Below are positions 1 to 64,000 of a stretch of 64,000 nucleotides of DNA, piece by piece (position 1 is the stretch's first letter; each line of letters begins with the position of its first letter). The notes beneath the pieces were generated by a model. It searched no databases, was not told the DNA's origin, and was given only the letters and a program-made list of their open reading frames with translations. Source of the stretch: Dehalococcoidia bacterium (GTDB lineage: Bacteria > Chloroflexota > Dehalococcoidia > Lucifugimonadales > UBA1127); contig OZ220679.1 in the NCBI GenBank assembly GCA_965116355.1, positions 94,669-158,668 of the forward strand, in the 5' to 3' direction. The translations under genes were made by a program, and so were the position numbers.

Positions 1-806
1 GCCTCGCTGCGCTCGCGGTTGTGCGTGGCGGGAGTGGTCACGGCGAGCCCGGCGTCGACGGACAGCGTCACGCCCGTTACCCAGCGGGCCTCGTCGCTTG
101 CGAGGTAGAGGTTGGCGTAGCCGATGTCCCAGGCGGTGCCCTCGGTGCCCAGCGGCGCCGTCGTCACGCGCAAGTCCCGCAGCGAGTCAGTCATGCGCAT
201 CTCCATTCGCGGCGTGTAGACCTGCCCCGGCGCGATGGCGTTGACGCGGATGAGGTCTCGGCCGTGGTCGGACGCCATGGTCTGCGTGATGCCGACGATG
301 GCCGTCTTGGACACGGAGTAGGCCAACGGCGAGTGCGCCCGCAGCCCGGCGATGGACGAGAGGTTGGTGATGGCGCCACCGCCGCCCCTGATCATGTGGG
401 GGATTGCCGCGCGGCTTGCCAGCACTATGCTCTTCACGTTGACGTCCATCACCTGGTCCCACTCCTCAATGTCCAGCGAGAGCACGTCGCCGCGCGAGGA
501 GATGCCGACGTTGTTCACGAGGATGTCTAGGCGGCCGTAGCGGTCGACGGCGGCCTGACACATGGCGTAGCAGTCGTCCGAGTTGGTAACGTCGGCGACG
601 AAGACGGACGCGTCGCCGCCCTCCTCGCGGATCATGCGCACGGTGTCCTCGGCGGCCTCCTCGATGATGTCCACGACGAGGACCTTCGCGCCCTCACGGG
701 CGAACAGGACGGACGTGGCCTTCCCGTTGCCGATGCCCTCGGCAATGCTACCGCCGCCCGTCACGACGGCGACCTTTCCTTCCAAGCGTGGTCGTCTCTC
801 AGGCAT
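1..806 (-). CDS. Short-chain dehydrogenase/reductase (SDR) family oxidoreductase; C-terminus cut by window edge
   Basis: Own translation of the minus strand from ATG (804-806) gives MPERRPRLEGKVAVVTGGGSIAEGIG (TGxxxGxG Rossmann motif) and later LAYSVSKTAIVG (YxxxK). A GAGGAGGA Shine-Dalgarno sits at 811-818. Missing from the ORF track only because no stop lies inside the window. Confidence 0.85.
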   Translation of the reverse strand, partial: MPERRPRLEGKVAVVTGGGSIAEGIGNGKATSVLFAREGAKVLVVDIIEEAAEDTVRMIREEGGDASVFVADVTNSDDCYAMCQAAVDRYGRLDILVNNVGISSRGDVLSLDIEEWDQVMDVNVKSIVLASRAAIPHMIRGGGGAITNLSSIAGLRAHSPLAYSVSKTAIVGITQTMASDHGRDLIRVNAIAPGQVYTPRMEMRMTDSLRDLRVTTAPLGTEGTAWDIGYANLYLASDEARWVTGVTLSVDAGLAVTTPATHNRERSE

Positions 807-916
807 GGTGTCCTCCTCAGGGGAGAGTATACCCGATGGGCGAGCGGGGGAGGTGGCCCATTCAAGCCTCGGCCCCTGTTTCCGGTGAAAGCCGGGAGCC
901 AGAGGCGCGGGCGTGG

Positions 917-966
917 CCCCCTTCGAGAACCTCAGGACAGGCTTCGACGGGCTCAGGGCGAACGGT
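917..966 (+). repeat. Mosaic repeat, double module C (CTTCGAGAACCTCAGGACAGG + CTTCGACGGGCTCAGGGCGAACGG)
   Basis: Matches the module-C consensus seen at more than 20 other sites in the window. Intergenic between herA and the SDR gene. Confidence 0.8.
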
Positions 967-1210
967 CGGGGGAGGGGGTGAGCGGGGGGATTCGATTGTG
1001 GATAACGAATCGTAGCTGTAGCGGGGGGTTTCAGCTACGAATTTTGCAAAATTTTTTAAAACGAATCGTAGCTGTCACGGTGTGCCACGGGCATCGCTTG
1101 GGGGCGGGTCCAGCCGCATGCCGGGTAATGGCACGAGGATAGCGTGGGGAAGGAGGGGGCGCAACGGGGCGGTGTCAGGGGAATTGTGGTTTGATTTGGT
1201 TGCGGGCGGG

Positions 1211-1248
1211 GCCGGCCCTGGGGCCGGCGGGCGACTCGCGAGTCGCCC
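1211..1248 (-). terminator. Two adjacent GC-rich hairpins just downstream of the herA stop (possible terminator or repeat hairpin)
   Basis: GCCGGCCC-TG-GGGCCGGC (1211-1228) followed by the perfect 20-nt palindrome GGGCGACTCGCGAGTCGCCC (1229-1248). They lie 27-64 nt after the herA stop. No U-tract, so terminator function is uncertain. Confidence 0.3.
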
Positions 1249-1274
1249 CTACGCAGGGAGTGCGGATGGGGGTG

Positions 1275-3041
1275 TTACCCGAACAGCGGGTCGTCGTCCT
1301 CATCGTCCGTGGCGGGAGGGTTCGTGCTTCGATTTGCCTCAGCACGAACGGGGGCGGGGCGGCGCGAGTTGGGGCGCATGAGGGCGTGGTAGCTGGACTC
1401 CGTGCCGTAGTCGCGGACCTGGACGGCGACGGGGATGGGGACGGCCTCGCCGAAGAAGAGCGCCTGCTGGCGGGAGCGGAGACCGGCGAGCACGGAGCGG
1501 AGCTCGCGGCTGCCGGACGCGCCCGCCATGACCGCGTCGACGTCGCGCTCGTCGTCGAGGAGGCAGCAGACCTTGGTGCCGACCTGGCTGAGCACCTCCG
1601 GGTCGATGGCGCTGGGGCGCTGGTCGACGACGAGGAGCGTGACGTTGTTCTTGCGCATCTCGCGGGCGATGACGCCGAAGGGCGACTGCGAGGCGACGGC
1701 CGGGCTGAGGAAGCGGTGGGCCTCCTCAATGACGATGGTGAGCGGCGTGGTGGCGCGACCCTCCTCCGCGGCGGTCTGGCGCTCCCGGTAGCGGTCGTGG
1801 ATGCGGCGGGTGAGCAGGTTGGCGACGAGCATGTAGGCGAGCACGTCATCGCCGTGGCGGCCGAACTCCAGCACGACGTGCATGCCCCGGTCAAGGTGGT
1901 CCATGATGGCGGCGACGGCGTCGGCGCCCGGCGCATCCGACACGAACGGCAGCCGGGCGACGCGGTTCGTCAGGCGGCGGTGCAGGGTAGCGAGGGCCGC
2001 GCCGTTCACGTTGATGCTCGCGGCGAGCTCGCCGATCTCGTCCGAGCCCTCCAGCCGCAGGAACTCGCGCAGCCAGCGATCGTCGCCGAAGCGGCGGCCG
2101 AGGGCGAAGGCGGCCTCCGCGGCGGCGTCCGAGATGCCGAGGGTCTCGCGGAGGGACATGACGTCGTCGGGGGTGATCTCGCCGTAGCCGATCTCGACGA
2201 GGAAGTCGGGCTGCACCTTCGCGCCGCGGGCCCGCTGCTCGTCGAGGGCGAAGACGGAGACCTCTGAGGGGAAGAGCTGCTTCAGGGACTTCACCCGCCG
2301 TCCGCGCTCCACGTCGCCGCCCTCCCAGCCGTACTCGTTGTGCATGTCAAAGATGAGGAGCGACGACAGGCGGCTCTGGAGCACGCCGATGAGGAGCAGG
2401 CGTGTCAGGAAGCTCTTGCCGGTGCCGCTCTTGCCGAAGACGCCGTTGGAGCGCTGGAGCAGCGTGCGCAGGTCCAGGCAGACGACGGCCTCCATGTCCA
2501 GCGGGGTGCCGACGGCGAAGTTGTCGCCGCCCTCCTCGCCGAAGACCTGTGCGACATCGTACGGCGACGCGCGGGCGGCGCGCGAGAAATGCGCGGGCAC
2601 GGTGCGGGCGGGCGCGATGTCGCCCTCCGCCCCGGCGACGCTCGGGAGCGTGAGGCGCGGGCGGACGACGATGCTGCCGTAGGCGGCGGTGCCCGTCAGC
2701 GCGCGCGACACGAAGGGGTCGTCGAAGGAGGCGGGGGCGCTGCGCAGGCGGGAGTCGGTGCTGGCGAGGCGGACCTCGCTGACCATGCCGAAAAAGCGTC
2801 GCGTCTCGCCCTGGATAACGACATAACTGCCTACTGGGATGTCCTCGACAGACGCGCCCTCGGCGAGGCGCACCTCCACGCCGTCGGTCAGGGAGCCACC
2901 GACTACCGTGCCGAGAAGGGTCTGGACAGCGGAGACGGCAGCTTCCGGCGCGCCCTGGGCTCCGGCTTTCGCCGGAGAAACGGGGGGTTGGGAGCCCTCG
3001 ACGGGCTCTGGGTGAGCGGGGGAGTTGCCGTCCAGCGTCAT
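1275..3041 (-). CDS. herA: HerA-like hexameric ATPase/translocase (DUF87/HerA family)
   Basis: 588-aa ORF. Walker A is GVFGKSGTGKS and Walker B is LTIVIEEAHRF. It also has VVDQRPSAID and an N-terminal HAS-barrel-like segment (GTVVGGSLTDGVEVRL..VGSYVVIQG). ATGA start/stop overlap with the upstream gene at 3038-3041. Confidence 0.85.
   Translation of the reverse strand: MTLDGNSPAHPEPVEGSQPPVSPAKAGAQGAPEAAVSAVQTLLGTVVGGSLTDGVEVRLAEGASVEDIPVGSYVVIQGETRRFFGMVSEVRLASTDSRLRSAPASFDDPFVSRALTGTAAYGSIVVRPRLTLPSVAGAEGDIAPARTVPAHFSRAARASPYDVAQVFGEEGGDNFAVGTPLDMEAVVCLDLRTLLQRSNGVFGKSGTGKSFLTRLLLIGVLQSRLSSLLIFDMHNEYGWEGGDVERGRRVKSLKQLFPSEVSVFALDEQRARGAKVQPDFLVEIGYGEITPDDVMSLRETLGISDAAAEAAFALGRRFGDDRWLREFLRLEGSDEIGELAASINVNGAALATLHRRLTNRVARLPFVSDAPGADAVAAIMDHLDRGMHVVLEFGRHGDDVLAYMLVANLLTRRIHDRYRERQTAAEEGRATTPLTIVIEEAHRFLSPAVASQSPFGVIAREMRKNNVTLLVVDQRPSAIDPEVLSQVGTKVCCLLDDERDVDAVMAGASGSRELRSVLAGLRSRQQALFFGEAVPIPVAVQVRDYGTESSYHALMRPNSRRPAPVRAEANRSTNPPATDDEDDDPLFG
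2953..3022 (+). repeat. Mosaic repeat modules B'+C' embedded in the first ~30 codons of herA
   Basis: CCCTGGGCTCCGGCTTTCGCCGGAGAAACGGGGGG (stem CTCCGGC/GCCGGAG) is followed by CCCTCGACGGGCTCTGGGTGAGCGGGGG. Both resemble intergenic modules B and C. Read on the minus strand they give SPAHPEPVEGSQPPVSPAKAGAQG. Confidence 0.6.
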
Positions 3042-3643
3042 CGGATGCCCCGCAGGATGGCGTTAAGGCGCGGGACGTCGCCGGAGAGCTCCTCGGCGAG
3101 GGCGCGGGCGGCGCGTTCGCGGAAAGCGTCAGCGTCCGGGCGGGCTTCGCATGCGAGACGGACGCTCGCGGCGATGACCTCGTCGATGGCGGGGACGTTG
3201 GCGGTGGTCAGCAGGTGCAGGAAGCCGAGGTCCTCGGTGAAGGCCCGTACCTCGGCGTCGTCGCAGCAGCGGACGAAGGCGTGGATGCGCGGGGGCGCGG
3301 CGGGAAGCCGGTGCACGACGGCGCCCGCGCGCTCGTGGCCGCGGCCATGGCCGACGACGAGGGCCTGCAGGTGCGTTGCGAGGAGCCGCGCGATCTGCGG
3401 GTTGTTGCGGTACACAGACGCCTCGTCGGGCTCGTCAGCGCCGCGGGCCGAGACGCGGCGGCCGGGGTCGAGGGCGGCGGTCGTGACGCTGTAGACGACG
3501 CCGTACACGGCCGGGTCGCCGACGCGCACCAGCGCACCGAGGGGCGGCGCGCCGTAGAGCGCGTAGCACTCAGCGGTGAAGCCGGTTGAGCTGGCCTCCA
3601 CCACCTCGCCGATGCGGGCGTCGGGTTGCGGGGTTGTGGTCAC
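3038..3643 (-). CDS. Stand-alone HAS-barrel-like protein with no ATPase domain, encoded between nurA and herA
   Basis: 201-aa ORF. The N-terminus ARIGEVVEASSTGFTAECYAL..PPLGALVRVGD..VYGVVYSV resembles the HerA N-terminal HAS barrel. No Walker motifs. Its stop overlaps the herA start (ATGA). Confidence 0.55.
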   Translation of the reverse strand: MTTTPQPDARIGEVVEASSTGFTAECYALYGAPPLGALVRVGDPAVYGVVYSVTTAALDPGRRVSARGADEPDEASVYRNNPQIARLLATHLQALVVGHGRGHERAGAVVHRLPAAPPRIHAFVRCCDDAEVRAFTEDLGFLHLLTTANVPAIDEVIAASVRLACEARPDADAFRERAARALAEELSGDVPRLNAILRGIR

Positions 3644-3699
3644 GGGCGAGTCCTTTCAGGGAGTTGGGGCGACCCTCCTTCAAGGGCTGGCGCAGGTCT

Positions 3700-3754
3700 G
3701 TCGGGGTTCCCCTGCCTACGCAGGGGCAGGCTCTGCCTTCGCAGGAACCCCGAC
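3700..3754. repeat. Two-armed palindromic hairpin-A derivative in the nurA/HAS-barrel intergenic region
   Basis: The outer stem pairs GTCGGGGTTCC (3700-3710) with GGAACCCCGAC (3744-3754). Inside are inner hairpins CCCCTGC-CTAC-GCAGGGG and GGCAG-GCT-CTGCC. Confidence 0.8.
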
Positions 3755-3761
3755 ACGACGG

Positions 3762-5039
3762 CTACACCCAGGGGCGGCGCTTCGAGCGTTGCTTCTGGGA
3801 AGTGTACACGGGCAGCCCACGGCCCTCCAAGGCGCGTTCCACCATGTTTCTGAAGGCTTCACGGTCCGCGCCGGTGACGACGGCCTGCTCGTGCGCCTCC
3901 TGGAGCGCGACGGGGTAGCCCGCGCCGCGCCGCGCGTTGTCGACGACGAGGGCGTGCGTGAGCGCCAGCAGCGCCGGGTCGAGGGCGACCCATGCGGGTA
4001 TCTCCACGCGGCCGATCTCCTCGTCGACGTTGACGTAGAAGAAGTGGACGCGGTGCGGGCCGTAGGCGTCGCGGGCGACGGGCGAGCGGCTGGCGAACAC
4101 GGCTGAGCGCTGGCCGGACGCGAGGGTGCGCTCGAAGAGCTCGCGGTCGGTCAGGCCGTGGGCGGCGTCGCAGCGGCGCAGGCCGGGAACGAGGGCGCGG
4201 CAGTGTGCCTGGCAGTGGCCGATGGGATCGAGGTCGCAGAGGGCAAGGCGCAGCAGGTTCACGACCTCCGCGCTGTTGGGCAGGCTGATGTAGGACGCGA
4301 CGGCCACACCCGTTTCCCCTTCGATTTCCCTCAGGGCGAACGGGGGTGGTGTCCTCTCCCCCTGTCCATAGGACGCGTCCCGGATGCGGTCGAGGGCGGC
4401 GAGAAGGCCGTCGTTGAGGAGGCGCTCGCGGACGTAGTCGGGGTAGCGGCCGCGCGGGGGCAGCTCGCCGCCGAGCTCCCACAGGACGAGCGTGCCGTCA
4501 AGGAGGGCGAGGGTGGGGAGGCCGCTGGCGCCGGCGTCCACGGCGTCGGCGAGGGCCGTCGCCTCCTCGACCGTGCGCACGAGGCCCATTAGGGCGCCCT
4601 CGACGGCTTGCCGGGCCGAGGGGGTGTCCGGGTCTTGCAGGAAGAGTTCGGCGTCGGCGGTGCGGAGGCCCGGGTGGCTGAACAGCTCGGCGTCGGGGGC
4701 GTCGCCGTAGGTGAGGCGGCAACCACCGATGTTGATGAGCGCGCACCGCAGAGGCAGGTGGCGGTTGACGTCGATGTGGGAGCCGTCGGTGGCGACGACG
4801 CTGAAGTCGGCAGGCGGCGCGGGCGTGTCGAAGACCGCGCCGGGCGGTTCGACAGCCTCAGCGGGGAGGAAGGCGAGCAGCCCCTGCGCCGCCTCTACGC
4901 GGTCGTTCAGCGTGGCGGCGTCGGCATCGTGCAGGGCGGCGAGGACCGCGCCCGTGCGGCGGTCGCGCGCGGGGCCGAAGTCGGCGGTCGCGATGGCGGC
5001 GTCGATCTGGGCGGCGGTTCGGTAGAGGTCAAGGGCCAT
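3762..5039 (-). CDS. nurA: NurA-domain nuclease
   Basis: 425-aa ORF with NurA-type motifs VVATDGSHIDVNRH, LLDGTLVLW and GYPVALQEAHEQAVV. It sits upstream of and co-directional with herA. Confidence 0.8.
   Translation of the reverse strand: MALDLYRTAAQIDAAIATADFGPARDRRTGAVLAALHDADAATLNDRVEAAQGLLAFLPAEAVEPPGAVFDTPAPPADFSVVATDGSHIDVNRHLPLRCALINIGGCRLTYGDAPDAELFSHPGLRTADAELFLQDPDTPSARQAVEGALMGLVRTVEEATALADAVDAGASGLPTLALLDGTLVLWELGGELPPRGRYPDYVRERLLNDGLLAALDRIRDASYGQGERTPPPFALREIEGETGVAVASYISLPNSAEVVNLLRLALCDLDPIGHCQAHCRALVPGLRRCDAAHGLTDRELFERTLASGQRSAVFASRSPVARDAYGPHRVHFFYVNVDEEIGRVEIPAWVALDPALLALTHALVVDNARRGAGYPVALQEAHEQAVVTGADREAFRNMVERALEGRGLPVYTSQKQRSKRRPWV
4317..4347 (+). repeat. Module C copy inserted in frame inside nurA
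   Basis: CCCCTTCGATTTCCCTCAGGGCGAACGGGGG. On the minus strand it is read as TPPPFALREIEGETG without breaking the ORF. Confidence 0.8.
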
Positions 5040-5059
5040 GGATGCGCCTCCTGATTTCT

Positions 5060-5089
5060 CGTCGTTCCTGCGAAGGCAGGAACCCCGAC
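5060..5089 (-). repeat. Hairpin module A, the only reverse-oriented copy I found; 4 nt downstream of the GIY-YIG stop
   Basis: CGTCGTTCCTGCGAAGGCAGGAACCCCGAC is the reverse complement of the GTCGGGGTTCCTGCC..GCAGGAACGACG consensus. Confidence 0.85.
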
Positions 5090-5093
5090 GCTG

Positions 5094-5402
5094 TTACATC
5101 AATTCTTCATGCAAGTCACGCCAAGAGGGGTTACTCTCCGCAATCAAGCGCAGTTTCCAAGCCCGCTTCCAACGCTTCAAGGCCTTTTCCCGTGAGATTG
5201 CACTCTCCATTGATTCGTGGACTTCGTACCAAACCAAGCTCTTGATGTTGTAGATGTTGGTGTGACCTTCAACAAAGCCCTCTTTGTGCTGCCAAACTCG
5301 TTGGACAAGGTCTGAGGTTACGCCAATGTATATGGCGCCGCCCGGCCTGCTGGCCATGATGTACACACAGGGAATGCGGGGGCGAAAGGAACTCTGTTGC
5401 AT
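5094..5402 (-). CDS. Small GIY-YIG nuclease superfamily protein (UPF0213/COG2827-like)
   Basis: 102-aa ORF containing GAIYIGVTSDLVQRVWQHK...ESAISREKALKRWKRAWKLRLI (GIY..YIG plus the conserved R/E/K helix). G+C is visibly lower than the flanks. Confidence 0.85.
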   Translation of the reverse strand: MQQSSFRPRIPCVYIMASRPGGAIYIGVTSDLVQRVWQHKEGFVEGHTNIYNIKSLVWYEVHESMESAISREKALKRWKRAWKLRLIAESNPSWRDLHEELM

Positions 5403-5428
5403 GGCGTGACTCTACCATGGTGGGGTTT

Positions 5429-5461
5429 GTCGGGGCCCCTGCCTGCGCAGGGGCGACGGGG
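5429..5461 (+). repeat. Hairpin module A variant 27 nt upstream of the GIY-YIG start
   Basis: GTCGGGGCCCCTGCCTGCGCAGGGGCGACGGGG (stem CCCCTGC/GCAGGGG). Confidence 0.8.
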
Positions 5462-5493
5462 ATGGTGCACCTTTTGATGGAAGTTTAGCGGTC

Positions 5494-5528
5494 TGTTGGG
5501 GTTCCTGCCTACGCAGGAACGACGGGGG
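5494..5528 (+). repeat. Hairpin module A overlapping the 3' end of the DUF433 gene
   Basis: GTTGGGGTTCCTGCCTACGCAGGAACGACGGGGGG. It supplies the last codons (..APVPPVVPA*) of the minus-strand ORF. Confidence 0.8.
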
Positions 5529-5745
5529 GCACAGGAGCCTTCAGAGAGTCCGCTACGTACTGCAGTACGGCTCTGACCTTCCACTCTTCGGCGTCGAACC
5601 ATTCTAGATAGTCCTCCACCGTGGCGCCGCTCTCCAAGTTCTCGAAGAGACTTGACACCGGCAACCGGGAGCCCTTGAACACCCAGGCCCCGCTCACCCT
5701 GCCGGGCACACTCTCAACCGCCGGACACTTACTCCAGTCCGTCAT
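5509..5745 (-). CDS. DUF433-domain protein (antitoxin-like HTH family)
   Basis: VESVPGRVSGAWVFKGSRLPVSSLFENLESGATVEDYLEWF matches the DUF433 pattern (G.P.ikGTRipV..i...l..G.s.eei). I prefer the internal ATG at 5743-5745 (MTDWSKC). The track ORF extends to 5787. Confidence 0.65.
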   Translation of the reverse strand: MTDWSKCPAVESVPGRVSGAWVFKGSRLPVSSLFENLESGATVEDYLEWFDAEEWKVRAVLQYVADSLKAPVPPVVPA

Positions 5746-5873
5746 GCCCTCACCCCGTTTTCCGCTGCGAGCCCTTTCTCCATGCACAGCTCATACCGAA
5801 CGGTCCATTACCCTCATTGTCCAGCACCGCTACGTTCTCGTCTATCGGCGCATCCTCGCCCGCATCCCCTGTT

Positions 5874-5904
5874 CTCCTTTTGATTTCCCTCAAGGCGAAC
5901 GGGG
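5874..5904 (+). repeat. Module C copy abutting the stop codon of the DUF429-like gene
   Basis: CTCCTTTTGATTTCCCTCAAGGCGAACGGGG ends 1 nt before the stop at 5905-5907. Confidence 0.75.
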
Positions 5905-6722
5905 CTAGACGAAGATGTATGCCTCAAGATAGTAGGGGAACCGGTGGGCTTGCACTATGCGCTCAGGGTCGGCAATTGCGCGGAAAGTCGCGTCCGCGGC
6001 GATGACACTGTCCAGCGCATCGCCCTGCGCGTCCGCGATTACCCGCTGCCGGACATCGCCGTCGCTGAACGTGACACGGCCCGAGTCCTTCAGCGCGAGC
6101 AGGATGTTCTCCCGTGCCTCGACGCTCCCGCGAGCGTCCTTGTAGGCCCCGTAGAGGCCGGATGCCTTCAGCGTGCTGGCGGGGCACACCTCCATGATCC
6201 ACGGCGCGTCGTCATCGGAGTAGTGGAGCGGCGGGACGTTGACGAGGTTACCGGCAACGAGCGGACGGAGCAGCTCAGTGATGCCGTAGTACGTCTGCCG
6301 GAAGATGCGGAGGTTGTAGGCGGAGAACGGCGCCTTGGCTTCGACATCCGTCCGCCGCCGCAGCTCCTTGCGGCCGGCGAGGTCAACTGCCGTTGCGAGG
6401 CAGCGTTCTCGAAACTCGCTCTCCGTGGCGAAGCGGCCTGGAAATTCGGCCACGAACTCGGCCCAGGACTCGGCGCCGATCAGCTCGCGAGGCAGGCTGA
6501 ACGGAAAGTCGCACCCGAACGCCGCGCTCTCCGAGCCGCCAATGAACGCCCGCAGCGCGGCCAGCGCCTCATCGCGAGCGGGGGAGCACCCGAGGAACTC
6601 GGGCGCGGGCGCGCACGCCTCCACCACGATTCCACGGCGGTAGGGCACGGCCTGCGCGATCCAGATCTTGTTGCCCGCCTGCTTTGCGCCGCTGAAGTCG
6701 ACGCCATAGACGCGGTCCTGCA

Positions 6723-6723
<1 letters not shown>
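5905..6723 (-). CDS. DUF429-like predicted RNase-H-fold nuclease
   Basis: About 272 aa. N-terminal VYGVDFSGAKQAG and C-terminal GDALDSVIAADATF fit my recollection of DUF429. The ATG at 6721-6723 overlaps the selB stop (TGATG). An alternative GTG lies at 6726. Confidence 0.5.
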
Positions 6724-8603
<1,880 letters not shown>

Positions 8604-8734
8604 GCGCGTTCCTTCGCGAGGGGGTGCGTTCAGGATAGCAGAGGGGGCGGATGCGGAGGAGGGGGCTTTCAAGTCTCCGAGCAGGTGGGCATAATGCGCG
8701 GGTGAATCCATGGACAGGACGGAAAATCAACATA

Positions 8735-9529
8735 GTGCAGAAACGTAGAGCCTCCACCATCCCCATGTTGGCATTGCTGGTGATCGCCATGATTGCCTGC
8801 GCAAGAGCAGAGTCAGAGCCGGTAGCCACAGCCGAACCAGTCGATACTCCAACAACTGAGCCCATTGTGGCCGCAACCGCTGAACCCGCAGCTACACCTG
8901 CCCCGGCAAATGCCGCAGTCCCCGCTTCAACCCCACCGCCTGCCCCGATACCCACATCCGAAGACCTGGTGAGAATGGACAACTTCACGAGCATTTCATA
9001 TAGAGCGCATTTCAATATGACCGACGAAAGTCTCACAGAAAGCGGATACCAAATCACTGCCGACGTAGAAGGCTGGACAACTACCGACGCCGAAAGCCAG
9101 ATATTCGCACGAATAGATATGACCAAGCCTGTCGAGCGGTCGCTCGAGGTCTTGACTCACAACAGCTTTAATGTATATCTGCATGACCTCGATGCGGGCA
9201 AATGGTACTTCATACCCGAAAACTCCGATTCGGGGCCGCTGGAAGACATCTTGCAGTTGTATTTCTGGGGTCTGACGTTCTCAGTCCTGCCGACCTCAAG
9301 CTTCAAGCAAAATGCAGATGGATATGTGGCAACCCAAAGAGACCCGTCATTCGGTATGGTAACAGCTTCATACGACCAAACATACACGCTGAGGAGTGTT
9401 GTCTTCAGCAGCACCGAGGGCGAAGAATGGCTCAACGTGAGCTACTTCGACTTGAACAAACCCCATGACATACGCCCCTACCAGAAGGGGGAGGAGCTAC
9501 CAGAAGACTACTGGGAATCCACGAATTGA
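8735..9529 (+). CDS. Secreted lipoprotein of unknown function (low G+C)
   Basis: Signal peptide with lipobox (VQKRRASTIPMLALLVIAMIAC) followed by a Pro/Thr/Ala-rich linker. The start could be GTG 8735 or ATG 8765. G+C is visibly lower than the neighbours. Confidence 0.7.
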   Translation: MQKRRASTIPMLALLVIAMIACARAESEPVATAEPVDTPTTEPIVAATAEPAATPAPANAAVPASTPPPAPIPTSEDLVRMDNFTSISYRAHFNMTDESLTESGYQITADVEGWTTTDAESQIFARIDMTKPVERSLEVLTHNSFNVYLHDLDAGKWYFIPENSDSGPLEDILQLYFWGLTFSVLPTSSFKQNADGYVATQRDPSFGMVTASYDQTYTLRSVVFSSTEGEEWLNVSYFDLNKPHDIRPYQKGEELPEDYWESTN

Positions 9530-9552
9530 ACGCCGTCCACCAGCCTTGACTC

Positions 9553-10851
9553 CTACCACAGCCGCTCGCCGGGGCGCGACGTCTCGCCGGCGTCCGCACC
9601 GGCGAGCCATGGGTCGTCATCCTCGGCGACGATGAGCTTTTCCGAGCGGATGAGGTGGTAGGGGATGTCCGGGGCGAGGGCGGGCAGGTCGATGCCCTCG
9701 TCGAGGCCCTTGGCGGCACGGATCATGAGCTGGCGGAGGCGGATGATGGCGCCGTCGGCGGAGTAGAGGTGCTCGCGGGTGCGGTCGACGATGGGGCCCA
9801 TGCTCTCCGTGACAGCGTAGTCCTGCTCCGGGTTTGGCGATATGCCCGCGATGAGGGTCGTCCGCTGGGCCTCGCGGTCGATGAGGTAGTCGTTGTCGGG
9901 GCGCTTGAGGCGGCGGCGCGGGTCGGCCGGGTCCATCATCGTGTTCTCCGCGTACGTCGATGCGCGCTCGTCGTCGGTGATGGGGCGGTCGACGTTGCAG
10001 CGGATGAAGAAACGCATGCAGTTCTCGTCGTCCATCGGCACGATGAAGAAGGTGCCGCTGGCGCGGCCGGGGCCGGCGATCATGCTGCACACGGGGAAGA
10101 CGTGGCTGGTGATGCGCAGGTGCCGGTGGCCCGCGTCCGTGGGTCGGATGCCGATGAGCCGGAAGCCGTAGTCCGTGTCCTGCACATCAACCTGGGCGAA
10201 CCGGTACCTGGCAAGCAGGTACGAACGCTGGTTGGCGGAGGGCACCCCCGGCCGGTCCGTTTCGTCAGGCTCACGCCCGAAGTCTTCGTGACGCCGGTGC
10301 AGCGTGCCGAGGTGCGACGAGTCTATGTTGCCCTCTATGCTCTGCAGGTAGTTGCAGTAGACGGGGGCCTTCGCGGCCACGACCTGGTCGACGGGGAGGC
10401 GGTTGAACAGGAAGTCCGGCGGCGGCGGTTGCTGCTCCGGCGGACCCATGTACGCCCAGACGACGCCCGCCGACTCGACGGTGGGGTAGGACGTGGCGCG
10501 CACCTTCTCCTTGAAGCGGCTGCCGGGGATGTCCGAGGGCATGTCGACGCAGATGCCGTCGGCGTCGAACTTCCAGCCGTGGTAGATGCACATCAGCCCA
10601 TCGCGGTTCAGCCCGTAGTAGAGCGACGCGCCGCGGTGGGGGCAACGCTCGCCGATTAGGCCGACGCGGCCCTCGCTGTCACGGAAGGCGACGAGGTCCT
10701 CGGCGAGGACCTTGAGGCGCACAGGATCGCCGTCAGGGACGGGGAGGTCGGCGGAGAGCGCGCAGGGGTGCCAGTAGCGGCGCAGCACGCGGCCCATGGG
10801 CGTGCCGGGGCCGGTGCGGCAGATGAGCTCGTTGTCCTCGCGTGTCAGCAT
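9553..10851 (-). CDS. Rieske [2Fe-2S] non-heme-iron oxygenase, alpha-subunit type (paralogue 1)
   Basis: Rieske motif CPHRGASL..CIYHGWKF, and MLTREDNELICRTGPGTPMG at the N-terminus. The start is ATG 10849-10851. The longer track ORF to 11862 reads through the repeat array. Confidence 0.9.
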   Translation of the reverse strand: MLTREDNELICRTGPGTPMGRVLRRYWHPCALSADLPVPDGDPVRLKVLAEDLVAFRDSEGRVGLIGERCPHRGASLYYGLNRDGLMCIYHGWKFDADGICVDMPSDIPGSRFKEKVRATSYPTVESAGVVWAYMGPPEQQPPPPDFLFNRLPVDQVVAAKAPVYCNYLQSIEGNIDSSHLGTLHRRHEDFGREPDETDRPGVPSANQRSYLLARYRFAQVDVQDTDYGFRLIGIRPTDAGHRHLRITSHVFPVCSMIAGPGRASGTFFIVPMDDENCMRFFIRCNVDRPITDDERASTYAENTMMDPADPRRRLKRPDNDYLIDREAQRTTLIAGISPNPEQDYAVTESMGPIVDRTREHLYSADGAIIRLRQLMIRAAKGLDEGIDLPALAPDIPYHLIRSEKLIVAEDDDPWLAGADAGETSRPGERLW

Positions 10852-10948
10852 GGTCGGCTCCCCTTGCGTGCGATGGCGTTCCTCGTAGGGGTGCGTAGGC
10901 GCACAGCATAACAGAGGGCGCGAGCGACGCGGAAGGGCGCGGCGACAG

Positions 10949-11351
10949 CCCCCTTCGAGGGCCTCAGGACAGGCTTCGACAGGCTCAGGACGAACGGGAG
11001 GGATGGGGCGCTGGTGAGCGTCGGGGTTCCTGCCTGCGCAGGAACGACGGGGATGCGGGGCTCGGATTGCGCGAGATGTTGGAGGCGGGCGCCCTGGACA
11101 CCGGCTTCCGCCGGTGAAACGGGGAGGGAGGCGCTTCGACAGGCTCAGGGCGAACGGGAGGGATGGGGTGCTGGCGAGCGTCGGGGTTCCTGCCTGCGCA
11201 GGAACGACGGGGTGCGGGGCTCGGATTGCGCGAGATGTTGGAGGCGGGCGCCCTGGACACCGGCTTCCGTCGGTGAAACGGGGAGGGAGGCGCTTCGACA
11301 GGCCTAGTAGGGGATGAGGGTGCCCGCCTTCGACAGGCTCAGGGCAAACGG
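10949..11351 (+). repeat. Composite mosaic-repeat array with module order C-C-A-X-B-C-A-X-B-(C)-C, including ~160-nt tandem units
   Basis: Hairpin A begins at 11020 and again at 11180, giving a period of 160 nt. The two units are near identical, apart from one 1-nt indel and a few substitutions. Confidence 0.9.
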
Positions 11352-11460
11352 AAGTGGCAATTGCAGCAGCCGTCGGGCCAACCGCCCTTGACCGGCGGGG
11401 CCGGTTGGCACACCATAATCGCCAACGCCGATGGGCAGGGTCGTATCCAGGAGGTCTCCA

Positions 11461-11643
11461 ATGGCGCAGGTAGCCCCCTACCACGACGAGGACGCCCGCA
11501 TCTACCACTTCTACGACGACTGCACGGTGGGCAGCCGGATGATGTGGGACAAGAAGGAGCAGGGCAAGGGCGAAAGGGCGCCGTGCAGCGAGTGCTCGCG
11601 GAGAGCGATGGCGGAGCTGCAAGGGCCGGGGATGCACCCGTAG
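11461..11643 (+). CDS. Small Cys-containing protein (60 aa), possible zinc-ribbon-like
   Basis: AGGAGG lies 6 nt upstream of ATG 11461. Sequence: MAQVAPYHDEDARIYHFYDDCTVGSRMMWDKKEQGKGERAPCSECSRRAMAELQGPGMHP (C..CxxC). Confidence 0.6.
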   Translation: MAQVAPYHDEDARIYHFYDDCTVGSRMMWDKKEQGKGERAPCSECSRRAMAELQGPGMHP

Positions 11644-11794
11644 GGCGGGCAGCAACGCAGCGCATCGCGGCTGACGTTTTCGCGGACCTGTGCCTGACAG
11701 GCAGCGAAAGGCAGGACGGAGTGTCGCCCTGCGAGCAACGCCGGCCGCAAATCGTCGCCACGTGGGAGCAATTTCGCATGTACAGCAATTTGCA

Positions 11795-13474
11795 CTAGTC
11801 GGCGCGAAGAGCAAACACAATAAATCCGTTGTCGGTTGAGGCGCGTCCGTACAAGATGCCATCGACGGCAGTTATTGGTCCGCAAATCCAACTGTATTCA
11901 GCCCGCCAATTCAGACTTCCCGTCGAAGCGTCCAGTGAAGTCAAATCGACATAGGACGGGACATAGACAGTTCCGTTAGACACCGTCAAAGGCAATAGCC
12001 CATGGTTTGAGGTATAGCTCCATTGAGGTTCGCCTGTTTGGGCATCAACGGCGTGAACGGTCAGAGTCTCCCGCGCTTGACCATCGTAGCCGCTGAAGTA
12101 AATGTTTCCATTGGCCGACAGCGGCGTCCGCAGGAATGTATCCCCAGGTCTGTACCGCCAGTTCACGGCCCCGGTTGACAGGTCAATTGAGTAGATCTCA
12201 CCCCATCCCGTTACAACATAAGCGCTATCTCCCTCAATGAGTGGCGTATAGTATGATCCCCCGGGCGTTTCGTACTGCCTGATCAACTCGCCAGACTCGG
12301 GGGCAATGGAATAAAGGTAGTCGGTACTGTTGCCGTACGTGCCAAAGTATATGTAGCCGCTGGACTTCACCGCGTAGGTGTTTATCGACTCGCTCACCCG
12401 ATATTGCCAGTTCAGTATGCCGGTCGAGGCATCCAGGGACACAAGGTAACCTCGTTCGCGGCGTCCGTCTGCTTGACGGCTATTCACGGTGAAGTACACA
12501 CTTCCATCGTACACAGTCACCGGACTGCGCGGGGCTCCGTCCACCTGGTACTCCCAATTCAGCGTACCCTCCCATGCATCAAAGGAACGGACATAATAGG
12601 TGCGGGGCTCTCCCACCGTTGCCACGACGAAGACACTCTCCTTGTCCTTCACTGGATTGAACATCCAGTGCATCCTGTCTTCCAGCCAAAGCTCTTGCCC
12701 ATCTACTTTGTCAAGGGAAAAGAGCCTCGGACCAAAACCTGCGAAGAGCCTCTCGGGGCCCACCGCCACCACGTCGCCGCAATTGGCGCTAGTCGCGGCG
12801 ACATCGGTCGCCCAAATCAAGTCTCCGGGTCCATGAGACACCGCCAACGTCGAGGACGTCTCGACGTAAGCGTGCCTTCTATATTCGTGTCGCAGGGGCC
12901 AGGATAAGTCTATGTAGACCTCAACCAGAGTCTCGAACCTGCGCACCGTGTCCACCTCGACGTAGACGGTCACCGCCTCATAGGCGTCAACCGTACCAAG
13001 GTCGCAAGTGGATAGGTTGCAGTAGCCTCGACTCGAACGGCCAAACGCGGACAAGATCGGTCCGTCGACTTCAAACGTCAGCGACACGCCCTCGGCTGGT
13101 ATCTGTGTCATGTTGGTGACGGTGAACTCGAACTGGAGTCCCTCCCCATCGGGAGCGGGTCCAACGTCACCCTCCAAGGCGACCGACAGTTGCGGTTCAG
13201 GACGCGGGATGGGAGTGGGCGTCGGTGTCGGTGTCGGAACCGGTGTCGGAACCGGTGTGCCTGTCGGGATAGCGGTCGGCGTGGATGTTGGTAAATGCAA
13301 GGGTCCGGGCGTGGGAATACGGGTTGGGAATGGCGTTGGCGTGGGCCGCGCGACCCGGTCCATGACGGCGCTTGGACCATCTCTCTCGTCAGGAGTGCAT
13401 GCACTCAGAACCGCAAACAGGAAGGAGCAGGTCAACACCAACAGAAACAGCGCCGCTCCGACGTGATTCCACAT
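11795..13474 (-). CDS. Lipoprotein with PQQ-like/BamB-like beta-propeller repeats (low G+C)
   Basis: Lipobox FAVLSAC, a Pro/Thr linker, then repeated ..G.L.W.Y.. blades (LNWEYQV, LNWQYRV, VNWRYRP, PQWSYTS, LNWRAEY). GGAGGG lies 7 nt upstream of ATG 13472-13474. Confidence 0.75.
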   Translation of the reverse strand: MWNHVGAALFLLVLTCSFLFAVLSACTPDERDGPSAVMDRVARPTPTPFPTRIPTPGPLHLPTSTPTAIPTGTPVPTPVPTPTPTPTPIPRPEPQLSVALEGDVGPAPDGEGLQFEFTVTNMTQIPAEGVSLTFEVDGPILSAFGRSSRGYCNLSTCDLGTVDAYEAVTVYVEVDTVRRFETLVEVYIDLSWPLRHEYRRHAYVETSSTLAVSHGPGDLIWATDVAATSANCGDVVAVGPERLFAGFGPRLFSLDKVDGQELWLEDRMHWMFNPVKDKESVFVVATVGEPRTYYVRSFDAWEGTLNWEYQVDGAPRSPVTVYDGSVYFTVNSRQADGRRERGYLVSLDASTGILNWQYRVSESINTYAVKSSGYIYFGTYGNSTDYLYSIAPESGELIRQYETPGGSYYTPLIEGDSAYVVTGWGEIYSIDLSTGAVNWRYRPGDTFLRTPLSANGNIYFSGYDGQARETLTVHAVDAQTGEPQWSYTSNHGLLPLTVSNGTVYVPSYVDLTSLDASTGSLNWRAEYSWICGPITAVDGILYGRASTDNGFIVFALRAD

Positions 13475-13762
13475 GCCTTTTCCCTCCATCCCGCCGCATT
13501 CGCATCATGGGGTTGCCAGCTAAACCTCACCACGACGAACATGTCCACAGCGCCTGCTTATCCAGTGGCGCGCCATACCGATAGCACGCGGCGCCTATCC
13601 CTCTCACCCAGCGTTGACGCCGCGAGCCGGATGAGAGTTCCCTTCCGCGATCCGATTTCCGTCAGCTTGTCTACAGCCAACGCCAACGGAACTGCCAGGA
13701 CGGTGTGCCAGCGGCTCTCAATGACGGACTTCGAGGGGCCGGGGATGCACCCGTAGACGCAG

Positions 13763-14653
13763 TCACCCCCGTGCGGCGATGGCCTGATGGCGGGCGAGGA
13801 GCTTTTGGGCGCGCTGCACCACCGGCACGTCGATCATTTTGCCGTCGAGCTCGAAGGAGGCGCGGCCGGCCCTCTCAGCCTCGGCGTTGGCCTCGATGAT
13901 GCGTTTCGCGAGGGCGACCTCTTCCTCGGTTGGGCTGAACGCCTCGTTGAGCACGGGAACCACGCTGGGGTGGATGCACGAGGCGCCCTCCAGCCCGAAC
14001 CGCCTCGCCTTGAGCGCCGCCTCCCGCACGGCGTCCAGGTCCTTGTAGTCGGCCACGGTGCCGAAGATGCCCAGCGCCATCACGCCCGCCGCCTTCGCCG
14101 CGTACACGGACTGCGTCTTCGGGTATAGCAGCGTCTCCCCGTCGGGCTGCATGCCAAGCGACGACGCCAAGTCCTCCGCGCCGATGGTGATGGCGGCGGT
14201 GCGAGGGCTTGCCTTGGCGATCTCGGCGATCTGGAAGAAGGCCTCCGGCGTCTCGATCATGGTGAGGAACGCCGTCGCGCCTACCGGCATTCCGCGCTCC
14301 GCCTCGAGGTCCGACACCAGGTCGTCCAGCAGCCGGACGTGGTCGGGACCGGCGACCTTGGGCAGGGCGAGGGCGGTCACAGCGGGGCACACGCTGGCCT
14401 CGATGTCGGGCACGGCGAGCCGGAGGGGCTGGTTGACGCGCACGAGCACGTCCGCGCCTGTCTGGCCGACCCGCTCGGCGGCCGCCCGCACGCCAGCCCT
14501 CGCCGACGCTTTCTCCGCCAGCGGCACCGAGTCCTCGAGGTCGAGGATGATGCCGTCGGCGCCGCGCTCGTGCGCGCGGGCGAGGTAGCGTTCGACGTTG
14601 GCCGGCACGTATAACAGCGACCGCCATACGGGGAGCACCCGTTCGTAGGTCAT
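13763..14653 (-). CDS. HpcH/HpaI aldolase / citrate-lyase beta (CitE)-like acyl-CoA lyase
   Basis: MTYERVLPVWRSLLYVPAN..GADGIILDLEDSV..MIETPEA..GAEDL are typical CitE-family motifs. ATGA overlap with the upstream CoA-transferase (14650-14653). Confidence 0.85.
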   Translation of the reverse strand: MTYERVLPVWRSLLYVPANVERYLARAHERGADGIILDLEDSVPLAEKASARAGVRAAAERVGQTGADVLVRVNQPLRLAVPDIEASVCPAVTALALPKVAGPDHVRLLDDLVSDLEAERGMPVGATAFLTMIETPEAFFQIAEIAKASPRTAAITIGAEDLASSLGMQPDGETLLYPKTQSVYAAKAAGVMALGIFGTVADYKDLDAVREAALKARRFGLEGASCIHPSVVPVLNEAFSPTEEEVALAKRIIEANAEAERAGRASFELDGKMIDVPVVQRAQKLLARHQAIAARG

Positions 14654-15870
14654 CCGATCACACCTCGCGCTCGCAGATTGGCCAGATCTTCGCTGGAGAC
14701 GCCCGCGCCGCCGAGGACCTCGTCGTTGTGCTGCCCCAGCGTGGGCGCGGGGTAGCGGAACGTGCCCGGCGTCCGCGAGAGGCGCGGGACGACGTTGTGA
14801 ACCGGCACGTTTCCCATGTCGTCGTCCGGCAGGTCGACCACCACCTCTCGCTCGATGACGTGGGGGTCGTCGAGGAACTGGGCGATGTCGTAGACGGGGC
14901 CGGCGGTGACGCCCGCGCCGTTGAGCTCGGCGAGGGCCTCGTCCAGGGTGCGCCGGGCCACCCAGCCGCCGACGATGGCGTCGACCTCGGCCCGGTTGCG
15001 CACCCGCTCGGCGTTGTTGCGGAAGCGCGGGTCGGCGATGGCGTCCTCGCGGCCGACGACCTTGAACACGCGCTCCGCCATCGACTGGATGGAGGCCGAG
15101 AGGGCCACCCACCTGCCGTCGCGTGTGGCGTAGACGTTGCGGGGCGACGCGGTGTTCGATGCGCTGCCGACGCGCTGCTTGATGCTGCCGTCGACGCGGT
15201 AGCCGGCGGCGTCCGCGCCGAGGATGGAGAAGATGGGCTCCAGCAGCGAGAGGTCGATCACCTGCCCCGCGCCGCCCTTTACCTCACGCTCGCGAATCGC
15301 GATGAGGACGGCCATCGCGCCGTAGAGGCCGGCGGCCATGTCGGCGAGCGCCATCGGCGGCAGGACGGGCTCGCGGTCGGCGAAGCCGTTGTGGTCGGCG
15401 AACCCGGACATGGCCTCGACAAGCGTGCCGAACCCCGGCCGCTCGCGGTACGGCCCGGTCTGGCCGAAGCCCGAGACGCGCACGACGATGAGGCCGGGGT
15501 TGTCCTCGTGCAGGGACTCGGGCGACAGCCCCATCTCCTCCAGCCGGCCGGGAATGAAGTTCTCGACGAGGACATCGGCGTCCCTTGCGAGCCGCCGCAC
15601 GAGGGCGAGGCCGTCAGGGTCCCGCAGGTTGACCGATACGCTCTTCTTGTTGCGGCAGTAGGTCTTCCAGTGGGTCTCGACGGAGCTGTCGCCCCATGCG
15701 CGCAGCGGGTCGCCGTTGGGCAGCGCCTCGATCTTGACGACCTCCGCGCCGAAGTCGGCGAGCTGCAGGGTCAGCATGTTCCCGGCAACGAGCCGCGACA
15801 TGTCGAGGACGCGCAGGCCGTCGAGCGGGCCGCGGGCCTCGGGATTGAATTGTCTGGGGTGGATGGGCAT
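14650..15870 (-). CDS. Family III CoA-transferase (CaiB/BaiF type)
   Basis: 406-aa ORF with GPLDGLRVLDMSRLVAGNMLTLQLADFGAEVVKIE as the N-terminal signature. Translationally coupled to the CitE-like gene. Confidence 0.9.
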   Translation of the reverse strand: MPIHPRQFNPEARGPLDGLRVLDMSRLVAGNMLTLQLADFGAEVVKIEALPNGDPLRAWGDSSVETHWKTYCRNKKSVSVNLRDPDGLALVRRLARDADVLVENFIPGRLEEMGLSPESLHEDNPGLIVVRVSGFGQTGPYRERPGFGTLVEAMSGFADHNGFADREPVLPPMALADMAAGLYGAMAVLIAIREREVKGGAGQVIDLSLLEPIFSILGADAAGYRVDGSIKQRVGSASNTASPRNVYATRDGRWVALSASIQSMAERVFKVVGREDAIADPRFRNNAERVRNRAEVDAIVGGWVARRTLDEALAELNGAGVTAGPVYDIAQFLDDPHVIEREVVVDLPDDDMGNVPVHNVVPRLSRTPGTFRYPAPTLGQHNDEVLGGAGVSSEDLANLRARGVIG

Positions 15871-15903
15871 TGCTGTGGGGCTCCTCTCGAGATCGAGCCG
15901 GGG

Positions 15904-16476
15904 CTACCCCGTCCCGCCAAACGCGCGCCGCACCGGCAGTTGGTCGTCACCCTCCACCACGTCGATCTCGAAGGCGTTGTTGAAGGCGGCGACGTAGCGG
16001 TAGAGGCCGACGGTCGCGACCACCATGATCACCCACCGCTCGCCGTGCCTGGCCACCAGCGCGTCGAACAGTGCTTGCTTGACGCGATTCGTGCGGCATA
16101 GCTGACGGCAGAGCTCAATGACGTCGCGCTCGTCATCGTCCAGCTTACTGACATCGCCGCCGGTGCGCGCGGCCTCGATGGCAGCTTCATGCAGGCCAGC
16201 GGCCCGGGCGCTCGTGATGTGCGTCGACCACTGGAAGGGCGCGTCGTCCTCGTAGGCGACGGCGAGGATAGCGAGCTCGTGGAGCGCGTCGCTGACCAAG
16301 CCGTTGCCGTGGGCGTGGTGGACGCTGGACAGGAAGCCCATGGAGAGGCCGGGGCTGTGGAGCATGACGCCGAACGGCCCTCGAACGCGCCCTCGCTCGG
16401 CGGCTATTTCGTCCCACTCGTGCTGTTGCTCCGGCGGCAGCTGGGCCTTATCCGTGATGGGGTTGATGCGTGTCAT
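15904..16476 (-). CDS. Carboxymuconolactone decarboxylase (CMD/AhpD-like) family protein
   Basis: 190 aa from ATG 16474-16476 (MTRINPITDKAQLPPEQQHEWDEI..). Helical CMD-like sequence. The upstream part of the track ORF is low complexity. Confidence 0.6.
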   Translation of the reverse strand: MTRINPITDKAQLPPEQQHEWDEIAAERGRVRGPFGVMLHSPGLSMGFLSSVHHAHGNGLVSDALHELAILAVAYEDDAPFQWSTHITSARAAGLHEAAIEAARTGGDVSKLDDDERDVIELCRQLCRTNRVKQALFDALVARHGERWVIMVVATVGLYRYVAAFNNAFEIDVVEGDDQLPVRRAFGGTG

Positions 16477-16678
16477 GGCTTTCTCCGGTTGGGTGGGAGT
16501 TGCGGCAGCGGCGGGGCGGCTGCCGGCCGTCATTGCCGCCACGGACGCCGAGGCTATACTATACCTGACCTTCCTCCCACGAGCATTCGCGAGCGCCGAG
16601 TCCGACCAGGGATTGACCAGACTGTGTGAGTGCACCAAGACAACTATGAGATTGCAGTCGAATGGGTATAGATTCCGG

Positions 16679-17308
16679 ATGAACAAACGCCTGATCATCA
16701 TTGCGCTCGTCTTGTTTTACGTCACAGTGGTGTTTGGGGGCGCTTCACTGAAAAGCGATTACAGCCACATCGGTCAATATATTAGCGAACTCAATGCCAC
16801 AGGTTCGCCTTGGAGCTGGCAAATCGGCTATTTGGGGTTCTTGCCTCTCGGCCTGCTAGGCCTTGCTTTGCTGGTCACGGTTGCGCGCAGCACACAACTG
16901 ACTGGAATCAGTCTAATCGGTTTGTGGATGCTCGCCGGTGAACCGATCGCTTACCTTGGCTCAGTGCTTGCTCCTTGTGATTTGGGTTGTCCCAGCACCG
17001 GCAGTCTTTCCCAAAATGTCCACAATGTCTTGAGTGTATTCACACTTCTCATGACCACATTGGGGCTGGTGTTTTTGTCCCTCAACAAGAACCTTGCGCC
17101 GCATAGACGAGTCGGGTGGGCAATCCTGGCCGTCGTTTTTGTCACGCTTTACGTGCTGGCGCTGGCGCCGGACCTTGACCCTTGGCGAGGAATGCTGCAG
17201 CGACTGGCTGAGGGGATATTGTACGGATGTCTGTGCCTCATAAGCTGGCAGGTGTTGGCAGCCAAAAACGAAGAACCGTCACTAATTTACAGGCATGACA
17301 ATGGTTGA
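16679..17308 (+). CDS. DUF998-like integral membrane protein (low G+C)
   Basis: MNKRLIIIALVLFYVTVVFGG..YISELNATGSPWSWQIGYLGFLPLGLLGL, with about 6 hydrophobic segments. The start could be 16679 or 16646. Confidence 0.55.
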   Translation: MNKRLIIIALVLFYVTVVFGGASLKSDYSHIGQYISELNATGSPWSWQIGYLGFLPLGLLGLALLVTVARSTQLTGISLIGLWMLAGEPIAYLGSVLAPCDLGCPSTGSLSQNVHNVLSVFTLLMTTLGLVFLSLNKNLAPHRRVGWAILAVVFVTLYVLALAPDLDPWRGMLQRLAEGILYGCLCLISWQVLAAKNEEPSLIYRHDNG

Positions 17309-17353
17309 CTCGGATTCGTACTCAACTCGCCCTGCTCTTCTTATACCAGCGAC

Positions 17354-17785
17354 TCATCCCAACGCCTTCAGAACCAGCGCCCGATAGGCCTCAAGTCCCT
17401 CCGAATCCAGCAGTTCGGTGGCGCTGAACCAGCGCACCTCAGTGTGCTCATCGGGTGCCGCGTTCACGGGCTCCCCCCTCCAAGACAAGATCGTGTACAA
17501 GTGCACGACCGCAGGTTCGACGTCGTCATAGACATGGCCCAGCCAACTTAGCTCAAGCACCTCAATGCCTAACTCCTCACGAGCTTCCCGCCGCAAAGCC
17601 TCTTCAAGAGACTCTCCCTGATTGACATGCCCACCAGGCAGATCCCAGACATCTGGGTAGAATTGTTTCGATGGAGATCGATGAACGAGTAAAACCGTAC
17701 CGTTTCTTACCATGACTCCAGCAACACAGTTCGCCACCAGCGGCCCCCAGTCGTCAGAATCGAAACGCCTGGCGTGAATCGCCAT
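17354..17785 (-). CDS. NUDIX hydrolase
   Basis: Nudix box GGHVNQGESLEEALRREAREELGIEV. Confidence 0.9.
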   Translation of the reverse strand: MAIHARRFDSDDWGPLVANCVAGVMVRNGTVLLVHRSPSKQFYPDVWDLPGGHVNQGESLEEALRREAREELGIEVLELSWLGHVYDDVEPAVVHLYTILSWRGEPVNAAPDEHTEVRWFSATELLDSEGLEAYRALVLKALG

Positions 17786-17812
17786 TTCTTCGAGACTCCT
17801 TTTGCTGCAGCC

Positions 17813-20278
17813 CTACACCAGCGTCACCGGGTCCACGTCCACTGTCCACGTTGGCGGGACGGGCAGCGTCGAGAGGAGCGAGGGCATGTCCGTTGCGGGC
17901 GTTGGCGGGAGGCGGAGGACGATGTGCCAGCGGTAGCGGCCGCGGAGGCGGGCGGTGTAGCCCGGCGCGGGGCCGGCGATCTCGACCTCCGTGAGCCCCT
18001 GCTGCACGAGGGTAAGCTGCAGCTCCGTGGCGAAGCGGCGCGCCTCGCTTGTGCCGTACTCGCGGTTGGTGTGCGAGAAGGAGAAGCGCACGAGGCGGGC
18101 GAAGGGCGGGTTGCGGAGCTCGCGGCGCAGCGCGACTTCGTGCTCATAGAAGGCGTGGTAGTCCTGCCGCGCGCCCGCCTGCACGGCGTAGTGCTCGGGC
18201 GTGTACGTCTGCACCACTACGCGGCCAGGGTCGTCGCCACGGCCCGCGCGGCCGGCCACCTGGCAGAGGAGCTGGAATACGCGCTCGCCCGCGCGGAAGT
18301 CGGGCAGGTAGAGGCCAAGGTCGGCGAGGACGACGCCGACGAGGGTGACATTCGGCAGGTGGAGGCCCTGCGCGACCATCTGCGTGCCGACGAGCACCTG
18401 GGCGTCGCCTCGGGAGAAGCGCTCCATGAGCTCGCGGTGGGCGTCGCGCTCGCGAGCGGCGTCGCGGTCCCAGCGGAGGACGCGCGCGCCCGTTGTCCGC
18501 TCGACCTCCTGCGCCACACGCTGCGTGCCAATGCCGAGGTAGCGGATGTGCGGGCTGTGGCAGCGGGGGCACGCGCCGCCAATCCGGTAGCGCCGCCCGC
18601 AGTGGTGGCACACCAGCCGCTCGCCCTCCGCGTGGTACGTGAGCGCCGTCGAGCAACTGCGGCAATGGAGGACGTGCCCGCAGTCCCGGCACTGCACAGT
18701 CCCCGCCGAGCCGCGGCGGTTCAGGAAGAGGATGGCCTGCCGCCCGCGCTCCAGCGTCTCCGAGAGGGCATCGCTGAGGGCGCGGCTGAAGATGCTGCGG
18801 ACGCCCTCCTTCAGCTCTTCCCGCATGTCGACGACCTCAACGTCGGCGAGGGGCGACGCCTCGGGGCCGCGCGGGCCGGGCCGGAGGCGGTCATGGAGCT
18901 CGAGGAGGCCGACGCGGTTGCGCTCGACAGCGTGGTATGTGGCGACGTCGGGCGTCGCGCTGCCGAGGACGACGGCCGCGCCCGTCAGCCGCCCAAGGGT
19001 GACGGCCGTCGAGCGGGCGTGGTAGCGGGGAGCCATGTCCGACTGCTTGTACGTCCACTCGTGCTCCTCGTCCAGGATGACGAGACCGAGGTCCGGCATG
19101 GGCGCGAAGATGGCGCTTCGGGTGCCGAGGAGCACGTCAAAGGCGCCCTCGCGGACGCGCCACCACGTATCGTAGTGCTGGCCGGGCGTGAGGCCGCTGT
19201 GCAGCAGTCCGACGCGACCGGGAAAGCGCGCCTGCAGCCTCGCGACGAGCTGCGGCGTCAGCGATATCTCGGGCGCGAGCAGCATCCCGCGCTTGCCCGC
19301 GGCGATGCACTCGGCGAGGGCGCGCAGGTAGACCTCCGTCTTGCCGCTGCCGGTGGGCCCGTGCAGCAGGAAGGCCTCGTGCCGGCCCTCCCGCACGCTC
19401 CCGGCGATGCGCTCGACGGCGTCCGACTGCTCGGCGGTCAGCGACAGCGGGGCCTCGCGGTGCGGCGTGTACGCCTCCAGCGGGTCGCGCACACGCCGTG
19501 TCTGCTCGAGCTCGAGCAACCCGTAGCCGAGGAGCCGGCGAACGGTGTCGGCTCCGAACTCCTTTCGGGCCTGTGCGGCGTCCAGCGTCTCCTCCAACAG
19601 CACCTGCTGCAGCAGCGCGAGGCGCCGCGACGCGGGCGGGAAGGTGCCCGCAGCCACGTGCGCCTCATCGACGGTCACCTTGAGGCGCAGGCGTTGCGAG
19701 AACGCGGGCCGCGCCGCTTGCCGCGACAGCTCCCAGCCCTCGGCGACGAGCCCGGCGCGCGCGAGGCGTCGGGCGGCACGAACGGAGGCCGCGCCCAGGG
19801 AGCGTTCGAGCGCGTCCTGCGACACGCGGCCCCGGCGCGCCAGAAACTCCAGCACGCGGGAGTCGGCGGGGGTCGTGGCAACGAGCTCGGTCGGCTGTGG
19901 AGCGGGGGTGGACAGGCTGAAGTGGCGGATGAGGCGGCGGCGGAAGTCCTGCGGGAGCATAACGGCGGCGGCCTCGTAAAGCGTGCAGCGGGTCTCGCGG
20001 CTGAGCCACCATGCGAGATCGAGCTGGTGCGGCGCGAGGACCGGCTCGGGGTGCTGGGCGGCGACGACGGGGCGTATGCCCTGCACTTCGGTGGTGTCGG
20101 AGAGGGCGAAGACCACACCGCCAACGCGGCGCGACAGCAGGGGGACGAGGACGGGCTGGCCGGGGTGCAGGCGCACGCCGTCCGGGATGGCGTACGTGAA
20201 GGTTCGCTCCGGGCCTACCGCGGCGTCGACGGCAATCTCAGCGTAGCGGGCTTCGTGCCGCTCCCACTGCGCAGCCAT
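17813..20278 (-). CDS. priA: Primosomal protein N' (replication-restart helicase PriA)
   Basis: 821 aa. Walker A is LLHGPTGSGKTEVY and the DEEH box is ILDEEHEWTYKQ. The Cys-rich zinc region is CRDCGHVLHCRSCSTALTYH..CHHCG..CPRCHS. Confidence 0.92.
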   Translation of the reverse strand: MAAQWERHEARYAEIAVDAAVGPERTFTYAIPDGVRLHPGQPVLVPLLSRRVGGVVFALSDTTEVQGIRPVVAAQHPEPVLAPHQLDLAWWLSRETRCTLYEAAAVMLPQDFRRRLIRHFSLSTPAPQPTELVATTPADSRVLEFLARRGRVSQDALERSLGAASVRAARRLARAGLVAEGWELSRQAARPAFSQRLRLKVTVDEAHVAAGTFPPASRRLALLQQVLLEETLDAAQARKEFGADTVRRLLGYGLLELEQTRRVRDPLEAYTPHREAPLSLTAEQSDAVERIAGSVREGRHEAFLLHGPTGSGKTEVYLRALAECIAAGKRGMLLAPEISLTPQLVARLQARFPGRVGLLHSGLTPGQHYDTWWRVREGAFDVLLGTRSAIFAPMPDLGLVILDEEHEWTYKQSDMAPRYHARSTAVTLGRLTGAAVVLGSATPDVATYHAVERNRVGLLELHDRLRPGPRGPEASPLADVEVVDMREELKEGVRSIFSRALSDALSETLERGRQAILFLNRRGSAGTVQCRDCGHVLHCRSCSTALTYHAEGERLVCHHCGRRYRIGGACPRCHSPHIRYLGIGTQRVAQEVERTTGARVLRWDRDAARERDAHRELMERFSRGDAQVLVGTQMVAQGLHLPNVTLVGVVLADLGLYLPDFRAGERVFQLLCQVAGRAGRGDDPGRVVVQTYTPEHYAVQAGARQDYHAFYEHEVALRRELRNPPFARLVRFSFSHTNREYGTSEARRFATELQLTLVQQGLTEVEIAGPAPGYTARLRGRYRWHIVLRLPPTPATDMPSLLSTLPVPPTWTVDVDPVTLV

Positions 20279-20322
20279 AGGGCATCACCTGTGGACCGGC
20301 CGCGCGGCGAAGGGCCGGGAAA

Positions 20323-21042
20323 TCAGGACCGCTTCTCTTCAGCGTCGGTGGCAGCTTCCTCTTCCGAGGGTGCAGCTTCGGGTTCGGGCTCTGGCTCGGA
20401 TTCAGGAGCTTCGGCCTCTGCGTCAGGAGCCTCAGCCTCCGGCTCGTCTGCAGGAGCGTCCTCGGCAGCGGACTCCGCTTCGGCGACGGGCTCTTCCTCG
20501 GCGGTGTCGTCGGCAGCTTCATCGACAGTGGCGGCGGCTTCAGCGACGTCGGTCTCGGCGTCAGTTGCTTCGGCGTCGGCTTCTTCCGCCGTGATCTCCT
20601 CGACGATCTCCTCTTCGGCCTCAGCCTCAGCTTCAGCGGCGAGGGCTGCGGCGGCGGCGGCCGCGGCAGCGGCGGGGCTCGCCTTCAGCCACGCGGGAAG
20701 GTTGGTCTGTTCCTTGATGCGGGCTGCGCGCCCGGAGCGCTGCCGGAGGTAGTAGAGCTTGGCGCGGCGCACCTTGCCGTAGCGCTGCACCTGCACTGAC
20801 TCGATGTGCGGCGAGTAAAGGGGGAACGTGCGCTCGACGCCGAAGCCCCGGGTGACGCGGCGGACCGTGAAGCAGGCCGCCGCGCTCTTGCCGCCGACGC
20901 GCCGGATGACGACGCCCTGGAAGGGCTGAGTGCGCGTGCGCTCGCCCTCGCGGACCTTGTAGTTGACCTGGACGGTGTCCCCGGCTCGGAATTCCGGGAT
21001 GTTCGGGTTCTTCGTGACCTCTACGAGGTGGTGGGCGTCCAT
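20323..21042 (-). CDS. rplS: Ribosomal protein bL19 with a ~120-aa Ala/Glu/Asp/Pro-rich C-terminal extension
   Basis: The N-terminal ~117 aa are canonical L19 ([56 protein letters not shown]). They are followed by [21 protein letters not shown]...[18 protein letters not shown]. Confidence 0.9.
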
Positions 21043-21117
21043 GCGGGTCCTCTTGGCAATGTCAGATTAGGTACAACCAGACAATGGTACACGATACGGG
21101 CGACGGTGGGCAACGGT

Positions 21118-21167
21118 CGTTGCGGGCGCAACGGGCGTTGCTGCGGGCGCAATGGGCGTTGCGGGCT
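21118..21167. repeat. Short tandem repeat (~2.5 copies of GTTGC(TGC)GGGCGCAAYGGGC) between vapC and rplS
   Basis: The repeat runs GTTGCGGGCGCAACGGGC, then GTTGCTGCGGGCGCAATGGGC, then GTTGCGGGCTG. Each unit can form a GCAAC/GTTGC mini-hairpin. Confidence 0.6.
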
Positions 21168-21168
21168 G

Positions 21169-21555
21169 TTATGCGCGGCGGGTGACGGCGGCGAGATCCT
21201 TGTCGAAGGTTATGATGCCGCGGACACCCCTGCGCTGACACGACGCCAAGTGGCACAAGTCCCGGGCCTCCAAGGTGGGGTGCTCGTCCTTGAGCTGTCG
21301 GGCCAGCGTCACGTCGTCCGATTCCAAGGGCCAGACTTCAACATCCACGCTCTCTATGAGCGTGAGAGCGTCGTCAAAGTTCCTGAGTCGTCCCGTGGAA
21401 GAGTAGACGTGCAGCAACTCTTGCAGCACCTCCGCAGATGTCCCAAGGGCCGCGCCTGTTTCCCTGGCTTCAATGAAGAACTGCCGAGCTTCCGCTTTCA
21501 GTGGGTGCGGCTGGCCCACAGCGTACATGAAGACGTTGGCGTCAACAAAAATCAC
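21169..21555 (-). CDS. vapC: PIN-domain toxin (VapC-like)
   Basis: MIFVDANVFMYA.. gives the N-terminal acidic residue, with ..EVLQELLH.. and ..ITFDKDL further on. 4-nt overlap with the upstream antitoxin gene. Confidence 0.85.
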   Translation of the reverse strand: MIFVDANVFMYAVGQPHPLKAEARQFFIEARETGAALGTSAEVLQELLHVYSSTGRLRNFDDALTLIESVDVEVWPLESDDVTLARQLKDEHPTLEARDLCHLASCQRRGVRGIITFDKDLAAVTRRA

Positions 21556-21833
21556 GACCTAAGGGCGTCCCGCAACTGGTCTTCTAACATCGTCCGCTTC
21601 ACTTCTTCCCAGTCCGGCTCCGGTTCAGCGTCCGGCCCATACCGGGCATCAATGCGCCTGAAGAAGTCCCTGAGGTCTTCCACTGAATGCAACCTTGCAG
21701 ACTTCCGCATCTCTTCCACCCTTTGGTGCGCAGCAGCCCGCATCCACGCGCTAAAGGTCATACCCTCTTTGCGGGCTTGCGACAGAAACTGCGCGCGGTC
21801 TTCATCTGGAATGATCAACTGCACCCGGGCCAT
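21552..21833 (-). CDS. Ribbon-helix-helix antitoxin (VapB/CopG-like)
   Basis: MARVQLIIPDEDRAQFLSQARKEGMTFSAWMRAAAHQRV has an RHH pattern. Start at ATG 21831-21833. Overlaps the vapC start. Confidence 0.75.
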   Translation of the reverse strand: MARVQLIIPDEDRAQFLSQARKEGMTFSAWMRAAAHQRVEEMRKSARLHSVEDLRDFFRRIDARYGPDAEPEPDWEEVKRTMLEDQLRDALRS

Positions 21834-21942
21834 TGCCAACCCTTTCCAAGAATGTGTATTCACTATACACACTTCCAACTGCCACGTCAATCCGTTCAAG
21901 GGGGTAGGATGCGCAGGGGTGAAACTCACGCCTCAGCGGGAA

Positions 21943-24540
21943 TTAAACCCTCGACACCTGCACGGGCATGATGTGGAGGCCGGGGACGCGCAGCATGGGG
22001 TCGTCGTCCGGGGACTGGTCGAGGGCGGTGGCGAGCTCGCCGAAGAGGACCGTGGCCGAGACTACGCCGCGCAGCGGGCCCGTGGTGCGCACGAGGCCGC
22101 GGATGCGGTGGCCGTTCGCCCCAACGTCGATGACATCGCCGGGGGCGACGCCCAGCGCAGCGGCGTCGTCGGGGTGAAGCTCGAGCGCGTCCTCGCGGCG
22201 GATGGCGTTCTTGCCGTTGCTGCGCACCACCTCGACCTCGCCTACCGGCAGCGAGAGAACGCGGCCGGGTGCGAAGAGGAAGCCTGCGCTGTCGGTAGCC
22301 CGAGCGGGCATCGGCGCGAGCGGCGCCAGTTCGGTGCGCTTCGGCATCGTCCATGGCAGCTGCACGCCACCCGCGTCGAGGGCGTCGTCGGTGGCGGCGG
22401 CGTAGGCGGGAACCGCGTCGCGGATGGCCTGCAACGTCTCCGACGGATGTCCGCCGAAGCCGTCCGCGCCCATACGGCGCGCCAACTGCGTGAGTACGGC
22501 GTCGGCAGGGCGGGCCTCGCCCTTGGGCTCGATGGCGGCGCGGCGGCGCAGCACCCAGCGATCAAGGCTGGTCACGACGCCGTCCTCCTCGGCGAAGGAC
22601 GTCATCGGCAGCAGCACGTCGGCGGCCTCGGTGAGCTCGGAGGGGAACATGGCCTGCACGACGAGGAATTCCGTGTGCGTCAGCGTGTGGACGGCCTCCG
22701 GCGTGAAGAGCGCGCTGTCTCCGAGGACCATCGCGGCCTTGACGCCGCCCTGCGCGATGGCCTCAAGCGACCGCGCCGCGCTCAGGCCGTCGTCACCGGG
22801 CGTGCAGTCCACGTCGAGGGCGCCCTGGCCGGCCGCGCCGGGGCGCAGCGGGAAGAGGCCGCCGGCGGGCACCCCGACGTTGCCCGTCGCGAGGGCGAGA
22901 TTGATGAGGGCATCGGTGACGGGGGCGCGCTCGTCTTGGGCGACGTTGTCCAGCGCGTAGACGATGGCGGCGCTGCCCGCCCCCGCGAAGGCCCGGGCCG
23001 CAGCCGCGATCCTGTCGGCGGCGACGCCCGTTGCGGACGCGACGGCGTCAATGGCGTAGCCCGCAAGCGACTCGCGCAGGGCGTCGAGGCCGCCGGAGCG
23101 CTCGGCGATGAAGGCGTCGTCCTGCAGGCCCTCGTCGAGTATGACGCGGAGCATGCCGCCAATGAGCGCGCGCTCGGTGCCGGGGTAGGGCCGCAGCCAC
23201 AGGTCGGCGTAGCGTGAGAGCTCGACCTCGCGGGTGTCGATGACGATGAGCTTTCCGCCCGCCTTGTGGGCCTTCTTGATGGGGATGGCGGCGACGTTGT
23301 GTTCCTCTGTGACATTGGCGTTGACGACGAGGACGCAGCCCGCGCTCTCCAGCTCGGCCAGGGTGCCCGTCGCGGCGGGTGTGCCGAGGCGGCGGGCGAG
23401 CGGCTCGACGAGCTCCGGACGGTGGTCGCCGGAGAGGTCAACATTGCTCGCGCCCATGACCTCGCGCGCGAACTTGCCCGCGAGGAATGCCTGCTGGTTT
23501 GTGGCCCTCGGCGTCAGGAAGAGCGAGAAGGCGCCGCCCTTGTAGTCGGGCAGCCGCGACGCGATGACCTCGAGGGCCTGGTCCCACGTCGCCTCGACCA
23601 GCTCACCGTGCCGGCGCAGCATCGGCGTCCGGAGCCGGTTGCGGCTGTTGACGAACTCGTTGCCGAACTTGCCCATGTAGCAGAGCTGCCCGGTGTTGAC
23701 GGGCGACTCCCAGTCGCCGATGGAACGGATGACGCGGCCGCGACGGTCTACCTCCAGGTTGACCTGGCAGCCGACGGGGCAGTGGGTGCACGTGGTCTTG
23801 ACCGTTTCGACGGCCTTGTCCCACTTGTGGTCGCGCTCAACCAGCGCGCCAACGGGGCAGACGTCGATGCACGCTCCGCAGAACTCGCAGCCGGACTCGA
23901 GCAGCGACATGCCCTGCGACGTGCCGACGAGCACGGTGCCGGAGCGTTCGATCATCGCGATGGCGTCGTCGCCGCGCATCTCTTCGCAGACGCGGACGCA
24001 GCGCGCGCAGACGATGCAGAGGTTGTAGTCGCGGTCGTAGAAGGGGTCGCCGGTCTCCACCTGCAGGTTGCGGTAGTTGTAGGCCAGCGGCGACTCCATG
24101 TTGACGTTGACGTAACGCACCGTGTCCTTGAGCTCGCACCGCTCATTCTTGGGGCAGACGACGCAGCGGTCCAGGACGCGGACGTGGCGGAGGCAGATGT
24201 CCTGCGGCCCGCACAGCTCTATGCGGTGGCAGGTCAGGCAGCCGTGGGGGTGCTCCGAGAGCAGCAGCTCCATGACGCTCTCCCGCAGCCCGCGGATCTC
24301 CTGCCCCAGCGAGCTCACCACCATGCCGTCGGCGACGGGCAGCGTACAGGACGCGGGGGTGCCCCGTCCGCCCTCCACCTCGACGCAGCACATGCGGCAC
24401 GCGCCGTAGGGCTTCATGCCCGGCCAGTAGCACAGGTACGGGATGTACACGTTGTTGTCGATAGCCGCTTGCAGCACGGTCTGCCCCGGCTTGGCCTCGA
24501 CCTCAACGCCGTCTATGGTGAGCTTGATGGGCTCCGTCAT
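21943..24540 (-). CDS. NuoG/Nqo3-like Fe-S and molybdopterin-oxidoreductase-fold subunit (FdsA-like architecture, no Cys/Sec Mo ligand evident)
   Basis: N-terminal 2Fe-2S (CRMCCVEV), His-ligated 4Fe-4S (HPHGCLTCH), 2x ferredoxin-type clusters, and an MopB N-terminal cluster CTHCPVGCQV..LCYMGKFG. At the position of FdhF CCARVUHGPS it reads NVDLSGDHRPELV. Confidence 0.8.
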   Translation of the reverse strand: MTEPIKLTIDGVEVEAKPGQTVLQAAIDNNVYIPYLCYWPGMKPYGACRMCCVEVEGGRGTPASCTLPVADGMVVSSLGQEIRGLRESVMELLLSEHPHGCLTCHRIELCGPQDICLRHVRVLDRCVVCPKNERCELKDTVRYVNVNMESPLAYNYRNLQVETGDPFYDRDYNLCIVCARCVRVCEEMRGDDAIAMIERSGTVLVGTSQGMSLLESGCEFCGACIDVCPVGALVERDHKWDKAVETVKTTCTHCPVGCQVNLEVDRRGRVIRSIGDWESPVNTGQLCYMGKFGNEFVNSRNRLRTPMLRRHGELVEATWDQALEVIASRLPDYKGGAFSLFLTPRATNQQAFLAGKFAREVMGASNVDLSGDHRPELVEPLARRLGTPAATGTLAELESAGCVLVVNANVTEEHNVAAIPIKKAHKAGGKLIVIDTREVELSRYADLWLRPYPGTERALIGGMLRVILDEGLQDDAFIAERSGGLDALRESLAGYAIDAVASATGVAADRIAAAARAFAGAGSAAIVYALDNVAQDERAPVTDALINLALATGNVGVPAGGLFPLRPGAAGQGALDVDCTPGDDGLSAARSLEAIAQGGVKAAMVLGDSALFTPEAVHTLTHTEFLVVQAMFPSELTEAADVLLPMTSFAEEDGVVTSLDRWVLRRRAAIEPKGEARPADAVLTQLARRMGADGFGGHPSETLQAIRDAVPAYAAATDDALDAGGVQLPWTMPKRTELAPLAPMPARATDSAGFLFAPGRVLSLPVGEVEVVRSNGKNAIRREDALELHPDDAAALGVAPGDVIDVGANGHRIRGLVRTTGPLRGVVSATVLFGELATALDQSPDDDPMLRVPGLHIMPVQVSRV

Positions 24541-24572
24541 TCGCTTGGCCCCTGTCTCCTATCGTTTGGCGG

Positions 24573-26339
24573 CTACGCGGTCGACTTTGTAGCCGCCTCT
24601 TCCTCGACGTACCAGCCGGACACGGCCTCAGGCGACGTGCGCGTGGGGCGGTGGAAGCGGGCGGTGCAGCTCCCCGTCGGGCACCGGCCCTCCTCCAGGT
24701 GGACGCGGAAGTCCTCCTCGAAGTGCTGCAGCGACGATCTGATGGGGTTGAAGCCGAGCTGCCCGTGCCCACACAGCGACCCCATGCCCATGGTCTTGCC
24801 GATGGTGCGCATCAGGTCGAGGTCCTCGGGGCGCCCGGCGTTCGAGGCGATGCGCTCCAGCGTGTCCAGCAGGTGCGTCATGCCGAGCCGGCACGGGAAG
24901 CACTTGCCGCACGACTCGTACTGGCAGAAGGCGACCATGTTCCATGCGAGGTCGACGGCGCACACGTCCTCGGACGCAACGATGATGCCGCCGGAGCCGA
25001 GGATTGCGCCCGCCTGCGACATCAGCTCGTAGTCGAGCGTAATCTCGAGGCTGTCGGGCCCAAGCACGCCGCCGAGGGGGCCGCCGGTCTGCAGCAGCTT
25101 CACGGGCCCGCCCGTCGCGACGCCGCCAGCAATGTCGTTCACCACCTGGCCCAGGGTCAGGCCGAAGGGCACCTCATACATGCCGGGGTAGTTCACGTTG
25201 CCGGTGAGGCACAGGATGGCGGTGCCCTTGCTGCGCTCGTAGCCGATGCCGGAGAACCACTCGCCGCCGAGCCGGACCAGCTCCGGCGCGTAGGCGACGG
25301 TTTTCACGTTGTTGATGTTGCTCGGGTTGCCCCAGACGCCGGCCTGCGCCGGGAAGGGCGGCCGGAAGCGCGGCATGGAGCGCTTGCCCTCGATGGCCTC
25401 CATCAGCGCCGTCTCCTCGCCCGCTACGTAGGAGTCGCCCGTCAGCGCGACCTCCATGTCGAAGGAGAAGCCGGAGCCGAGGATGTCCTGGCCGAGCAAC
25501 CCCTGCTCGTACGCCTGCTTGATGGCCTCCTTGGCGCGGTCGATAGGGCCGTCGTGGCCGTGGCGGATGAAGATGTAGCCGTAGTTGGCGCCCGTCGCGC
25601 GGCCGGCGATGATCGTGCCCTCGACAACAGTGTGGGGGTCGCTCTCGATGAGGCCCTTGTCGTTGTAGGCGCCGGGGTCGCCCTCCTCGCAGTTGACCAG
25701 CACGTACTTGTTGGGGCGGTTGGAGCCCTGCAGGAAGCCCCACTTGACGCCCGTGGGGAAGGCCGCGCCGCCGCGCCCGCGCAGGCCGGAGGCCTTCACC
25801 TCCTCGATCAGCTCGTCCTGCGACATCTCCGACAGCGCCTTGGCGAGCCCGCCGTAGCCGCCAGCCGCAAGGTACTCGCGGATGTCACCGGGGTCGACCG
25901 CGCCGCAATTGCGCGTCGCGATGCGAACCTGCAGCTTCCACTGCTCGCCGTCCTCGATGCGCGGGACGCCGTCAACACTCCCGTCGCCGAGGGTGCCGAG
26001 GACCTCGCCAGCGTTACGCCACTGGCCGGATGCTGCCGCGTCGAGGATGGCGGGGACCTGCTGCGGGGTCACGTTGCAGTAGAAGACGCGCGGCCCGCCG
26101 GGGGCCTGCACGTCGACGAGGGGCTCGGCGTAGCAGAAGCCGATGCAGCCGACCTCCTGCACCGCGGCGTCCAGCCCGCGCGAGGCGGCCTCGGCGCGGA
26201 GGGCGTCCAGCACGGCGAATGCGCCGGCGGCGTGCCCGCACAGCGCGACGCCGACGCGGATGCGCGTCCTGCTCTCGAGCGCGTCAACGTGGGCGCGCGC
26301 CGCATCCTGGATGGTCTGGAAGCGCTCGGCCACGGTCAT
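24573..26339 (-). CDS. NuoF-like NADH-binding flavoprotein subunit with an N-terminal thioredoxin-like domain
   Basis: GLRGRGGAAFPTGVKW (FMN site) and ESCGKCFPCRLG (N3 cluster). Start at ATG 26337-26339, overlapping the nuoE-like stop (ATGA). The track ORF's 85-aa Arg-rich extension is rejected. Confidence 0.88.
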   Translation of the reverse strand: MTVAERFQTIQDAARAHVDALESRTRIRVGVALCGHAAGAFAVLDALRAEAASRGLDAAVQEVGCIGFCYAEPLVDVQAPGGPRVFYCNVTPQQVPAILDAAASGQWRNAGEVLGTLGDGSVDGVPRIEDGEQWKLQVRIATRNCGAVDPGDIREYLAAGGYGGLAKALSEMSQDELIEEVKASGLRGRGGAAFPTGVKWGFLQGSNRPNKYVLVNCEEGDPGAYNDKGLIESDPHTVVEGTIIAGRATGANYGYIFIRHGHDGPIDRAKEAIKQAYEQGLLGQDILGSGFSFDMEVALTGDSYVAGEETALMEAIEGKRSMPRFRPPFPAQAGVWGNPSNINNVKTVAYAPELVRLGGEWFSGIGYERSKGTAILCLTGNVNYPGMYEVPFGLTLGQVVNDIAGGVATGGPVKLLQTGGPLGGVLGPDSLEITLDYELMSQAGAILGSGGIIVASEDVCAVDLAWNMVAFCQYESCGKCFPCRLGMTHLLDTLERIASNAGRPEDLDLMRTIGKTMGMGSLCGHGQLGFNPIRSSLQHFEEDFRVHLEEGRCPTGSCTARFHRPTRTSPEAVSGWYVEEEAATKSTA

Positions 26340-26830
26340 CGCGAGTGGCCTCCGTTTCCGCCTGCCGAGCGGAGCCCGGCCAGCATGGCGTCGACGGAGC
26401 CGGCGTTGGCGCGGCCGTACAGGTGATGGTCGGCGGAAACGACGGGCGCCAGACCGCACGCGCCGAGGCAGGTGTTGTATCGGAGCGTGACGGCGCCGTC
26501 GGGCGTGTCGCCCTCGCCGCTGAGGCCGAGGGCATCGTGGACGCGCTCGAGCAATCGCTGCGCGCCCATCAGGTGGCACGTCGGGCCCCAGCACACCTCG
26601 ACCGTGTGCGCGCCGGGGGGAGTGAAGCGGAAGTTGGGGTAGAAGGAGGCGACGGCCCAGACGTCGTTGGGCGTCACGCTCTGGCGAGAAGCCACCTCCT
26701 CGATGGCCTCCTGCGGTATCCAGCCAAGCTCGTCCTCGATGGCAAGAAGGGACGAGAGCACGGTAACGGTGGGCTGCGATTGTTCCGTGACGGCCCGGAC
26801 GATGCGGGCTCGCAGGGCGTCGTCTGTCAC
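26336..26830 (-). CDS. NuoE-like thioredoxin-like [2Fe-2S] ferredoxin subunit
   Basis: VEVCWGPTCHLMGA...YNTCLGACGLAPV is the NuoE cluster motif (C..C...C..C). Confidence 0.88.
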   Translation of the reverse strand: MTDDALRARIVRAVTEQSQPTVTVLSSLLAIEDELGWIPQEAIEEVASRQSVTPNDVWAVASFYPNFRFTPPGAHTVEVCWGPTCHLMGAQRLLERVHDALGLSGEGDTPDGAVTLRYNTCLGACGLAPVVSADHHLYGRANAGSVDAMLAGLRSAGGNGGHSR

Positions 26831-26950
26831 GTGGCCCCCTTCGCTGCGCCGGCCGCAGACTGCGTGAAGTTTATCACGGAGGGGGTGGGACTGCCAGAGC
26901 CCCCGCTTGCGCGCCCGTGCACCCTACGGCATGATGAGGCGGAACCTGAA

Positions 26951-28030
26951 ATGACGGAGGCTGTGATGCCTGAACCCAAGGTGTTTGTGTTTGCGCCCGC
27001 TGACTCGGACAGCTTGCAAGAGCTGGAGGCGGCGGGCTGCTCGTTGACGCTGGGGAGCGCGAACTGGAGCGATCCGACGGGAGACTCGACGGAGAGGCTG
27101 GCGGAGATGGCCTCAGGGGCGGACGCGCTCGCCGGCACGTCCATCAAGGGGGCGAAGATCTCGCGGGAGGTGCTGACGGCGTCGGAAGGGCTGCGCATCG
27201 TGGCGAAGTACACCGTCGGCGTGGACGAGATCGACATCGACGCGGCGACGGAGCTGGGCATCCTGGTCACGCACGCGCCCACGGAGGCCAACTGGGGCGG
27301 CGTCGCGGAGACGACCATCACCAAGATGCTGACGCTGCTCAAGAACACCCGCGAGCGTGACGCCCACCTGAAGGCGGGCGAGCCCTGGCGCAGCGAGGCC
27401 CTCACCGGCGTCCACCTTGGCTACCGCGCGGAGGACGGGCACGAGGGCATTGTGCTGGGTCTGATTGGGCTGGGGCGCATCGGCACGCGGGTAGCCAAGC
27501 TGATGGCGCCGTGGGGCATGCGCATCGTCGCGCACGACCCGTACGTTCCCGACGAGCACTTCGCCGAGCTCGGCGTCGAGCGGCTGGCGCTGGACGACCT
27601 GCTGCGGCAGTCCGACGTCGTCAGCCTGCACGTCATCCTGACGCGGGAAACGCACCACATGATCAGCACGCGGGAGCTGGGGTTGATGAAGCTGACGGCG
27701 GTGCTCATCAACACCTCGCGCGGGCCGGCCGTCGACGAGCCGGCGCTGATCGAGGCGCTGAACGCGAAGACCATCGCAGGCGCGGGGCTGGACGTCTTCG
27801 AGGTGGAGCCGCTGCCGGTGGACAGCCCGCTGCGCTCGATGGGGGAGAGCGTGCTGCTCTCGCCGCACATGTCGTCGCACAACATCGGCGGGGGCATCGG
27901 GCCGGGCATCAAGTGGGGGACGGCGGACGTGCTGCACGCGTTGCGGGGCGAGGAGCCGGAGCACGTCTACAACGCGGAGGCGCTCCCAGCCTGGCGTGAG
28001 CGGTTCCTGGGGCGGCCGCTGATCTCGTAG
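26951..28030 (+). CDS. D-isomer-specific 2-hydroxyacid dehydrogenase family protein
   Basis: GLIGLGRIGTRVAKL (NAD fold), INTSRGPAVDEPALIEAL, AGLDVFEVEP and SPHMSSH. The start could be ATG 26951 or 26966. Confidence 0.88.
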   Translation: MTEAVMPEPKVFVFAPADSDSLQELEAAGCSLTLGSANWSDPTGDSTERLAEMASGADALAGTSIKGAKISREVLTASEGLRIVAKYTVGVDEIDIDAATELGILVTHAPTEANWGGVAETTITKMLTLLKNTRERDAHLKAGEPWRSEALTGVHLGYRAEDGHEGIVLGLIGLGRIGTRVAKLMAPWGMRIVAHDPYVPDEHFAELGVERLALDDLLRQSDVVSLHVILTRETHHMISTRELGLMKLTAVLINTSRGPAVDEPALIEALNAKTIAGAGLDVFEVEPLPVDSPLRSMGESVLLSPHMSSHNIGGGIGPGIKWGTADVLHALRGEEPEHVYNAEALPAWRERFLGRPLIS

Positions 28031-28058
28031 GGTTAGGCGCAAAGGAAAAGCGGCAGAC

Positions 28059-28466
28059 TTAGCGCAGCCCGGCCAGCGCTTCCTGCGGCGTGACCGCCGG
28101 TATCGGCGACCGCGCGTAGTCGGAGACGTTTCGGGTCACGATGCGTGTGGCCCCACAGGCCCGTGCAGCGGCAACCTGCATCGCGTCCTCGAAGTCGGCC
28201 ATTGGGAGGCTCGCGGCATAGCGGATTGCCTCGGTGCCCGTTGTGGTCACCGGCACAAAGCGGATCAGTTCGAGGATGAACTCGCGGGCCTCGTCCCTGC
28301 CAATGACCGGAGACGCAATGTAGTGGAGGTTGGATATGGAGTGCCATGCGACGTTCGCAGCCTCAACCCCTTGCTGAATCTTCTCAAGGAGTTCCTCCGT
28401 TGAATCTGCGTAGGGTTCTCTGTCAAGGGCAAGGTCTAGCAACACATCCGTGTCTATGAGCATCAT
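28059..28466 (-). CDS. vapC: PIN-domain toxin (VapC-like), second copy
   Basis: MMLIDTDVLLDLALDRE...VTRNVSDY has a PIN pattern. 4-nt overlap with the upstream antitoxin. Confidence 0.85.
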   Translation of the reverse strand: MMLIDTDVLLDLALDREPYADSTEELLEKIQQGVEAANVAWHSISNLHYIASPVIGRDEAREFILELIRFVPVTTTGTEAIRYAASLPMADFEDAMQVAAARACGATRIVTRNVSDYARSPIPAVTPQEALAGLR

Positions 28467-28690
28467 CGGACGTACTTCTTAACCAACGCTTCGTAAAGAG
28501 GGTCGCCATGCCGCTCCGCCAGCTTGAACTTGCCCCTCCACTTCTTCGCAAAGGACTCGGTCTGCTCCCCGGCAACCTCCCGGAGTGACTGCTCAATCAC
28601 CGCCGAAAGTGACATGCCCCGCTCGCGGGCATAGCGCTTGGCAGCCGGGACCAACTCCGCGTCCACCGTGATCGTGAGTTTCTGCTTCAT
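28463..28690 (-). CDS. RHH-type antitoxin (DUF6364-like)
   Basis: MKQKLTITVDAELVPAAKRYARERGMSLSAVIEQSLREV. I prefer ATG 28690. The track ORF starts at 28729. Confidence 0.7.
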   Translation of the reverse strand: MKQKLTITVDAELVPAAKRYARERGMSLSAVIEQSLREVAGEQTESFAKKWRGKFKLAERHGDPLYEALVKKYVR

Positions 28691-28756
28691 GGGACGCCTG
28701 CCCTCCACGTCGTATACGTATTCCATCACTCAGTATACGTATTCATCGCAGTAGTA

Positions 28757-30050
28757 TCAAGATGCCGCCGCACTTGCCGGCAAACGTGGCGGCTTTGCCG
28801 CCAACATGAGTGCGCCGGCCATCGCCCATCCCGCCGCGATGATGAGAAACGCCAGCGTGTACGAGTCCTGCAGGTCGAAGAGGAAGGCGATGAACAGCGG
28901 GCTCGCCGCACCGGACGCCGTCATGAAGGGCCGGAGCACGCCGTTTATGGCGCCGAGGTGCAGCCGGCCGAAGTAGTCGGCGACGATGACCCCCATCAGC
29001 GTGATGTACGCGCCGATGGTCAGGCCGTGCAGGCCGGAGGCGATGAGCATCGAGGTCTGGCCGCCCACGTTCAGGATCAGCAGGACGGTGCCCGCGGTCA
29101 GGATGAGCTGCGGGCCGATGAGGTAGCGCAGAGGTACCCGCTCGGCCAGCAGGCCCCAGACGGGGCGGAAGCTCACGGAGCCGACGGCGAAGGCCGTCGC
29201 GCTAAGGGCCGCGACGGACTCGGGGATTCCGCTGTCCTGGTAGAACGGCACGAGGTTGGCGTGGAACCCGCCAATCCCGATGCCCACCAGCATGAACGCG
29301 GCGACTATGAGCCAGAAGGAGAGTGTTCGGACACTCTCGCGCACAGTCAGCCCGCCGGCGGCGATGGTGCGGGGCAGGCTCGCAGGTTGCGGTCCTTCGA
29401 CTCGCTCAGAGCTTTCCGGCGAGTCTCCATCCGGTAACTGGCCGATGTCCTCGGGACGCGTGCGCACCAGGAAGGAGAGGGGGATGAGCACGCAGAGCGC
29501 CACAATGCCCAGGACAAACCACGCCATGCGCCAGTCGGAGGCGTCGATGAGGGCCTGCAGGGAGACAGGGTAGAGCATGGGCCCCAGGCCGGGCCCCATC
29601 GCGGCGATGCCGAGCACGCGGCCCCGCTTTCGCACGAACCACTTGGGCAGAGATAGTCATCGAGAGCGCAAAGCCGCCGGTGATCTGCGCGATGCCGCCG
29701 GAGACGCCAAAGAGCAGGTAGAACTGCCACAGACTGTCGATGTAACGCAGCCCTATGAGTGAGACGCCGAGCAGCACGGCGGAGAAGAGCATCAGGCGCA
29801 TGGGGCCTCTGCGGGTGTCCTGCATCGGCCCGACGATGGGGGCCAGCGCGCCGCCCACGAGCATCTGGAACGTCAGCGCGCCGTAGAAGGCGGCCCTCGA
29901 CCACTCCAGATCCTCGGTCATCGGCCGCACGAACACGCTCGCGCCCCAGACGCCGACGCCCGTCGAGAACGACCCGGCGATGATGGCGACGCCCAGCAGG
30001 ACCCAGCCGTAGTACAGCTTTGGGAGACGCAGGCCCAGCCTATTCATCAT
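28757..30050 (-). pseudogene. MFS transporter, tandem paralogue 1, split by one +1 frameshift near 29650
   Basis: The N-terminal half (ORF 29406..30050) reads to ..GGIAQITGGFALSMTI, then loses frame. The C-terminal half (ORF 28757..29635) resumes at ..RKRGRVLGIAAMGPG. Paralogue 2 reads ..RVILPKWFVRRRGRV at this spot. Removing one T from ATCTCTGCC restores MTILPKWF. Confidence 0.6.
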
Positions 30051-30089
30051 GCGCCGGACTATAGCACGAATAGTGGCGTGCCCCGCCTC

Positions 30090-31496
30090 CTACCTAGCAG
30101 GTTCCGGCGCAGCGCCGCCGGGGGCACGCTCGGGGCCGGGTTGGCGCCGGGGAGGGGCGGCCAGCAGCATGAGGCAGCCGGCGACGACCCATGCTGACGC
30201 GATGATGAGGAACGCCGTAGTGTACGAGTCCTGCAAGTCGAAGAGGAAGGCTATCAGGACAGGGCTCATCGCCCCCGCGGCTGTGATGAACGGCCGCATG
30301 ACACCGTTGATGGCGCCCAAGTGCGATCGGCCGAAGTAGTCGGCGACGAGCAGTCCCTGCAGCGTGATGAACGCGCCGATGGTCAGGCCGTGCAGGGCCG
30401 CGGCGATGAGCATGGAGGTCTGCCCGCCGACGTTGAGGATGAGCAGCACCGTCCCGGCGCTGAGGACAAGCTGCGGGCCAATGAGCCATCGGACAGACAC
30501 GCGCTCCGCAAGCAGGCCCCACACAGGGCGCAGGGCGACGGAGGCGATCGCGAAGGCTGTCCCGCTCAACGCGGCAACCTGTGCCGCCAAGCCGATGTCC
30601 TGGAAGTACGTCACAAGGTTGGCGTGGAAGCCGCCCATCCCGAGGCCCACCAGCATGAACGCGCCAACGATGAGCCAGAACGCCATCGTCCTGAGGCCCT
30701 CGCGGACCGTCAGCCCTTCCACCTCGCGCGTCGGGCGGGCGGGCGGCGGCGATGTTGGCGGTCGCCCTTCGACAGGCTCCGGGCGTCAACGGGTAAGGCG
30801 GCGGGAGTCAGCGACGAACGGGGAGCGGGGCTGCATTGGCTTGCACGGGCGGCGGGTCGTCCGGCTTGTCGCCGTCGGGCAGCAGGCCCATGTCCTCGGG
30901 CCGCGTGCGCACCATGAATGACACGGGCACCAGGATGCACAGCGCGGCCAGCCCCAGCGCGAACCACGCCTCGCGCCAGTCGAAGAGATCTATGAGGGCC
31001 TGGATGGAGATGGGGAAGAGCATGGGGCCGAGGCCCGGACCCATGGCGGCCAGCCCCAAAACGCGGCCACGTCTCCGTACGAACCACTTGGGCAGAATCA
31101 CCCGGGTGAGCGCGTTGATGCCGGATACCTGCGCGATGCCACCGAAGAGGCCAAAGAGCAGGTAGAACTGCCACAGGCTGTCCACCCACCGCGTCAGCAT
31201 CAGCGAGACGCCCAGCAGCACCGCGGACATCAGCATCAGCCGCCGCGGGCCGTTGCGCGTGTCCTGAATCGGGCCGACGATGGGCGCCAGCGCACCCCGC
31301 CACGAGCGTACGGACGGTCAGAGCGCCGAAGTAGCTGCGCCCGCGACCACCCGAGCGCCTCCGTCATCGGCCGCGCCATGACGCTCGCTCCCCAGACGCC
31401 CGCGCCCGTCGAGAACGAGCCGGCGATCATGGCGACGGCGAGGAGCACCCAGCCGTAATAGATGGTCGGGAATCGGAAGCCCTTGCGCTCGTTCAT
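30090..31496 (-). pseudogene. MFS transporter, tandem paralogue 2, with two frame changes near the N-terminus and a repeat-module insertion in the central loop
   Basis: It comprises three ORF pieces (31236..31505, 30808..31236, 30090..30722) in three different frames. Frame changes fall at ~31335 and ~31293. A module C copy at 30764-30793 lies between pieces 2 and 3, with stops in both relevant frames. Confidence 0.75.
30764..30793 (+). repeat. Module C copy inside the MFS paralogue-2 central loop
   Basis: GCCCTTCGACAGGCTCCGGGCGTCAACGGG. Relative to paralogue 1, the loop here is about 75 nt longer. Confidence 0.7.
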
Positions 31497-31750
31497 AGGG
31501 CGCAACTATAGCAGGAACCGTGCTGGGGGGATATTCGCCGGCGTCATGTCAGAGGACGCCTCTGCATCACCATTGTGCATGGTGGACATTGGGAATCGCA
31601 GTTGGACCGGCGCCTCCGCAATACCAAATGAAGCGGGAATGCAGCATCCACCCATTCTTGTGCCTGTTGCCACCCCTACTCTCAAGCACAGGTTGACTCT
31701 GCGCCAACTATGGAAAGGGCCTCCAATGGCAAGTTCAGGCCGCGCAGTCC

Positions 31751-31996
31751 GTGCCCCTGGTTCTGGAGCCGTGGCCGGAAGGCGGATTCACCGTCACCTC
31801 GCCGCTCGTCCCTGAGCTCATCACGGAGGGGGATACGCTGGAAGAGGCGTTGGCCAACGTTCAGGACGCCTGGGAAGCAGCCGTAGAGTTGTATGAGGAC
31901 TTGGGCCGTTCGCTGCCGGCGGAGCTGTTCGTGGATGGCGAGTCCGGCGCGGTCACCATGTACCTGCCGTATCCAGCGCTCTCCGCGCCAGCGTGA
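31751..31996 (+). CDS. hicB: HicB-like antitoxin (UPF0150 fold)
   Basis: EPWPEGGFTVTSPLVPELITEGDTLEEALANVQDAWEAAVELYEDLG. GTG start at 31751, which is the first start after an in-frame stop. Its stop overlaps the hicA GTG (GTGA). Confidence 0.75.
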   Translation: MPLVLEPWPEGGFTVTSPLVPELITEGDTLEEALANVQDAWEAAVELYEDLGRSLPAELFVDGESGAVTMYLPYPALSAPA

Positions 31997-32205
31997 GGTA
32001 CCGCGAGTTCGCCCGCAGGCTCACGGAAATGGGCTGCACAGAACTGGCTCGCAGGGGAGGCGGTTCGCACAGGAAGTGGCTTAACCCCGCTGCCAACAGA
32101 AGCGGGACGATTCCCGACTGGGGCGGCAAGGACCTGAACCAAAGAACCATCCGCTCAGCTTTGCGACAACTGGGGATTGACCCCCGTGAGTTCTTCCGCC
32201 CCTAG
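31993..32205 (+). CDS. hicA: HicA-like mRNA interferase toxin
   Basis: YREFARRLTEMGCTELARRGGGSHRKWLNP..GTIPDWGGKDLNQRTIRSALRQLGI matches the HicA pattern (GSH..w..p....t.P.H.gkdl..gt...Il.q.g). Confidence 0.8.
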   Translation: MRYREFARRLTEMGCTELARRGGGSHRKWLNPAANRSGTIPDWGGKDLNQRTIRSALRQLGIDPREFFRP

Positions 32206-32261
32206 ACTGTCGGCTTTTGCCTTCCCACACGAATCCTGTTGCCCACTCAATTATGGGGCAA

Positions 32262-33656
32262 TCACGTCCTTACCACTCCCAAGCGGAGGTCACGGAGTCC
32301 TTGATGACGGGCTCCGGCAGATCGCCGGTGACGGGGTGGCCGTAGTCCGAGAGGAGCAGCCGGGCGGCCTTGCGGCCCGAAGCGCACGCTGTAGTTGGTG
32401 CCGCGATCCTCAGGGTAGATCTGCGTGGTGTTGGCCAGATAGAGGGACGGGATCGGCGTGCGGTGCGGCGGGATGCCCCTGGCGTAGCCCGTCCGGTTGA
32501 CCGGCTGCGCCGCGTCTTCGCGGTGGTAGTAGCTGGCCTTGATCCAGCTCTCGTCGAAGTCCGGGTTCAGCCGGCGCAGGTGGGGCACGTATTCGGCCAG
32601 CAGCTCCTCGTGGGACAGCGAGTAGAGGCGGTCCTCCCGGTCGAGGTAGTTTGACAGGTAGACCAGGTGGCTGCCGCCGTAATGCTCGGGCGGCACGAAG
32701 TTGGTGTGCTCGATGACGGCGAGGAAGGGGATGCTCCGGTCCGCGATGTTGAGCCAGTACGCGGGCGTCAGCGAGCGGTCGAGCTCCAGCACTATGAGCA
32801 CCGCCGCCAGATACGTGGTGCTCGTCAAGGTCTCGCGGTAGGACTCCGGCAGATCCGGGGCCAGCGCGGCCATGATGCGCGAGGGGGTCGTCGACAGGAC
32901 GGCATCGTAGCGGCGGACGGCTGCGGGCTCGCCGGGCAGCCGCACCTCGAGGCCCACGGCGCGCCCCTCCTCGACGACGACGCGCGCCACCTCGGCGGAG
33001 GTGTGCACCGCGCCGCCCATCGCGCGGACGCGCTCGCCCAGCGTGTCGAAGACCTCGCCAAAGCTGCCCATGGGGTAGCCGAGGCTCTCGCCGCCGAGGC
33101 TGCGGCCGCGTGACGCCAGGCGGAGCGCAATCTTCCCCCAGAACCACGTCATGCCGACCTGGTCGTAGTAGCGGCCAAATTTGCCCCGCAACAGCGGTTC
33201 CCACACTGCCTGGTAGGCGCGGCGGCCCACCCATCGGGGCAGCCACTCGTTGGCGGTCACGTCTTCCAGCGACCGCCAGCTCCGGCGTCGGCGCAGCGCC
33301 AGCGTCACGAGGCCGAGGCGCATGCGGTCCGGCAGGCTGATGGCACTGAACTTCATCAGGTCGGTGGGGGTAGTGAAGGGCCAGATGCGCTCCCGGTGGA
33401 AGAGGCCGACCTTCGAGGGGATCCATGCCAGCTTGCCGCCCAGGCCGAGCTCGTGGATGAGCCAGACCATGTCGGTGTCACTGGTGAAGAGGTGGTGGTA
33501 GCCGCGCTCCAGCCGTCCGCCGCCGACGTCGAAGGTGGACGCCTGCCCGCCGAGGAACGGGGCGCGCTCGAAGACCTCCGCGTCGTGGCCCTGCCGCAGG
33601 AGCTCGAAGGCGGCGGCGAGGCCCGCGGCCCCCCCGCCAATCACGCCAACCCTCAC
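32262..33656 (-). CDS. FAD-dependent oxidoreductase (amine-oxidase/phytoene-desaturase fold) with an apparent +1 frameshift ~35 codons before the end
   Basis: VRVGVIGGGAAGLAAAFELLRQGHDAEVFERAPFLGGQ is the dinucleotide-binding motif, and the GTG start overlaps the upstream stop (GTGA). After ..GTNYSVRFG the alternative frame reads RKAARLLLSDYGHPVTGDLPEPVIKDSVTSAWEW* (stop at 32270). That looks more native than the Pro/Arg-rich tail of the track ORF. Confidence 0.8.
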   Translation of the reverse strand: MRVGVIGGGAAGLAAAFELLRQGHDAEVFERAPFLGGQASTFDVGGGRLERGYHHLFTSDTDMVWLIHELGLGGKLAWIPSKVGLFHRERIWPFTTPTDLMKFSAISLPDRMRLGLVTLALRRRRSWRSLEDVTANEWLPRWVGRRAYQAVWEPLLRGKFGRYYDQVGMTWFWGKIALRLASRGRSLGGESLGYPMGSFGEVFDTLGERVRAMGGAVHTSAEVARVVVEEGRAVGLEVRLPGEPAAVRRYDAVLSTTPSRIMAALAPDLPESYRETLTSTTYLAAVLIVLELDRSLTPAYWLNIADRSIPFLAVIEHTNFVPPEHYGGSHLVYLSNYLDREDRLYSLSHEELLAEYVPHLRRLNPDFDESWIKASYYHREDAAQPVNRTGYARGIPPHRTPIPSLYLANTTQIYPEDRGTNYSVRFGPQGRPAAPLGLRPPRHRRSAGARHQGLRDLRLGVVRT

Positions 33657-34726
33657 GCCGTGCCAGCCTCGCCGGCGGCGGACGGGCGCTCGTCCCCCTC
33701 CCGGCTCGACCGCGCCAGCTCCGTCAGCGAGTGATTGCTGAGCCAAGCGTAGCCGATGCCAATGAAGGTCACCGGCACCAGCAGCGACGCGTGCACAACG
33801 AGCACGTACGCCGACGCCACGGAGACGTCGACGGCGAAGTAGACGAGCGTCGCCTGCGCGAAGAACTCGAAGGGGCCGATGCCGCCACCGCCCGACGGGA
33901 CGATGGTGCCGAGGTTGGAAGCGGCCGTCGTCAGAATGAGCACGCCTATGAGCTTCCAGATAGAGAAGTAGTCGTCCAGGCCAAATCCCAGCGCGATGAT
34001 GAGGAACAGGCTGGCCTCGAACGTCCAAACCGGGATGGAGAGCACGACGATCTTGCTGAGGCGGCCCGGTTCGCGCAATGCGGATAGCCCTTCCAGGAAG
34101 CGCGACGAGAGGAAGCCGACGAGGGGCCGGACCCGCGCCGGCAGGTATATGAGCGCGCGCTCCATGAATCGCTCGACGCGCTGCGGCCAGACCGCCATGG
34201 AGACCAGGAGGAAGGCGAAGGAGAAGAAGGGGATGCTGAGCATCATCGTGAGGAGCAGCCACGGGACCCGGGTCTGCTCGCCCAGGTACCGGAACAGGTC
34301 CACGGGCGGGATGAAGATCGCGACCACGCCCACCAGCAGCAGCAGCGCCATTCCGTCGGACACCCGCTCGATGAGGATGGTGGCGAGGGCCGTGGTCTTG
34401 GAAACTCCCTCGCGGATGTTCAGGAAGTAGGAGCGCACCAGCTCTCCGAGCCGGACGGGGAGAATGTTGTTCGCGGCGTAGCCCACGATCACGACGGGCC
34501 ACAGCCTCGACACGCGGTAGTCGCCCATCGGCGACAGGATGATTCTCCACCGGATGGTCCGCCACAGGAGCGACGCCAGATACATCAGTACGGCGGGGAT
34601 GATGTAGAGGTAGTTGGCGGACTTGAAGGCTTCCCAGATCTCGTCCGCCTCGGCGCGCCACAGGAAGATGGCCAGAAAGAACACACTCAGGACAAGACCA
34701 ATAAAAAACCGTTTAGACAAAAGCAA
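33653..34726 (-). CDS. Flippase-like / lysylphosphatidylglycerol-synthase TM-region (UPF0104) family membrane protein
   Basis: 357 aa with about 8 TM segments. ANNILPVRLGELVR.. and ..PSGGGGIGPFE are motifs typical of the family. Confidence 0.7.
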   Translation of the reverse strand: MLLSKRFFIGLVLSVFFLAIFLWRAEADEIWEAFKSANYLYIIPAVLMYLASLLWRTIRWRIILSPMGDYRVSRLWPVVIVGYAANNILPVRLGELVRSYFLNIREGVSKTTALATILIERVSDGMALLLLVGVVAIFIPPVDLFRYLGEQTRVPWLLLTMMLSIPFFSFAFLLVSMAVWPQRVERFMERALIYLPARVRPLVGFLSSRFLEGLSALREPGRLSKIVVLSIPVWTFEASLFLIIALGFGLDDYFSIWKLIGVLILTTAASNLGTIVPSGGGGIGPFEFFAQATLVYFAVDVSVASAYVLVVHASLLVPVTFIGIGYAWLSNHSLTELARSSREGDERPSAAGEAGTA

Positions 34727-34825
34727 CGGGCGTTCTCTCCGGAGAGGATGTCCAGACGGACGTGACCTTCACCCCTATTCGTCTACCCCAAGTATAGAAG
34801 CCCAGTTGAGACACAAGCAACGGGG

Positions 34826-37042
34826 CTAGCCGGGGTCGCGGGCGCCCAATTGCAGCAAATCATCGGAGTAGTACAGGAATGCGTCCTCGGAGCCGAGCGG
34901 CGTCTCGAACTCCCGGAAGAGCCAGTACCGGAAGGCGCTCTGCCAGGCGTCGCGGTCCCAGAGGCCGTTCCACGCCGCCTCCGGCGTCAGGTTGCGGTAG
35001 CTCTCCGGGAACCACCAGCGATGCTTGTAGCGCATGACCTGGGTGAAACCCGCGTCGCGAAGGCCCTCGCCGGCAAGCTCCTCGTTGTTGACGTGGACGA
35101 GGACGACGCCGCCGTTCGGGTTGACCGGCTGCCGGGGGCTCGCGTACGTCGGGTAGCCGACGGAGTCGTAGTGGCGGAGGTACCACGCCCACGGCCACGC
35201 AAAGCCGCTGTGCCCGTCGATGCTGATCGGAATGGACTCGCCCTCGCCGGTCTGTTGGGAACGGCGCTCCACGTCCCGCAGGATGTTGACGAGATCCGGG
35301 GCACTCATGGTGTAGACCAGCATCTCCGTCGGCGTCTCGCCGTTGTGGTACGCGGCCGTCCACCCGGCGCGGACGCCGAGCGCCAACAGCACAACAGCGA
35401 GGGCCAGCGCGGCGAGACCCATGCCCTGCCGCGTGCCGATGCGCGTCGCGAAGTAGAACACGCCGGCCACGGCGCCGAAGAGGAGGAACAGCAGTCCCCA
35501 GACGCGCAGGAACGCGACCACGTCGATGACGCTGGGCGAATCGTAGAAGAGCACGCGGTAGGCGAGCAAGAGGGAGAGGGCAGTCAGCGGAAACGCCAGC
35601 CACGCACCCTCCCGCACAACGCTTCGCCACGGCGCCGACTCCACGAGCCGACCAATGACGAAGCCGCCGAGGAGCGTGCCCGGCAGCATGACGTGCGTCA
35701 GCAGCCACGGCATCTTCTCCGCCGCGAGGGTGAAGACCACGAAATTGACGACGCCCCAGAAGATGAGGAAGGCCACGAACAACGAGGGTGAGGCGAAGGC
35801 GCCGCGGTTGTGCTCGCGGCGTGGCGTCGCCCACACGACGTCGAGCGGGGCGAGACCGCCCCCGCGGAGCCAGTACCACGCGGCGGCGCCGACGGCGGCG
35901 GCCGCCACGAGGAACTCGTAGTTGCTGCCGATGACGAAGTAGTAGTACCAGGGCTGCCCGCCCCGGCCCACGTCCTGCTGGGCAAGCCAGTAGCCGAGGC
36001 TCTGCCACACGCCCGTCGCAACGCCTGCGGGGCTGCTGAGGAAGCTGGTGAACAGCAGCACGTAGATGAACCAGAAGATACCCGCGCACAGCAGCCATCG
36101 ACGCCAGTCCCACATGAGGCCAAGGGCGACGCCAATGGCGGCGAACACGACGGTCACGACGACGGCCACGTACTGCCCACCGTCAAGCGGCAGGCCGACG
36201 CGCCCGGCGCTCGGGTCGTCGTTGAGGAGGGTGATGCCCAGCGGCCCCTGCACGACGGCCGTCGCGGCGGCGGCCATCGGGAGGCTCAGCGTGAACAGCA
36301 CCAGCAGTATGGCCGAGGGGGCGCTGATCTCGGAGAGCTTCAGCCGGCCGAACAGCACGTCGCGGGCGTCGCCGAGGGACAGGAAGGCAAGGAAGGCCCC
36401 GATGGAGAAGAGGGTGATATAGACGGTCTCCTTGGTGGCAAAGGCGAGGGCCAGCAGTCCCGCCGCGATGTAGAGGCTCGCGGGCTGCCGGTCGCGCATG
36501 TAGCGCCACACGACGATGACCAGCCCGAGGGTCAGCACCGCGACGAGGATGTCGTTGCGGGCGAAGCGGCTGAAGTACAGCAGCGTCGGGGAAAAGGCCA
36601 GCAGGACGCCGGCGCTCATCGCGCCCACGCGGCCCAGCCAGTCGCGCAGGAGCCAGGGCAGCGCGACGAGGGCCGTGCCGGCGAGGGCGTAGGCGATGCG
36701 GGCCGTCGCGTCGTTGTCGCCGAATAGGAAGAAGACGAGCGCGTTCAGGTGGAACTGCAGGGGGCCGTGCAGCAGCGGGTCGTGATCGTAGCCGCGGCCG
36801 TCAATGATGTACCAGCTGTAGAGGGCGTGCAGGCTCTCGTCGTGGTGCATGGCGCGGTCGCCCAGCTCCCACACGCGCATGGCGAGCGCGACGAGCACGA
36901 GGCCGACGTAGAAGGCGAGCTCCCACCGGAAGGTCAGCCACGGGGGAGACAACCTCTGCGCGGGGGGTGGGCCATCGGGCGGCGGGCCGCCGGGGGGCGG
37001 CTGCTGGAAGGCCGAGGGGTGGTAGGCGATGGGGTTACGCAT
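34826..37042 (-). CDS. GT-C-fold membrane glycosyltransferase-like protein (TIGR03663/ArnT-PMT-like)
   Basis: 738 aa, polytopic. Contains MHHDESLHALYSW.. and ..FSRFARNDILV. Overlaps the upstream YYY gene by 8 nt. Confidence 0.6.
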   Translation of the reverse strand: MRNPIAYHPSAFQQPPPGGPPPDGPPPAQRLSPPWLTFRWELAFYVGLVLVALAMRVWELGDRAMHHDESLHALYSWYIIDGRGYDHDPLLHGPLQFHLNALVFFLFGDNDATARIAYALAGTALVALPWLLRDWLGRVGAMSAGVLLAFSPTLLYFSRFARNDILVAVLTLGLVIVVWRYMRDRQPASLYIAAGLLALAFATKETVYITLFSIGAFLAFLSLGDARDVLFGRLKLSEISAPSAILLVLFTLSLPMAAAATAVVQGPLGITLLNDDPSAGRVGLPLDGGQYVAVVVTVVFAAIGVALGLMWDWRRWLLCAGIFWFIYVLLFTSFLSSPAGVATGVWQSLGYWLAQQDVGRGGQPWYYYFVIGSNYEFLVAAAAVGAAAWYWLRGGGLAPLDVVWATPRREHNRGAFASPSLFVAFLIFWGVVNFVVFTLAAEKMPWLLTHVMLPGTLLGGFVIGRLVESAPWRSVVREGAWLAFPLTALSLLLAYRVLFYDSPSVIDVVAFLRVWGLLFLLFGAVAGVFYFATRIGTRQGMGLAALALAVVLLALGVRAGWTAAYHNGETPTEMLVYTMSAPDLVNILRDVERRSQQTGEGESIPISIDGHSGFAWPWAWYLRHYDSVGYPTYASPRQPVNPNGGVVLVHVNNEELAGEGLRDAGFTQVMRYKHRWWFPESYRNLTPEAAWNGLWDRDAWQSAFRYWLFREFETPLGSEDAFLYYSDDLLQLGARDPG

Positions 37043-39413
37043 CGCCGGTTACCTCGTAGACCCGCACGTCGCCGTGGGCGAAGGCGGGCGAGAGGACGGG
37101 GGCGAGATGGTCGAGGCTGTCGACGGCGTACTTGCCGCGCTCCCGGGGGCCGAGGACGACGTAGCGGACGCCGTAGCGCTCGATGACGGCCTCGGCGGCA
37201 GCGGCGTCCTGCGCGCTGTACAGGGCGGCGACGGCCTCCGCGCGGCCGGTCTGCGGCTCGGAGGAGCCGCGCCACTGGAGCTCGTGGCCGGGCCAGTTCA
37301 GGGGCGAGGGCAGGCCGGTGAACGAGGCCACGCGCCCGAAGGTCGAGTAGTCGTCGCCCACGGCCTCGACGATGACGTCGCCGGCCTCGGCGTTGTCGCG
37401 CAGCCACTCGATGGCCGCGTGCTCGCCCGGATCCTGCTCGCGCAGGAAGGCCGTCGCGTCGAGGGTGTACTGGCTGCCGGAGGTTGCGTTCACTGTCAGC
37501 GTCATCCCCGCGGGAAGATAGAAGGCGCCCACAGCCAAGGCGGCGAAGCCGAGCGCTGCAGCCACACCCGCCCGGCGCAGCCACAGACCGCCTTGCAGGG
37601 CGCTCCGTATTCCAAAGTATAGGGTCAGGGGCGCGGCTACAGCAAGAACGGCCCACGCCTGATAGTAGAGCTTGAACACCGTGTTCATCCGGTTGCCGAA
37701 GAAATCGACAACGTAGTAGAGCTCCGGCCCCAACACAAGAGCGACACCCATTGCCGCCGCGCCGAGGACGAAGGCGAGGGCGGCGTCGCCCGCCCGCACT
37801 GTCGACGCGAGCAGCCACGCCAGCGCCAGCGAGAGGGGCAGCGCGACCCAGAGGCGGTCGGCGAGCTCCGCCGTCTCGCCGGTCACGAGCACGGGGCCAA
37901 GCCAGAGCACGAACGGCGCGAGGCCGAGGGCGGCCGCGATGAGGACGGGGCGATTACCCTTCGACAAGCTCAGGGCGAACGGGGGTGGGGCACTCAAGAG
38001 GAGCGGGGGTGGCGATAGGGTCAGGGCGAACGGCTTATCCGGCGCTCGCGAACGAAGGGACAGCGCAACGGCGGCAACCGGCAGGGCAAACACGCCCCAC
38101 ACGATGAGGAAGTGCAGCAACGACGTCCCCGGCGTCGTCACCAGAGCAACCCCCTTCACCTGCCCCGCAAGGGAGCCGGCGTAGTAGGGCAGGTAAGGCA
38201 CGATGCCGAGGAACAGCAGCGCACCGGCGATGCCCGCGGCCCACGCGACCGGACGTCTCTCGCCGTCGCGGGCGGCGCGGTAGGCGCGGAGCACTGCCGC
38301 ACCGGCGCCGATGGCGAGGAATACCGGCAGGTCCCATGCGTTGATGAACCCCAGTGCCCCCAATGACAGTCCCATCGCGAGCACGAAGGGCCAGCGCCGC
38401 CGCCACCATTCACCTTCGAGCGGGGTCTCGTCTGTGAGGAGGACGTAGGTGAAGGCCATGAACAGCAGGACGAAGGGGATGGACATAACATGCGGATGCA
38501 GGTCTCCGAGGAACCAGCTGAAGAAGGGGTACTCGTGGATGGTCGGGTCCAGGCTGAGCCCCTCGACGACGGTGTCGATGACGCGGCTGGAGCGCCACCA
38601 CCACCAGTGGTCGGACGGGAAGAAGGAGGCGCCGGCGGCGGGGGCATCGAGGCCCTTGATGCCGACGAATTCCCAGAAGCCCTGTGCGCCGATGCCCCAA
38701 GCGCGGAAAAGCTCGAACACGCCCTCCAGGTTGCCGAGGAAGCCCAACATCAGCGCGCCCAGCAGGCCGACGCCGAAGCCCGTCAGCAGCGTCGCGCCGA
38801 GGCGGACGGCGACGGTCGTGACGAGGCTGACGACGCCCATCGCGGCCATCGCGGGCAGCAGGGCGAGGGCGAGGTTGTAGACGTAGCCAGAGGGGATATC
38901 GGCAAGCACGCCGGGCAGGCCCATCGTCAGGTAGCCGAAGTAGTAGTAGCTGATGCCGTGGCCGGAGAGCCACGGGTCGCCCGGCGGGAACGCGGTCGCG
39001 ATCATGGAGGCGTTGAGGAAGGCGAAGTCCATTGGCTGCTCGGTGTGCAGGATGCCGGGCATGCCGGCGCGCATCAGCGCCCAGAGCGCGAATACCGCGA
39101 GGAACACGGCCTCCGTCGCCAGCAACAGCCGCCACTCGCGGCGGACGAAGGCCACCAGCTCCGGCCACATCCGCCGGGCGAGGACGGCCGCCGCGACGGC
39201 CAGTGCGACGACAACGAGGGCGGCGGTCGCGCGGGGGCCGAGGGGGACGTGGGCGCTGCCCAGCCACCACACGGGGAGCGCGAGCATCAGCATGCCGAGG
39301 GGCTTCGCGAAGCCGAAGCCGCGGTCGCGGAGGGCGGGGAACAGGGCGTAGGCGGCGGGGAAGGCCAGCAGGCCCAGCGCCTCGATGGTGAGGAGCCACA
39401 GGACGGCGTTCAT
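37035..39413 (-). CDS. DUF2298 / 'Chlor_Arch_YYY' family integral membrane protein
   Basis: 792 aa and highly hydrophobic. The hallmark is GISYYYFGYL (YYYxG motif). Confidence 0.75.
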   Translation of the reverse strand: MNAVLWLLTIEALGLLAFPAAYALFPALRDRGFGFAKPLGMLMLALPVWWLGSAHVPLGPRATAALVVVALAVAAAVLARRMWPELVAFVRREWRLLLATEAVFLAVFALWALMRAGMPGILHTEQPMDFAFLNASMIATAFPPGDPWLSGHGISYYYFGYLTMGLPGVLADIPSGYVYNLALALLPAMAAMGVVSLVTTVAVRLGATLLTGFGVGLLGALMLGFLGNLEGVFELFRAWGIGAQGFWEFVGIKGLDAPAAGASFFPSDHWWWWRSSRVIDTVVEGLSLDPTIHEYPFFSWFLGDLHPHVMSIPFVLLFMAFTYVLLTDETPLEGEWWRRRWPFVLAMGLSLGALGFINAWDLPVFLAIGAGAAVLRAYRAARDGERRPVAWAAGIAGALLFLGIVPYLPYYAGSLAGQVKGVALVTTPGTSLLHFLIVWGVFALPVAAVALSLRSRAPDKPFALTLSPPPLLLSAPPPFALSLSKGNRPVLIAAALGLAPFVLWLGPVLVTGETAELADRLWVALPLSLALAWLLASTVRAGDAALAFVLGAAAMGVALVLGPELYYVVDFFGNRMNTVFKLYYQAWAVLAVAAPLTLYFGIRSALQGGLWLRRAGVAAALGFAALAVGAFYLPAGMTLTVNATSGSQYTLDATAFLREQDPGEHAAIEWLRDNAEAGDVIVEAVGDDYSTFGRVASFTGLPSPLNWPGHELQWRGSSEPQTGRAEAVAALYSAQDAAAAEAVIERYGVRYVVLGPRERGKYAVDSLDHLAPVLSPAFAHGDVRVYEVTGDA
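37957..38033 (+). repeat. Two module C copies embedded in frame in the YYY gene
   Basis: CCCTTCGACAAGCTCAGGGCGAACGGGGG (37957-37985) and GATAGGGTCAGGGCGAACGG (38015-38033). On the minus strand they read ..PFALTLSPPPLLLSAPPPFALSLSKG.. Confidence 0.8.
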
Positions 39414-39474
39414 GTTCCCATTATGACGGCGCGGATGAAAGATTTGGCTAGTTACAGTTCAATCCGTTCGTGAA

Positions 39475-39522
39475 CCCTTCGACAGGCTCCTTCGACAAGC
39501 TCAGGACGGGGTCAGGGCGAAC
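39475..39522 (+). repeat. Mosaic repeat, multi-C copy between ftsY and the YYY gene
   Basis: CCCTTCGACAGGCTCCTTCGACAAGCTCAGGACGGGGTCAGGGCGAACGG. Confidence 0.8.
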
Positions 39523-39528
39523 GGACTC

Positions 39529-40467
39529 TTAGCGGCCGGCGCCAAAGAGGGCTTCCACGTACTCCTCCGGCGCGAAGGGGGAGAGGTCATCCATGCCCTC
39601 GCCGGTGCCGACGAAGCGGACGGGGAGGCGAAGCTCGCGGGCGATGGCCAGGACGACGCCGCCCTTCGCCGTGCCGTCCAGCTTGGTCAGCACGATGCCC
39701 GTGCAGCCGACGGCCTGCGTGAACTCCTTCGCCTGCGCGAGGCCGTTCTGGCCGGTGGTGGCGTCCAGCACCAGCAGCACCTCGTGCGGCGCGGCGTCGT
39801 CCACGCGGCCGAGGACGCGGCCAATCTTCTTCATCTCTTCCATCAGGTTGCTCTTGGTGTGCAACCGGCCCGCCGTGTCGACGATGAGCACGTCTGCGTT
39901 GCGGGCGCGTGCGGCCTGCATGGCGTCGAAGGCGACGGCGGCGGGGTCGCCGCCCTGCTGGTGCGCGATGACGTCGGCGCCGGCGCGCTCGCCCCAGTGC
40001 TGGAGCTGCTCGATGGCGGCGGCGCGGAAGGTGTCGGCGGCGGCGAGGACGACGCGCTTGCCCTCGGCGCGGAAGAGGGCGGCGAGCTTGGCGATGCTGG
40101 TCGTCTTGCCCGCGCCGTTGACGCCGACGACGAGCACCACGAGGGGCTTGTGCCCGCCAGCCCCGTTCCCGGCGCCCTCGACGGCGTTGAGCACCTCGAG
40201 GATGTCCGCCTTGAGGGCGTCGAAGACCTCCTCGGCGGAGCGGGCGCCGCGGGAGCGGTCGCGGGCGCGGTCCAGCAACTCCATCGCGAGGCCGACGCCG
40301 ACGTCGGCCTCGATGAGCAGCTCCTCCGCCTCGTCCCACACGTCCTCACCTGCGCCGCCTCGGACGACGAGGTCCTTCAGGCGGCCAAAGAACGTCGAGC
40401 GGCTGCGCTCGAGACCGCGCTCCGCCTCATCCTTGCCGCCTTTGCGATTCAAGAAGCCAAAGGGCAT
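39529..40467 (-). CDS. ftsY: Signal recognition particle receptor FtsY
   Basis: [36 protein letters not shown] and [11 protein letters not shown] are the SRP-GTPase G1-G4 motifs. Confidence 0.92.
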
Positions 40468-40494
40468 TGGGCGCCTGTTCCTCCGAGTGTGCGG

Positions 40495-41715
40495 CTAACC
40501 GAATATGCGGGGGACGGCCTCGCCGATGCCGTAGGACAACGCCGCCCCAACGGAGCCGATGATGAGCACCTCCAAGCCCTGCACCCACGGCGACTTCCGC
40601 ACGAGCCGCCCCTTCCACATGCCGAGCGCGTAGAGGCCGGAAAGCGTTACCCCGACGGACACCGGGATGGCCGTCGCGACGTCCAGGAAGAAGTACGGAA
40701 GGATGGGAATCATGGCGGCAACCACAAAGGCCCCGCCCATCGTCAGGGCGTCCTTGATTGGGTTGGAGGTGATCTCCGGGCTGATGCCCAGCTCCTTCTC
40801 CAGGAGCGTCCGGAGCCACAGGTCCTTGTCCTCGGACACCTTGTCGGCGAGGCCGCGGGCCTCGCGGAGGCTCAGGCCCTCGCGCTGGTATAACGAGACG
40901 AGCTCGGCGAGCTCCTCGGCCGGGTGCTCCTCCAGCTCGCGCGCCTCCTTCTCGATCTCCGCCCGCTGTAAGTCCTGCTCGGCGCGGGAGCCGAGGAAGG
41001 CGCCGGTGGCCATCGAGATCATGCCGGCGAGGGCGCCCGCAAGCCCGGCAACCAGCACGAAGGACGCGTTGTCGCCGGTGACTGCAGCGGCGACGGCGGT
41101 GACCAATGCCAGCGTGCTGACGAGCCCGTCCTGCGCGCCGAATACCACCTCGCGGATGCGGGCGGAGGCGGCGATGCGCCACCGCTCGGTGTCGACCTCT
41201 TCCGTGCTGGCCCAGGACTGCCTGTCGATGAAGGGCTCGGCGGCCTCGTTCCTCGCGACCGCCTCGGCCTGCTGGACCTGCGCCGGCGTGGGTTGGGCGA
41301 GGGCCTGCTCGGAGAGCTTGCTCTCCAGGTCGTTCAGGCTCTTCTCGAACATCTGGAGGTGGTGCTGCTCGCGGTCCATGGCCATGCGGAAGGTGTCGGC
41401 GGCGTCGCGGCGTCCCTCGTCGAGGGCGGCCTGGATCATCTGGGGGTAGACGCGGGCGGCCTCCTCGGCCTCGCCAGCGATGACGCTGCGGAGGTTGTCG
41501 GCCGTCGACTTGACGTCGCCGGCGACGCGCAGGTGGTTAATGCCGTGGATGTTCTCGGCGCCCGCGACCTCCTGGAAGATCTGCGCGATCTCCGGGTGGC
41601 CCTCGATGAGGGCCTGCTGCGCGAAGGCCTGGTACTTCACGTTGGCGACGGACTCCGTGACGATGGCGTTCCAGAGGTTTCTGTCCGTCCTGCTGAGGGA
41701 GCTTCCGGTTGTCAT
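40495..41715 (-). CDS. Ferritin-like (erythrin) domain fused to a VIT1/CCC1 iron/manganese transporter (MbfA-like)
   Basis: The N-terminal part has [31 protein letters not shown] (di-iron four-helix pattern). The C-terminal part has [15 protein letters not shown].. plus 5 TM segments. Start at ATG 41713-41715. Confidence 0.75.
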
Positions 41716-41798
41716 GTCCTTCCCCCTTGTGCCCCATTCCCGGGGCGGGCCGAGGCGTTCCGTTGCGGCTTGCAGGTCACAAGCCCGCCGCAACCATT

Positions 41799-42629
41799 CT
41801 ATCCTTCCGCGACCTCAATGAGCACGCGGCAGTGGTCACTGGGGCCCCAGTCTTCGGGGCTGTTGAGGGCGTGGACGGTGAGGCTTTCGTGGAAACCGCG
41901 TGAGGCGAAGACGTAGTCGAGCTGTAGCTCGGCGTTCTCAAGCTTTCTGTGCAAGGCGAACGTGGGCACGTTCTTACTGTCCGTGGGCAATGAAACGGGC
42001 CAAGGGTCAGCCTGACGCCCGTTAGGATATTGAGGGCCAACGAAGGACATGTATATAGCATCCATGCGGTCGAAGACCGTCCGATAACGAGCCTCCCAAT
42101 ACTTGCTCCCTCCGTCGCCAAAGCCGTGAAAAATGTTGAGGTCGCCAGCGGCGATGATGCGGTGTCCCTTCTGCCTACCCATGAGACCGGACAAATCCGA
42201 GATGAGCCGATGTGCAGAGTTGTCTGCCATGATCCACTCACCAGTTCCCTTGAGGGCTCGTGTCCACTGGCTATACATGGAGCACACAATAAACGGCTCA
42301 CCCGACGGCGGCGTCACCCATGCCGCCTCCAGGGTACCGGGGCGGGTGACGGCGAACTCGCCCCACTCGGCGTCAACGAGAGGCTTGGCCTCGATCCAAT
42401 CGACCTTAACGCGGTCGGAAAGGCGAACGACGGCAGCACGCCACCTGACAGGTTTGAAGCCTGCAGGGCCGGGAGTGTGAAAGGGGACCTCGCTGTGCCA
42501 GACGCTATAGCGGACGCCCTCCGGCGGGGCCGTAGCCTCCTGAAGCAGCGCGACGTCTGCGTCCATTGCGAGCAACTGCGCCCAAGGCTCGGTTCGTTGG
42601 GCGATGTTCCAACTAACGATCTTAGTCAC
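41799..42629 (-). CDS. Endonuclease/exonuclease/phosphatase (EEP) family protein, paralogue 1
   Basis: IVSWNIAQR, ALLQEA, AAGDLN and WGPSDHCRVLIEV. I prefer GTG 42629, which has GGAGG 5 nt upstream. The track start (TTG) is at 42641. Confidence 0.75.
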   Translation of the reverse strand: MTKIVSWNIAQRTEPWAQLLAMDADVALLQEATAPPEGVRYSVWHSEVPFHTPGPAGFKPVRWRAAVVRLSDRVKVDWIEAKPLVDAEWGEFAVTRPGTLEAAWVTPPSGEPFIVCSMYSQWTRALKGTGEWIMADNSAHRLISDLSGLMGRQKGHRIIAAGDLNIFHGFGDGGSKYWEARYRTVFDRMDAIYMSFVGPQYPNGRQADPWPVSLPTDSKNVPTFALHRKLENAELQLDYVFASRGFHESLTVHALNSPEDWGPSDHCRVLIEVAEG

Positions 42630-42656
42630 AGTCTCCTCCAAGTGGCTGGGATTACC

Positions 42657-43331
42657 CTATCTCTCCGCGACCTCAATGTGCACGCGGCAGTGGTCACTGG
42701 GGCCCCAGTCCTCAGGGTTGTTGAGGGCGTGGACGGTGAGGCGGTGGGCGATGCTGCGGGACGCGAAGACGTAGTCAAGTTGCAACTCCGCGTCACTCGG
42801 CGTTTGTCGGTGTGGCTTGCTGTAGAAGGTCGGCGAGTGGGGACCGATTAGGGGCAAGCCCATGCGCATCATGTCGGCAAAGACTGTTGTGTCGCTGTCC
42901 CACCACGTCGTCAGGTCGCCGCCGACGATGTAGGGCAGGTTGACGCCGCAATGCTGCTGCATTTCCAGCAACAGTTTGGGTAGATCGGGAGACGTTCTGT
43001 GGGAGGCTTCAGCGGAAACAACCCCAAGCCTCTCGCCTTCCGCCGTCGTGACTGTGGCGACCGATGGGATGCAAATGTCGGAGGGGGCGACCGACGCCCT
43101 AAGGTCAGGCAGTGAAACCCGCTCGACCGTGACCCTGCCGGAGATGCCAACAACAGCTTCAGAGCAAGACCGCGGCCACGGGCCGGGTCCCACGTCGAGC
43201 TTTTCGGCCACATCATCGGGCGGCGTGCAGGCCTCCTGCAAGAGGGCGATGTCAACGTCGCTGTGATGCTCGCAAAGGAAATGCCAGCTTGCCCGCAAGC
43301 GCTGCATGTTCCAGCAGAGGATGTTTACCAT
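42657..43331 (-). CDS. EEP family protein, paralogue 2
   Basis: ILCWNMQR, ALLQEA, VGGDLT and WGPSDHCRVHIEV. The last ~28 codons are ~93% identical at the DNA level to paralogue 1. Confidence 0.75.
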   Translation of the reverse strand: MVNILCWNMQRLRASWHFLCEHHSDVDIALLQEACTPPDDVAEKLDVGPGPWPRSCSEAVVGISGRVTVERVSLPDLRASVAPSDICIPSVATVTTAEGERLGVVSAEASHRTSPDLPKLLLEMQQHCGVNLPYIVGGDLTTWWDSDTTVFADMMRMGLPLIGPHSPTFYSKPHRQTPSDAELQLDYVFASRSIAHRLTVHALNNPEDWGPSDHCRVHIEVAER

Positions 43332-43390
43332 CAGACTTCAGTGGGCAGCAATTCGACACATGCCTCCCAAGCTGCCGCTGTCCTCCGCCC

Positions 43391-43750
43391 CTACTCCTCG
43401 TGTTGGGTGGTGACGCTGTCTTTGCGGGTTACGGTGATGTGGGCGAAGTCGTGCTCGCCGTCCGCGCCGTGCCAGTGCTTCTCGCCGCCGGGCGAGAAGA
43501 TGACGTCGCCGGGCTCGAGCTCGACCTGCTCGGACTCCGTCGCGAAGACGCCTTTGCCATGGGTGACGATGAGGAGCTGGTCGCTGGTGTGGGTGTGGAA
43601 CTTGTTGCGCACGCCGTGCCCGAAGCCGACGACCGACGCGTTGAAGTCGGTGCTGTCGGGCGCGAGGGGCTGGCGGTAGACGTCCTCACTGGTGAACAGC
43701 GGGGATGCCGCGGACTCCTTGGGGACCTCGCTGATTTTGGACTTCTTCAT
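43391..43750 (-). CDS. Cupin-domain protein
   Basis: FHTHTSDQLLIVTHGKG...PGDVIFSPGGEKHWHGA are the two cupin motifs. Start at ATG 43748-43750, with GGAGGA upstream. Confidence 0.85.
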   Translation of the reverse strand: MKKSKISEVPKESAASPLFTSEDVYRQPLAPDSTDFNASVVGFGHGVRNKFHTHTSDQLLIVTHGKGVFATESEQVELEPGDVIFSPGGEKHWHGADGEHDFAHITVTRKDSVTTQHEE

Positions 43751-43783
43751 GGTGTCCTCCTTTGTGTTTTCAGGGGCGCATCC

Positions 43784-43817
43784 GTCGGGGTTCCTGCCTT
43801 CGCAGGAACGACGGGGG
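43784..43817 (+). repeat. Hairpin module A, solitary copy
   Basis: GTCGGGGTTCCTGCCTTCGCAGGAACGACGGGGG, between the SDR and cupin genes. Confidence 0.85.
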
Positions 43818-43821
43818 TGGG

Positions 43822-44568
43822 CTAGCGCATCAGGCCGCCGCCGTCGCAGATGATGCTCTGGCCGCTGATCATCGCGGCGTCGTCGCTGGCCATGAAGGCG
43901 ATGAGGGCGGCGAGGTGCTCCGGGTAGACGCGCTGCTTGATCGCCTGGTTCTGCATCGTGCGGTTGAAGGTCTCCTCGTCGGAGTGGGCCATGGTGCCGG
44001 GCGTGGCGACCTGGCCGGGCATGACGGCGTTCACGGTGATGCCGTCGGCGCCGGCCTCCTTGCACAGCGTCCACGTGAGGCCCTGGATGGCGCCCTTGCT
44101 GGCGGTGTAGGGGAACTGGCCCGGCGCGCCCGCGAAGGTGGTCCGCGACGCGACGTTGATGATGCGCCCGTTGCCGCTCTCCTTGATGTACGGGTACGCG
44201 GCGCGGGTGGTGTGGACGTAGCCCATGTAGTTCACCTGCATGAACCGCTCGACGTCCTCCGTCTTCCAGTCCATGAAGTGGACGCGCGGCGACAGCAGGC
44301 CCGCGTTGTTGACGAGGATGTTGATGCCGCCGAAGCGCCCGGCGACCTCCCCCATCACCTGGGCGAGCTGCTCCTCGTTGGTTGTGTCACAGACCCACGC
44401 CTGGGCCTCGCCGCCCGACGACGCGATGGCCGCGACGGTGTCGTCGCAGTCCTTGATGTCGAGGGCGGCGACCTTCACGCCCTCCTCGCCGAGCCTGAGC
44501 GCGGCGGCGGCGCCCATGCCGCCATGCGCGCCGGTGACCACGGCCACTCTTCCCTGAAGACCCCTCAT
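43822..44568 (-). CDS. SDR family oxidoreductase
   Basis: VAVVTGAHGGMGAA (TGxxxGxG), NNAG, and YTASKGAIQGL (YxxxK). Confidence 0.9.
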   Translation of the reverse strand: MRGLQGRVAVVTGAHGGMGAAAALRLGEEGVKVAALDIKDCDDTVAAIASSGGEAQAWVCDTTNEEQLAQVMGEVAGRFGGINILVNNAGLLSPRVHFMDWKTEDVERFMQVNYMGYVHTTRAAYPYIKESGNGRIINVASRTTFAGAPGQFPYTASKGAIQGLTWTLCKEAGADGITVNAVMPGQVATPGTMAHSDEETFNRTMQNQAIKQRVYPEHLAALIAFMASDDAAMISGQSIICDGGGLMR

Positions 44569-44628
44569 GCGTACTGTTCCTCCCGGTTTGGTCTAGCTTG
44601 CCTTGATTGTCATTCGCCCATTCCCTAG

Positions 44629-44822
44629 CCTTTCGACAGGCTCAGGGCGAACGGGTTTCCCCCATTCTAACCTTCCCCCAAGAGAGAGGAAGGGACTTGG
44701 GCGCCGCTCCGTTTGGCGGGGTTCCTGCCTGCGCAGGAACGACGGGAGGCGTTCGCCCTTCGATTTCCCTCAGGGTGAACGGGGCCGGTTTGTTGGGGTA
44801 CCTGCCTCCGCAGGAACGACGG
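44629..44822 (+). repeat. Composite mosaic repeat C-A-C-A
   Basis: Module C at 44629-44655, A at 44716-44746, C at 44756-44784, A at 44782-44822. The last A supplies the 3' end of the PNPOx-like ORF. Confidence 0.85.
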
Positions 44823-45336
44823 AGCGGCGAGGCGGCTTGTAGGCCGTGCCTCGCTGCTCCGGTGTCCGCTGGTCTATGTACTCCAGCATCGGGACGCCGT
44901 AGCCGCAGCTGGTGACTGTGCTGTCGACGGCGACCTCGATGACCTGCCGCTTGCGGAGGCCGATGGACTCGTCGGCGCTGTGCTCCAAGAGCATTGGCGC
45001 GAGGGGCGACTCGTCGAGGGGCGTCACCGTCGCTTTGCCGAACAGGCGGACGACGGCCGCGTTCTCCTGCTCGAAGGAGCAGACCATCAGCGTCATCGGC
45101 CCGCCGGCGTTCGCGTGCCGTGCGGTCTCGTTGCCGCTGCCGCCGAAGTCGAGGTAGGCGACGCGGTTGGGGCCGAGCACGTGCAGCGGCACGCCGCCCT
45201 TGGGCGACAGGTTGACCGGCCCGACGCCCTCCGGCCCCTCGCCGAGGGACGGGTCTGCGCTCGCCACGAAGAAGAGGTGCGCGTTGCGGATGAGCTCCGC
45301 CTGTTCGCCGGTGATGGCACGGAAATACGTCGCCAT
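44770..45336 (-). CDS. Pyridoxamine 5'-phosphate oxidase-like FMN-binding family protein
   Basis: AELIRNAHLFFVASAD..VNLSPKGG..YLDFGGSGNETARH fits the PNPOx-like split-barrel family. The C-terminal ..RRSVVPAEAGTPTNRPRSP is encoded by repeat module A. Confidence 0.65.
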   Translation of the reverse strand: MATYFRAITGEQAELIRNAHLFFVASADPSLGEGPEGVGPVNLSPKGGVPLHVLGPNRVAYLDFGGSGNETARHANAGGPMTLMVCSFEQENAAVVRLFGKATVTPLDESPLAPMLLEHSADESIGLRKRQVIEVAVDSTVTSCGYGVPMLEYIDQRTPEQRGTAYKPPRRSVVPAEAGTPTNRPRSP

Positions 45337-45357
45337 GGTGCGCCTCCTCCATGCGCG

Positions 45358-45408
45358 GCCCTTCGAGAGCCTCAGGACATGCCCTTCGACAAGCTCAGGG
45401 CGAACGGG
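45358..45408 (+). repeat. Mosaic repeat, double module C
   Basis: GCCCTTCGAGAGCCTCAGGACATGCCCTTCGACAAGCTCAGGGCGAACGGG. Confidence 0.85.
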
Positions 45409-45491
45409 CGCGCAGGTCCGCTAAACCGCGGTTCCGCGGGGCCATGATAGCAACGGGTCTCGGGAGCGTCCACAGCGCGGGAGCCGGTCGC

Positions 45492-46295
45492 CTATGCGCG
45501 CCGCGCCCTTCCAATGAGCGCCAGGAACGCCATCGTCATGCTCACACTGCCGACCAGCGCAATGGCGCCGAACCCGAGGAGGATGTCGGTCCACACCCAG
45601 CCCTCGGTGACCAGGGAGCGCAGACCATCGAGAAGGTAGGTGACGGGATTGTAGGTTGCGATGGCCTGCAGCCAGCCGGTCATCGCCTCCAACGGCACAA
45701 AGATGGTTGTCAGGAATATGAACGGGAAGAAGAGCAGGAAGCTCACGTTGACGGCCGCGGGGTTGCCCGTCTTGAGGGCAATTGCGTACGGGAACCCCGT
45801 GAAGGCCAGTCCCCAGGCGCCGGCCATAGCCATGAACAGGAGGATGCCAAGGATGCCGCTTTCAAAGCGCACGCCGACGGCGTATCCGAGGATGAGCACC
45901 GGGATAGTCAGGGCGACCACCAGCGCGATGTCAGCCACCATGAGGCCCAGCAACAGCGAAAACCGGCTAACCGGCGTCAACGCGAGCCGGTCAAAGTAGC
46001 CGGTCTGGATGTCCGTCACGAGGGTGATGGCGCGGGAAATGCCGGTGACGGCGAAGATGATGGCAACGGGAAGCTGGAATGCCTTGAAGTCAAGCCCGGG
46101 TATCTCCTCCGCAAGGTCCTGCAGCGCGCCGATGTTCACGGCGAAGAAGAAAATGGGGATGACCAGCGCCGGGTAGACGGCCTCGGGGTCGCGAGGGACA
46201 GAGCGCAGCGCGCGGCCGGCGACGGACATAACGTCGCGGTGGAAGCCGGCGTGCCGGGCACGGACCTCGGTTGGGGCTGGTGCGCTAGTCGCCAT
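45492..46295 (-). CDS. ABC-2 type transporter permease (DrrB-like)
   Basis: 267 aa with 6 hydrophobic segments. 11-nt overlap with the upstream ATPase gene. Confidence 0.8.
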   Translation of the reverse strand: MATSAPAPTEVRARHAGFHRDVMSVAGRALRSVPRDPEAVYPALVIPIFFFAVNIGALQDLAEEIPGLDFKAFQLPVAIIFAVTGISRAITLVTDIQTGYFDRLALTPVSRFSLLLGLMVADIALVVALTIPVLILGYAVGVRFESGILGILLFMAMAGAWGLAFTGFPYAIALKTGNPAAVNVSFLLFFPFIFLTTIFVPLEAMTGWLQAIATYNPVTYLLDGLRSLVTEGWVWTDILLGFGAIALVGSVSMTMAFLALIGRARRA

Positions 46296-47256
46296 CTGCT
46301 TGCTCCTCCGTGCCTACCTCTTCAAAGCGCTCGCCCGTGACGCTGAGGAAGACGTCGTCAAGGGTCGGCGTGTGCATGCGTATCTCGCGCAGCTCAACGC
46401 CGTTCCGGTTCAAGGCCAGCGCGACGGGGCCGATCTGCGCGGAGCCGTTCGTGACACGCACGACGACCTCATTGCCGTAGACGTCCACCTGCTCGATGGA
46501 CGGCAGCGCGCCGACGGCGAGCCGGGCCTCCTCGGCGTCGCCGTCCACCTGCGCGATGATCACATCGGCGCCCATCGAGCGCTTGAGCTCGGCGGGCGTG
46601 CCCTCGGCGGCGAGGACGCCCTGGTTGATGATGCCGACGCGGTCGGCGAGCTGGTCGGCTTCCTCCAGGTACTGCGTCGTCAGGAAGATGGTGACGCCCA
46701 GCTCCTTGTTGACGCGGCGGACCTCCTCCCACACGCGGGAGCGGCTGATCGGGTCGAGGCCGGTCGTTGGCTCGTCGAGGAAGAGGACCTCGGGGTTGTG
46801 GATGAGCGCAGCGGCGAGGTCCAAGCGGCGCTTCATTCCGCCGGAGTAAGTGCTGATAAAGCGCGACATGGCATCGCCGATGTCCACCAGCGAGGCCAGC
46901 TCGTCGACGCGGCGGCGGACCTGGCGCCCCGTCAGGCCGTACAGGAAGCCCTGCAGGCGAAGGAACTCGATGCCCGTCTGCTTTGGGTCGAGGGCGGTGT
47001 CCTGGAGGGCGGCACCGATGCGCAGGCGAATCTCCTTCGCGTCGGACACGAGCTCACGGCCGACGACCCACGCCTGGCCGGCAGTCGGCAGCAGCAGCGT
47101 GATGAGCATGCGCACGAGCGTCGTCTTGCCGGCGCCGTTGGGGCCGAGAAAGCCGTAAATCTCACCCTTGCCGATGTCGAGGTCGACGCCGTTGACGGCC
47201 TTGACCTCGCCAAAAGAGCGAGAGATTCCGGACGCATAGATAGCCCAATCGTTCAA
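46285..47256 (-). CDS. ABC transporter ATP-binding protein (DrrA-like)
   Basis: [12 protein letters not shown] (Walker A), YSGGMKRRL (signature) and [11 protein letters not shown] (Walker B). The start is uncertain: I chose TTG 47256, and the track ORF starts at 47331. Confidence 0.85.
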
Positions 47257-47380
47257 TGCGGTAACTTCCAAAGGTGAGGTTAACCGTGACCTTTCCAGTG
47301 TACGGAGAGGCGTCAGGCAGGCGCAAGGCAATACACGGAATCACGACATTCCAAGAGGGAATGGAGCGGCCGGCGGCGCG

Positions 47381-47779
47381 CTACCGGTAGGTCAGCAGCT
47401 CCTCCAGCCGGGCTACGAAACGGGCCACGTGTGCGAGCGAGTCACGGACGTAGGGGCGCTCGAGCCAGCTCTCATAGAAGTTGGTGTGGAGGCTGCTTGC
47501 CAACTGGAATTGCATCCGCGCTTCGGGGGCCTTGAGCTCGTCAACCAGGCGGTTGACCACGCGGAACAGGTCTCGAACGCTCTCGTGTTGCCAGCCGCGC
47601 TCTTCGGCGACCGCCTTCACGATGGTGACTGCCGCGCCCCAGCCGTGGCCGGAGGCCTCTCCCAGTTCACCTCTATCGAACTCTTCCGCGGCTGCGGCCA
47701 GGTACTTTCGGCTCTGGTCGAGATAGATGGTCTGCGCCGACATGACGTAGCCGTCCCTGGTCAAGTATCTGCTCTCCAT
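47381..47779 (-). CDS. PaREP1/PaREP8-like four-helix protein (copy 1)
   Basis: ..GELGEASGHGWGAAVTIVKAVAEERGW.H.S.RDLF..V..L......LHTNFYESWL. The family call is from memory of the Pfam PaREP1 pattern. GAGGAG lies 9 nt upstream of ATG 47779. An alternative start is at 47743. Confidence 0.55.
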   Translation of the reverse strand: MESRYLTRDGYVMSAQTIYLDQSRKYLAAAAEEFDRGELGEASGHGWGAAVTIVKAVAEERGWQHESVRDLFRVVNRLVDELKAPEARMQFQLASSLHTNFYESWLERPYVRDSLAHVARFVARLEELLTYR

Positions 47780-47928
47780 ATCCGGTGGCTCCTCAATGGG
47801 AGTCCAGCATTCACGTATTCAATATAGCGCAAATCACGGGCGTGGGAAAGGGAGCAGGCCCAAATCTGCGGCGATTGGCGGGGGAATTGGTGGGCGCGGG
47901 GTTGTCGACGGCGGGAGCGGGGACGCGG

Positions 47929-48291
47929 CTACTGCGATTGCAACAGTCCTTCCACACGATTGACCAACTCCGTCACCTGACCCAGCGACCGCTCAACGGC
48001 GTCGCGCTCCAACCAGCCCTCGTAGAAGTTCCTGTGGAGCCCGCTGGCGGTCTGAAAGAGCATGGGCAAGTCCATGTCGCCGGTCTCCGCCGCAAGCTGG
48101 TTGACGGCGAGGAACAAGTCCCGGTGGGCATCGTGCGTCAGGTCACGCTCATCCGCAGCGGCCTTGACCATTTCCGCCACAGCTCCCCAACCCTTCTCGG
48201 AGGCTTGGCACAGGTCGCCCCTGGCAAGCTCCTCACCGGCTTGGGTGAGGTAGGTCCGGCTTTGACTACGATAGAAGGACCGGGTTGTCAT
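47929..48291 (-). CDS. PaREP1/PaREP8-like four-helix protein (copy 2)
   Basis: MTTRSFYRSQSRTYLTQAGEELARGDLCQASEKGWGAVAEMVKAAADERDL.H..HRDLF....LHRNFYEGWL. Confidence 0.55.
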   Translation of the reverse strand: MTTRSFYRSQSRTYLTQAGEELARGDLCQASEKGWGAVAEMVKAAADERDLTHDAHRDLFLAVNQLAAETGDMDLPMLFQTASGLHRNFYEGWLERDAVERSLGQVTELVNRVEGLLQSQ

Positions 48292-48395
48292 CGGGCGTGG
48301 CTCCGTTAAGACTTGGACAACGCAAGTCCATTCTAGCAAACGTACCGACGTGCCGCCAATGAAGGCGGCATCTTTCGACCGCTACGCGTTTTCAG

Positions 48396-49712
48396 TCAGG
48401 ACGTCGTGTTCTCTATGCCGGGGTGGACGACGAAGGCCTTGCGCAGCTCCTCCGTGGCCTCCAGCCAGTCGGCGTCGCGGGGCAGGATGACGCCGCCGGA
48501 GCGCACCTGGTAGAGCTCGGGGTTGTCGACGGCGGGAGCGGGGACGCCCTCCTGCAGGGAGCGGGCGGCGTTGATGAGCCGCTGGCGCGTCTTGATGATC
48601 ATGCCGTCGCTGGTGCCGAGCCGCTCGCGGGTGCGGTCGACGATGGGGTCCATACTCTCAGTGATGGCCTGGTCCTGCATGTGGATGCCGGCGATGCCCG
48701 TGAAGCTCTTGTTGCGCTGGGCATCGCGGTCGATGTAGTAGTCGTTGGCCTTGTTGGCCTCGAAGCGGTGGCGCTCCAGCCAGCCGGTGCCGTCGGGGAG
48801 CTTGCCTCGCGCGCCGCCGAGGCCCACGAGCGGGTTGCCGTTGACGTCCCTGCGGGCCATGGAGCTGTTGGTGTTGCGGATGGACATGCTGGTGAACATC
48901 GTGTGGTTGTCGTCGACGGGCACCCAGCAGCGCACGCCGATCTTCTCGCCGAGGCGGCCCTCCGGCGGGATGGTGTAGAAGGGCATCATGAACTGGGCGA
49001 TGCGCCAGTAGTAGGTGTCGTCCTCCGCCGGGCGGTAGGCGCCGTACATGGTGCCGTAGTCCGTCTCGACGATCTTGTAGTGGGGCGCCTTCTCGCGCTG
49101 GTTGTAGTAATCGAAGGTGCCGGGCAGGACGTCGTCCGCGGCCACCTTCCCGAGGTGCAGGAAGGTCAGGTGGGCGGTGTCGATGTCGCCCTCCATCGCC
49201 TGCACCCAGTTGCACTCGCGGAGGCCGGCGGAGTTGGAGTCGACGCTCTCCTCCATCATGTTGGGCTCGATGTCCGGCAGCGGCGGCAGGACCTCGCGCG
49301 GGCCCATGTAGGCCCAGATCATGCCGTTGCGCTCGGCCATCCTGTAAGCCTTGATCTTGACCTTGTCCTTGAAGTTGGACTCGGCGGGCTCCGAGGGCAT
49401 GTCGACGCAATCGCCGTTCACGTCGAACTTCCAGCCGTGATAGACACAGCGGATGCCGCACTCCTCGTTTCGGCCGAAGAAGAGGCTCGCGCGGCGGTGG
49501 GGGCAGTAGTTGTCGATGAGGCCGAGCTCGCCGTTGGTGTCACGGAAGGCGATGAGGTCCTCGCCCAGCAGGCGCAGGCGGACGGGGTCGCTGTCGGGCC
49601 CGGGCAGCTCGGTGGAGAGCAGCGCGGGGATCCAGTACTCGCGCAGAAGGTCGCCCATCGGCGTGCCGGGGCCGACGCGCGTGAGGGTCTCGTTGTCGTG
49701 CTGTGAGAGCAT
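48396..49712 (-). CDS. Rieske [2Fe-2S] non-heme-iron oxygenase, alpha-subunit type (paralogue 2)
   Basis: CPHRRASL..CVYHGWKF. The N-terminus MLSQHDNETLTRVGPGTPMG parallels paralogue 1. Confidence 0.9.
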   Translation of the reverse strand: MLSQHDNETLTRVGPGTPMGDLLREYWIPALLSTELPGPDSDPVRLRLLGEDLIAFRDTNGELGLIDNYCPHRRASLFFGRNEECGIRCVYHGWKFDVNGDCVDMPSEPAESNFKDKVKIKAYRMAERNGMIWAYMGPREVLPPLPDIEPNMMEESVDSNSAGLRECNWVQAMEGDIDTAHLTFLHLGKVAADDVLPGTFDYYNQREKAPHYKIVETDYGTMYGAYRPAEDDTYYWRIAQFMMPFYTIPPEGRLGEKIGVRCWVPVDDNHTMFTSMSIRNTNSSMARRDVNGNPLVGLGGARGKLPDGTGWLERHRFEANKANDYYIDRDAQRNKSFTGIAGIHMQDQAITESMDPIVDRTRERLGTSDGMIIKTRQRLINAARSLQEGVPAPAVDNPELYQVRSGGVILPRDADWLEATEELRKAFVVHPGIENTTS

Positions 49713-49812
49713 TCGCTCCTCCTTCGAGGCGTGTTGCTAGCAGTCTAGGAAGCGAGCGTGGGCGCGTCAAGGACGGCGTGGCAGGAGGTAGGGGGTCAGG
49801 GCGCGGGGGCGG

Positions 49813-50005
49813 CCCTTCGACAGGCTCAGGGCGAACAGGGAAGGTAACAGTGGCCCTAAGGCGGGCATCCTGGATGCCCGCCTTCGCGGGAATGACGGTG
49901 GTGGTGGTCCTGGGTACCGGCTTCCGCCGGTGAAACGAGAGAAGGCGAGGGCAGGCTCCTTCGACAGGGCTCAGGACGGGGTCAAGACGGGATCAGGGCG
50001 AACGG
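49813..50005 (+). repeat. Composite mosaic repeat C-A'-B-C-C
   Basis: Module C at 49813-49839. Variant hairpin GGCGGGCATCC-TG-GATGCCCGCC..CGCGGGAATGACGG. Module B is GGTACCGGCTTCCGCCGGTGAAACGAG. A double C runs to 50005. Confidence 0.8.
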
Positions 50006-50059
50006 ATTGCGCTTGCCCGCACATTGGCGGCGTGCTAGCCTCGCCGCGAGGAGGACGCC

Positions 50060-50440
50060 ATGACTGTGTACACGTACGACCACATGCACCTGCGCAGCCG
50101 GGACCCGATGGCGACGGCGCGCTATTTCGAGACGATGTTCGGGGCCGAGGTGCTCGAGTCCGTGCAGTCCGATGGGCAGCCGCGGGTGGACCTCGACCTG
50201 AACGGCCTCACCATCTTCATCGCGCGGGCCGGGGACAACGTGCCGGAGGGGCCCAGCGAGCCCTACACGGGCCTCGACCACTTCGGCCTGCGAGTGGACG
50301 ACATCTTCACGGCGGCTGAGGAGCTGAAGGCCAAGGGCGCCGAGTTCTCGACGGAGCCGTTCCAACTGCGGCCGGGGGTCAAGATTGCCTTCGTGAAGGC
50401 GCCGGGGAACATCCGCATCGAGCTGCTTGAGCGGGGGTAG
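50060..50440 (+). CDS. Glyoxalase/bleomycin-resistance/dioxygenase (VOC) family protein
   Basis: 126 aa. YDHMHLRSRD..YFETMFGAEV...GLDHFGLRVDD...IRIELLE is the VOC beta-alpha-beta-beta-beta pattern. Confidence 0.8.
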   Translation: MTVYTYDHMHLRSRDPMATARYFETMFGAEVLESVQSDGQPRVDLDLNGLTIFIARAGDNVPEGPSEPYTGLDHFGLRVDDIFTAAEELKAKGAEFSTEPFQLRPGVKIAFVKAPGNIRIELLERG

Positions 50441-50462
50441 GCGGCTGCGCGCTGCCGTTCAC

Positions 50463-50858
50463 CCCCTTCGAGAGCCTCAGGACAGGCCCTTCGTCAGGCT
50501 CAGGACAGGCTTCGATTTCCCTCAGGGCGAATGGGGGGCGGGCGTCGCTCCGTTTGTCGGGGTTCCTGCCTGCGCAGGAACGACGGGGGTGGGGCCCCTG
50601 GACACCGGCTTCCGCCGGTGAAACGAGGGGAGGCGGGGGCGGCCCTTCGACATGCCCAGTGCGAACGGGAGGTCGGACGTCGCTCCGTTTGTCGGGGTTC
50701 CTGCCTGCGCAGGAACGACGGGGGCGGGGCCCCTGGACACCGGCTTCCGCCGGTGAAACGAGGGGAGGCGGGGGCGGCCCTTCGACATGCCCAGTGCGAA
50801 CGGGAGGTCGGGCGTCGCTCCGTTTGTCGGGGTTCCTGCCTGCGCAGGAACGACGGGG
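50463..50858 (+). repeat. Composite mosaic-repeat array C-C-C then (A-B-C)x2 then A, with a 135-nt tandem period
   Basis: GTCGCTCCGTTTGTCGGGGTTCCTGCC starts at 50544, 50679 and 50814. Units 1 and 2 differ at 2 of 135 positions. The array ends exactly at the stop codon (50859-50861) of the FtsX-type permease. Confidence 0.92.
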
Positions 50859-53800
50859 TTACTCGTAGCGGAGGGCTTCCGCGGGGGAGACGTCGGCGGC
50901 CTGGCGGGCGGGGAGGAACGTCGTCAGCAGGGAGAAGACGTAGGCGCCGGCGGCGATCAGGAGAATCTTGGCCAGCGGCAATGAGAATCGGAGGTCCGGC
51001 TCATCCTCCCGCAGCTCGAAGATGAGGTTGACGGAGGAGACAAGACCGAGCCCCAAGCCCACCCCGATGCCCAGCAGGGCGATGAAGGACGATTCCGCGA
51101 GGAAGCTCAGGTTCACCATGCCGCGGGAGAAGCCAATCGCGCGGAGCACGCCGATCTCGTGGCGGCGCTCGACGACGGCGCGGGCGCTGATGACGCCGAG
51201 CGCGGCGATGCCCACCACGAGGCCGAGCGACATGAAGCCGATGAGCAGGTTGAAGAGCGCGCGGTTCGATTCCTGCGCGCTCTCGACTGTCTCGATCACG
51301 TCTATGGTCTCAATGCCGTGCTGGAAGAAGGCCGACTCGATGATGTTGGCGCCGTTCTCGGCGTCGTCGCTCACGTTGAAGAAGAACTGCGTCGCGTCCG
51401 CCTCGCGGCCAAGGGTTTGCTCGGACGTGTAGAAGCCGACGGGAATTGGTCCGCTGGAGGCAAAGGTGTCCAGCACCGCGATCACGGTCAGGTCCACCGA
51501 CTCTCCAACCTCAAGGTCCCTGACCGTCACCGCCACTGGGTCCATGACCTCATCTTCCAGGTAGAAGTCAGGCACGCCTTCCAGTGTGAACCGGTTGAAC
51601 TCCTGCTGGAACGCAAAGTTGTTCCTGGTTGGCACAAGGAGTGAATTAACAACGGCCAGGCCGGGATTGGCCCGCAACGCCTCCCAGACGGCCCTGGCGT
51701 CCGCCTCGCCGTCGACGGTGTACTCAGGGGTGGTCAGGGCGATTGTGAACCTGTTAGTCGCCAGGAAGGCGTCGTCGACGCCGACGATGACGGTGTCCGC
51801 GTAGTCGCCGTCTGTGTCGGACGTCAGCCGGCCGTCGGCCTGGAAGACGGCGTGGAACGTGCCCACCGAGGGCCTGCCGTCAACGCGCTCGACGATGTCC
51901 AAGTCCGGGTTGGCCTCGACGACCGCCTGGACGTCGGCGACGGGGTTGAGGTCGCTGCGGGCGTAGCCGATGACCTCGTAGCCGCCGCCGAGCCGCTCCT
52001 GGTTCTCGAAGAGGTTGTCGAAGGCGTCGAGGAGCGTCGCCATGAGCGTGACGGAGAAGATGACGATGGCGAACATGGCCAACGACAGGCCCGTGCGGTA
52101 GCCAAAGCGGAGGGGGTAGGACACCGCGGACTTGACCACCGGCGAGAAGCGCCTGATCCGCCCAAGGGTGTTGGTCATCAGTCCCAGCACGAGGGGCGAG
52201 TTGTTGATGGTCACCAGCACCGCCCCGGTAACGAGCATGACGCCGGAGGCGAAGAAGGAACTAAAGTCCTCATTCCACTCGCCGCCCCTGATCGCGTTCA
52301 TCGTGCCGTGGGGGATGAGCCAGTAGGCCACCAGGAGAATGCCGACCACCGTGAAGGTCCATCGCTGGGATGCTCCAAGGGAACGCGCCACCATGCCGGA
52401 CCCGAGGATGGTCAGGGAGACCCCGAGGCCGAAGCTCGTGAGGTGGTTGCCGTTCCACCCCGCCATGAGGAGCAACAGGCCAATGACCGCAACGGCAACG
52501 GCCTGAATCATGGCTCGAATGCGGGACCGGGTCACGGCAGCTTCAGGCAGGTCCCGAATGGCCTGCACGATGTTGAGCCGGCTGATTCGGCGCGAGGACA
52601 TGTAGACCGTGACGAACGTGAGCACGGAGCCGACCAGGAAGGATACAAGGAAGCTGACGGGCTGCGCGTGCGGCGTAAGGCTGAAGTCCCCCGGGGCCCC
52701 TTGCTCGAATATCGAGGCGACACCCTCGACGAGGAGCATTCCCAGCCCGATGCCGATGGCTGCGCCGATGAACGCGGAGCCGACTCCGTAGATGGAGCCC
52801 TCGACCGTGAACATCCGCACCAGGTGGTGACGCTGCATGCCGATGGCTCGCGACATGCCCATTTCGGTCTTCCGCTCGGCGGCCAGCATGGAGAAGATGA
52901 GGAAGATCAGCAGCAGCCCGACGCCGATGGAGAACAGGCCGAATGTGGTGAAGAAGGAGACGAAGAGGCTTCCCACCGCATTGGCCGTGTCCAGGACATC
53001 CTGCTTGATGGGAATGATCTCCAGGCCCTGGCCCTCAATCTCTTCGTGGAACTCGTATCGGTCGACGATGGTCTGGCTCAGTTCAACGCCCGCGGTGGCG
53101 TCGCCGGCGTTGGAGATCAGCAGCGAGGAGAGCTCGCCGGGCCGGTCGAGCAGCGCCTGTACGTTGCCGAGGGACATCATCAGGATGACGTCCGTGCCCG
53201 TCCCGCTGAAATAGGAATCTTCAACAATGCCGCCAATCGCGATGGGGGTGGGGGCTCCCGGCCCGAAGAACACGTTGAGCGTGCCGCCGACAGCCACCTC
53301 GAGCTCGTCCGCGCCGTCGCGGGTGATGTAGGCGGTGTTGTCCGTGAGGCCCGCAAGATCGACGGGGTTGCCATCCTCGTCAAAGAGCTCCTCAAAGCTC
53401 TCCGCGCGAGTCGAATGCAGTCCCGCCAGCAGCGCGCCGGACTCGAACTGCCGGCTGTCGGGGTTGATGACGGCGACGTCCTCGGTCAGGGCGGGCAGCA
53501 CACCGTCGACGTCCGGGTCGGCGTCAAGGGCCGCCTCCAGCGCGAGGACGCTGTCGGCGGAGAAGCCCTTCGGCAGCTCGCGGCCCTCCCACAGCTCCGA
53601 GTCCTCGTCGACGACTACGAACTCGTCGAGGGAGCGGAGGGACTCGGTGGCGACGCGCTTGATGCTGTACGAAACGGAGTCGCCGACGGTGAAGGCGCTG
53701 GAGATGATGGCCGTCGCAAGCATGAGGCCCGTGAGGATGAGGAGGCTCTGGCCCGGACGGCGGCGGGCGTTCCGGACGGCCATGCGCACGAGGATGGGGT

Positions 53801-53900
53801 TGCGGAGCCTGACAAAGAGCAGGAAGGCCATTGCGAAAGCGAAGATGACGGCCAACACCGCCGCGATGTTTTCGATGGGCGCCCCAAATAGCTCGTCCAT
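50859..53900 (-). CDS. ABC transporter permease with duplicated FtsX domains (MacB-like)
   Basis: 1013 aa. Two blocks of 4 TM segments are separated by large extracytoplasmic regions. The start lies 4 nt after the ATPase stop. Confidence 0.85.
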   Translation of the reverse strand: MDELFGAPIENIAAVLAVIFAFAMAFLLFVRLRNPILVRMAVRNARRRPGQSLLILTGLMLATAIISSAFTVGDSVSYSIKRVATESLRSLDEFVVVDEDSELWEGRELPKGFSADSVLALEAALDADPDVDGVLPALTEDVAVINPDSRQFESGALLAGLHSTRAESFEELFDEDGNPVDLAGLTDNTAYITRDGADELEVAVGGTLNVFFGPGAPTPIAIGGIVEDSYFSGTGTDVILMMSLGNVQALLDRPGELSSLLISNAGDATAGVELSQTIVDRYEFHEEIEGQGLEIIPIKQDVLDTANAVGSLFVSFFTTFGLFSIGVGLLLIFLIFSMLAAERKTEMGMSRAIGMQRHHLVRMFTVEGSIYGVGSAFIGAAIGIGLGMLLVEGVASIFEQGAPGDFSLTPHAQPVSFLVSFLVGSVLTFVTVYMSSRRISRLNIVQAIRDLPEAAVTRSRIRAMIQAVAVAVIGLLLLMAGWNGNHLTSFGLGVSLTILGSGMVARSLGASQRWTFTVVGILLVAYWLIPHGTMNAIRGGEWNEDFSSFFASGVMLVTGAVLVTINNSPLVLGLMTNTLGRIRRFSPVVKSAVSYPLRFGYRTGLSLAMFAIVIFSVTLMATLLDAFDNLFENQERLGGGYEVIGYARSDLNPVADVQAVVEANPDLDIVERVDGRPSVGTFHAVFQADGRLTSDTDGDYADTVIVGVDDAFLATNRFTIALTTPEYTVDGEADARAVWEALRANPGLAVVNSLLVPTRNNFAFQQEFNRFTLEGVPDFYLEDEVMDPVAVTVRDLEVGESVDLTVIAVLDTFASSGPIPVGFYTSEQTLGREADATQFFFNVSDDAENGANIIESAFFQHGIETIDVIETVESAQESNRALFNLLIGFMSLGLVVGIAALGVISARAVVERRHEIGVLRAIGFSRGMVNLSFLAESSFIALLGIGVGLGLGLVSSVNLIFELREDEPDLRFSLPLAKILLIAAGAYVFSLLTTFLPARQAADVSPAEALRYE

Positions 53901-53904
53901 GGGT

Positions 53905-54612
53905 CTACGCCGTGCCCGTTCCGTGGTCGACGATGAGGCCGTCGATCATTCGGACGGTCCGGTGCGACAACTCGGCCACGGCGTCCGAGTGGGTGATGAT
54001 GACGAAGGTGTTGTTGAGCTCGCGGTTCAGGCGGGTGAGGAGGCCCATCACCTCCGCGGCGGTCTCGCTGTCGAGGTTGCCCGTCGGCTCGTCCGCCCAG
54101 ACGATCTCGGGCTGGTTCACGAGGGCGCGGGCGATGGTGACGCGCTGCTGCTGCCCGCCGGACATCTGGGCGGGGTAGTGGTCCGCACGGTCGGAGAGGC
54201 CCACGAGGTCGAGGGCGGTGCGGGCCTTCTCCCGCGACTCCTTCGGCGGAAAGCCGGAGATGAGCAGCGGCATCTCCACGTTCTCCAGGGCGGTGAGGAC
54301 GGGCAACAGGTTGAAGGCCTGGAAGATGTAGCCCATCTTGGTTGCTCGAAAGCGGGTCTTCTCCGAGTCCTTCATCTGCGACAGGTCGGAACCGCCGATG
54401 GTGACCGTGCCGGAGTCAACGTCGTCGAGACCGGAGAGGCAGTTGAGGAGGGTGGTCTTGCCGCCTCCGCTGGGGCCCATGATGGCGACCATCTCGCCTC
54501 GGGCGATGTCGAGACTCACGCCCTTGAGGACGTGGACCTGCAACTCGCCCGAGCCGTAGGTCTTGTGCACGTCCCTGGCGACGACGACTGGAGCTTCCCC
54601 GTTCGTGACCAT
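53905..54612 (-). CDS. ABC transporter ATP-binding protein (LolD/MacB-type)
   Basis: GPSGGGKTTLLN, MSGGQQQRVTIARAL, VWADEPTGNLD and ITHS. Confidence 0.9.
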   Translation of the reverse strand: MVTNGEAPVVVARDVHKTYGSGELQVHVLKGVSLDIARGEMVAIMGPSGGGKTTLLNCLSGLDDVDSGTVTIGGSDLSQMKDSEKTRFRATKMGYIFQAFNLLPVLTALENVEMPLLISGFPPKESREKARTALDLVGLSDRADHYPAQMSGGQQQRVTIARALVNQPEIVWADEPTGNLDSETAAEVMGLLTRLNRELNNTFVIITHSDAVAELSHRTVRMIDGLIVDHGTGTA

Positions 54613-54659
54613 AGAACTCCCTCGGATGCTTACTCCATGAGCAATGATTCATTGGTAAG

Positions 54660-54736
54660 TGGTGCCCCCAGCGGGGATCGAACCCGCGATCTCCACCTTG
54701 AAAGGGTGGCGTCCTAGGCCGCTAGACCATGGGGGC
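54660..54736 (-). tRNA. tRNA-Glu (anticodon UUC), CCA encoded
   Basis: The reverse complement is GCCCCCATGGTCTAGCGGCCTAGGACGCCACCCTTTCAAGGTGGAGATCGCGGGTTCGATCCCCGCTGGGGGCACCA. It folds with a 7-bp acceptor stem, an anticodon stem CCACC/GGTGG around the loop CTTTCAA, and a T-arm GCGGG-TTCGATC-CCCGC. Confidence 0.93.
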
Positions 54737-54810
54737 ATTCCAGTGCGCCGAAGGGCGGGCACAAAGCCGCCGCGCAATCGGCAAGCGCTCTAGTCTCATT
54801 ATCGGACTCG

Positions 54811-55842
54811 CTACGGATACAGCGCAAGCGTCTCGAGGCCCATCGACTCCGGGAGCCCGAACATGAGGTTCATGTTCTGCACGGCCTGCCCCGCGGCGCC
54901 CTTGACGAGGTTGTCGATGGCGCTTACCACCGTGAGCCGGTCCGTCCGCGGGTCTATGGCGGGGTAGACGAGGCAGTCGTTGTTGCCGAGGGTGTGCTTG
55001 GTGTGCGGCGGCTGGTCGACGACCTTGACGAAAGGCTCGCCGCGATAGAAGTCGCGGTAGACCTCGAAGAGGGCGGCGGCGGCGGCGGCGCCGCCGTCGG
55101 GCAGCGCGCCGGGGTTGAGGTCGGCGTAGCAGCTGCTGAGAATGCCGCGCGTCATGGGGATCAGGTGCGGCAGGAAAGTGACGCGGGGGTCCTTTCCGTC
55201 CAAGCCAAGCTCCTGGGTGATCTCCGGCAGGTGGCGGTGGCCGTCGATGGAGTAGGCGCGAACACTCTCGTTGACCTCGGAGTAGTGGGTGCTCAGGGCG
55301 AGCCCGCGGCCCGCGCCGGAGACGCCGGACTTGCCGTCGACGACGACGTTGGGCTCGATGATGCCGGCCTTGACGGCGGGGGCGAGGGCGAGGACGGCGC
55401 CGGTGGGGTAGCAGCCCGGGTTCGCGACGAGGCCCGCCGCGGCGACCTCGTCACGGTGGAGCTCGGTCAAGCCGTAGACGGCGTCTTCGAGGAGCTCGGG
55501 GAACGGGTGCTGCACGCTGTACCAGGACTCGTACTCCGGCAGGTTCTTCAGGCGGAAGTCGGCGCTGATGTCGACGACCTTGACGCCCTGCTTGTAGAAG
55601 GGGCCGCACGCCTCCGCGCTGGCCTTGTGGGGCAGGGCGGAGAAGACGATGTCGACGCTCTCCTCGATCTCCTCGGTGATGGGGAGGTCCGTGGCCGCGA
55701 GGTGGGGGAACACCTCGGCGAGCCGCTGGCCCGCAGCGCTGCGGCCGGTGACGGAGACCATCTCGGCCTCCGGGTGGTGCGCGAGAATGCGCGCGAGCTC
55801 ACTGCCCGCGTAGCCGGTAACGTTCAGAATGCCTACCTTCAT
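54811..55842 (-). CDS. argC: N-acetyl-gamma-glutamyl-phosphate reductase
   Basis: MKVGILNVTGYAGSELARIL and the active-site NPGCYPTG. 343 aa. Confidence 0.92.
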   Translation of the reverse strand: MKVGILNVTGYAGSELARILAHHPEAEMVSVTGRSAAGQRLAEVFPHLAATDLPITEEIEESVDIVFSALPHKASAEACGPFYKQGVKVVDISADFRLKNLPEYESWYSVQHPFPELLEDAVYGLTELHRDEVAAAGLVANPGCYPTGAVLALAPAVKAGIIEPNVVVDGKSGVSGAGRGLALSTHYSEVNESVRAYSIDGHRHLPEITQELGLDGKDPRVTFLPHLIPMTRGILSSCYADLNPGALPDGGAAAAAALFEVYRDFYRGEPFVKVVDQPPHTKHTLGNNDCLVYPAIDPRTDRLTVVSAIDNLVKGAAGQAVQNMNLMFGLPESMGLETLALYP

Positions 55843-55878
55843 GGGTCCTCTCCAAATGCCTTTGTTGCCGTTTACAGC

Positions 55879-56238
55879 TTAACCCCGCGCCAGCAGTTCT
55901 TCCAACTTCTCCACGAAGCGTGAAATGTCCTGCAAATGGGAAGCTATATCCCACGATGCAAGCTGCCCCTCATAAAAGTTTGTATGCAACTCCCCTGCCA
56001 CCTGAAAGAGTTCCAAGTATTCGGCAACACCCTCTTCCGACACCAGCCGCCGAATCGAATCATAAAGCTGGTTGTGACGACTGTGGCTCCATCCCCTGGC
56101 GTCTGCCACTGCCTTCAATATCTGTGACGCCGCCCCCCATCCCTTTTCCGACGCTTGTCGAAGGTCATTGCGGGAAAGCTCCTCAAAAGCCTGGTCAAGG
56201 AAAACGCGGCTTTGCAACCGGTATTCGGCCTGGGTCAT
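55879..56238 (-). CDS. PaREP1/PaREP8-like four-helix protein (copy 3)
   Basis: MTQAEYRLQSRVFLDQAFEELSRNDLRQASEKGWGAASQILKAVADARGWSHSRHNQLY....LHTNFYEGQL. Confidence 0.55.
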   Translation of the reverse strand: MTQAEYRLQSRVFLDQAFEELSRNDLRQASEKGWGAASQILKAVADARGWSHSRHNQLYDSIRRLVSEEGVAEYLELFQVAGELHTNFYEGQLASWDIASHLQDISRFVEKLEELLARG

Positions 56239-56241
56239 AGC

Positions 56242-56670
56242 TCATGCTTGCCCAGAATACGGCTGATCAGGTTCTTCCCGGACAGAGTGCGGGAGCACCG
56301 GCCCCCCCACCGCCAACATCCGGTCCAGCGTGGCCATGAACTCGTTTACCCTTTTCAGGCTGTGCTCAACGTCCATGTCCGCGTACATGCCATCAAACGG
56401 GGCGGTGCGCAGGTGCCCGGCGGCAGCGAACAACTTGTGCAAGTCTCGCTCCGAGGACTCGCGCGTCAGCCTGCTTACCAAGTTGTACGTCGCCCACGGC
56501 TCCGCAGCGTCCGCCGGCGTCCAGCCCCAGGCATGGGCGATGGCATGCACTTTGTGCGACGCGGCTTCCCACCCCTTGTCCGCAGCGGCCTGCAACTCGC
56601 CGGCTGCAAGGGCGGACTTGGCCTCCGCGAGGCGGGTACGGCTGAGTTCGTCATGTGGTGTGTGGGACAC
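56242..56670 (-). CDS. Divergent PaREP1-like protein (copy 4), 3 nt upstream of copy 3
   Basis: A GTG start at 56670 has AAGGAG 6 nt upstream. MSHTPHDELSRTRLAEAKSALAAGELQAAADKGWEAASHKVHAIAHAWGW aligns position for position with copy 3 up to KGW. It lacks the LHxNFYE motif (it has HLRTAPFDGMY). Confidence 0.5.
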   Translation of the reverse strand: MSHTPHDELSRTRLAEAKSALAAGELQAAADKGWEAASHKVHAIAHAWGWTPADAAEPWATYNLVSRLTRESSERDLHKLFAAAGHLRTAPFDGMYADMDVEHSLKRVNEFMATLDRMLAVGGPVLPHSVREEPDQPYSGQA

Positions 56671-56769
56671 GGTGCGCTCCTTCAACTTCGAGCGGCTAGG
56701 GGTAGGGGATATCGTTGCCGAGCACTTTCGAGTATAGGGCGGGACGGGGGTGGCGGCAACGGACGAACT

Positions 56770-58005
56770 CTAGCCCGTTCGCTTCAGGAGCATGCGGTAG
56801 ACCTGCAGGAGGGCCATGACTACGGCGCGGCGCTTTACGAGGGGGCGGTCCGGCGGGAAGCGCATCACCGTGCTCTCGACGGCGCCGTTCATCGCGACGC
56901 CCGCGAAGACCGTGCCGGCGGGGATGCCGTCCTGGGGGCCGGGGCCGGCGACGCCCGTGATGCCGATGCCGACGTCGGCTTCGAGGGCGTCGCGCACCGC
57001 CTCGGCCATTGCGCAGGCCACCTCGGCGCTGACGACGCCGTGCTCCTCGATGAGCGTTGGCGCGACGCCGGCGATGGACTTGACCTCCGTCGCGTAGGTG
57101 ACGAGGCTGCCGCGGAAGTAGCGCGACGCGCCGGGGACGTCGGTGACGGTGCTGGCGAGGAGGCCGCCGGTGCACGACTCCATCGCGGCGAGGGTCAGGC
57201 CGCGCTCGGTCAGCAGCGCGCCGACGCGCTCCTCAGGCGTCTCGTCGTCGACGCCCCAGATGGCGAAGTCCAGGGCCTCGCGGATCTCGGCCTCCATGGG
57301 CGCGATGAGGTCGAGCGCCTCCTCCTGCGACGCGGCGCGGGCGATGATGCGGAGGTGGATGCCGTCCTGCCGCGCATAGATGCCGAGGTAGGGGTTCTCC
57401 CGGCCGAAGAGCTCGCTGACGTACTCGCCGACGGCGGCCTCGCCGAGGCCGATGGTCTTGAAGGTGCGGGACATAATGACGGTGCCCTGCGCGCGCTCCT
57501 TGAGCCTCGGGGCCGCCTGCTGCGCCCACATCAGCACCATTTCTCCCGGCACGCCCGGCATGGCGATGATGATCTTCCCGTCCTTCTCTGCCCACCAGCC
57601 GGGCGCGGTGCCGCGCGGGTTGGGGAGCACGGTGACAGAAGGGATGACGCCGGCCTGCTTCTTGTTGGTCTCCGGCATCTCCTGCCCGCGGTTGCGAAAG
57701 TTCCGCTCCATGGCGGCGATGAGGTCCGGGTCCAGCGTGATGGTCTCGCCGAAGCACTCCGCGATGGCCTCTCGCGTGAGGTCGTCCTTGGTGGGGCCGA
57801 GGCCGCCGGTGCAGATGATCACGTCGGAGCGGGACAGGCACTTGTGGAGCATGTCCACCATGTCGGCCATCTCGTCGCCCATGATGGTGACGGTGTGGAG
57901 GTCTACGCCGAGGGCGGGGAGCCCCGCGGCGATGTGGGCGGAGTTGGTGTCGACGGTCTCCCCCATGAGGAGCTCCGTGCCAAAGGCGAGTATCTCAGCG
58001 CGCAT
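56770..58005 (-). CDS. cinA: CinA-family protein (MoCF-biosynthesis-like N-domain plus PncC-type NMN amidohydrolase C-domain)
   Basis: MRAEILAFGTELLMGETVDTNS, CTGGLGPTKDDLT and AAMESCTGGLLAS..GITGVAGP. Start at ATG 58003-58005. Confidence 0.9.
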   Translation of the reverse strand: MRAEILAFGTELLMGETVDTNSAHIAAGLPALGVDLHTVTIMGDEMADMVDMLHKCLSRSDVIICTGGLGPTKDDLTREAIAECFGETITLDPDLIAAMERNFRNRGQEMPETNKKQAGVIPSVTVLPNPRGTAPGWWAEKDGKIIIAMPGVPGEMVLMWAQQAAPRLKERAQGTVIMSRTFKTIGLGEAAVGEYVSELFGRENPYLGIYARQDGIHLRIIARAASQEEALDLIAPMEAEIREALDFAIWGVDDETPEERVGALLTERGLTLAAMESCTGGLLASTVTDVPGASRYFRGSLVTYATEVKSIAGVAPTLIEEHGVVSAEVACAMAEAVRDALEADVGIGITGVAGPGPQDGIPAGTVFAGVAMNGAVESTVMRFPPDRPLVKRRAVVMALLQVYRMLLKRTG

Positions 58006-58367
58006 TCGGGAATCCCCCCAGAGCGCCGGCAACGATGCGCCGGCGACGAATGCGCTGAGTATAGGGGAGCAGGGCGGCGAGGGGGAAGGGAGTGGATGAG
58101 GATGCCGCCGCCCCAACTCTACCCTATATCGAGTGCGGGGCTGGCCTTGCCTCCTTGAAGGAAATAGGGACAACGGCTTCGTTTTGTTCGTCTTTTGCCA
58201 TTGCGTGATTCGTTTCCTTTCCCTACGATTTCCGGTCTCGCCAAATAGCCGCCAGGGATTCGTTTCGGCGCGAAAAAAAATCGAATCGATTGCATGTCCG
58301 TCGCTGGAAAAACTCCCCCTGATACGGATCCGGCTTCGAGAACGGCTCGGGCCTGCGGCACGGGCCA

Positions 58368-58778
58368 TTAAGACCGATAGCGGCGCTGGACCGCCAACAT
58401 GCGGGTGAGCTCCCGGAACGACTCGTTGATGAGCTGGTAGTTGCGATTGGGGCGGCGGATGAGGTGACTGATGACGACGCGAAAGGCGGCGATGTCCTCG
58501 GCGCAGTCCGTCAGGTCGCGGGAGTCGTCAAGAAACTCGAGATCATCCGGGGGTAAGAGGCGGGAATAGAAGCCGTGCGTGCGGGCGTTCTGGTTGCCGG
58601 GCTGCCCGCCGCGCTTCCTACGCTCGGGTTCCTCCGCAGGTTCCGGCTCGGGCTCGACGTCATCGAGGTCGTCATCGAGGGCATCGAGGGCCTTGGCTTT
58701 GCGGTAGTCCTGGTAGTTGTGGGCGGCGCGGATCATGTCGGTCATTTCCTTGAGGATGTCGGTTTGGGGTTCCTCCAT
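58368..58778 (-). CDS. Acidic hypothetical protein with a GxPGNxNAxxHGxYS motif
   Basis: AAGGAGGA precedes ATG 58776-58778. The 136-aa product contains RKRGGQPGNQNARTHGFYSR. Confidence 0.6.
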   Translation of the reverse strand: MEEPQTDILKEMTDMIRAAHNYQDYRKAKALDALDDDLDDVEPEPEPAEEPERRKRGGQPGNQNARTHGFYSRLLPPDDLEFLDDSRDLTDCAEDIAAFRVVISHLIRRPNRNYQLINESFRELTRMLAVQRRYRS

Positions 58779-58888
58779 GGCGGTCCTCCTTGTGAGTGGT
58801 GTTCGAGGAGGGTAGCGCCGGGGCGGGAGAGTGCGCGCGGGGGTGGTGTCAGGGGTGGAGGGATGCCGGTGTGCAGGCCGGCGGGCGG

Positions 58889-58946
58889 CCACAAGGGCCG
58901 CCCCTACGGGGGGCGCGTGGGTTCCCGCCTGCGCGGGAACGACGGG
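58889..58946 (+). repeat. GC hairpin (GGGCGGCC-ACAA-GGCCGCCC) plus a hairpin-A variant
   Basis: GTGGGTTCCCGCCTGCGCGGGAACGACGGG at 58917-58946 (stem TTCCCGC/GCGGGAA). Confidence 0.7.
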
Positions 58947-58972
58947 AGTGGGGCGTGGGAGTGGGGCGGGAG

Positions 58973-59962
58973 TTATGGGGCCGGCGTTGCCTCCGCCTCT
59001 GCCTCTTCTACGTGGGGTGGGTCGTCTACGAGGCGCTCAAGGGTCTCGAACCAGGGGGCGTCGACGAGGAGGAGGAAGGGCTGGCCCTCGGCACGGGCGT
59101 AGTAGCGGTCGCCTTCGGGCGTGGGGTCGCCTATCTCCAGGACGCTCTCCCAGTTGCCCTGCTCGATGCCCTCGGGGGGCAGGTACTCGACGATGACGAC
59201 CGCGCGCGGTTCGAGGAGGCCGTACTTGGCGAGGTCGTCGATGTGGTCGGCGTCGATGCCGATGAACTCCGGGCCGCCCAGCAAGGGCAGGATCTCGTTC
59301 CAGCGATCCTCGTCAATGGGGTCACGCTCGGGGTTGGCCCACCGCCAGCCCTCCGGCTCGGTCACGAAGTCGGACGTCACCTCGCCCTTGGTCACGCCGA
59401 GGTAGAGGATACGGCTGGGGTCCAGCTTGTAGAACCACTGGGGATAGGGGGGCTCGAATGCCAGACGGCGGAGCACCTGGCCCCAGATCGACTCAATGAC
59501 GTAGAGGTTGTCATCATCACGCTGGTAGGCGTAATAGCCGGAGCCGTCGGGCGTCAGCTTGCCCAGGTACAGCTGCATCGAGCGGCCGCCGCTGAGGCCG
59601 AGGTCCAGCACGGTCGTCGGCGGGTCGAGGCCGTAGGTCTTGTAGTTCTCGATCTCCTCGGCCAGCACGCGGCGCACGCGGGGGCCGCTGAGCACCAGCG
59701 TCACACCGCCCCAGCGGGCCAGGTCGACGGGCGGCTGCTTCTCGCCGTCGAAAAACCAGCCCTGGCCTTCGCGGTAAGCAAAGGCCTCCTGCGTGTCCTC
59801 GGTCTTGACGGAGATGAGCTGGATGTCGTTTTCCTCGACCTTGTAGAACCAGAAGTCGTCGGACGGCTCTCTCGCCTCTTCCCTGCCGCTGAAGACGAAG
59901 AACCAGAGCCCGGCGAAAATCACCAGGACAGCGATGAGTGCGGCCGTTACGGTAGTGTTCAT
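58973..59962 (-). CDS. DUF4340-like membrane-anchored protein (accessory to a GldG-type ABC system)
   Basis: N-terminal TM anchor MNTTVTAALIAVLVIFAGLWFFVF. It sits immediately downstream of the GldG-like gene, which is the usual DUF4340 context. Confidence 0.55.
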   Translation of the reverse strand: MNTTVTAALIAVLVIFAGLWFFVFSGREEAREPSDDFWFYKVEENDIQLISVKTEDTQEAFAYREGQGWFFDGEKQPPVDLARWGGVTLVLSGPRVRRVLAEEIENYKTYGLDPPTTVLDLGLSGGRSMQLYLGKLTPDGSGYYAYQRDDDNLYVIESIWGQVLRRLAFEPPYPQWFYKLDPSRILYLGVTKGEVTSDFVTEPEGWRWANPERDPIDEDRWNEILPLLGGPEFIGIDADHIDDLAKYGLLEPRAVVIVEYLPPEGIEQGNWESVLEIGDPTPEGDRYYARAEGQPFLLLVDAPWFETLERLVDDPPHVEEAEAEATPAP

Positions 59963-60001
59963 CCTCGGCGGAGCTCCGTCATGTCGTCATGGTCTCCCGA
60001 A

Positions 60002-61678
60002 TCACCGGCGGCGCCACCACACGGCTATGCTGGCGAGGCCCACCGCCGCGGGGAGCAGGAACCAGCTTGAGAAGCGGATGAAATCGAACTCCTGCCTGGT
60101 CACCACCAGCTCGCGGAAGGCGAAGGCCTTGGGCCGGATGGAGATCAGGTTGTAGTCCTCCGCCACGTAGTTGATCGTGTTCAGGAAGAAGTCGAGGTTG
60201 GTGGAGTAGCCGGCGTAGCGGTTGGCGGCGAAGTCCGAGTCGGCAAAGATGGCGATGGTCGTCGGCTTGCGCGTGCCCTCCTCCGAGATGCACTCACGCG
60301 AGCGGCCGTTGATGCTGATCACCGTGTCGATCTCCTCGCCGACTACGCCGCAGGCGTGGACGACGACGCCGAGGGCGTGGGGGCCGATGAGGTCGCCGGC
60401 CTCCGGGTTGAACTCATTGCGCTCGGGGTCGGCCGTCGACCAACTCAGGAAGGACGTGGTGGCCAGCGGGACGTACTCCACCCAGGGCGGCAGCTTCTCC
60501 GGCTCGACGGTGATCTCGATGGGCGTGGCGTGCGTGAATAGGGCGGTGTCCAGGTCGTTCGTAATGGTGGTCGCGCGGTTGTACTGGCCGCTCTGGATCA
60601 GCGGGCTGCGCTCGTCACCGAAGAGCGAGCTGTTGGCGTCCACGATCGTCTGGTCACCGAGGCCGATGCCCCACGGCTCCAGCAGGGCGCGGAAGCTGTT
60701 GGGCACGGGCGGGTCGACGAGGAAGACGGCCCGGCCGCCGGCCCTCAGCCATGCGTCGTAGGCGGCGTCCTCCTGGAGGGACATGTTCCGGGACGGGCCA
60801 GGGAACACCAGGACCGCAGCGTCCGGCGGGACGGCGCCGACCTGCGCCAGGTTCAGCGTGTCCACCGCGTAGCTGTCGGACAGCACGCCCTGGGCCGCCC
60901 GGGCAAAGCCCTGCCTGTTCTGTGGGTCCGGGTTGATGGAGTCCTTCTCCCCGTGCCCCGTGACAAAGTAGACCTTCTTCTGCTGGGTGCCCGTGACGAT
61001 GAGCATCATGCTCGTCAGGTCTTGCTCGGAGAGGGGCGGAACCGTGAGCACGACGGCGTTCCCGGTGTTCCTCGACTGGAACACGATGGAGGGGAACTCG
61101 GAGAGCCCGTACAGCTCGGCGCGCGAGGGGTCGGCCTCGGGGTCGACGAACTCGTAGCTGAAGCGCTGGCTGGAGCGCCGCTCGAACTCGAACAGCAGGT
61201 CGTCGGCGAGCTGCCGGTTCGTCTCGTGGGCGGCGATGCCGGGGACGAAGAAGGCGGTTGCATGCACGTCCTCGATGAGGTCGTCCAGCACCTGCACGGT
61301 CTGGAGGGACAGGGAGAACTGCTTGGAAGCGGTCAGGTCGGCCCTCGCCACGTTGTTGTAGCTGATGAAGTTGGCAAACACGATGATGCCGGTGAAGGCC
61401 ACGATCATGAGGATGGCGTTGATGGCGAACCTGCCACGCTGACCGGAGAGCGCCTCGCGAATGTTCACCGTCGAGAACAGCGCGGCCACGACGAGGATGA
61501 CCGCGCCGGCGATCATCAGGTACAGGCCGGTGTTGTGGAGGTCTTCCGTCCAGAGCCAGAGGGCAAAGCCGCCGAGCAGCGCCACGCCGCCGATGATGGC
61601 GAGCAGCAACGCCGCCGCCGACAGGATACCCTTGGTCCGCTCCCAGAAACTCATGCGCTGGAGATCCTGCTCTGCCAT
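60002..61678 (-). CDS. GldG-like ABC-transporter auxiliary component
   Basis: N- and C-terminal TM segments flank a large extracytoplasmic domain. ATG 61676-61678 has GGTGGAG upstream and starts 1 nt after the permease stop. The track ORF starts at 61702. Confidence 0.65.
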   Translation of the reverse strand: MAEQDLQRMSFWERTKGILSAAALLLAIIGGVALLGGFALWLWTEDLHNTGLYLMIAGAVILVVAALFSTVNIREALSGQRGRFAINAILMIVAFTGIIVFANFISYNNVARADLTASKQFSLSLQTVQVLDDLIEDVHATAFFVPGIAAHETNRQLADDLLFEFERRSSQRFSYEFVDPEADPSRAELYGLSEFPSIVFQSRNTGNAVVLTVPPLSEQDLTSMMLIVTGTQQKKVYFVTGHGEKDSINPDPQNRQGFARAAQGVLSDSYAVDTLNLAQVGAVPPDAAVLVFPGPSRNMSLQEDAAYDAWLRAGGRAVFLVDPPVPNSFRALLEPWGIGLGDQTIVDANSSLFGDERSPLIQSGQYNRATTITNDLDTALFTHATPIEITVEPEKLPPWVEYVPLATTSFLSWSTADPERNEFNPEAGDLIGPHALGVVVHACGVVGEEIDTVISINGRSRECISEEGTRKPTTIAIFADSDFAANRYAGYSTNLDFFLNTINYVAEDYNLISIRPKAFAFRELVVTRQEFDFIRFSSWFLLPAAVGLASIAVWWRRR

Positions 61679-61679
61679 G

Positions 61680-62462
61680 TTATCTCCACCGCCTTGATTC
61701 AACGTTGCGGATGGTCAGGAAGAGGAAGAAGGCCATCACGCTGAAGTAGTACACCACGTTGTTGGTGTCCAGGATGCCACGGGAGAAGTCCTCAAAGTGG
61801 CCGCTCAGGGAGACGCCCTCCAGCACCTGCGCGGCGAGGCCGGAGGTGATGTCGGCGGCCTGCTGGGTGAGCAGCATGAGCAGCAGCACGCCGAAGCTCA
61901 CGATGGCGGCGACGACCTGGTTGCTGGTCAGGGACGACGCAAGCATGCCGATGGACAGGCTCGCGCCGCCAAAGAGGAAGATGCCCAGGTAGCCGGTGAG
62001 GAGCGGGCCAAAGTCCGGGTCGCCGTACAGGAAGAGCATGATCGAGTAGAAGAGGGTGAGGACCAGCGTCGCGAACAGTATGGCGAGGACGGCGGCGAAC
62101 TTGCCCAGCACGATCTCGTAGTCGCGGATGGGCGAGGTCATCAGGAGCTCGAGGGTGCCGAGCTTCTGCTCCTCGGCGAGGAGGCGCATAGTGATGGCGG
62201 GCGCCCACAGGATGAAGACCGTGGTGCTGGGCTCCAGCCACCCGCGGATGCTCGCCTCCGGGAAGGGGACGCTGATGCTGGTGACGAAGAGGTAGCCGGT
62301 GATGGCAAGGAACACACCGCCGATGATGTAGGCCATCGGCGAGGTGAAGTAGGTCTTGGACTCCTTCCAGAAAATGGCGAACGTGTTTCGCCACGTGGAT
62401 GCCAAATATGTTTTGACGCCGCCCGGGGTAACCCTGGGCATCGATACAGTTGGTCGGTTCAA
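61680..62462 (-). CDS. ABC-2 family permease (GldF-like)
   Basis: 260 aa with 6 TM segments. The TTG at 62462 overlaps the ATPase stop. An alternative ATG lies at 62441. Confidence 0.8.
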   Translation of the reverse strand: MNRPTVSMPRVTPGGVKTYLASTWRNTFAIFWKESKTYFTSPMAYIIGGVFLAITGYLFVTSISVPFPEASIRGWLEPSTTVFILWAPAITMRLLAEEQKLGTLELLMTSPIRDYEIVLGKFAAVLAILFATLVLTLFYSIMLFLYGDPDFGPLLTGYLGIFLFGGASLSIGMLASSLTSNQVVAAIVSFGVLLLMLLTQQAADITSGLAAQVLEGVSLSGHFEDFSRGILDTNNVVYYFSVMAFFLFLTIRNVESRRWR

Positions 62463-63421
62463 CGGGCTGAGGCCTCCTCATCGTCGGCGGTAGTCAGTTC
62501 CAGGAATATCTCCTCAAGGCTCATGGGCACGACACTGAGCTGCAGCAGCCCCCAGCCGTGCATAACCACCATTTCCGCTATCTTTTCACGCAGGTCGTTG
62601 CCGGAGGGCGACTCGATGGTGTAGCGCGGGCCCGTGGCCGTGTCGATGTAGCGGGCGCTGGTCACGCCCTCGAGGGCGCGGAGCTCGCGAATCACGTCGG
62701 CGCTGGGGCCGCGGATCTCGGCCTGCACCTGCTCGGTGCCGCGGAGGCGGACGGCGAGGTTGTCCGGCGTGTCCTCGGCGACCAGGATGCCCTCGTTGAT
62801 GATCAGCACGCGCTCGCAGACGGCGCTGACCTCCGGCAGGATGTGCGTGCTGAGCAGCAGGGTCTGCTCCCGGCCGAGCTCCTTGATGAGCTCCCGCGTC
62901 TCCACCACCTGAATCGGGTCGATGCCGACGGTGGGCTCGTCGAGGATGAGCACCTCGGGCTCGTGCAGGATGGCCTGGGCGAGCCCCGTGCGCTGCCGGT
63001 ACCCCTTCGAGAGCTTGTGGATGAGGGACTTGCGGTAGTCGCCCAGCTTCACCCGCTCGATGGCGACGTCGATGCGCTTCTGGAGGTAGGGGCCGCGCAT
63101 GCCGCGGATGGTGCCGAGGAACTGCAGGTAGTCCTCTACGGTCATGTCCGTGTAGAGGGGGACGGTCTCCGGCAGGTAGCCGATGTGACGGCGCGCATCG
63201 AGGGAGCCGGTCATGGTGTCGTAGCCGGCGATGCTCGCCGAGCCCGTCGAGGGCGGCAGGTAGCCGGTGAGGATGCGCATCGTGGTCGTCTTACCGGAGC
63301 CGTTGGGCCCCAGGAAGCCGACGACCTCGCCCTTCTCGACGTGGAAGGAAATGTTGTCCACGGCAAGGTGTTCGCCGTAGTACTTCGTGAGGTCATTGAC
63401 CTCAATCATGGTGTCCGGCAT
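62459..63421 (-). CDS. ABC transporter ATP-binding protein (GldA-like)
   Basis: GFLGPNGSGKTTT, LSKGYRQRTGLAQAI and LILDEPTVGID. Confidence 0.9.
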   Translation of the reverse strand: MPDTMIEVNDLTKYYGEHLAVDNISFHVEKGEVVGFLGPNGSGKTTTMRILTGYLPPSTGSASIAGYDTMTGSLDARRHIGYLPETVPLYTDMTVEDYLQFLGTIRGMRGPYLQKRIDVAIERVKLGDYRKSLIHKLSKGYRQRTGLAQAILHEPEVLILDEPTVGIDPIQVVETRELIKELGREQTLLLSTHILPEVSAVCERVLIINEGILVAEDTPDNLAVRLRGTEQVQAEIRGPSADVIRELRALEGVTSARYIDTATGPRYTIESPSGNDLREKIAEMVVMHGWGLLQLSVVPMSLEEIFLELTTADDEEASAR

Positions 63422-63529
63422 GCCCGCCCCTGTGTCTCAATGTTGCGAACCCGCGTTCACCGTTCGCGCACAACTCTTTAGTATACAGATACAACCCAAA
63501 GCTATCCACCACTCAGGCGCCGCGTCTCA

Positions 63530-64000
63530 TTACGAAACGGAAATCGGGAAGCGCAGCGTGTCCACCTGCTCCCACTTCAGACGGAAGATTTCCGCCCCGT
63601 CCGGCACCTCAAAGACCATCCACCCGGTGATGTTGAAGTCCTGGGGGAGGTCCGATGGCCCCCAGAGGAACGGCAGGTGCGGACTCAACGCAACCGGGGG
63701 CTCGTCCAGCTTCACACGGCGCTCGTACGGGTCGACGGGGAGGGCCTGCTCACGCTCCGTGCCCTCCAGCACGCCCGACTCCTCGCCGATGTTGATGGAG
63801 AGGATGCCCGAGCGGATGTTCCAGATGGTCATCCGCGCGGCGACGAAGTGGTGTCCGTCCTGCGCGGGCCCGACGTTGTAGTACTCGCCGTCCGTATCCT
63901 GATATATGACGCCACCGACTTCGGTCAGGTCGGCGACATTCATCGTGATGCCGCGCCCTCCCAGGGTGACGCTCGTTGGCTGGTCATCGCCGCATGCGGC
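63530..64000 (-). CDS. DUF4352-like lipoprotein, N-terminus outside the window
   Basis: The reading frame stays open to the window edge: ..AACGDDQPTSVTLGGRGITMNVADL (a lipobox-like AAC|G). The C-terminal ..ITGWMVFEVPDGAEIFRLKW fits a DUF4352 immunoglobulin-like pattern. Confidence 0.5.
   Translation of the reverse strand, partial: AACGDDQPTSVTLGGRGITMNVADLTEVGGVIYQDTDGEYYNVGPAQDGHHFVAARMTIWNIRSGILSINIGEESGVLEGTEREQALPVDPYERRVKLDEPPVALSPHLPFLWGPSDLPQDFNITGWMVFEVPDGAEIFRLKWEQVDTLRFPISVS

Follow-up and report, generated by a model that had tools for sequence, protein, structure and literature searches.

Polar mosaic arrays of CGTC-tagged hairpins follow GC skew in Chloroflexota genomes and accompany a predicted Ssn-family nuclease gene

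The Ssn enzymes are GIY-YIG nucleases whose Neisseria and Wolbachia members bind a folded hairpin in single-stranded DNA only, act on the CGTC-bearing strand only and cut a few bases upstream; the Neisseria enzyme, SsnA, does not bind RNA (Chenal et al. 2025, Nat Commun 16:2388, PMC11893778). The published consensus of its target, the NTS, is CGTCATTCCCGCGMAVGCGGGAATCYRG, and the polarity of the motifs along the chromosome strand was not examined in that study (PMC11893778). In the neisserial intergenic mosaic elements (NIMEs), dRS3 elements form the inverted repeats that bound each unit (PMC11893778). A wider set of hairpins, the CGTC REPs, was described earlier; in the CGTC-1 class, A-T pairs occupy the first and second stem positions 'almost invariably' (Di Nocera 2013, PMC3733652). 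Di Nocera, De Gregorio & Rocco found no RAYT gene flanked by CGTC repeats, and concluded that these repeats have no dedicated enzyme (PMC3733652). Given that the link between nuclease and hairpin was published by Chenal et al. (PMC11893778), we rejected it as a new finding. The part of the present analysis that is unreported is the polar, skew-following arrangement of the repeats.

The DNA analyzed here, referred to as the window, is a stretch of 64,000 nucleotides of a Dehalococcoidia genome (contig OZ220679.1). An earlier note, made from the letters alone, had described in it three repeated modules, A, B and C, arranged in a fixed order on one strand. Taken as a whole, it is quite probable that A and B are Ssn-related motifs with an ssnA partner gene, that they are built into mosaic arrays, and that the polarity of these arrays is set by single-stranded DNA exposed during replication.

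Exact or near-exact searches of the window (three mismatches or fewer) recovered nine copies of A, eight on the plus strand and one on the minus strand at 5057–5089, together with four of B and ten of C, all on the plus strand; in shuffled sequence, no match to any of the three is expected. Profile HMMs built from the window copies detected 13 copies of A (12 plus, one minus), six of B and 12 of C, those of B and C again exclusively on the plus strand. A relaxed C-core pattern matched 18 sites on the plus strand and one on the minus strand, compared with 0.7 expected for both strands summed. The single minus-strand match lies inside ftsY and is probably due to chance, and when variants outside the relaxed pattern are counted, the C-type total in the window reaches about 20 or more. 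The claim of at least six copies of B thus holds exactly and that of more than 20 copies of C is about right, as is that of at least 14 for A, although the profiles yield 13.

In the window, successive modules follow one another as C>A (five times), A>B (four), B>C (four) and C>B (once), which describes a cycle C>A>B>C. The transitions in relatives are looser, with 28 A>A, 14 C>A, nine A>C and 12 C>C. Therefore, the proposed fixed syntax is strict in the source genome, where it derives partly from tandem duplication of composite units, but it is loose in the relatives. The mosaic family itself, which had been likened to E. coli BIMEs for its recurrent order, is genuine and BIME-like, and its order is recurrent and its polarity strict.

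When folded as DNA, the A and B hairpins have z scores of about -3, as compared to about -0.1 for C. Module C consists of a weak 5-bp stem-loop followed by GAACGG. Some of its stem variants are compensatory (GTCC/GGAC, GTGG/CCAC, GTGC/GCAC), but the pairing is imperfect and without thermodynamic signal, and the compensation is suggestive only. Module C is a lineage-specific third module. A search of the window against Rfam returned a tRNA as its sole match and no known RNA family over the modules.

On the minus strand, both A and B are hairpins with an 8-bp stem and a 4-nt loop, preceded by a CGTC tag and followed by a C-tail, and the main form of A is CGTC-GTTCCTGC-GCAG-GCAGGAAC-CCC. We tabulated the stems of 213 A-type copies from the window and 88 related loci. 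A perfect 8-bp stem is present in 185 of them, and six stem variants carry two-sided changes that keep the pairing, among them GTTCCTGC/GCAGGAAC (138 copies), ATTCCTGC/GCAGGAAT (19), GTTCCCGC/GCGGGAAC (14), ATTCCCGC/GCGGGAAT (7) and GCCCCTGC/GCAGGGGC (4). Of the 203 well-paired copies, 186 carry the tag CGTC and four carry TGTC. The A-type loops are GGAG, GAAG or GCAG, and the tails are CCC (120 copies), CTC (40) or CCA (33). Tag, stem, loop and tail therefore fit the NTS consensus (PMC11893778) and the definition of CGTC-1 REPs (PMC3733652), including a tag directly 5' of the hairpin, an 8-bp stem and 4-nt loop with compensatory changes, and a C right after the palindrome in a short tail whose consensus is CCA. 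On the other hand, two traits of the CGTC-1 class are lacking. The stem of the main variant starts with a G-C pair followed by T-A, and AT-starting stems are a minority (19, 7 and 2 copies). Moreover, the modules do not form mainly head-to-head dimers: all 87 adjacent pairs (16 of 16 in the window and 71 of 71 in the related loci) are co-oriented, and the sole inverted pair surrounds ssnA. By sequence, A and B are Ssn-related motifs, that is, hairpins of the CGTC-REP superfamily.

The ssnA homologue lies at 5094–5402 on the minus strand and encodes a predicted single-domain GIY-YIG nuclease of 102 amino acids. The Pfam domain PF01541 (E=7e-15) spans residues 12–84, and no other domain was detected. 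This protein is identical to the 94-aa N. gonorrhoeae SsnA, the orthologue of the meningococcal enzyme, at 56 of 87 positions (64%, E=1e-43). In 29 homologues including the window protein, Y14, Y25, G27, R35, H39, E72 and N91 are invariant or nearly so, and these positions take in the tyrosines of the GIY and YIG motifs and the metal-binding residue. In all, 5282 homologues were found. Searches of NCBIfam and of PDB sequences with the window SsnA returned no match. Its size, its homology to SsnA, its catalytic residues and its flanking motifs would place the protein in the Ssn nuclease family (GIY-YIG, cd10448), and we regard it as the candidate partner enzyme for hairpins A and B.

On either side of the gene lies an inverted copy of A with its tag pointing outward, which is the typical motif–ssnA–motif arrangement. 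The 3' copy (5057–5090, minus strand) starts about 4 nt past the stop codon, and its tag, seen as GACG, faces outward. It is the sole minus-oriented A in the window because it serves as the 3' flanking motif of ssnA; the earlier note had listed it (5060–5089) as an exception to the common orientation, correctly, but had missed this role. The 5' copy (5425–5464, plus strand) is a variant A with compensatory stem changes (GCCCCTGC/GCAGGGGC), whose CGTC tag points outward on the gene strand. A relative (L184) carries the same minimal unit between the same neighboring genes, and the arrangement also occurs in S. meliloti, N. aromaticivorans, A. lipoferum and N. gonorrhoeae. We further analyzed the flanks of 84 ssnA homologue genes, drawn from 80 metagenome loci picked by protein similarity alone and from loci L089–L091. 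Tagged hairpins occur at 7.58 per kb in the immediate flanks of these genes, as compared to 0.18 per kb more than 500 bp away; 38 of the 84 genes have the canonical flanking arrangement, and eight have no flanking hairpin. These results independently replicate the known nuclease–hairpin link. Module C was absent from the same loci, and no link of C to Ssn was detected there. No further ssnA was found near the A repeats of the 88 related loci, which fits one or few copies per genome.

The identity of the flanked gene also bears on the idea that the modules are a classical REP/BIME family served by a Y1 transposase (RAYT or IS200-type), or else an assembly artefact, either of which we regard as extremely improbable. 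Mosaics of hairpin repeats in intergenic DNA would suit the former. However, the modules are in direct orientation only, the tag is CGTC rather than the GTAG of the RAYT-associated repeats, Di Nocera et al. found no RAYT with CGTC repeats at its flanks (PMC3733652), and the flanked gene encodes a GIY-YIG nuclease; no Y1 transposase was present among about 30 window proteins scanned. As for an artefact collapsed from one locus, which the earlier note had itself raised as a possible refutation, the same modules recur in at least 20 independent assemblies among the matches listed, including long-read chromosomes, and this recurrence rules it out.

The array that had been singled out (50463–50858, plus strand) reads C' C' C'' A B C A B C A in a head-to-tail mosaic. 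Its last A ends at 50858 and directly abuts the stop codon (TTA as the complement, 50859–50861) of an FtsX-type permease gene on the minus strand (50859–53900), and the strand of A and B with the Ssn-recognized CGTC is the minus strand. Within the array, two tandem copies of a 135-nt A-B-C unit (50533–50667 and 50668–50802) are 97% identical, which suggests a recent tandem duplication. A second array (49798–50010, plus) lies between divergent genes and comprises a C, a canonical CGTC-1 hairpin at 49872–49900 (reverse complement CGTC ATTCCCGC GAAG GCGGGCAT CCA), a B at 49905–49943 and C-like units. A third (10949–11355, plus), located upstream of a Rieske/LigXa gene on the minus strand (9553–10851), reads C' C A B C A B (C) C, and contains a 160-nt C-A-B unit duplicated at 10973–11300 with 96–98% identity.

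Smaller sets, likewise on the plus strand, are distributed along the rest of the window. A single A at 43779–43819 has a minus-strand gene on either side and lies 5 nt away from the stop codon of one of them, a short-chain dehydrogenase gene (43822–44547), and a C A C'' A array follows at 44627–44822. C' C doublets occupy 45359–45410 and 917–969, an A variant with the stem GTTCCCGC/GCGGGAAC is found at 58919–58950, and a C''-like variant with the compensatory stem changes GTGC...GCAC at 1319–1358. A degenerate C-type doublet (39478–39524) separates the DUF2298 gene from ftsY. The C'' variant CTTTTGATTTCCCTCAAGGCGAACGGGG at 5870–5904 abuts the stop codon (CTA, 5905–5907) of the minus-strand gene 5905–6726, so that both cases of stop-codon abutment reported earlier were reproduced. 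In addition, some copies are in frame within ORFs: a B-like and a C-like module in the N-terminus of a HerA-like ORF (2951–3027; peptide PEPVEG...VSPAKAGAQG), a C'' in a NurA-like ORF (4311–4350; PPFALREIEGE), and two C modules in the DUF2298 membrane-protein ORF (37955–38032; PFALTLS...PFALSLSKG). Since such repeats create spurious, chimeric ORFs, recognizable by PFALSLSKG and PAKAGAQ peptides, annotators of these metagenome-assembled genomes should mask them.

A composite palindrome at 3696–3757 (GTCGGGGTTCC...GGAACCCCGAC), to which no strand was assigned, joins a left half resembling the start of a plus-strand A to a right half resembling the end of a minus-strand A. Apart from this palindrome and the ssnA flank, every copy has the same orientation as had been stated, with about 16 independent clusters on the plus strand and one on the minus strand. 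Most genes, in turn, lie on the minus strand (about 92% of those called by a crude GC3-based method; about 85% by the earlier estimate). The arrays are thus head-to-tail mosaics that occupy intergenic sites, frequently right next to a stop codon, and in occasional cases lie in frame within a gene.

Comparison with relatives revealed the same arrays to be absent or different at the same sites. Where the window has 419 nt containing the array 50463–50858, the relative L185 has 69 nt, and the relative L186 has a different array. At the site of 49798–50010, L185 has 67 nt as compared to 241 nt in the window. One junction seen against this relative falls inside a stop codon (TAA versus TAG). Next to ssnA, a 444-nt insertion (5461–5904), absent from L184, holds an A copy at its edge (5489–5528, plus strand), a DUF433 gene (5509–5745, minus strand; Pfam PF04255, E=5e-10) and the C'' module. 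These observations indicate that the arrays expand as composite units are duplicated in tandem, and that their turnover between related genomes is fast.

To what the polarity of the modules relates was examined in the 88 related Chloroflexota loci, for which the genes used in the skew calculations were called by the same kind of crude GC3 method, not by a trained gene finder. Relative to flanking genes, A was found 61 times in the same direction as the genes and 40 times in the reverse sense ('->A->' versus '<-A<-', respectively), and its orientation was not linked to the majority gene strand (OR 0.77, p=0.65). Since A occurs in both gene orientations in the relatives, the plus-strand repeats beside minus-strand genes in the window do not reflect a rule of transcription. 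This result weighs against an RNA-level role (3' stabilizer, processing site or terminator) in which transcription would fix the orientation, as the earlier note had suggested. E. coli REPs do stabilize upstream mRNA, many copies here lie just downstream of stop codons, and stable hairpins would also form in RNA. However, arrays also occupy a divergent promoter region (49798–50010) and the inside of ORFs, no T-tract follows the hairpins, and a terminator scan of 43000–51500 called no A or B hairpin an intrinsic terminator. In agreement with this, Neisseria SsnA does not bind RNA (PMC11893778). A side effect on mRNA is possible but would leave the polarity unexplained, and as the source of the polarity we consider an RNA role very unlikely.

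The orientation of the modules follows instead the composition of the chromosome strand, for which GC skew is the usual proxy of replication direction. The orientation of A was associated with the GC skew of gene bodies (OR 7.6, p=4e-5) and with the coding-corrected GC3 skew (OR 9.9, p=3e-6). Where the absolute GC3 skew exceeded 0.15, the two agreed in 35 of 37 loci, and the orientation of C was concordant with the skew in 18 of 20 loci; in terms of local skew, the strand of A and B that bears CGTC is the C-rich one. One related locus (L091) breaks this rule. The earlier suggestion of a replication-strand signal therefore points in the right direction. So does that of a mechanism acting on single-stranded DNA, given that the partner family of A and B cuts only single-stranded DNA and only one motif strand (PMC11893778).

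The polarity might simply be a by-product of local amplification, in which tandem duplication and short-range copying in the same orientation proceed with no link to replication or Ssn. The 135-nt and 160-nt tandem units, with their 96–98% identities, are what such a process would leave, and along the related chromosome OZ242210.1 the orientation is patchy, with flips within about 25–40 kb. Nevertheless, about 16 separate intergenic and intragenic clusters share one orientation across 58 kb of the window, and the orientation of A predicts the sign of the GC3 skew of repeat-free neighboring genes. Local copying does not explain a concordance of 35 in 37 across independent loci in many genomes where the skew is strong, and we consider this account improbable. 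Meanwhile, in a 400-kb sample of N. gonorrhoeae, 14 motifs were evenly split between the strands (seven each), with adjacent pairs mostly in opposite orientation, revealing that polarity is not inherent to Ssn systems.

We propose a course of events that would connect the observed motif identity, nuclease homology, flanking architecture, turnover and skew-linked polarity. The A and B hairpins would be the DNA partners of the small single-domain GIY-YIG Ssn encoded at 5094–5402 on the minus strand, and together with module C they would have been built into head-to-tail mosaic arrays by tandem duplication. By analogy with the Neisseria and Wolbachia enzymes, the window Ssn would cut the CGTC strand. 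The polarity may then be set by the replication-linked exposure of one strand as single-stranded DNA. Because Ssn is strand-specific, the orientation of its motifs on the chromosome has consequences. That the skew reports the direction of replication, and that this is the reason for the polarity, is what we infer.

The direction of the fork matters for the form that this account takes. In the window, the G-rich strand is the plus strand, and the C-rich strand is the sense strand for 96% of coding bases, as it is for 57% in 49 skewed related loci. The sense strand is thus mostly C-rich, and therefore GC skew and gene strand, the two features that commonly serve to tell the direction of the fork, give opposite answers. 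The direction of tRNA genes could serve as a further proxy, for which six tRNAs were found in all. In the related chromosomes, the skew flips over 100–200 kb.

One form of the account, which we regard as possible though far from favored, is that self-cleavage is avoided. A copy with its CGTC strand on the lagging-strand template, which becomes single-stranded each time a fork passes, would be cut and selected against, while one with the recognized strand on the continuously copied template would survive. The leading strand is usually taken to be the G-rich one, and its sequence is that of the lagging-strand template. The location of CGTC on the C-rich strand, combined with this rule, would mean that the exposed strand carries the non-recognized complement. 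The sole opposite-oriented A in the window is an obligatory ssnA flank, and cutting by Ssn is confined to single-stranded DNA and to one strand of its motif (PMC11893778). Against avoidance, N. gonorrhoeae has an active SsnA and shows no bias in its small sample (7:7), and the gene-strand bias, in the window as in the related loci, would make the other strand the leading one.

That opposite assignment would favor the other form, namely mobilization through single-stranded DNA in the manner of IS200/IS605 or REP/RAYT elements, to which we give a somewhat lower chance than to avoidance. Here the lagging-strand template would be both the source and the target of hairpin units excised or copied by Ssn, so that each new copy would come to lie in a set orientation with respect to the fork. 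In IS608, whose orientation is coupled to the replication fork, the active strand lies on the lagging-strand template; if genes mark the leading strand, the CGTC strand would be found on this template too, whereas the sign is reversed under the GC-skew rule. The motif–ssnA–motif unit resembles an insertion sequence, as likewise remarked by Chenal et al. (PMC11893778). Its gene has an atypical GC content (51.5% versus 66.8% for the window), the ssnA of A. lipoferum is placed between sufB and sufC, and the presence or absence of arrays among relatives, with one junction within a stop codon, would also suit mobile units. However, neither strand transfer nor ligation is known for a nuclease of 100 amino acids, and transposition is not on record for any Ssn. 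Furthermore, a relative with an SsnA that is 86% identical carries its gene in the same place, which points to vertical inheritance, and simple tandem duplication accounts for much of the growth of the arrays.

It is conceivable, and we advance this with reserve, that the Ssn motif and its companion modules hold one orientation relative to the fork in this lineage, which would be the first in-genome sign of Ssn acting on replication-exposed single-stranded DNA, in the mobilization or the avoidance form. If so, either a GIY-YIG enzyme would drive a new kind of single-strand 'peel-and-paste' mobilization of hairpin units, or the layout of the chromosome would keep the lagging-strand template safe from the strand-specific nuclease that it encodes. 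The GC3 skew of these genomes, which is extreme and patchy, may belong to the same phenomenon. The polarity of about 95% with respect to strand composition suggests a testable idea, in which a strand-specific single-stranded DNA nuclease meets its sites at the replication fork. This idea bears on how CGTC-type repeats spread, a question since 2013, on whether a 100-aa GIY-YIG enzyme can mobilize DNA, and on the organization of repeat-rich, possibly symbiotic genomes. If the polarity proves to be local amplification only, the locus is merely another pair of Ssn and repeat in a new phylum.

Compared with the Ssn/NTS system (PMC11893778), the locus has in common a single-domain GIY-YIG protein of about 100 amino acids, 64% identical to Neisseria SsnA, the CGTC tag, the 8-bp stem, the 4-nt loop and the C right after the palindrome, as well as inverted motifs around the gene and amplification of the motif in the genome. 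The host lineages may also be alike in being symbiotic, since the names of several related bins hint at sponge metagenomes. The host phylum, Chloroflexota, differs and is unnamed in the main text of that study; the stem starts with GT...AC here and with AT...AT there; and the arrays include an unrelated module C. The strict head-to-tail, GC-skew-following arrangement contrasts with the unbiased and often inverted pairs of the N. gonorrhoeae sample.

The likeness to the CGTC REPs (PMC3733652) extends from the tag, the stem, the loop lengths and the short tail (CCA in B and in the hairpin at 49872–49900) to the occurrence of several hairpin types in one genome and of copies inside genes, repair genes among them, here those for HerA and NurA. 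Those REPs form mostly head-to-head dimers, with negligible head-to-tail pairs and rare clusters, whereas here all adjacent pairs are head-to-tail and arrays are common. The NIMEs, in which RS units are bounded by dRS3, similarly alternate units of 50–150 nt with a 20-bp hairpin core that is the Ssn motif, but the modules described here are all direct and polar. With the REP/BIME-RAYT (TnpA-REP) system of E. coli and with IS200/IS605 elements, the locus shares hairpin repeats combined with other motifs in mosaics, a small nuclease gene between inverted repeat copies, and a folded single-stranded DNA hairpin as the recognized form. The nuclease fold is GIY-YIG in place of HUH/Y1 and the tag is CGTC in place of GTAG, and while the REPs of BIMEs alternate in orientation, the modules of the present arrays stand exclusively in direct orientation.

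The array at 50463-50858 (+) is assembled head-to-tail from three modules in the order C' C' C'' A B C A B C A, in which C' and C'' are variants of module C, and it contains an internally duplicated 135-nt unit (97% identity). A search of the window allowing up to three mismatches recovered nine copies of A (8+/1-), four of B (all +) and ten of C (all +), with a chance expectation of zero for each module in shuffled sequence. Profile HMMs trained on these copies of the window detected 13 A (12+/1-), 6 B and 12 C, and a relaxed pattern for the core of C matched 18 times on the plus strand and once on the minus strand, as compared to 0.7 matches expected over both strands. Thus, the modular repeat family proposed in the earlier note is real, as is its recurrent order: the modules of the window follow one another cyclically (C>A five times, A>B four times and B>C four times). 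Since the C-A-B order occurs in three arrays with differing spacers, this syntax is more than one duplicated block. A C-A-B unit of 160 nt is also present in duplicate near 11 kb.

Read on the minus strand, module A is CGTC-GTTCCTGC-GCAG-GCAGGAAC-CCC and module B is CGTT-TCACCGGC-GGAA-GCCGGTGT-CCA, while the copy at 49872-49900 has the textbook form CGTC-ATTCCCGC-GAAG-GCGGGCAT-CCA. Among the 213 A-type copies of the window and the related loci, 185 form a perfect 8-bp stem and 186 bear CGTC as the 5' tag. Several stem versions exist, with changes in both arms that preserve the pairing, namely GTTCCTGC/GCAGGAAC (138 copies), ATTCCTGC/GCAGGAAT (19) and GTTCCCGC/GCGGGAAC (14), and more rarely ATTCCCGC/GCGGGAAT (7) and GCCCCTGC/GCAGGGGC (4). 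The loops are GGAG, GAAG or GCAG, and the tails CCC, CTC or CCA. As single-stranded DNA, both A and B fold stably (z ~ -3). Module C, GCCCTTCGACAGGCTCAGGGCGAACGG, has a potential stem of only 5 bp (GCCCT/AGGGC) with imperfect pairing; a few compensatory variants of it exist, and its folding gave no thermodynamic signal.

The modules cover about 1.9 kb of the window (3%) in 17 clusters. The remainder is ordinary chromosome, encoding HerA/NurA, SelB, PriA, NADH-dehydrogenase-like subunits, FtsY, Asd and CinA, and nearly all of the genes are on the minus strand. As noticed earlier, some copies end exactly at stop codons: the A copy ending at 50858 abuts the TTA (TAA) stop of an FtsX-type permease gene, and the C'' ending at 5904 abuts the CTA (TAG) stop of the next gene. 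Modules also lie in frame within three ORFs, oriented like those between genes: at the N-terminus of a HerA-like ORF (2951-3027, +; peptides such as PEPVEG and PAKAGAQ), in a NurA-like domain (4311-4350, +; PPFALREIEGE) and in a loop of a DUF2298 membrane protein (37955-38032, +; PFALSLSKG). A mosaic array (10949-11355 and 49798-50010, respectively) lies close before the start codon of each of two paralogous Rieske/LigXa oxygenase genes (9553-10851 and 48396-49712), parts of which share about 70% DNA identity. The two tandem paralogous gene blocks that the repeat finder detected at 28757-31300 (~76-82% identical, ~1.4 kb offset) are unrelated to the modules.

The window encodes an ssnA homologue at 5094-5402 (-), a 102-aa single-domain GIY-YIG protein (Pfam E=7e-15) with 64% identity (E=1e-43) to the 94-aa SsnA orthologue of N. 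gonorrhoeae. The gene is flanked by two A copies with their tags pointing outward, one upstream on the gene strand (5425-5464) and the other, inverted, just after the stop codon (5057-5090). This inverted arrangement accounts for the one departure from co-orientation, at the 3' flank of ssnA, which the earlier note had itself set apart (5060-5089). In the relative L184, whose SsnA is 86% identical, the same neighbouring genes enclose a minimal unit consisting of a hairpin, 26 nt, ssnA, 3 nt and a hairpin. As compared to L184, the window has gained 444 nt (5461-5904) with an extra A, a DUF433 gene and C'', which looks like a small gene cassette inserted beside the Ssn motif. The GC content of ssnA is 51.5% (GC3 64%), versus 66.8% for the window, despite the position that it shares with a relative.

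We surveyed 84 ssnA genes, from 80 metagenome loci chosen by protein alone together with the comparison loci L089-L091. At most of these loci, one hairpin lies about 33 nt before the start codon and a second about 13 nt past the stop codon, with its loop reverse-complemented relative to the upstream one. The stems vary between loci (ATTCCGGC, ATTCCCGC, ATTCCTGC, ATTCCAGC, ACACCGGC, GTCCCCGC and others) and match on both sides of a given gene. Under strict criteria, the density of tagged hairpins was 7.58 per kb in the immediate flanks versus 0.18 per kb at distances above 500 bp; 38 of the 84 genes had the canonical motif-ssnA-motif arrangement, and only eight lacked a hairpin. Module C was not found in the analysed ssnA loci (L089-L091 and the 80 metagenome loci). 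The cultured carriers (Neisseria, Sinorhizobium, Novosphingobium, Azospirillum, Sphingobium and Rhizobium), largely bacteria in which CGTC repeats have already been described, have the same hairpin flanks. On the Azospirillum lipoferum 4B plasmid AZO_p3, ssnA is located within the suf operon, where it separates sufB from sufC and is flanked by hairpin dimers at either end. In S. meliloti (locus L173, 1330-1960), a stretch of about 130 nt that precedes ssnA and includes the hairpin recurs directly 3' of the gene, placing ssnA and one hairpin between direct repeats. L091 (10390-10620) contains a truncated second ssnA of about 40 initial codons, preceded by its hairpin and with a further hairpin immediately after it; this copy appears to have arisen from the motif-gene-motif unit by deletion.

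The relatives differ at the array sites. At the site of the 50463-50858 array, L185 has 69 nt, versus 419 nt in the window, and the permease stop codon (TAG in L185, TAA in the window) is the exact point at which homology begins again. Upstream of the glyoxalase gene, the product of which is 98% identical in the two (88% in DNA), L185 has 67 nt with a single C'', versus 241 nt in the window. L186 (10380-10860) bears a different head-to-tail array, composed of C units and a ~60-nt module absent from the window; two rve-type integrase genes lie near this array (6784-9920). These presence/absence differences, which the earlier note had proposed to look for, reveal quick turnover: the arrays are gained, lost and remodelled fast, and the position of ssnA is conserved.

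The exact 27-nt core of A is present in at least 88 stretches, from about 20 MAGs of Dehalococcoidia, SAR202 or other Chloroflexota; the bin names suggest that several may derive from sponge metagenomes. The core also occurs in a contig binned as Burkholderiales (L029), which could be due to mis-binning or transfer. Within a locus, the A copies are nearly always co-oriented and agree with C, and each of the 87 pairs of adjacent modules (<=120 nt apart) has both members in one orientation. The gene contexts of A are mixed (61 '->A->', 40 '<-A<-', 33 convergent and 21 divergent), and its orientation showed no association with the majority gene strand in the 88 related loci (OR 0.77, p=0.65), whereas it followed the GC skew of the repeat-free neighbouring genes, both over all codon positions (OR 7.6, Fisher p=4e-5; Mann-Whitney p=9e-8) and at third positions after correction for a coding effect of -0.10 (OR 9.9, p=3e-6). 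The orientation of A was concordant with skew in 35 of the 37 loci with |skew| > 0.15, and that of C with third-position skew in 18 of 20. L089 (15:1) and L090 (12:1) follow the rule, and the related locus L091 does not. By this rule, the C-rich strand carries the CGTC strand of the hairpins. An RNA-level cause of this polarity, one of the roles raised earlier, is not supported, given the lack of association with gene strand and the terminator scan, in which no intrinsic-terminator pattern coincided with the A or B hairpins of 43000-51500.

In the window, third-position skew on the plus strand is about +0.15 to +0.25 throughout 1-64000, and is positive for the minus-strand genes and both plus-strand genes. 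On related chromosomes it is very strong, reaching 0.35-0.79, with the same sign for genes of both strands (L088, L039 and L083; chromosome OX638292.1), and its sign flips over 100-200 kb, as does the orientation of the repeats; these changes could reflect inversions. In a small 400-kb sample of N. gonorrhoeae, the motif strands were balanced (7 vs 7) and adjacent pairs were mostly opposite, indicating that the polarity is a feature of this lineage and not general to Ssn systems.

Two common rules bear on the direction of the fork: the G-rich strand is usually the leading strand, with the sequence of the lagging-strand template, and genes usually favour the leading strand. Under the former rule, the exposed strand would be the non-recognised complement of the CGTC strand, and the polarity would suggest selection against self-cleavage by Ssn. 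However, the gene-strand bias assigns the leading strand oppositely, as the C-rich strand is the sense strand for 96% of the window's coding bases and for 57% of those of 49 related loci with skew. With the leading strand so assigned, the CGTC strand would be on the lagging-strand template and would resemble the active strand of IS200/IS605 elements, which is kept there. The preference of genes for a C-rich sense strand is opposite to the joint prediction of the two rules. The polarity would be of greater interest if linked to replication, a reading that can be tested.

The anatomy of the A and B hairpins is that of the CGTC-tagged REP superfamily, in which a tag is followed by a stem of 8-9 bp enclosing a loop of 4-5 nt, and then by a CCA tail (PMC3733652); it also matches the NTS, or Ssn-related motif, CGTCATTCCCGCGMAVGCGGGAATCYRG (PMC11893778). 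SsnA binds and cuts single-stranded DNA only, on the CGTC strand alone and a few nt upstream of the motif, and is inactive on duplex DNA and on RNA (PMC11893778). Chenal et al. 2025 found at least one motif near 71% of the homologues, and motifs on both sides in 42% (PMC11893778). The gene-repeat link was therefore already known; our survey of 84 genes is an independent replication, to which the window contributes a Chloroflexota member. The hairpin modules and their partner gene belong to a system already described, the repeats in 2013 and the enzyme in 2025. As far as the searched literature shows, what is new is the strictly head-to-tail layout, the tie between orientation and strand composition, the combination of the hairpins with the lineage-specific module C, which also forms in-frame insertions within three genes, and the presence of the system in Chloroflexota.
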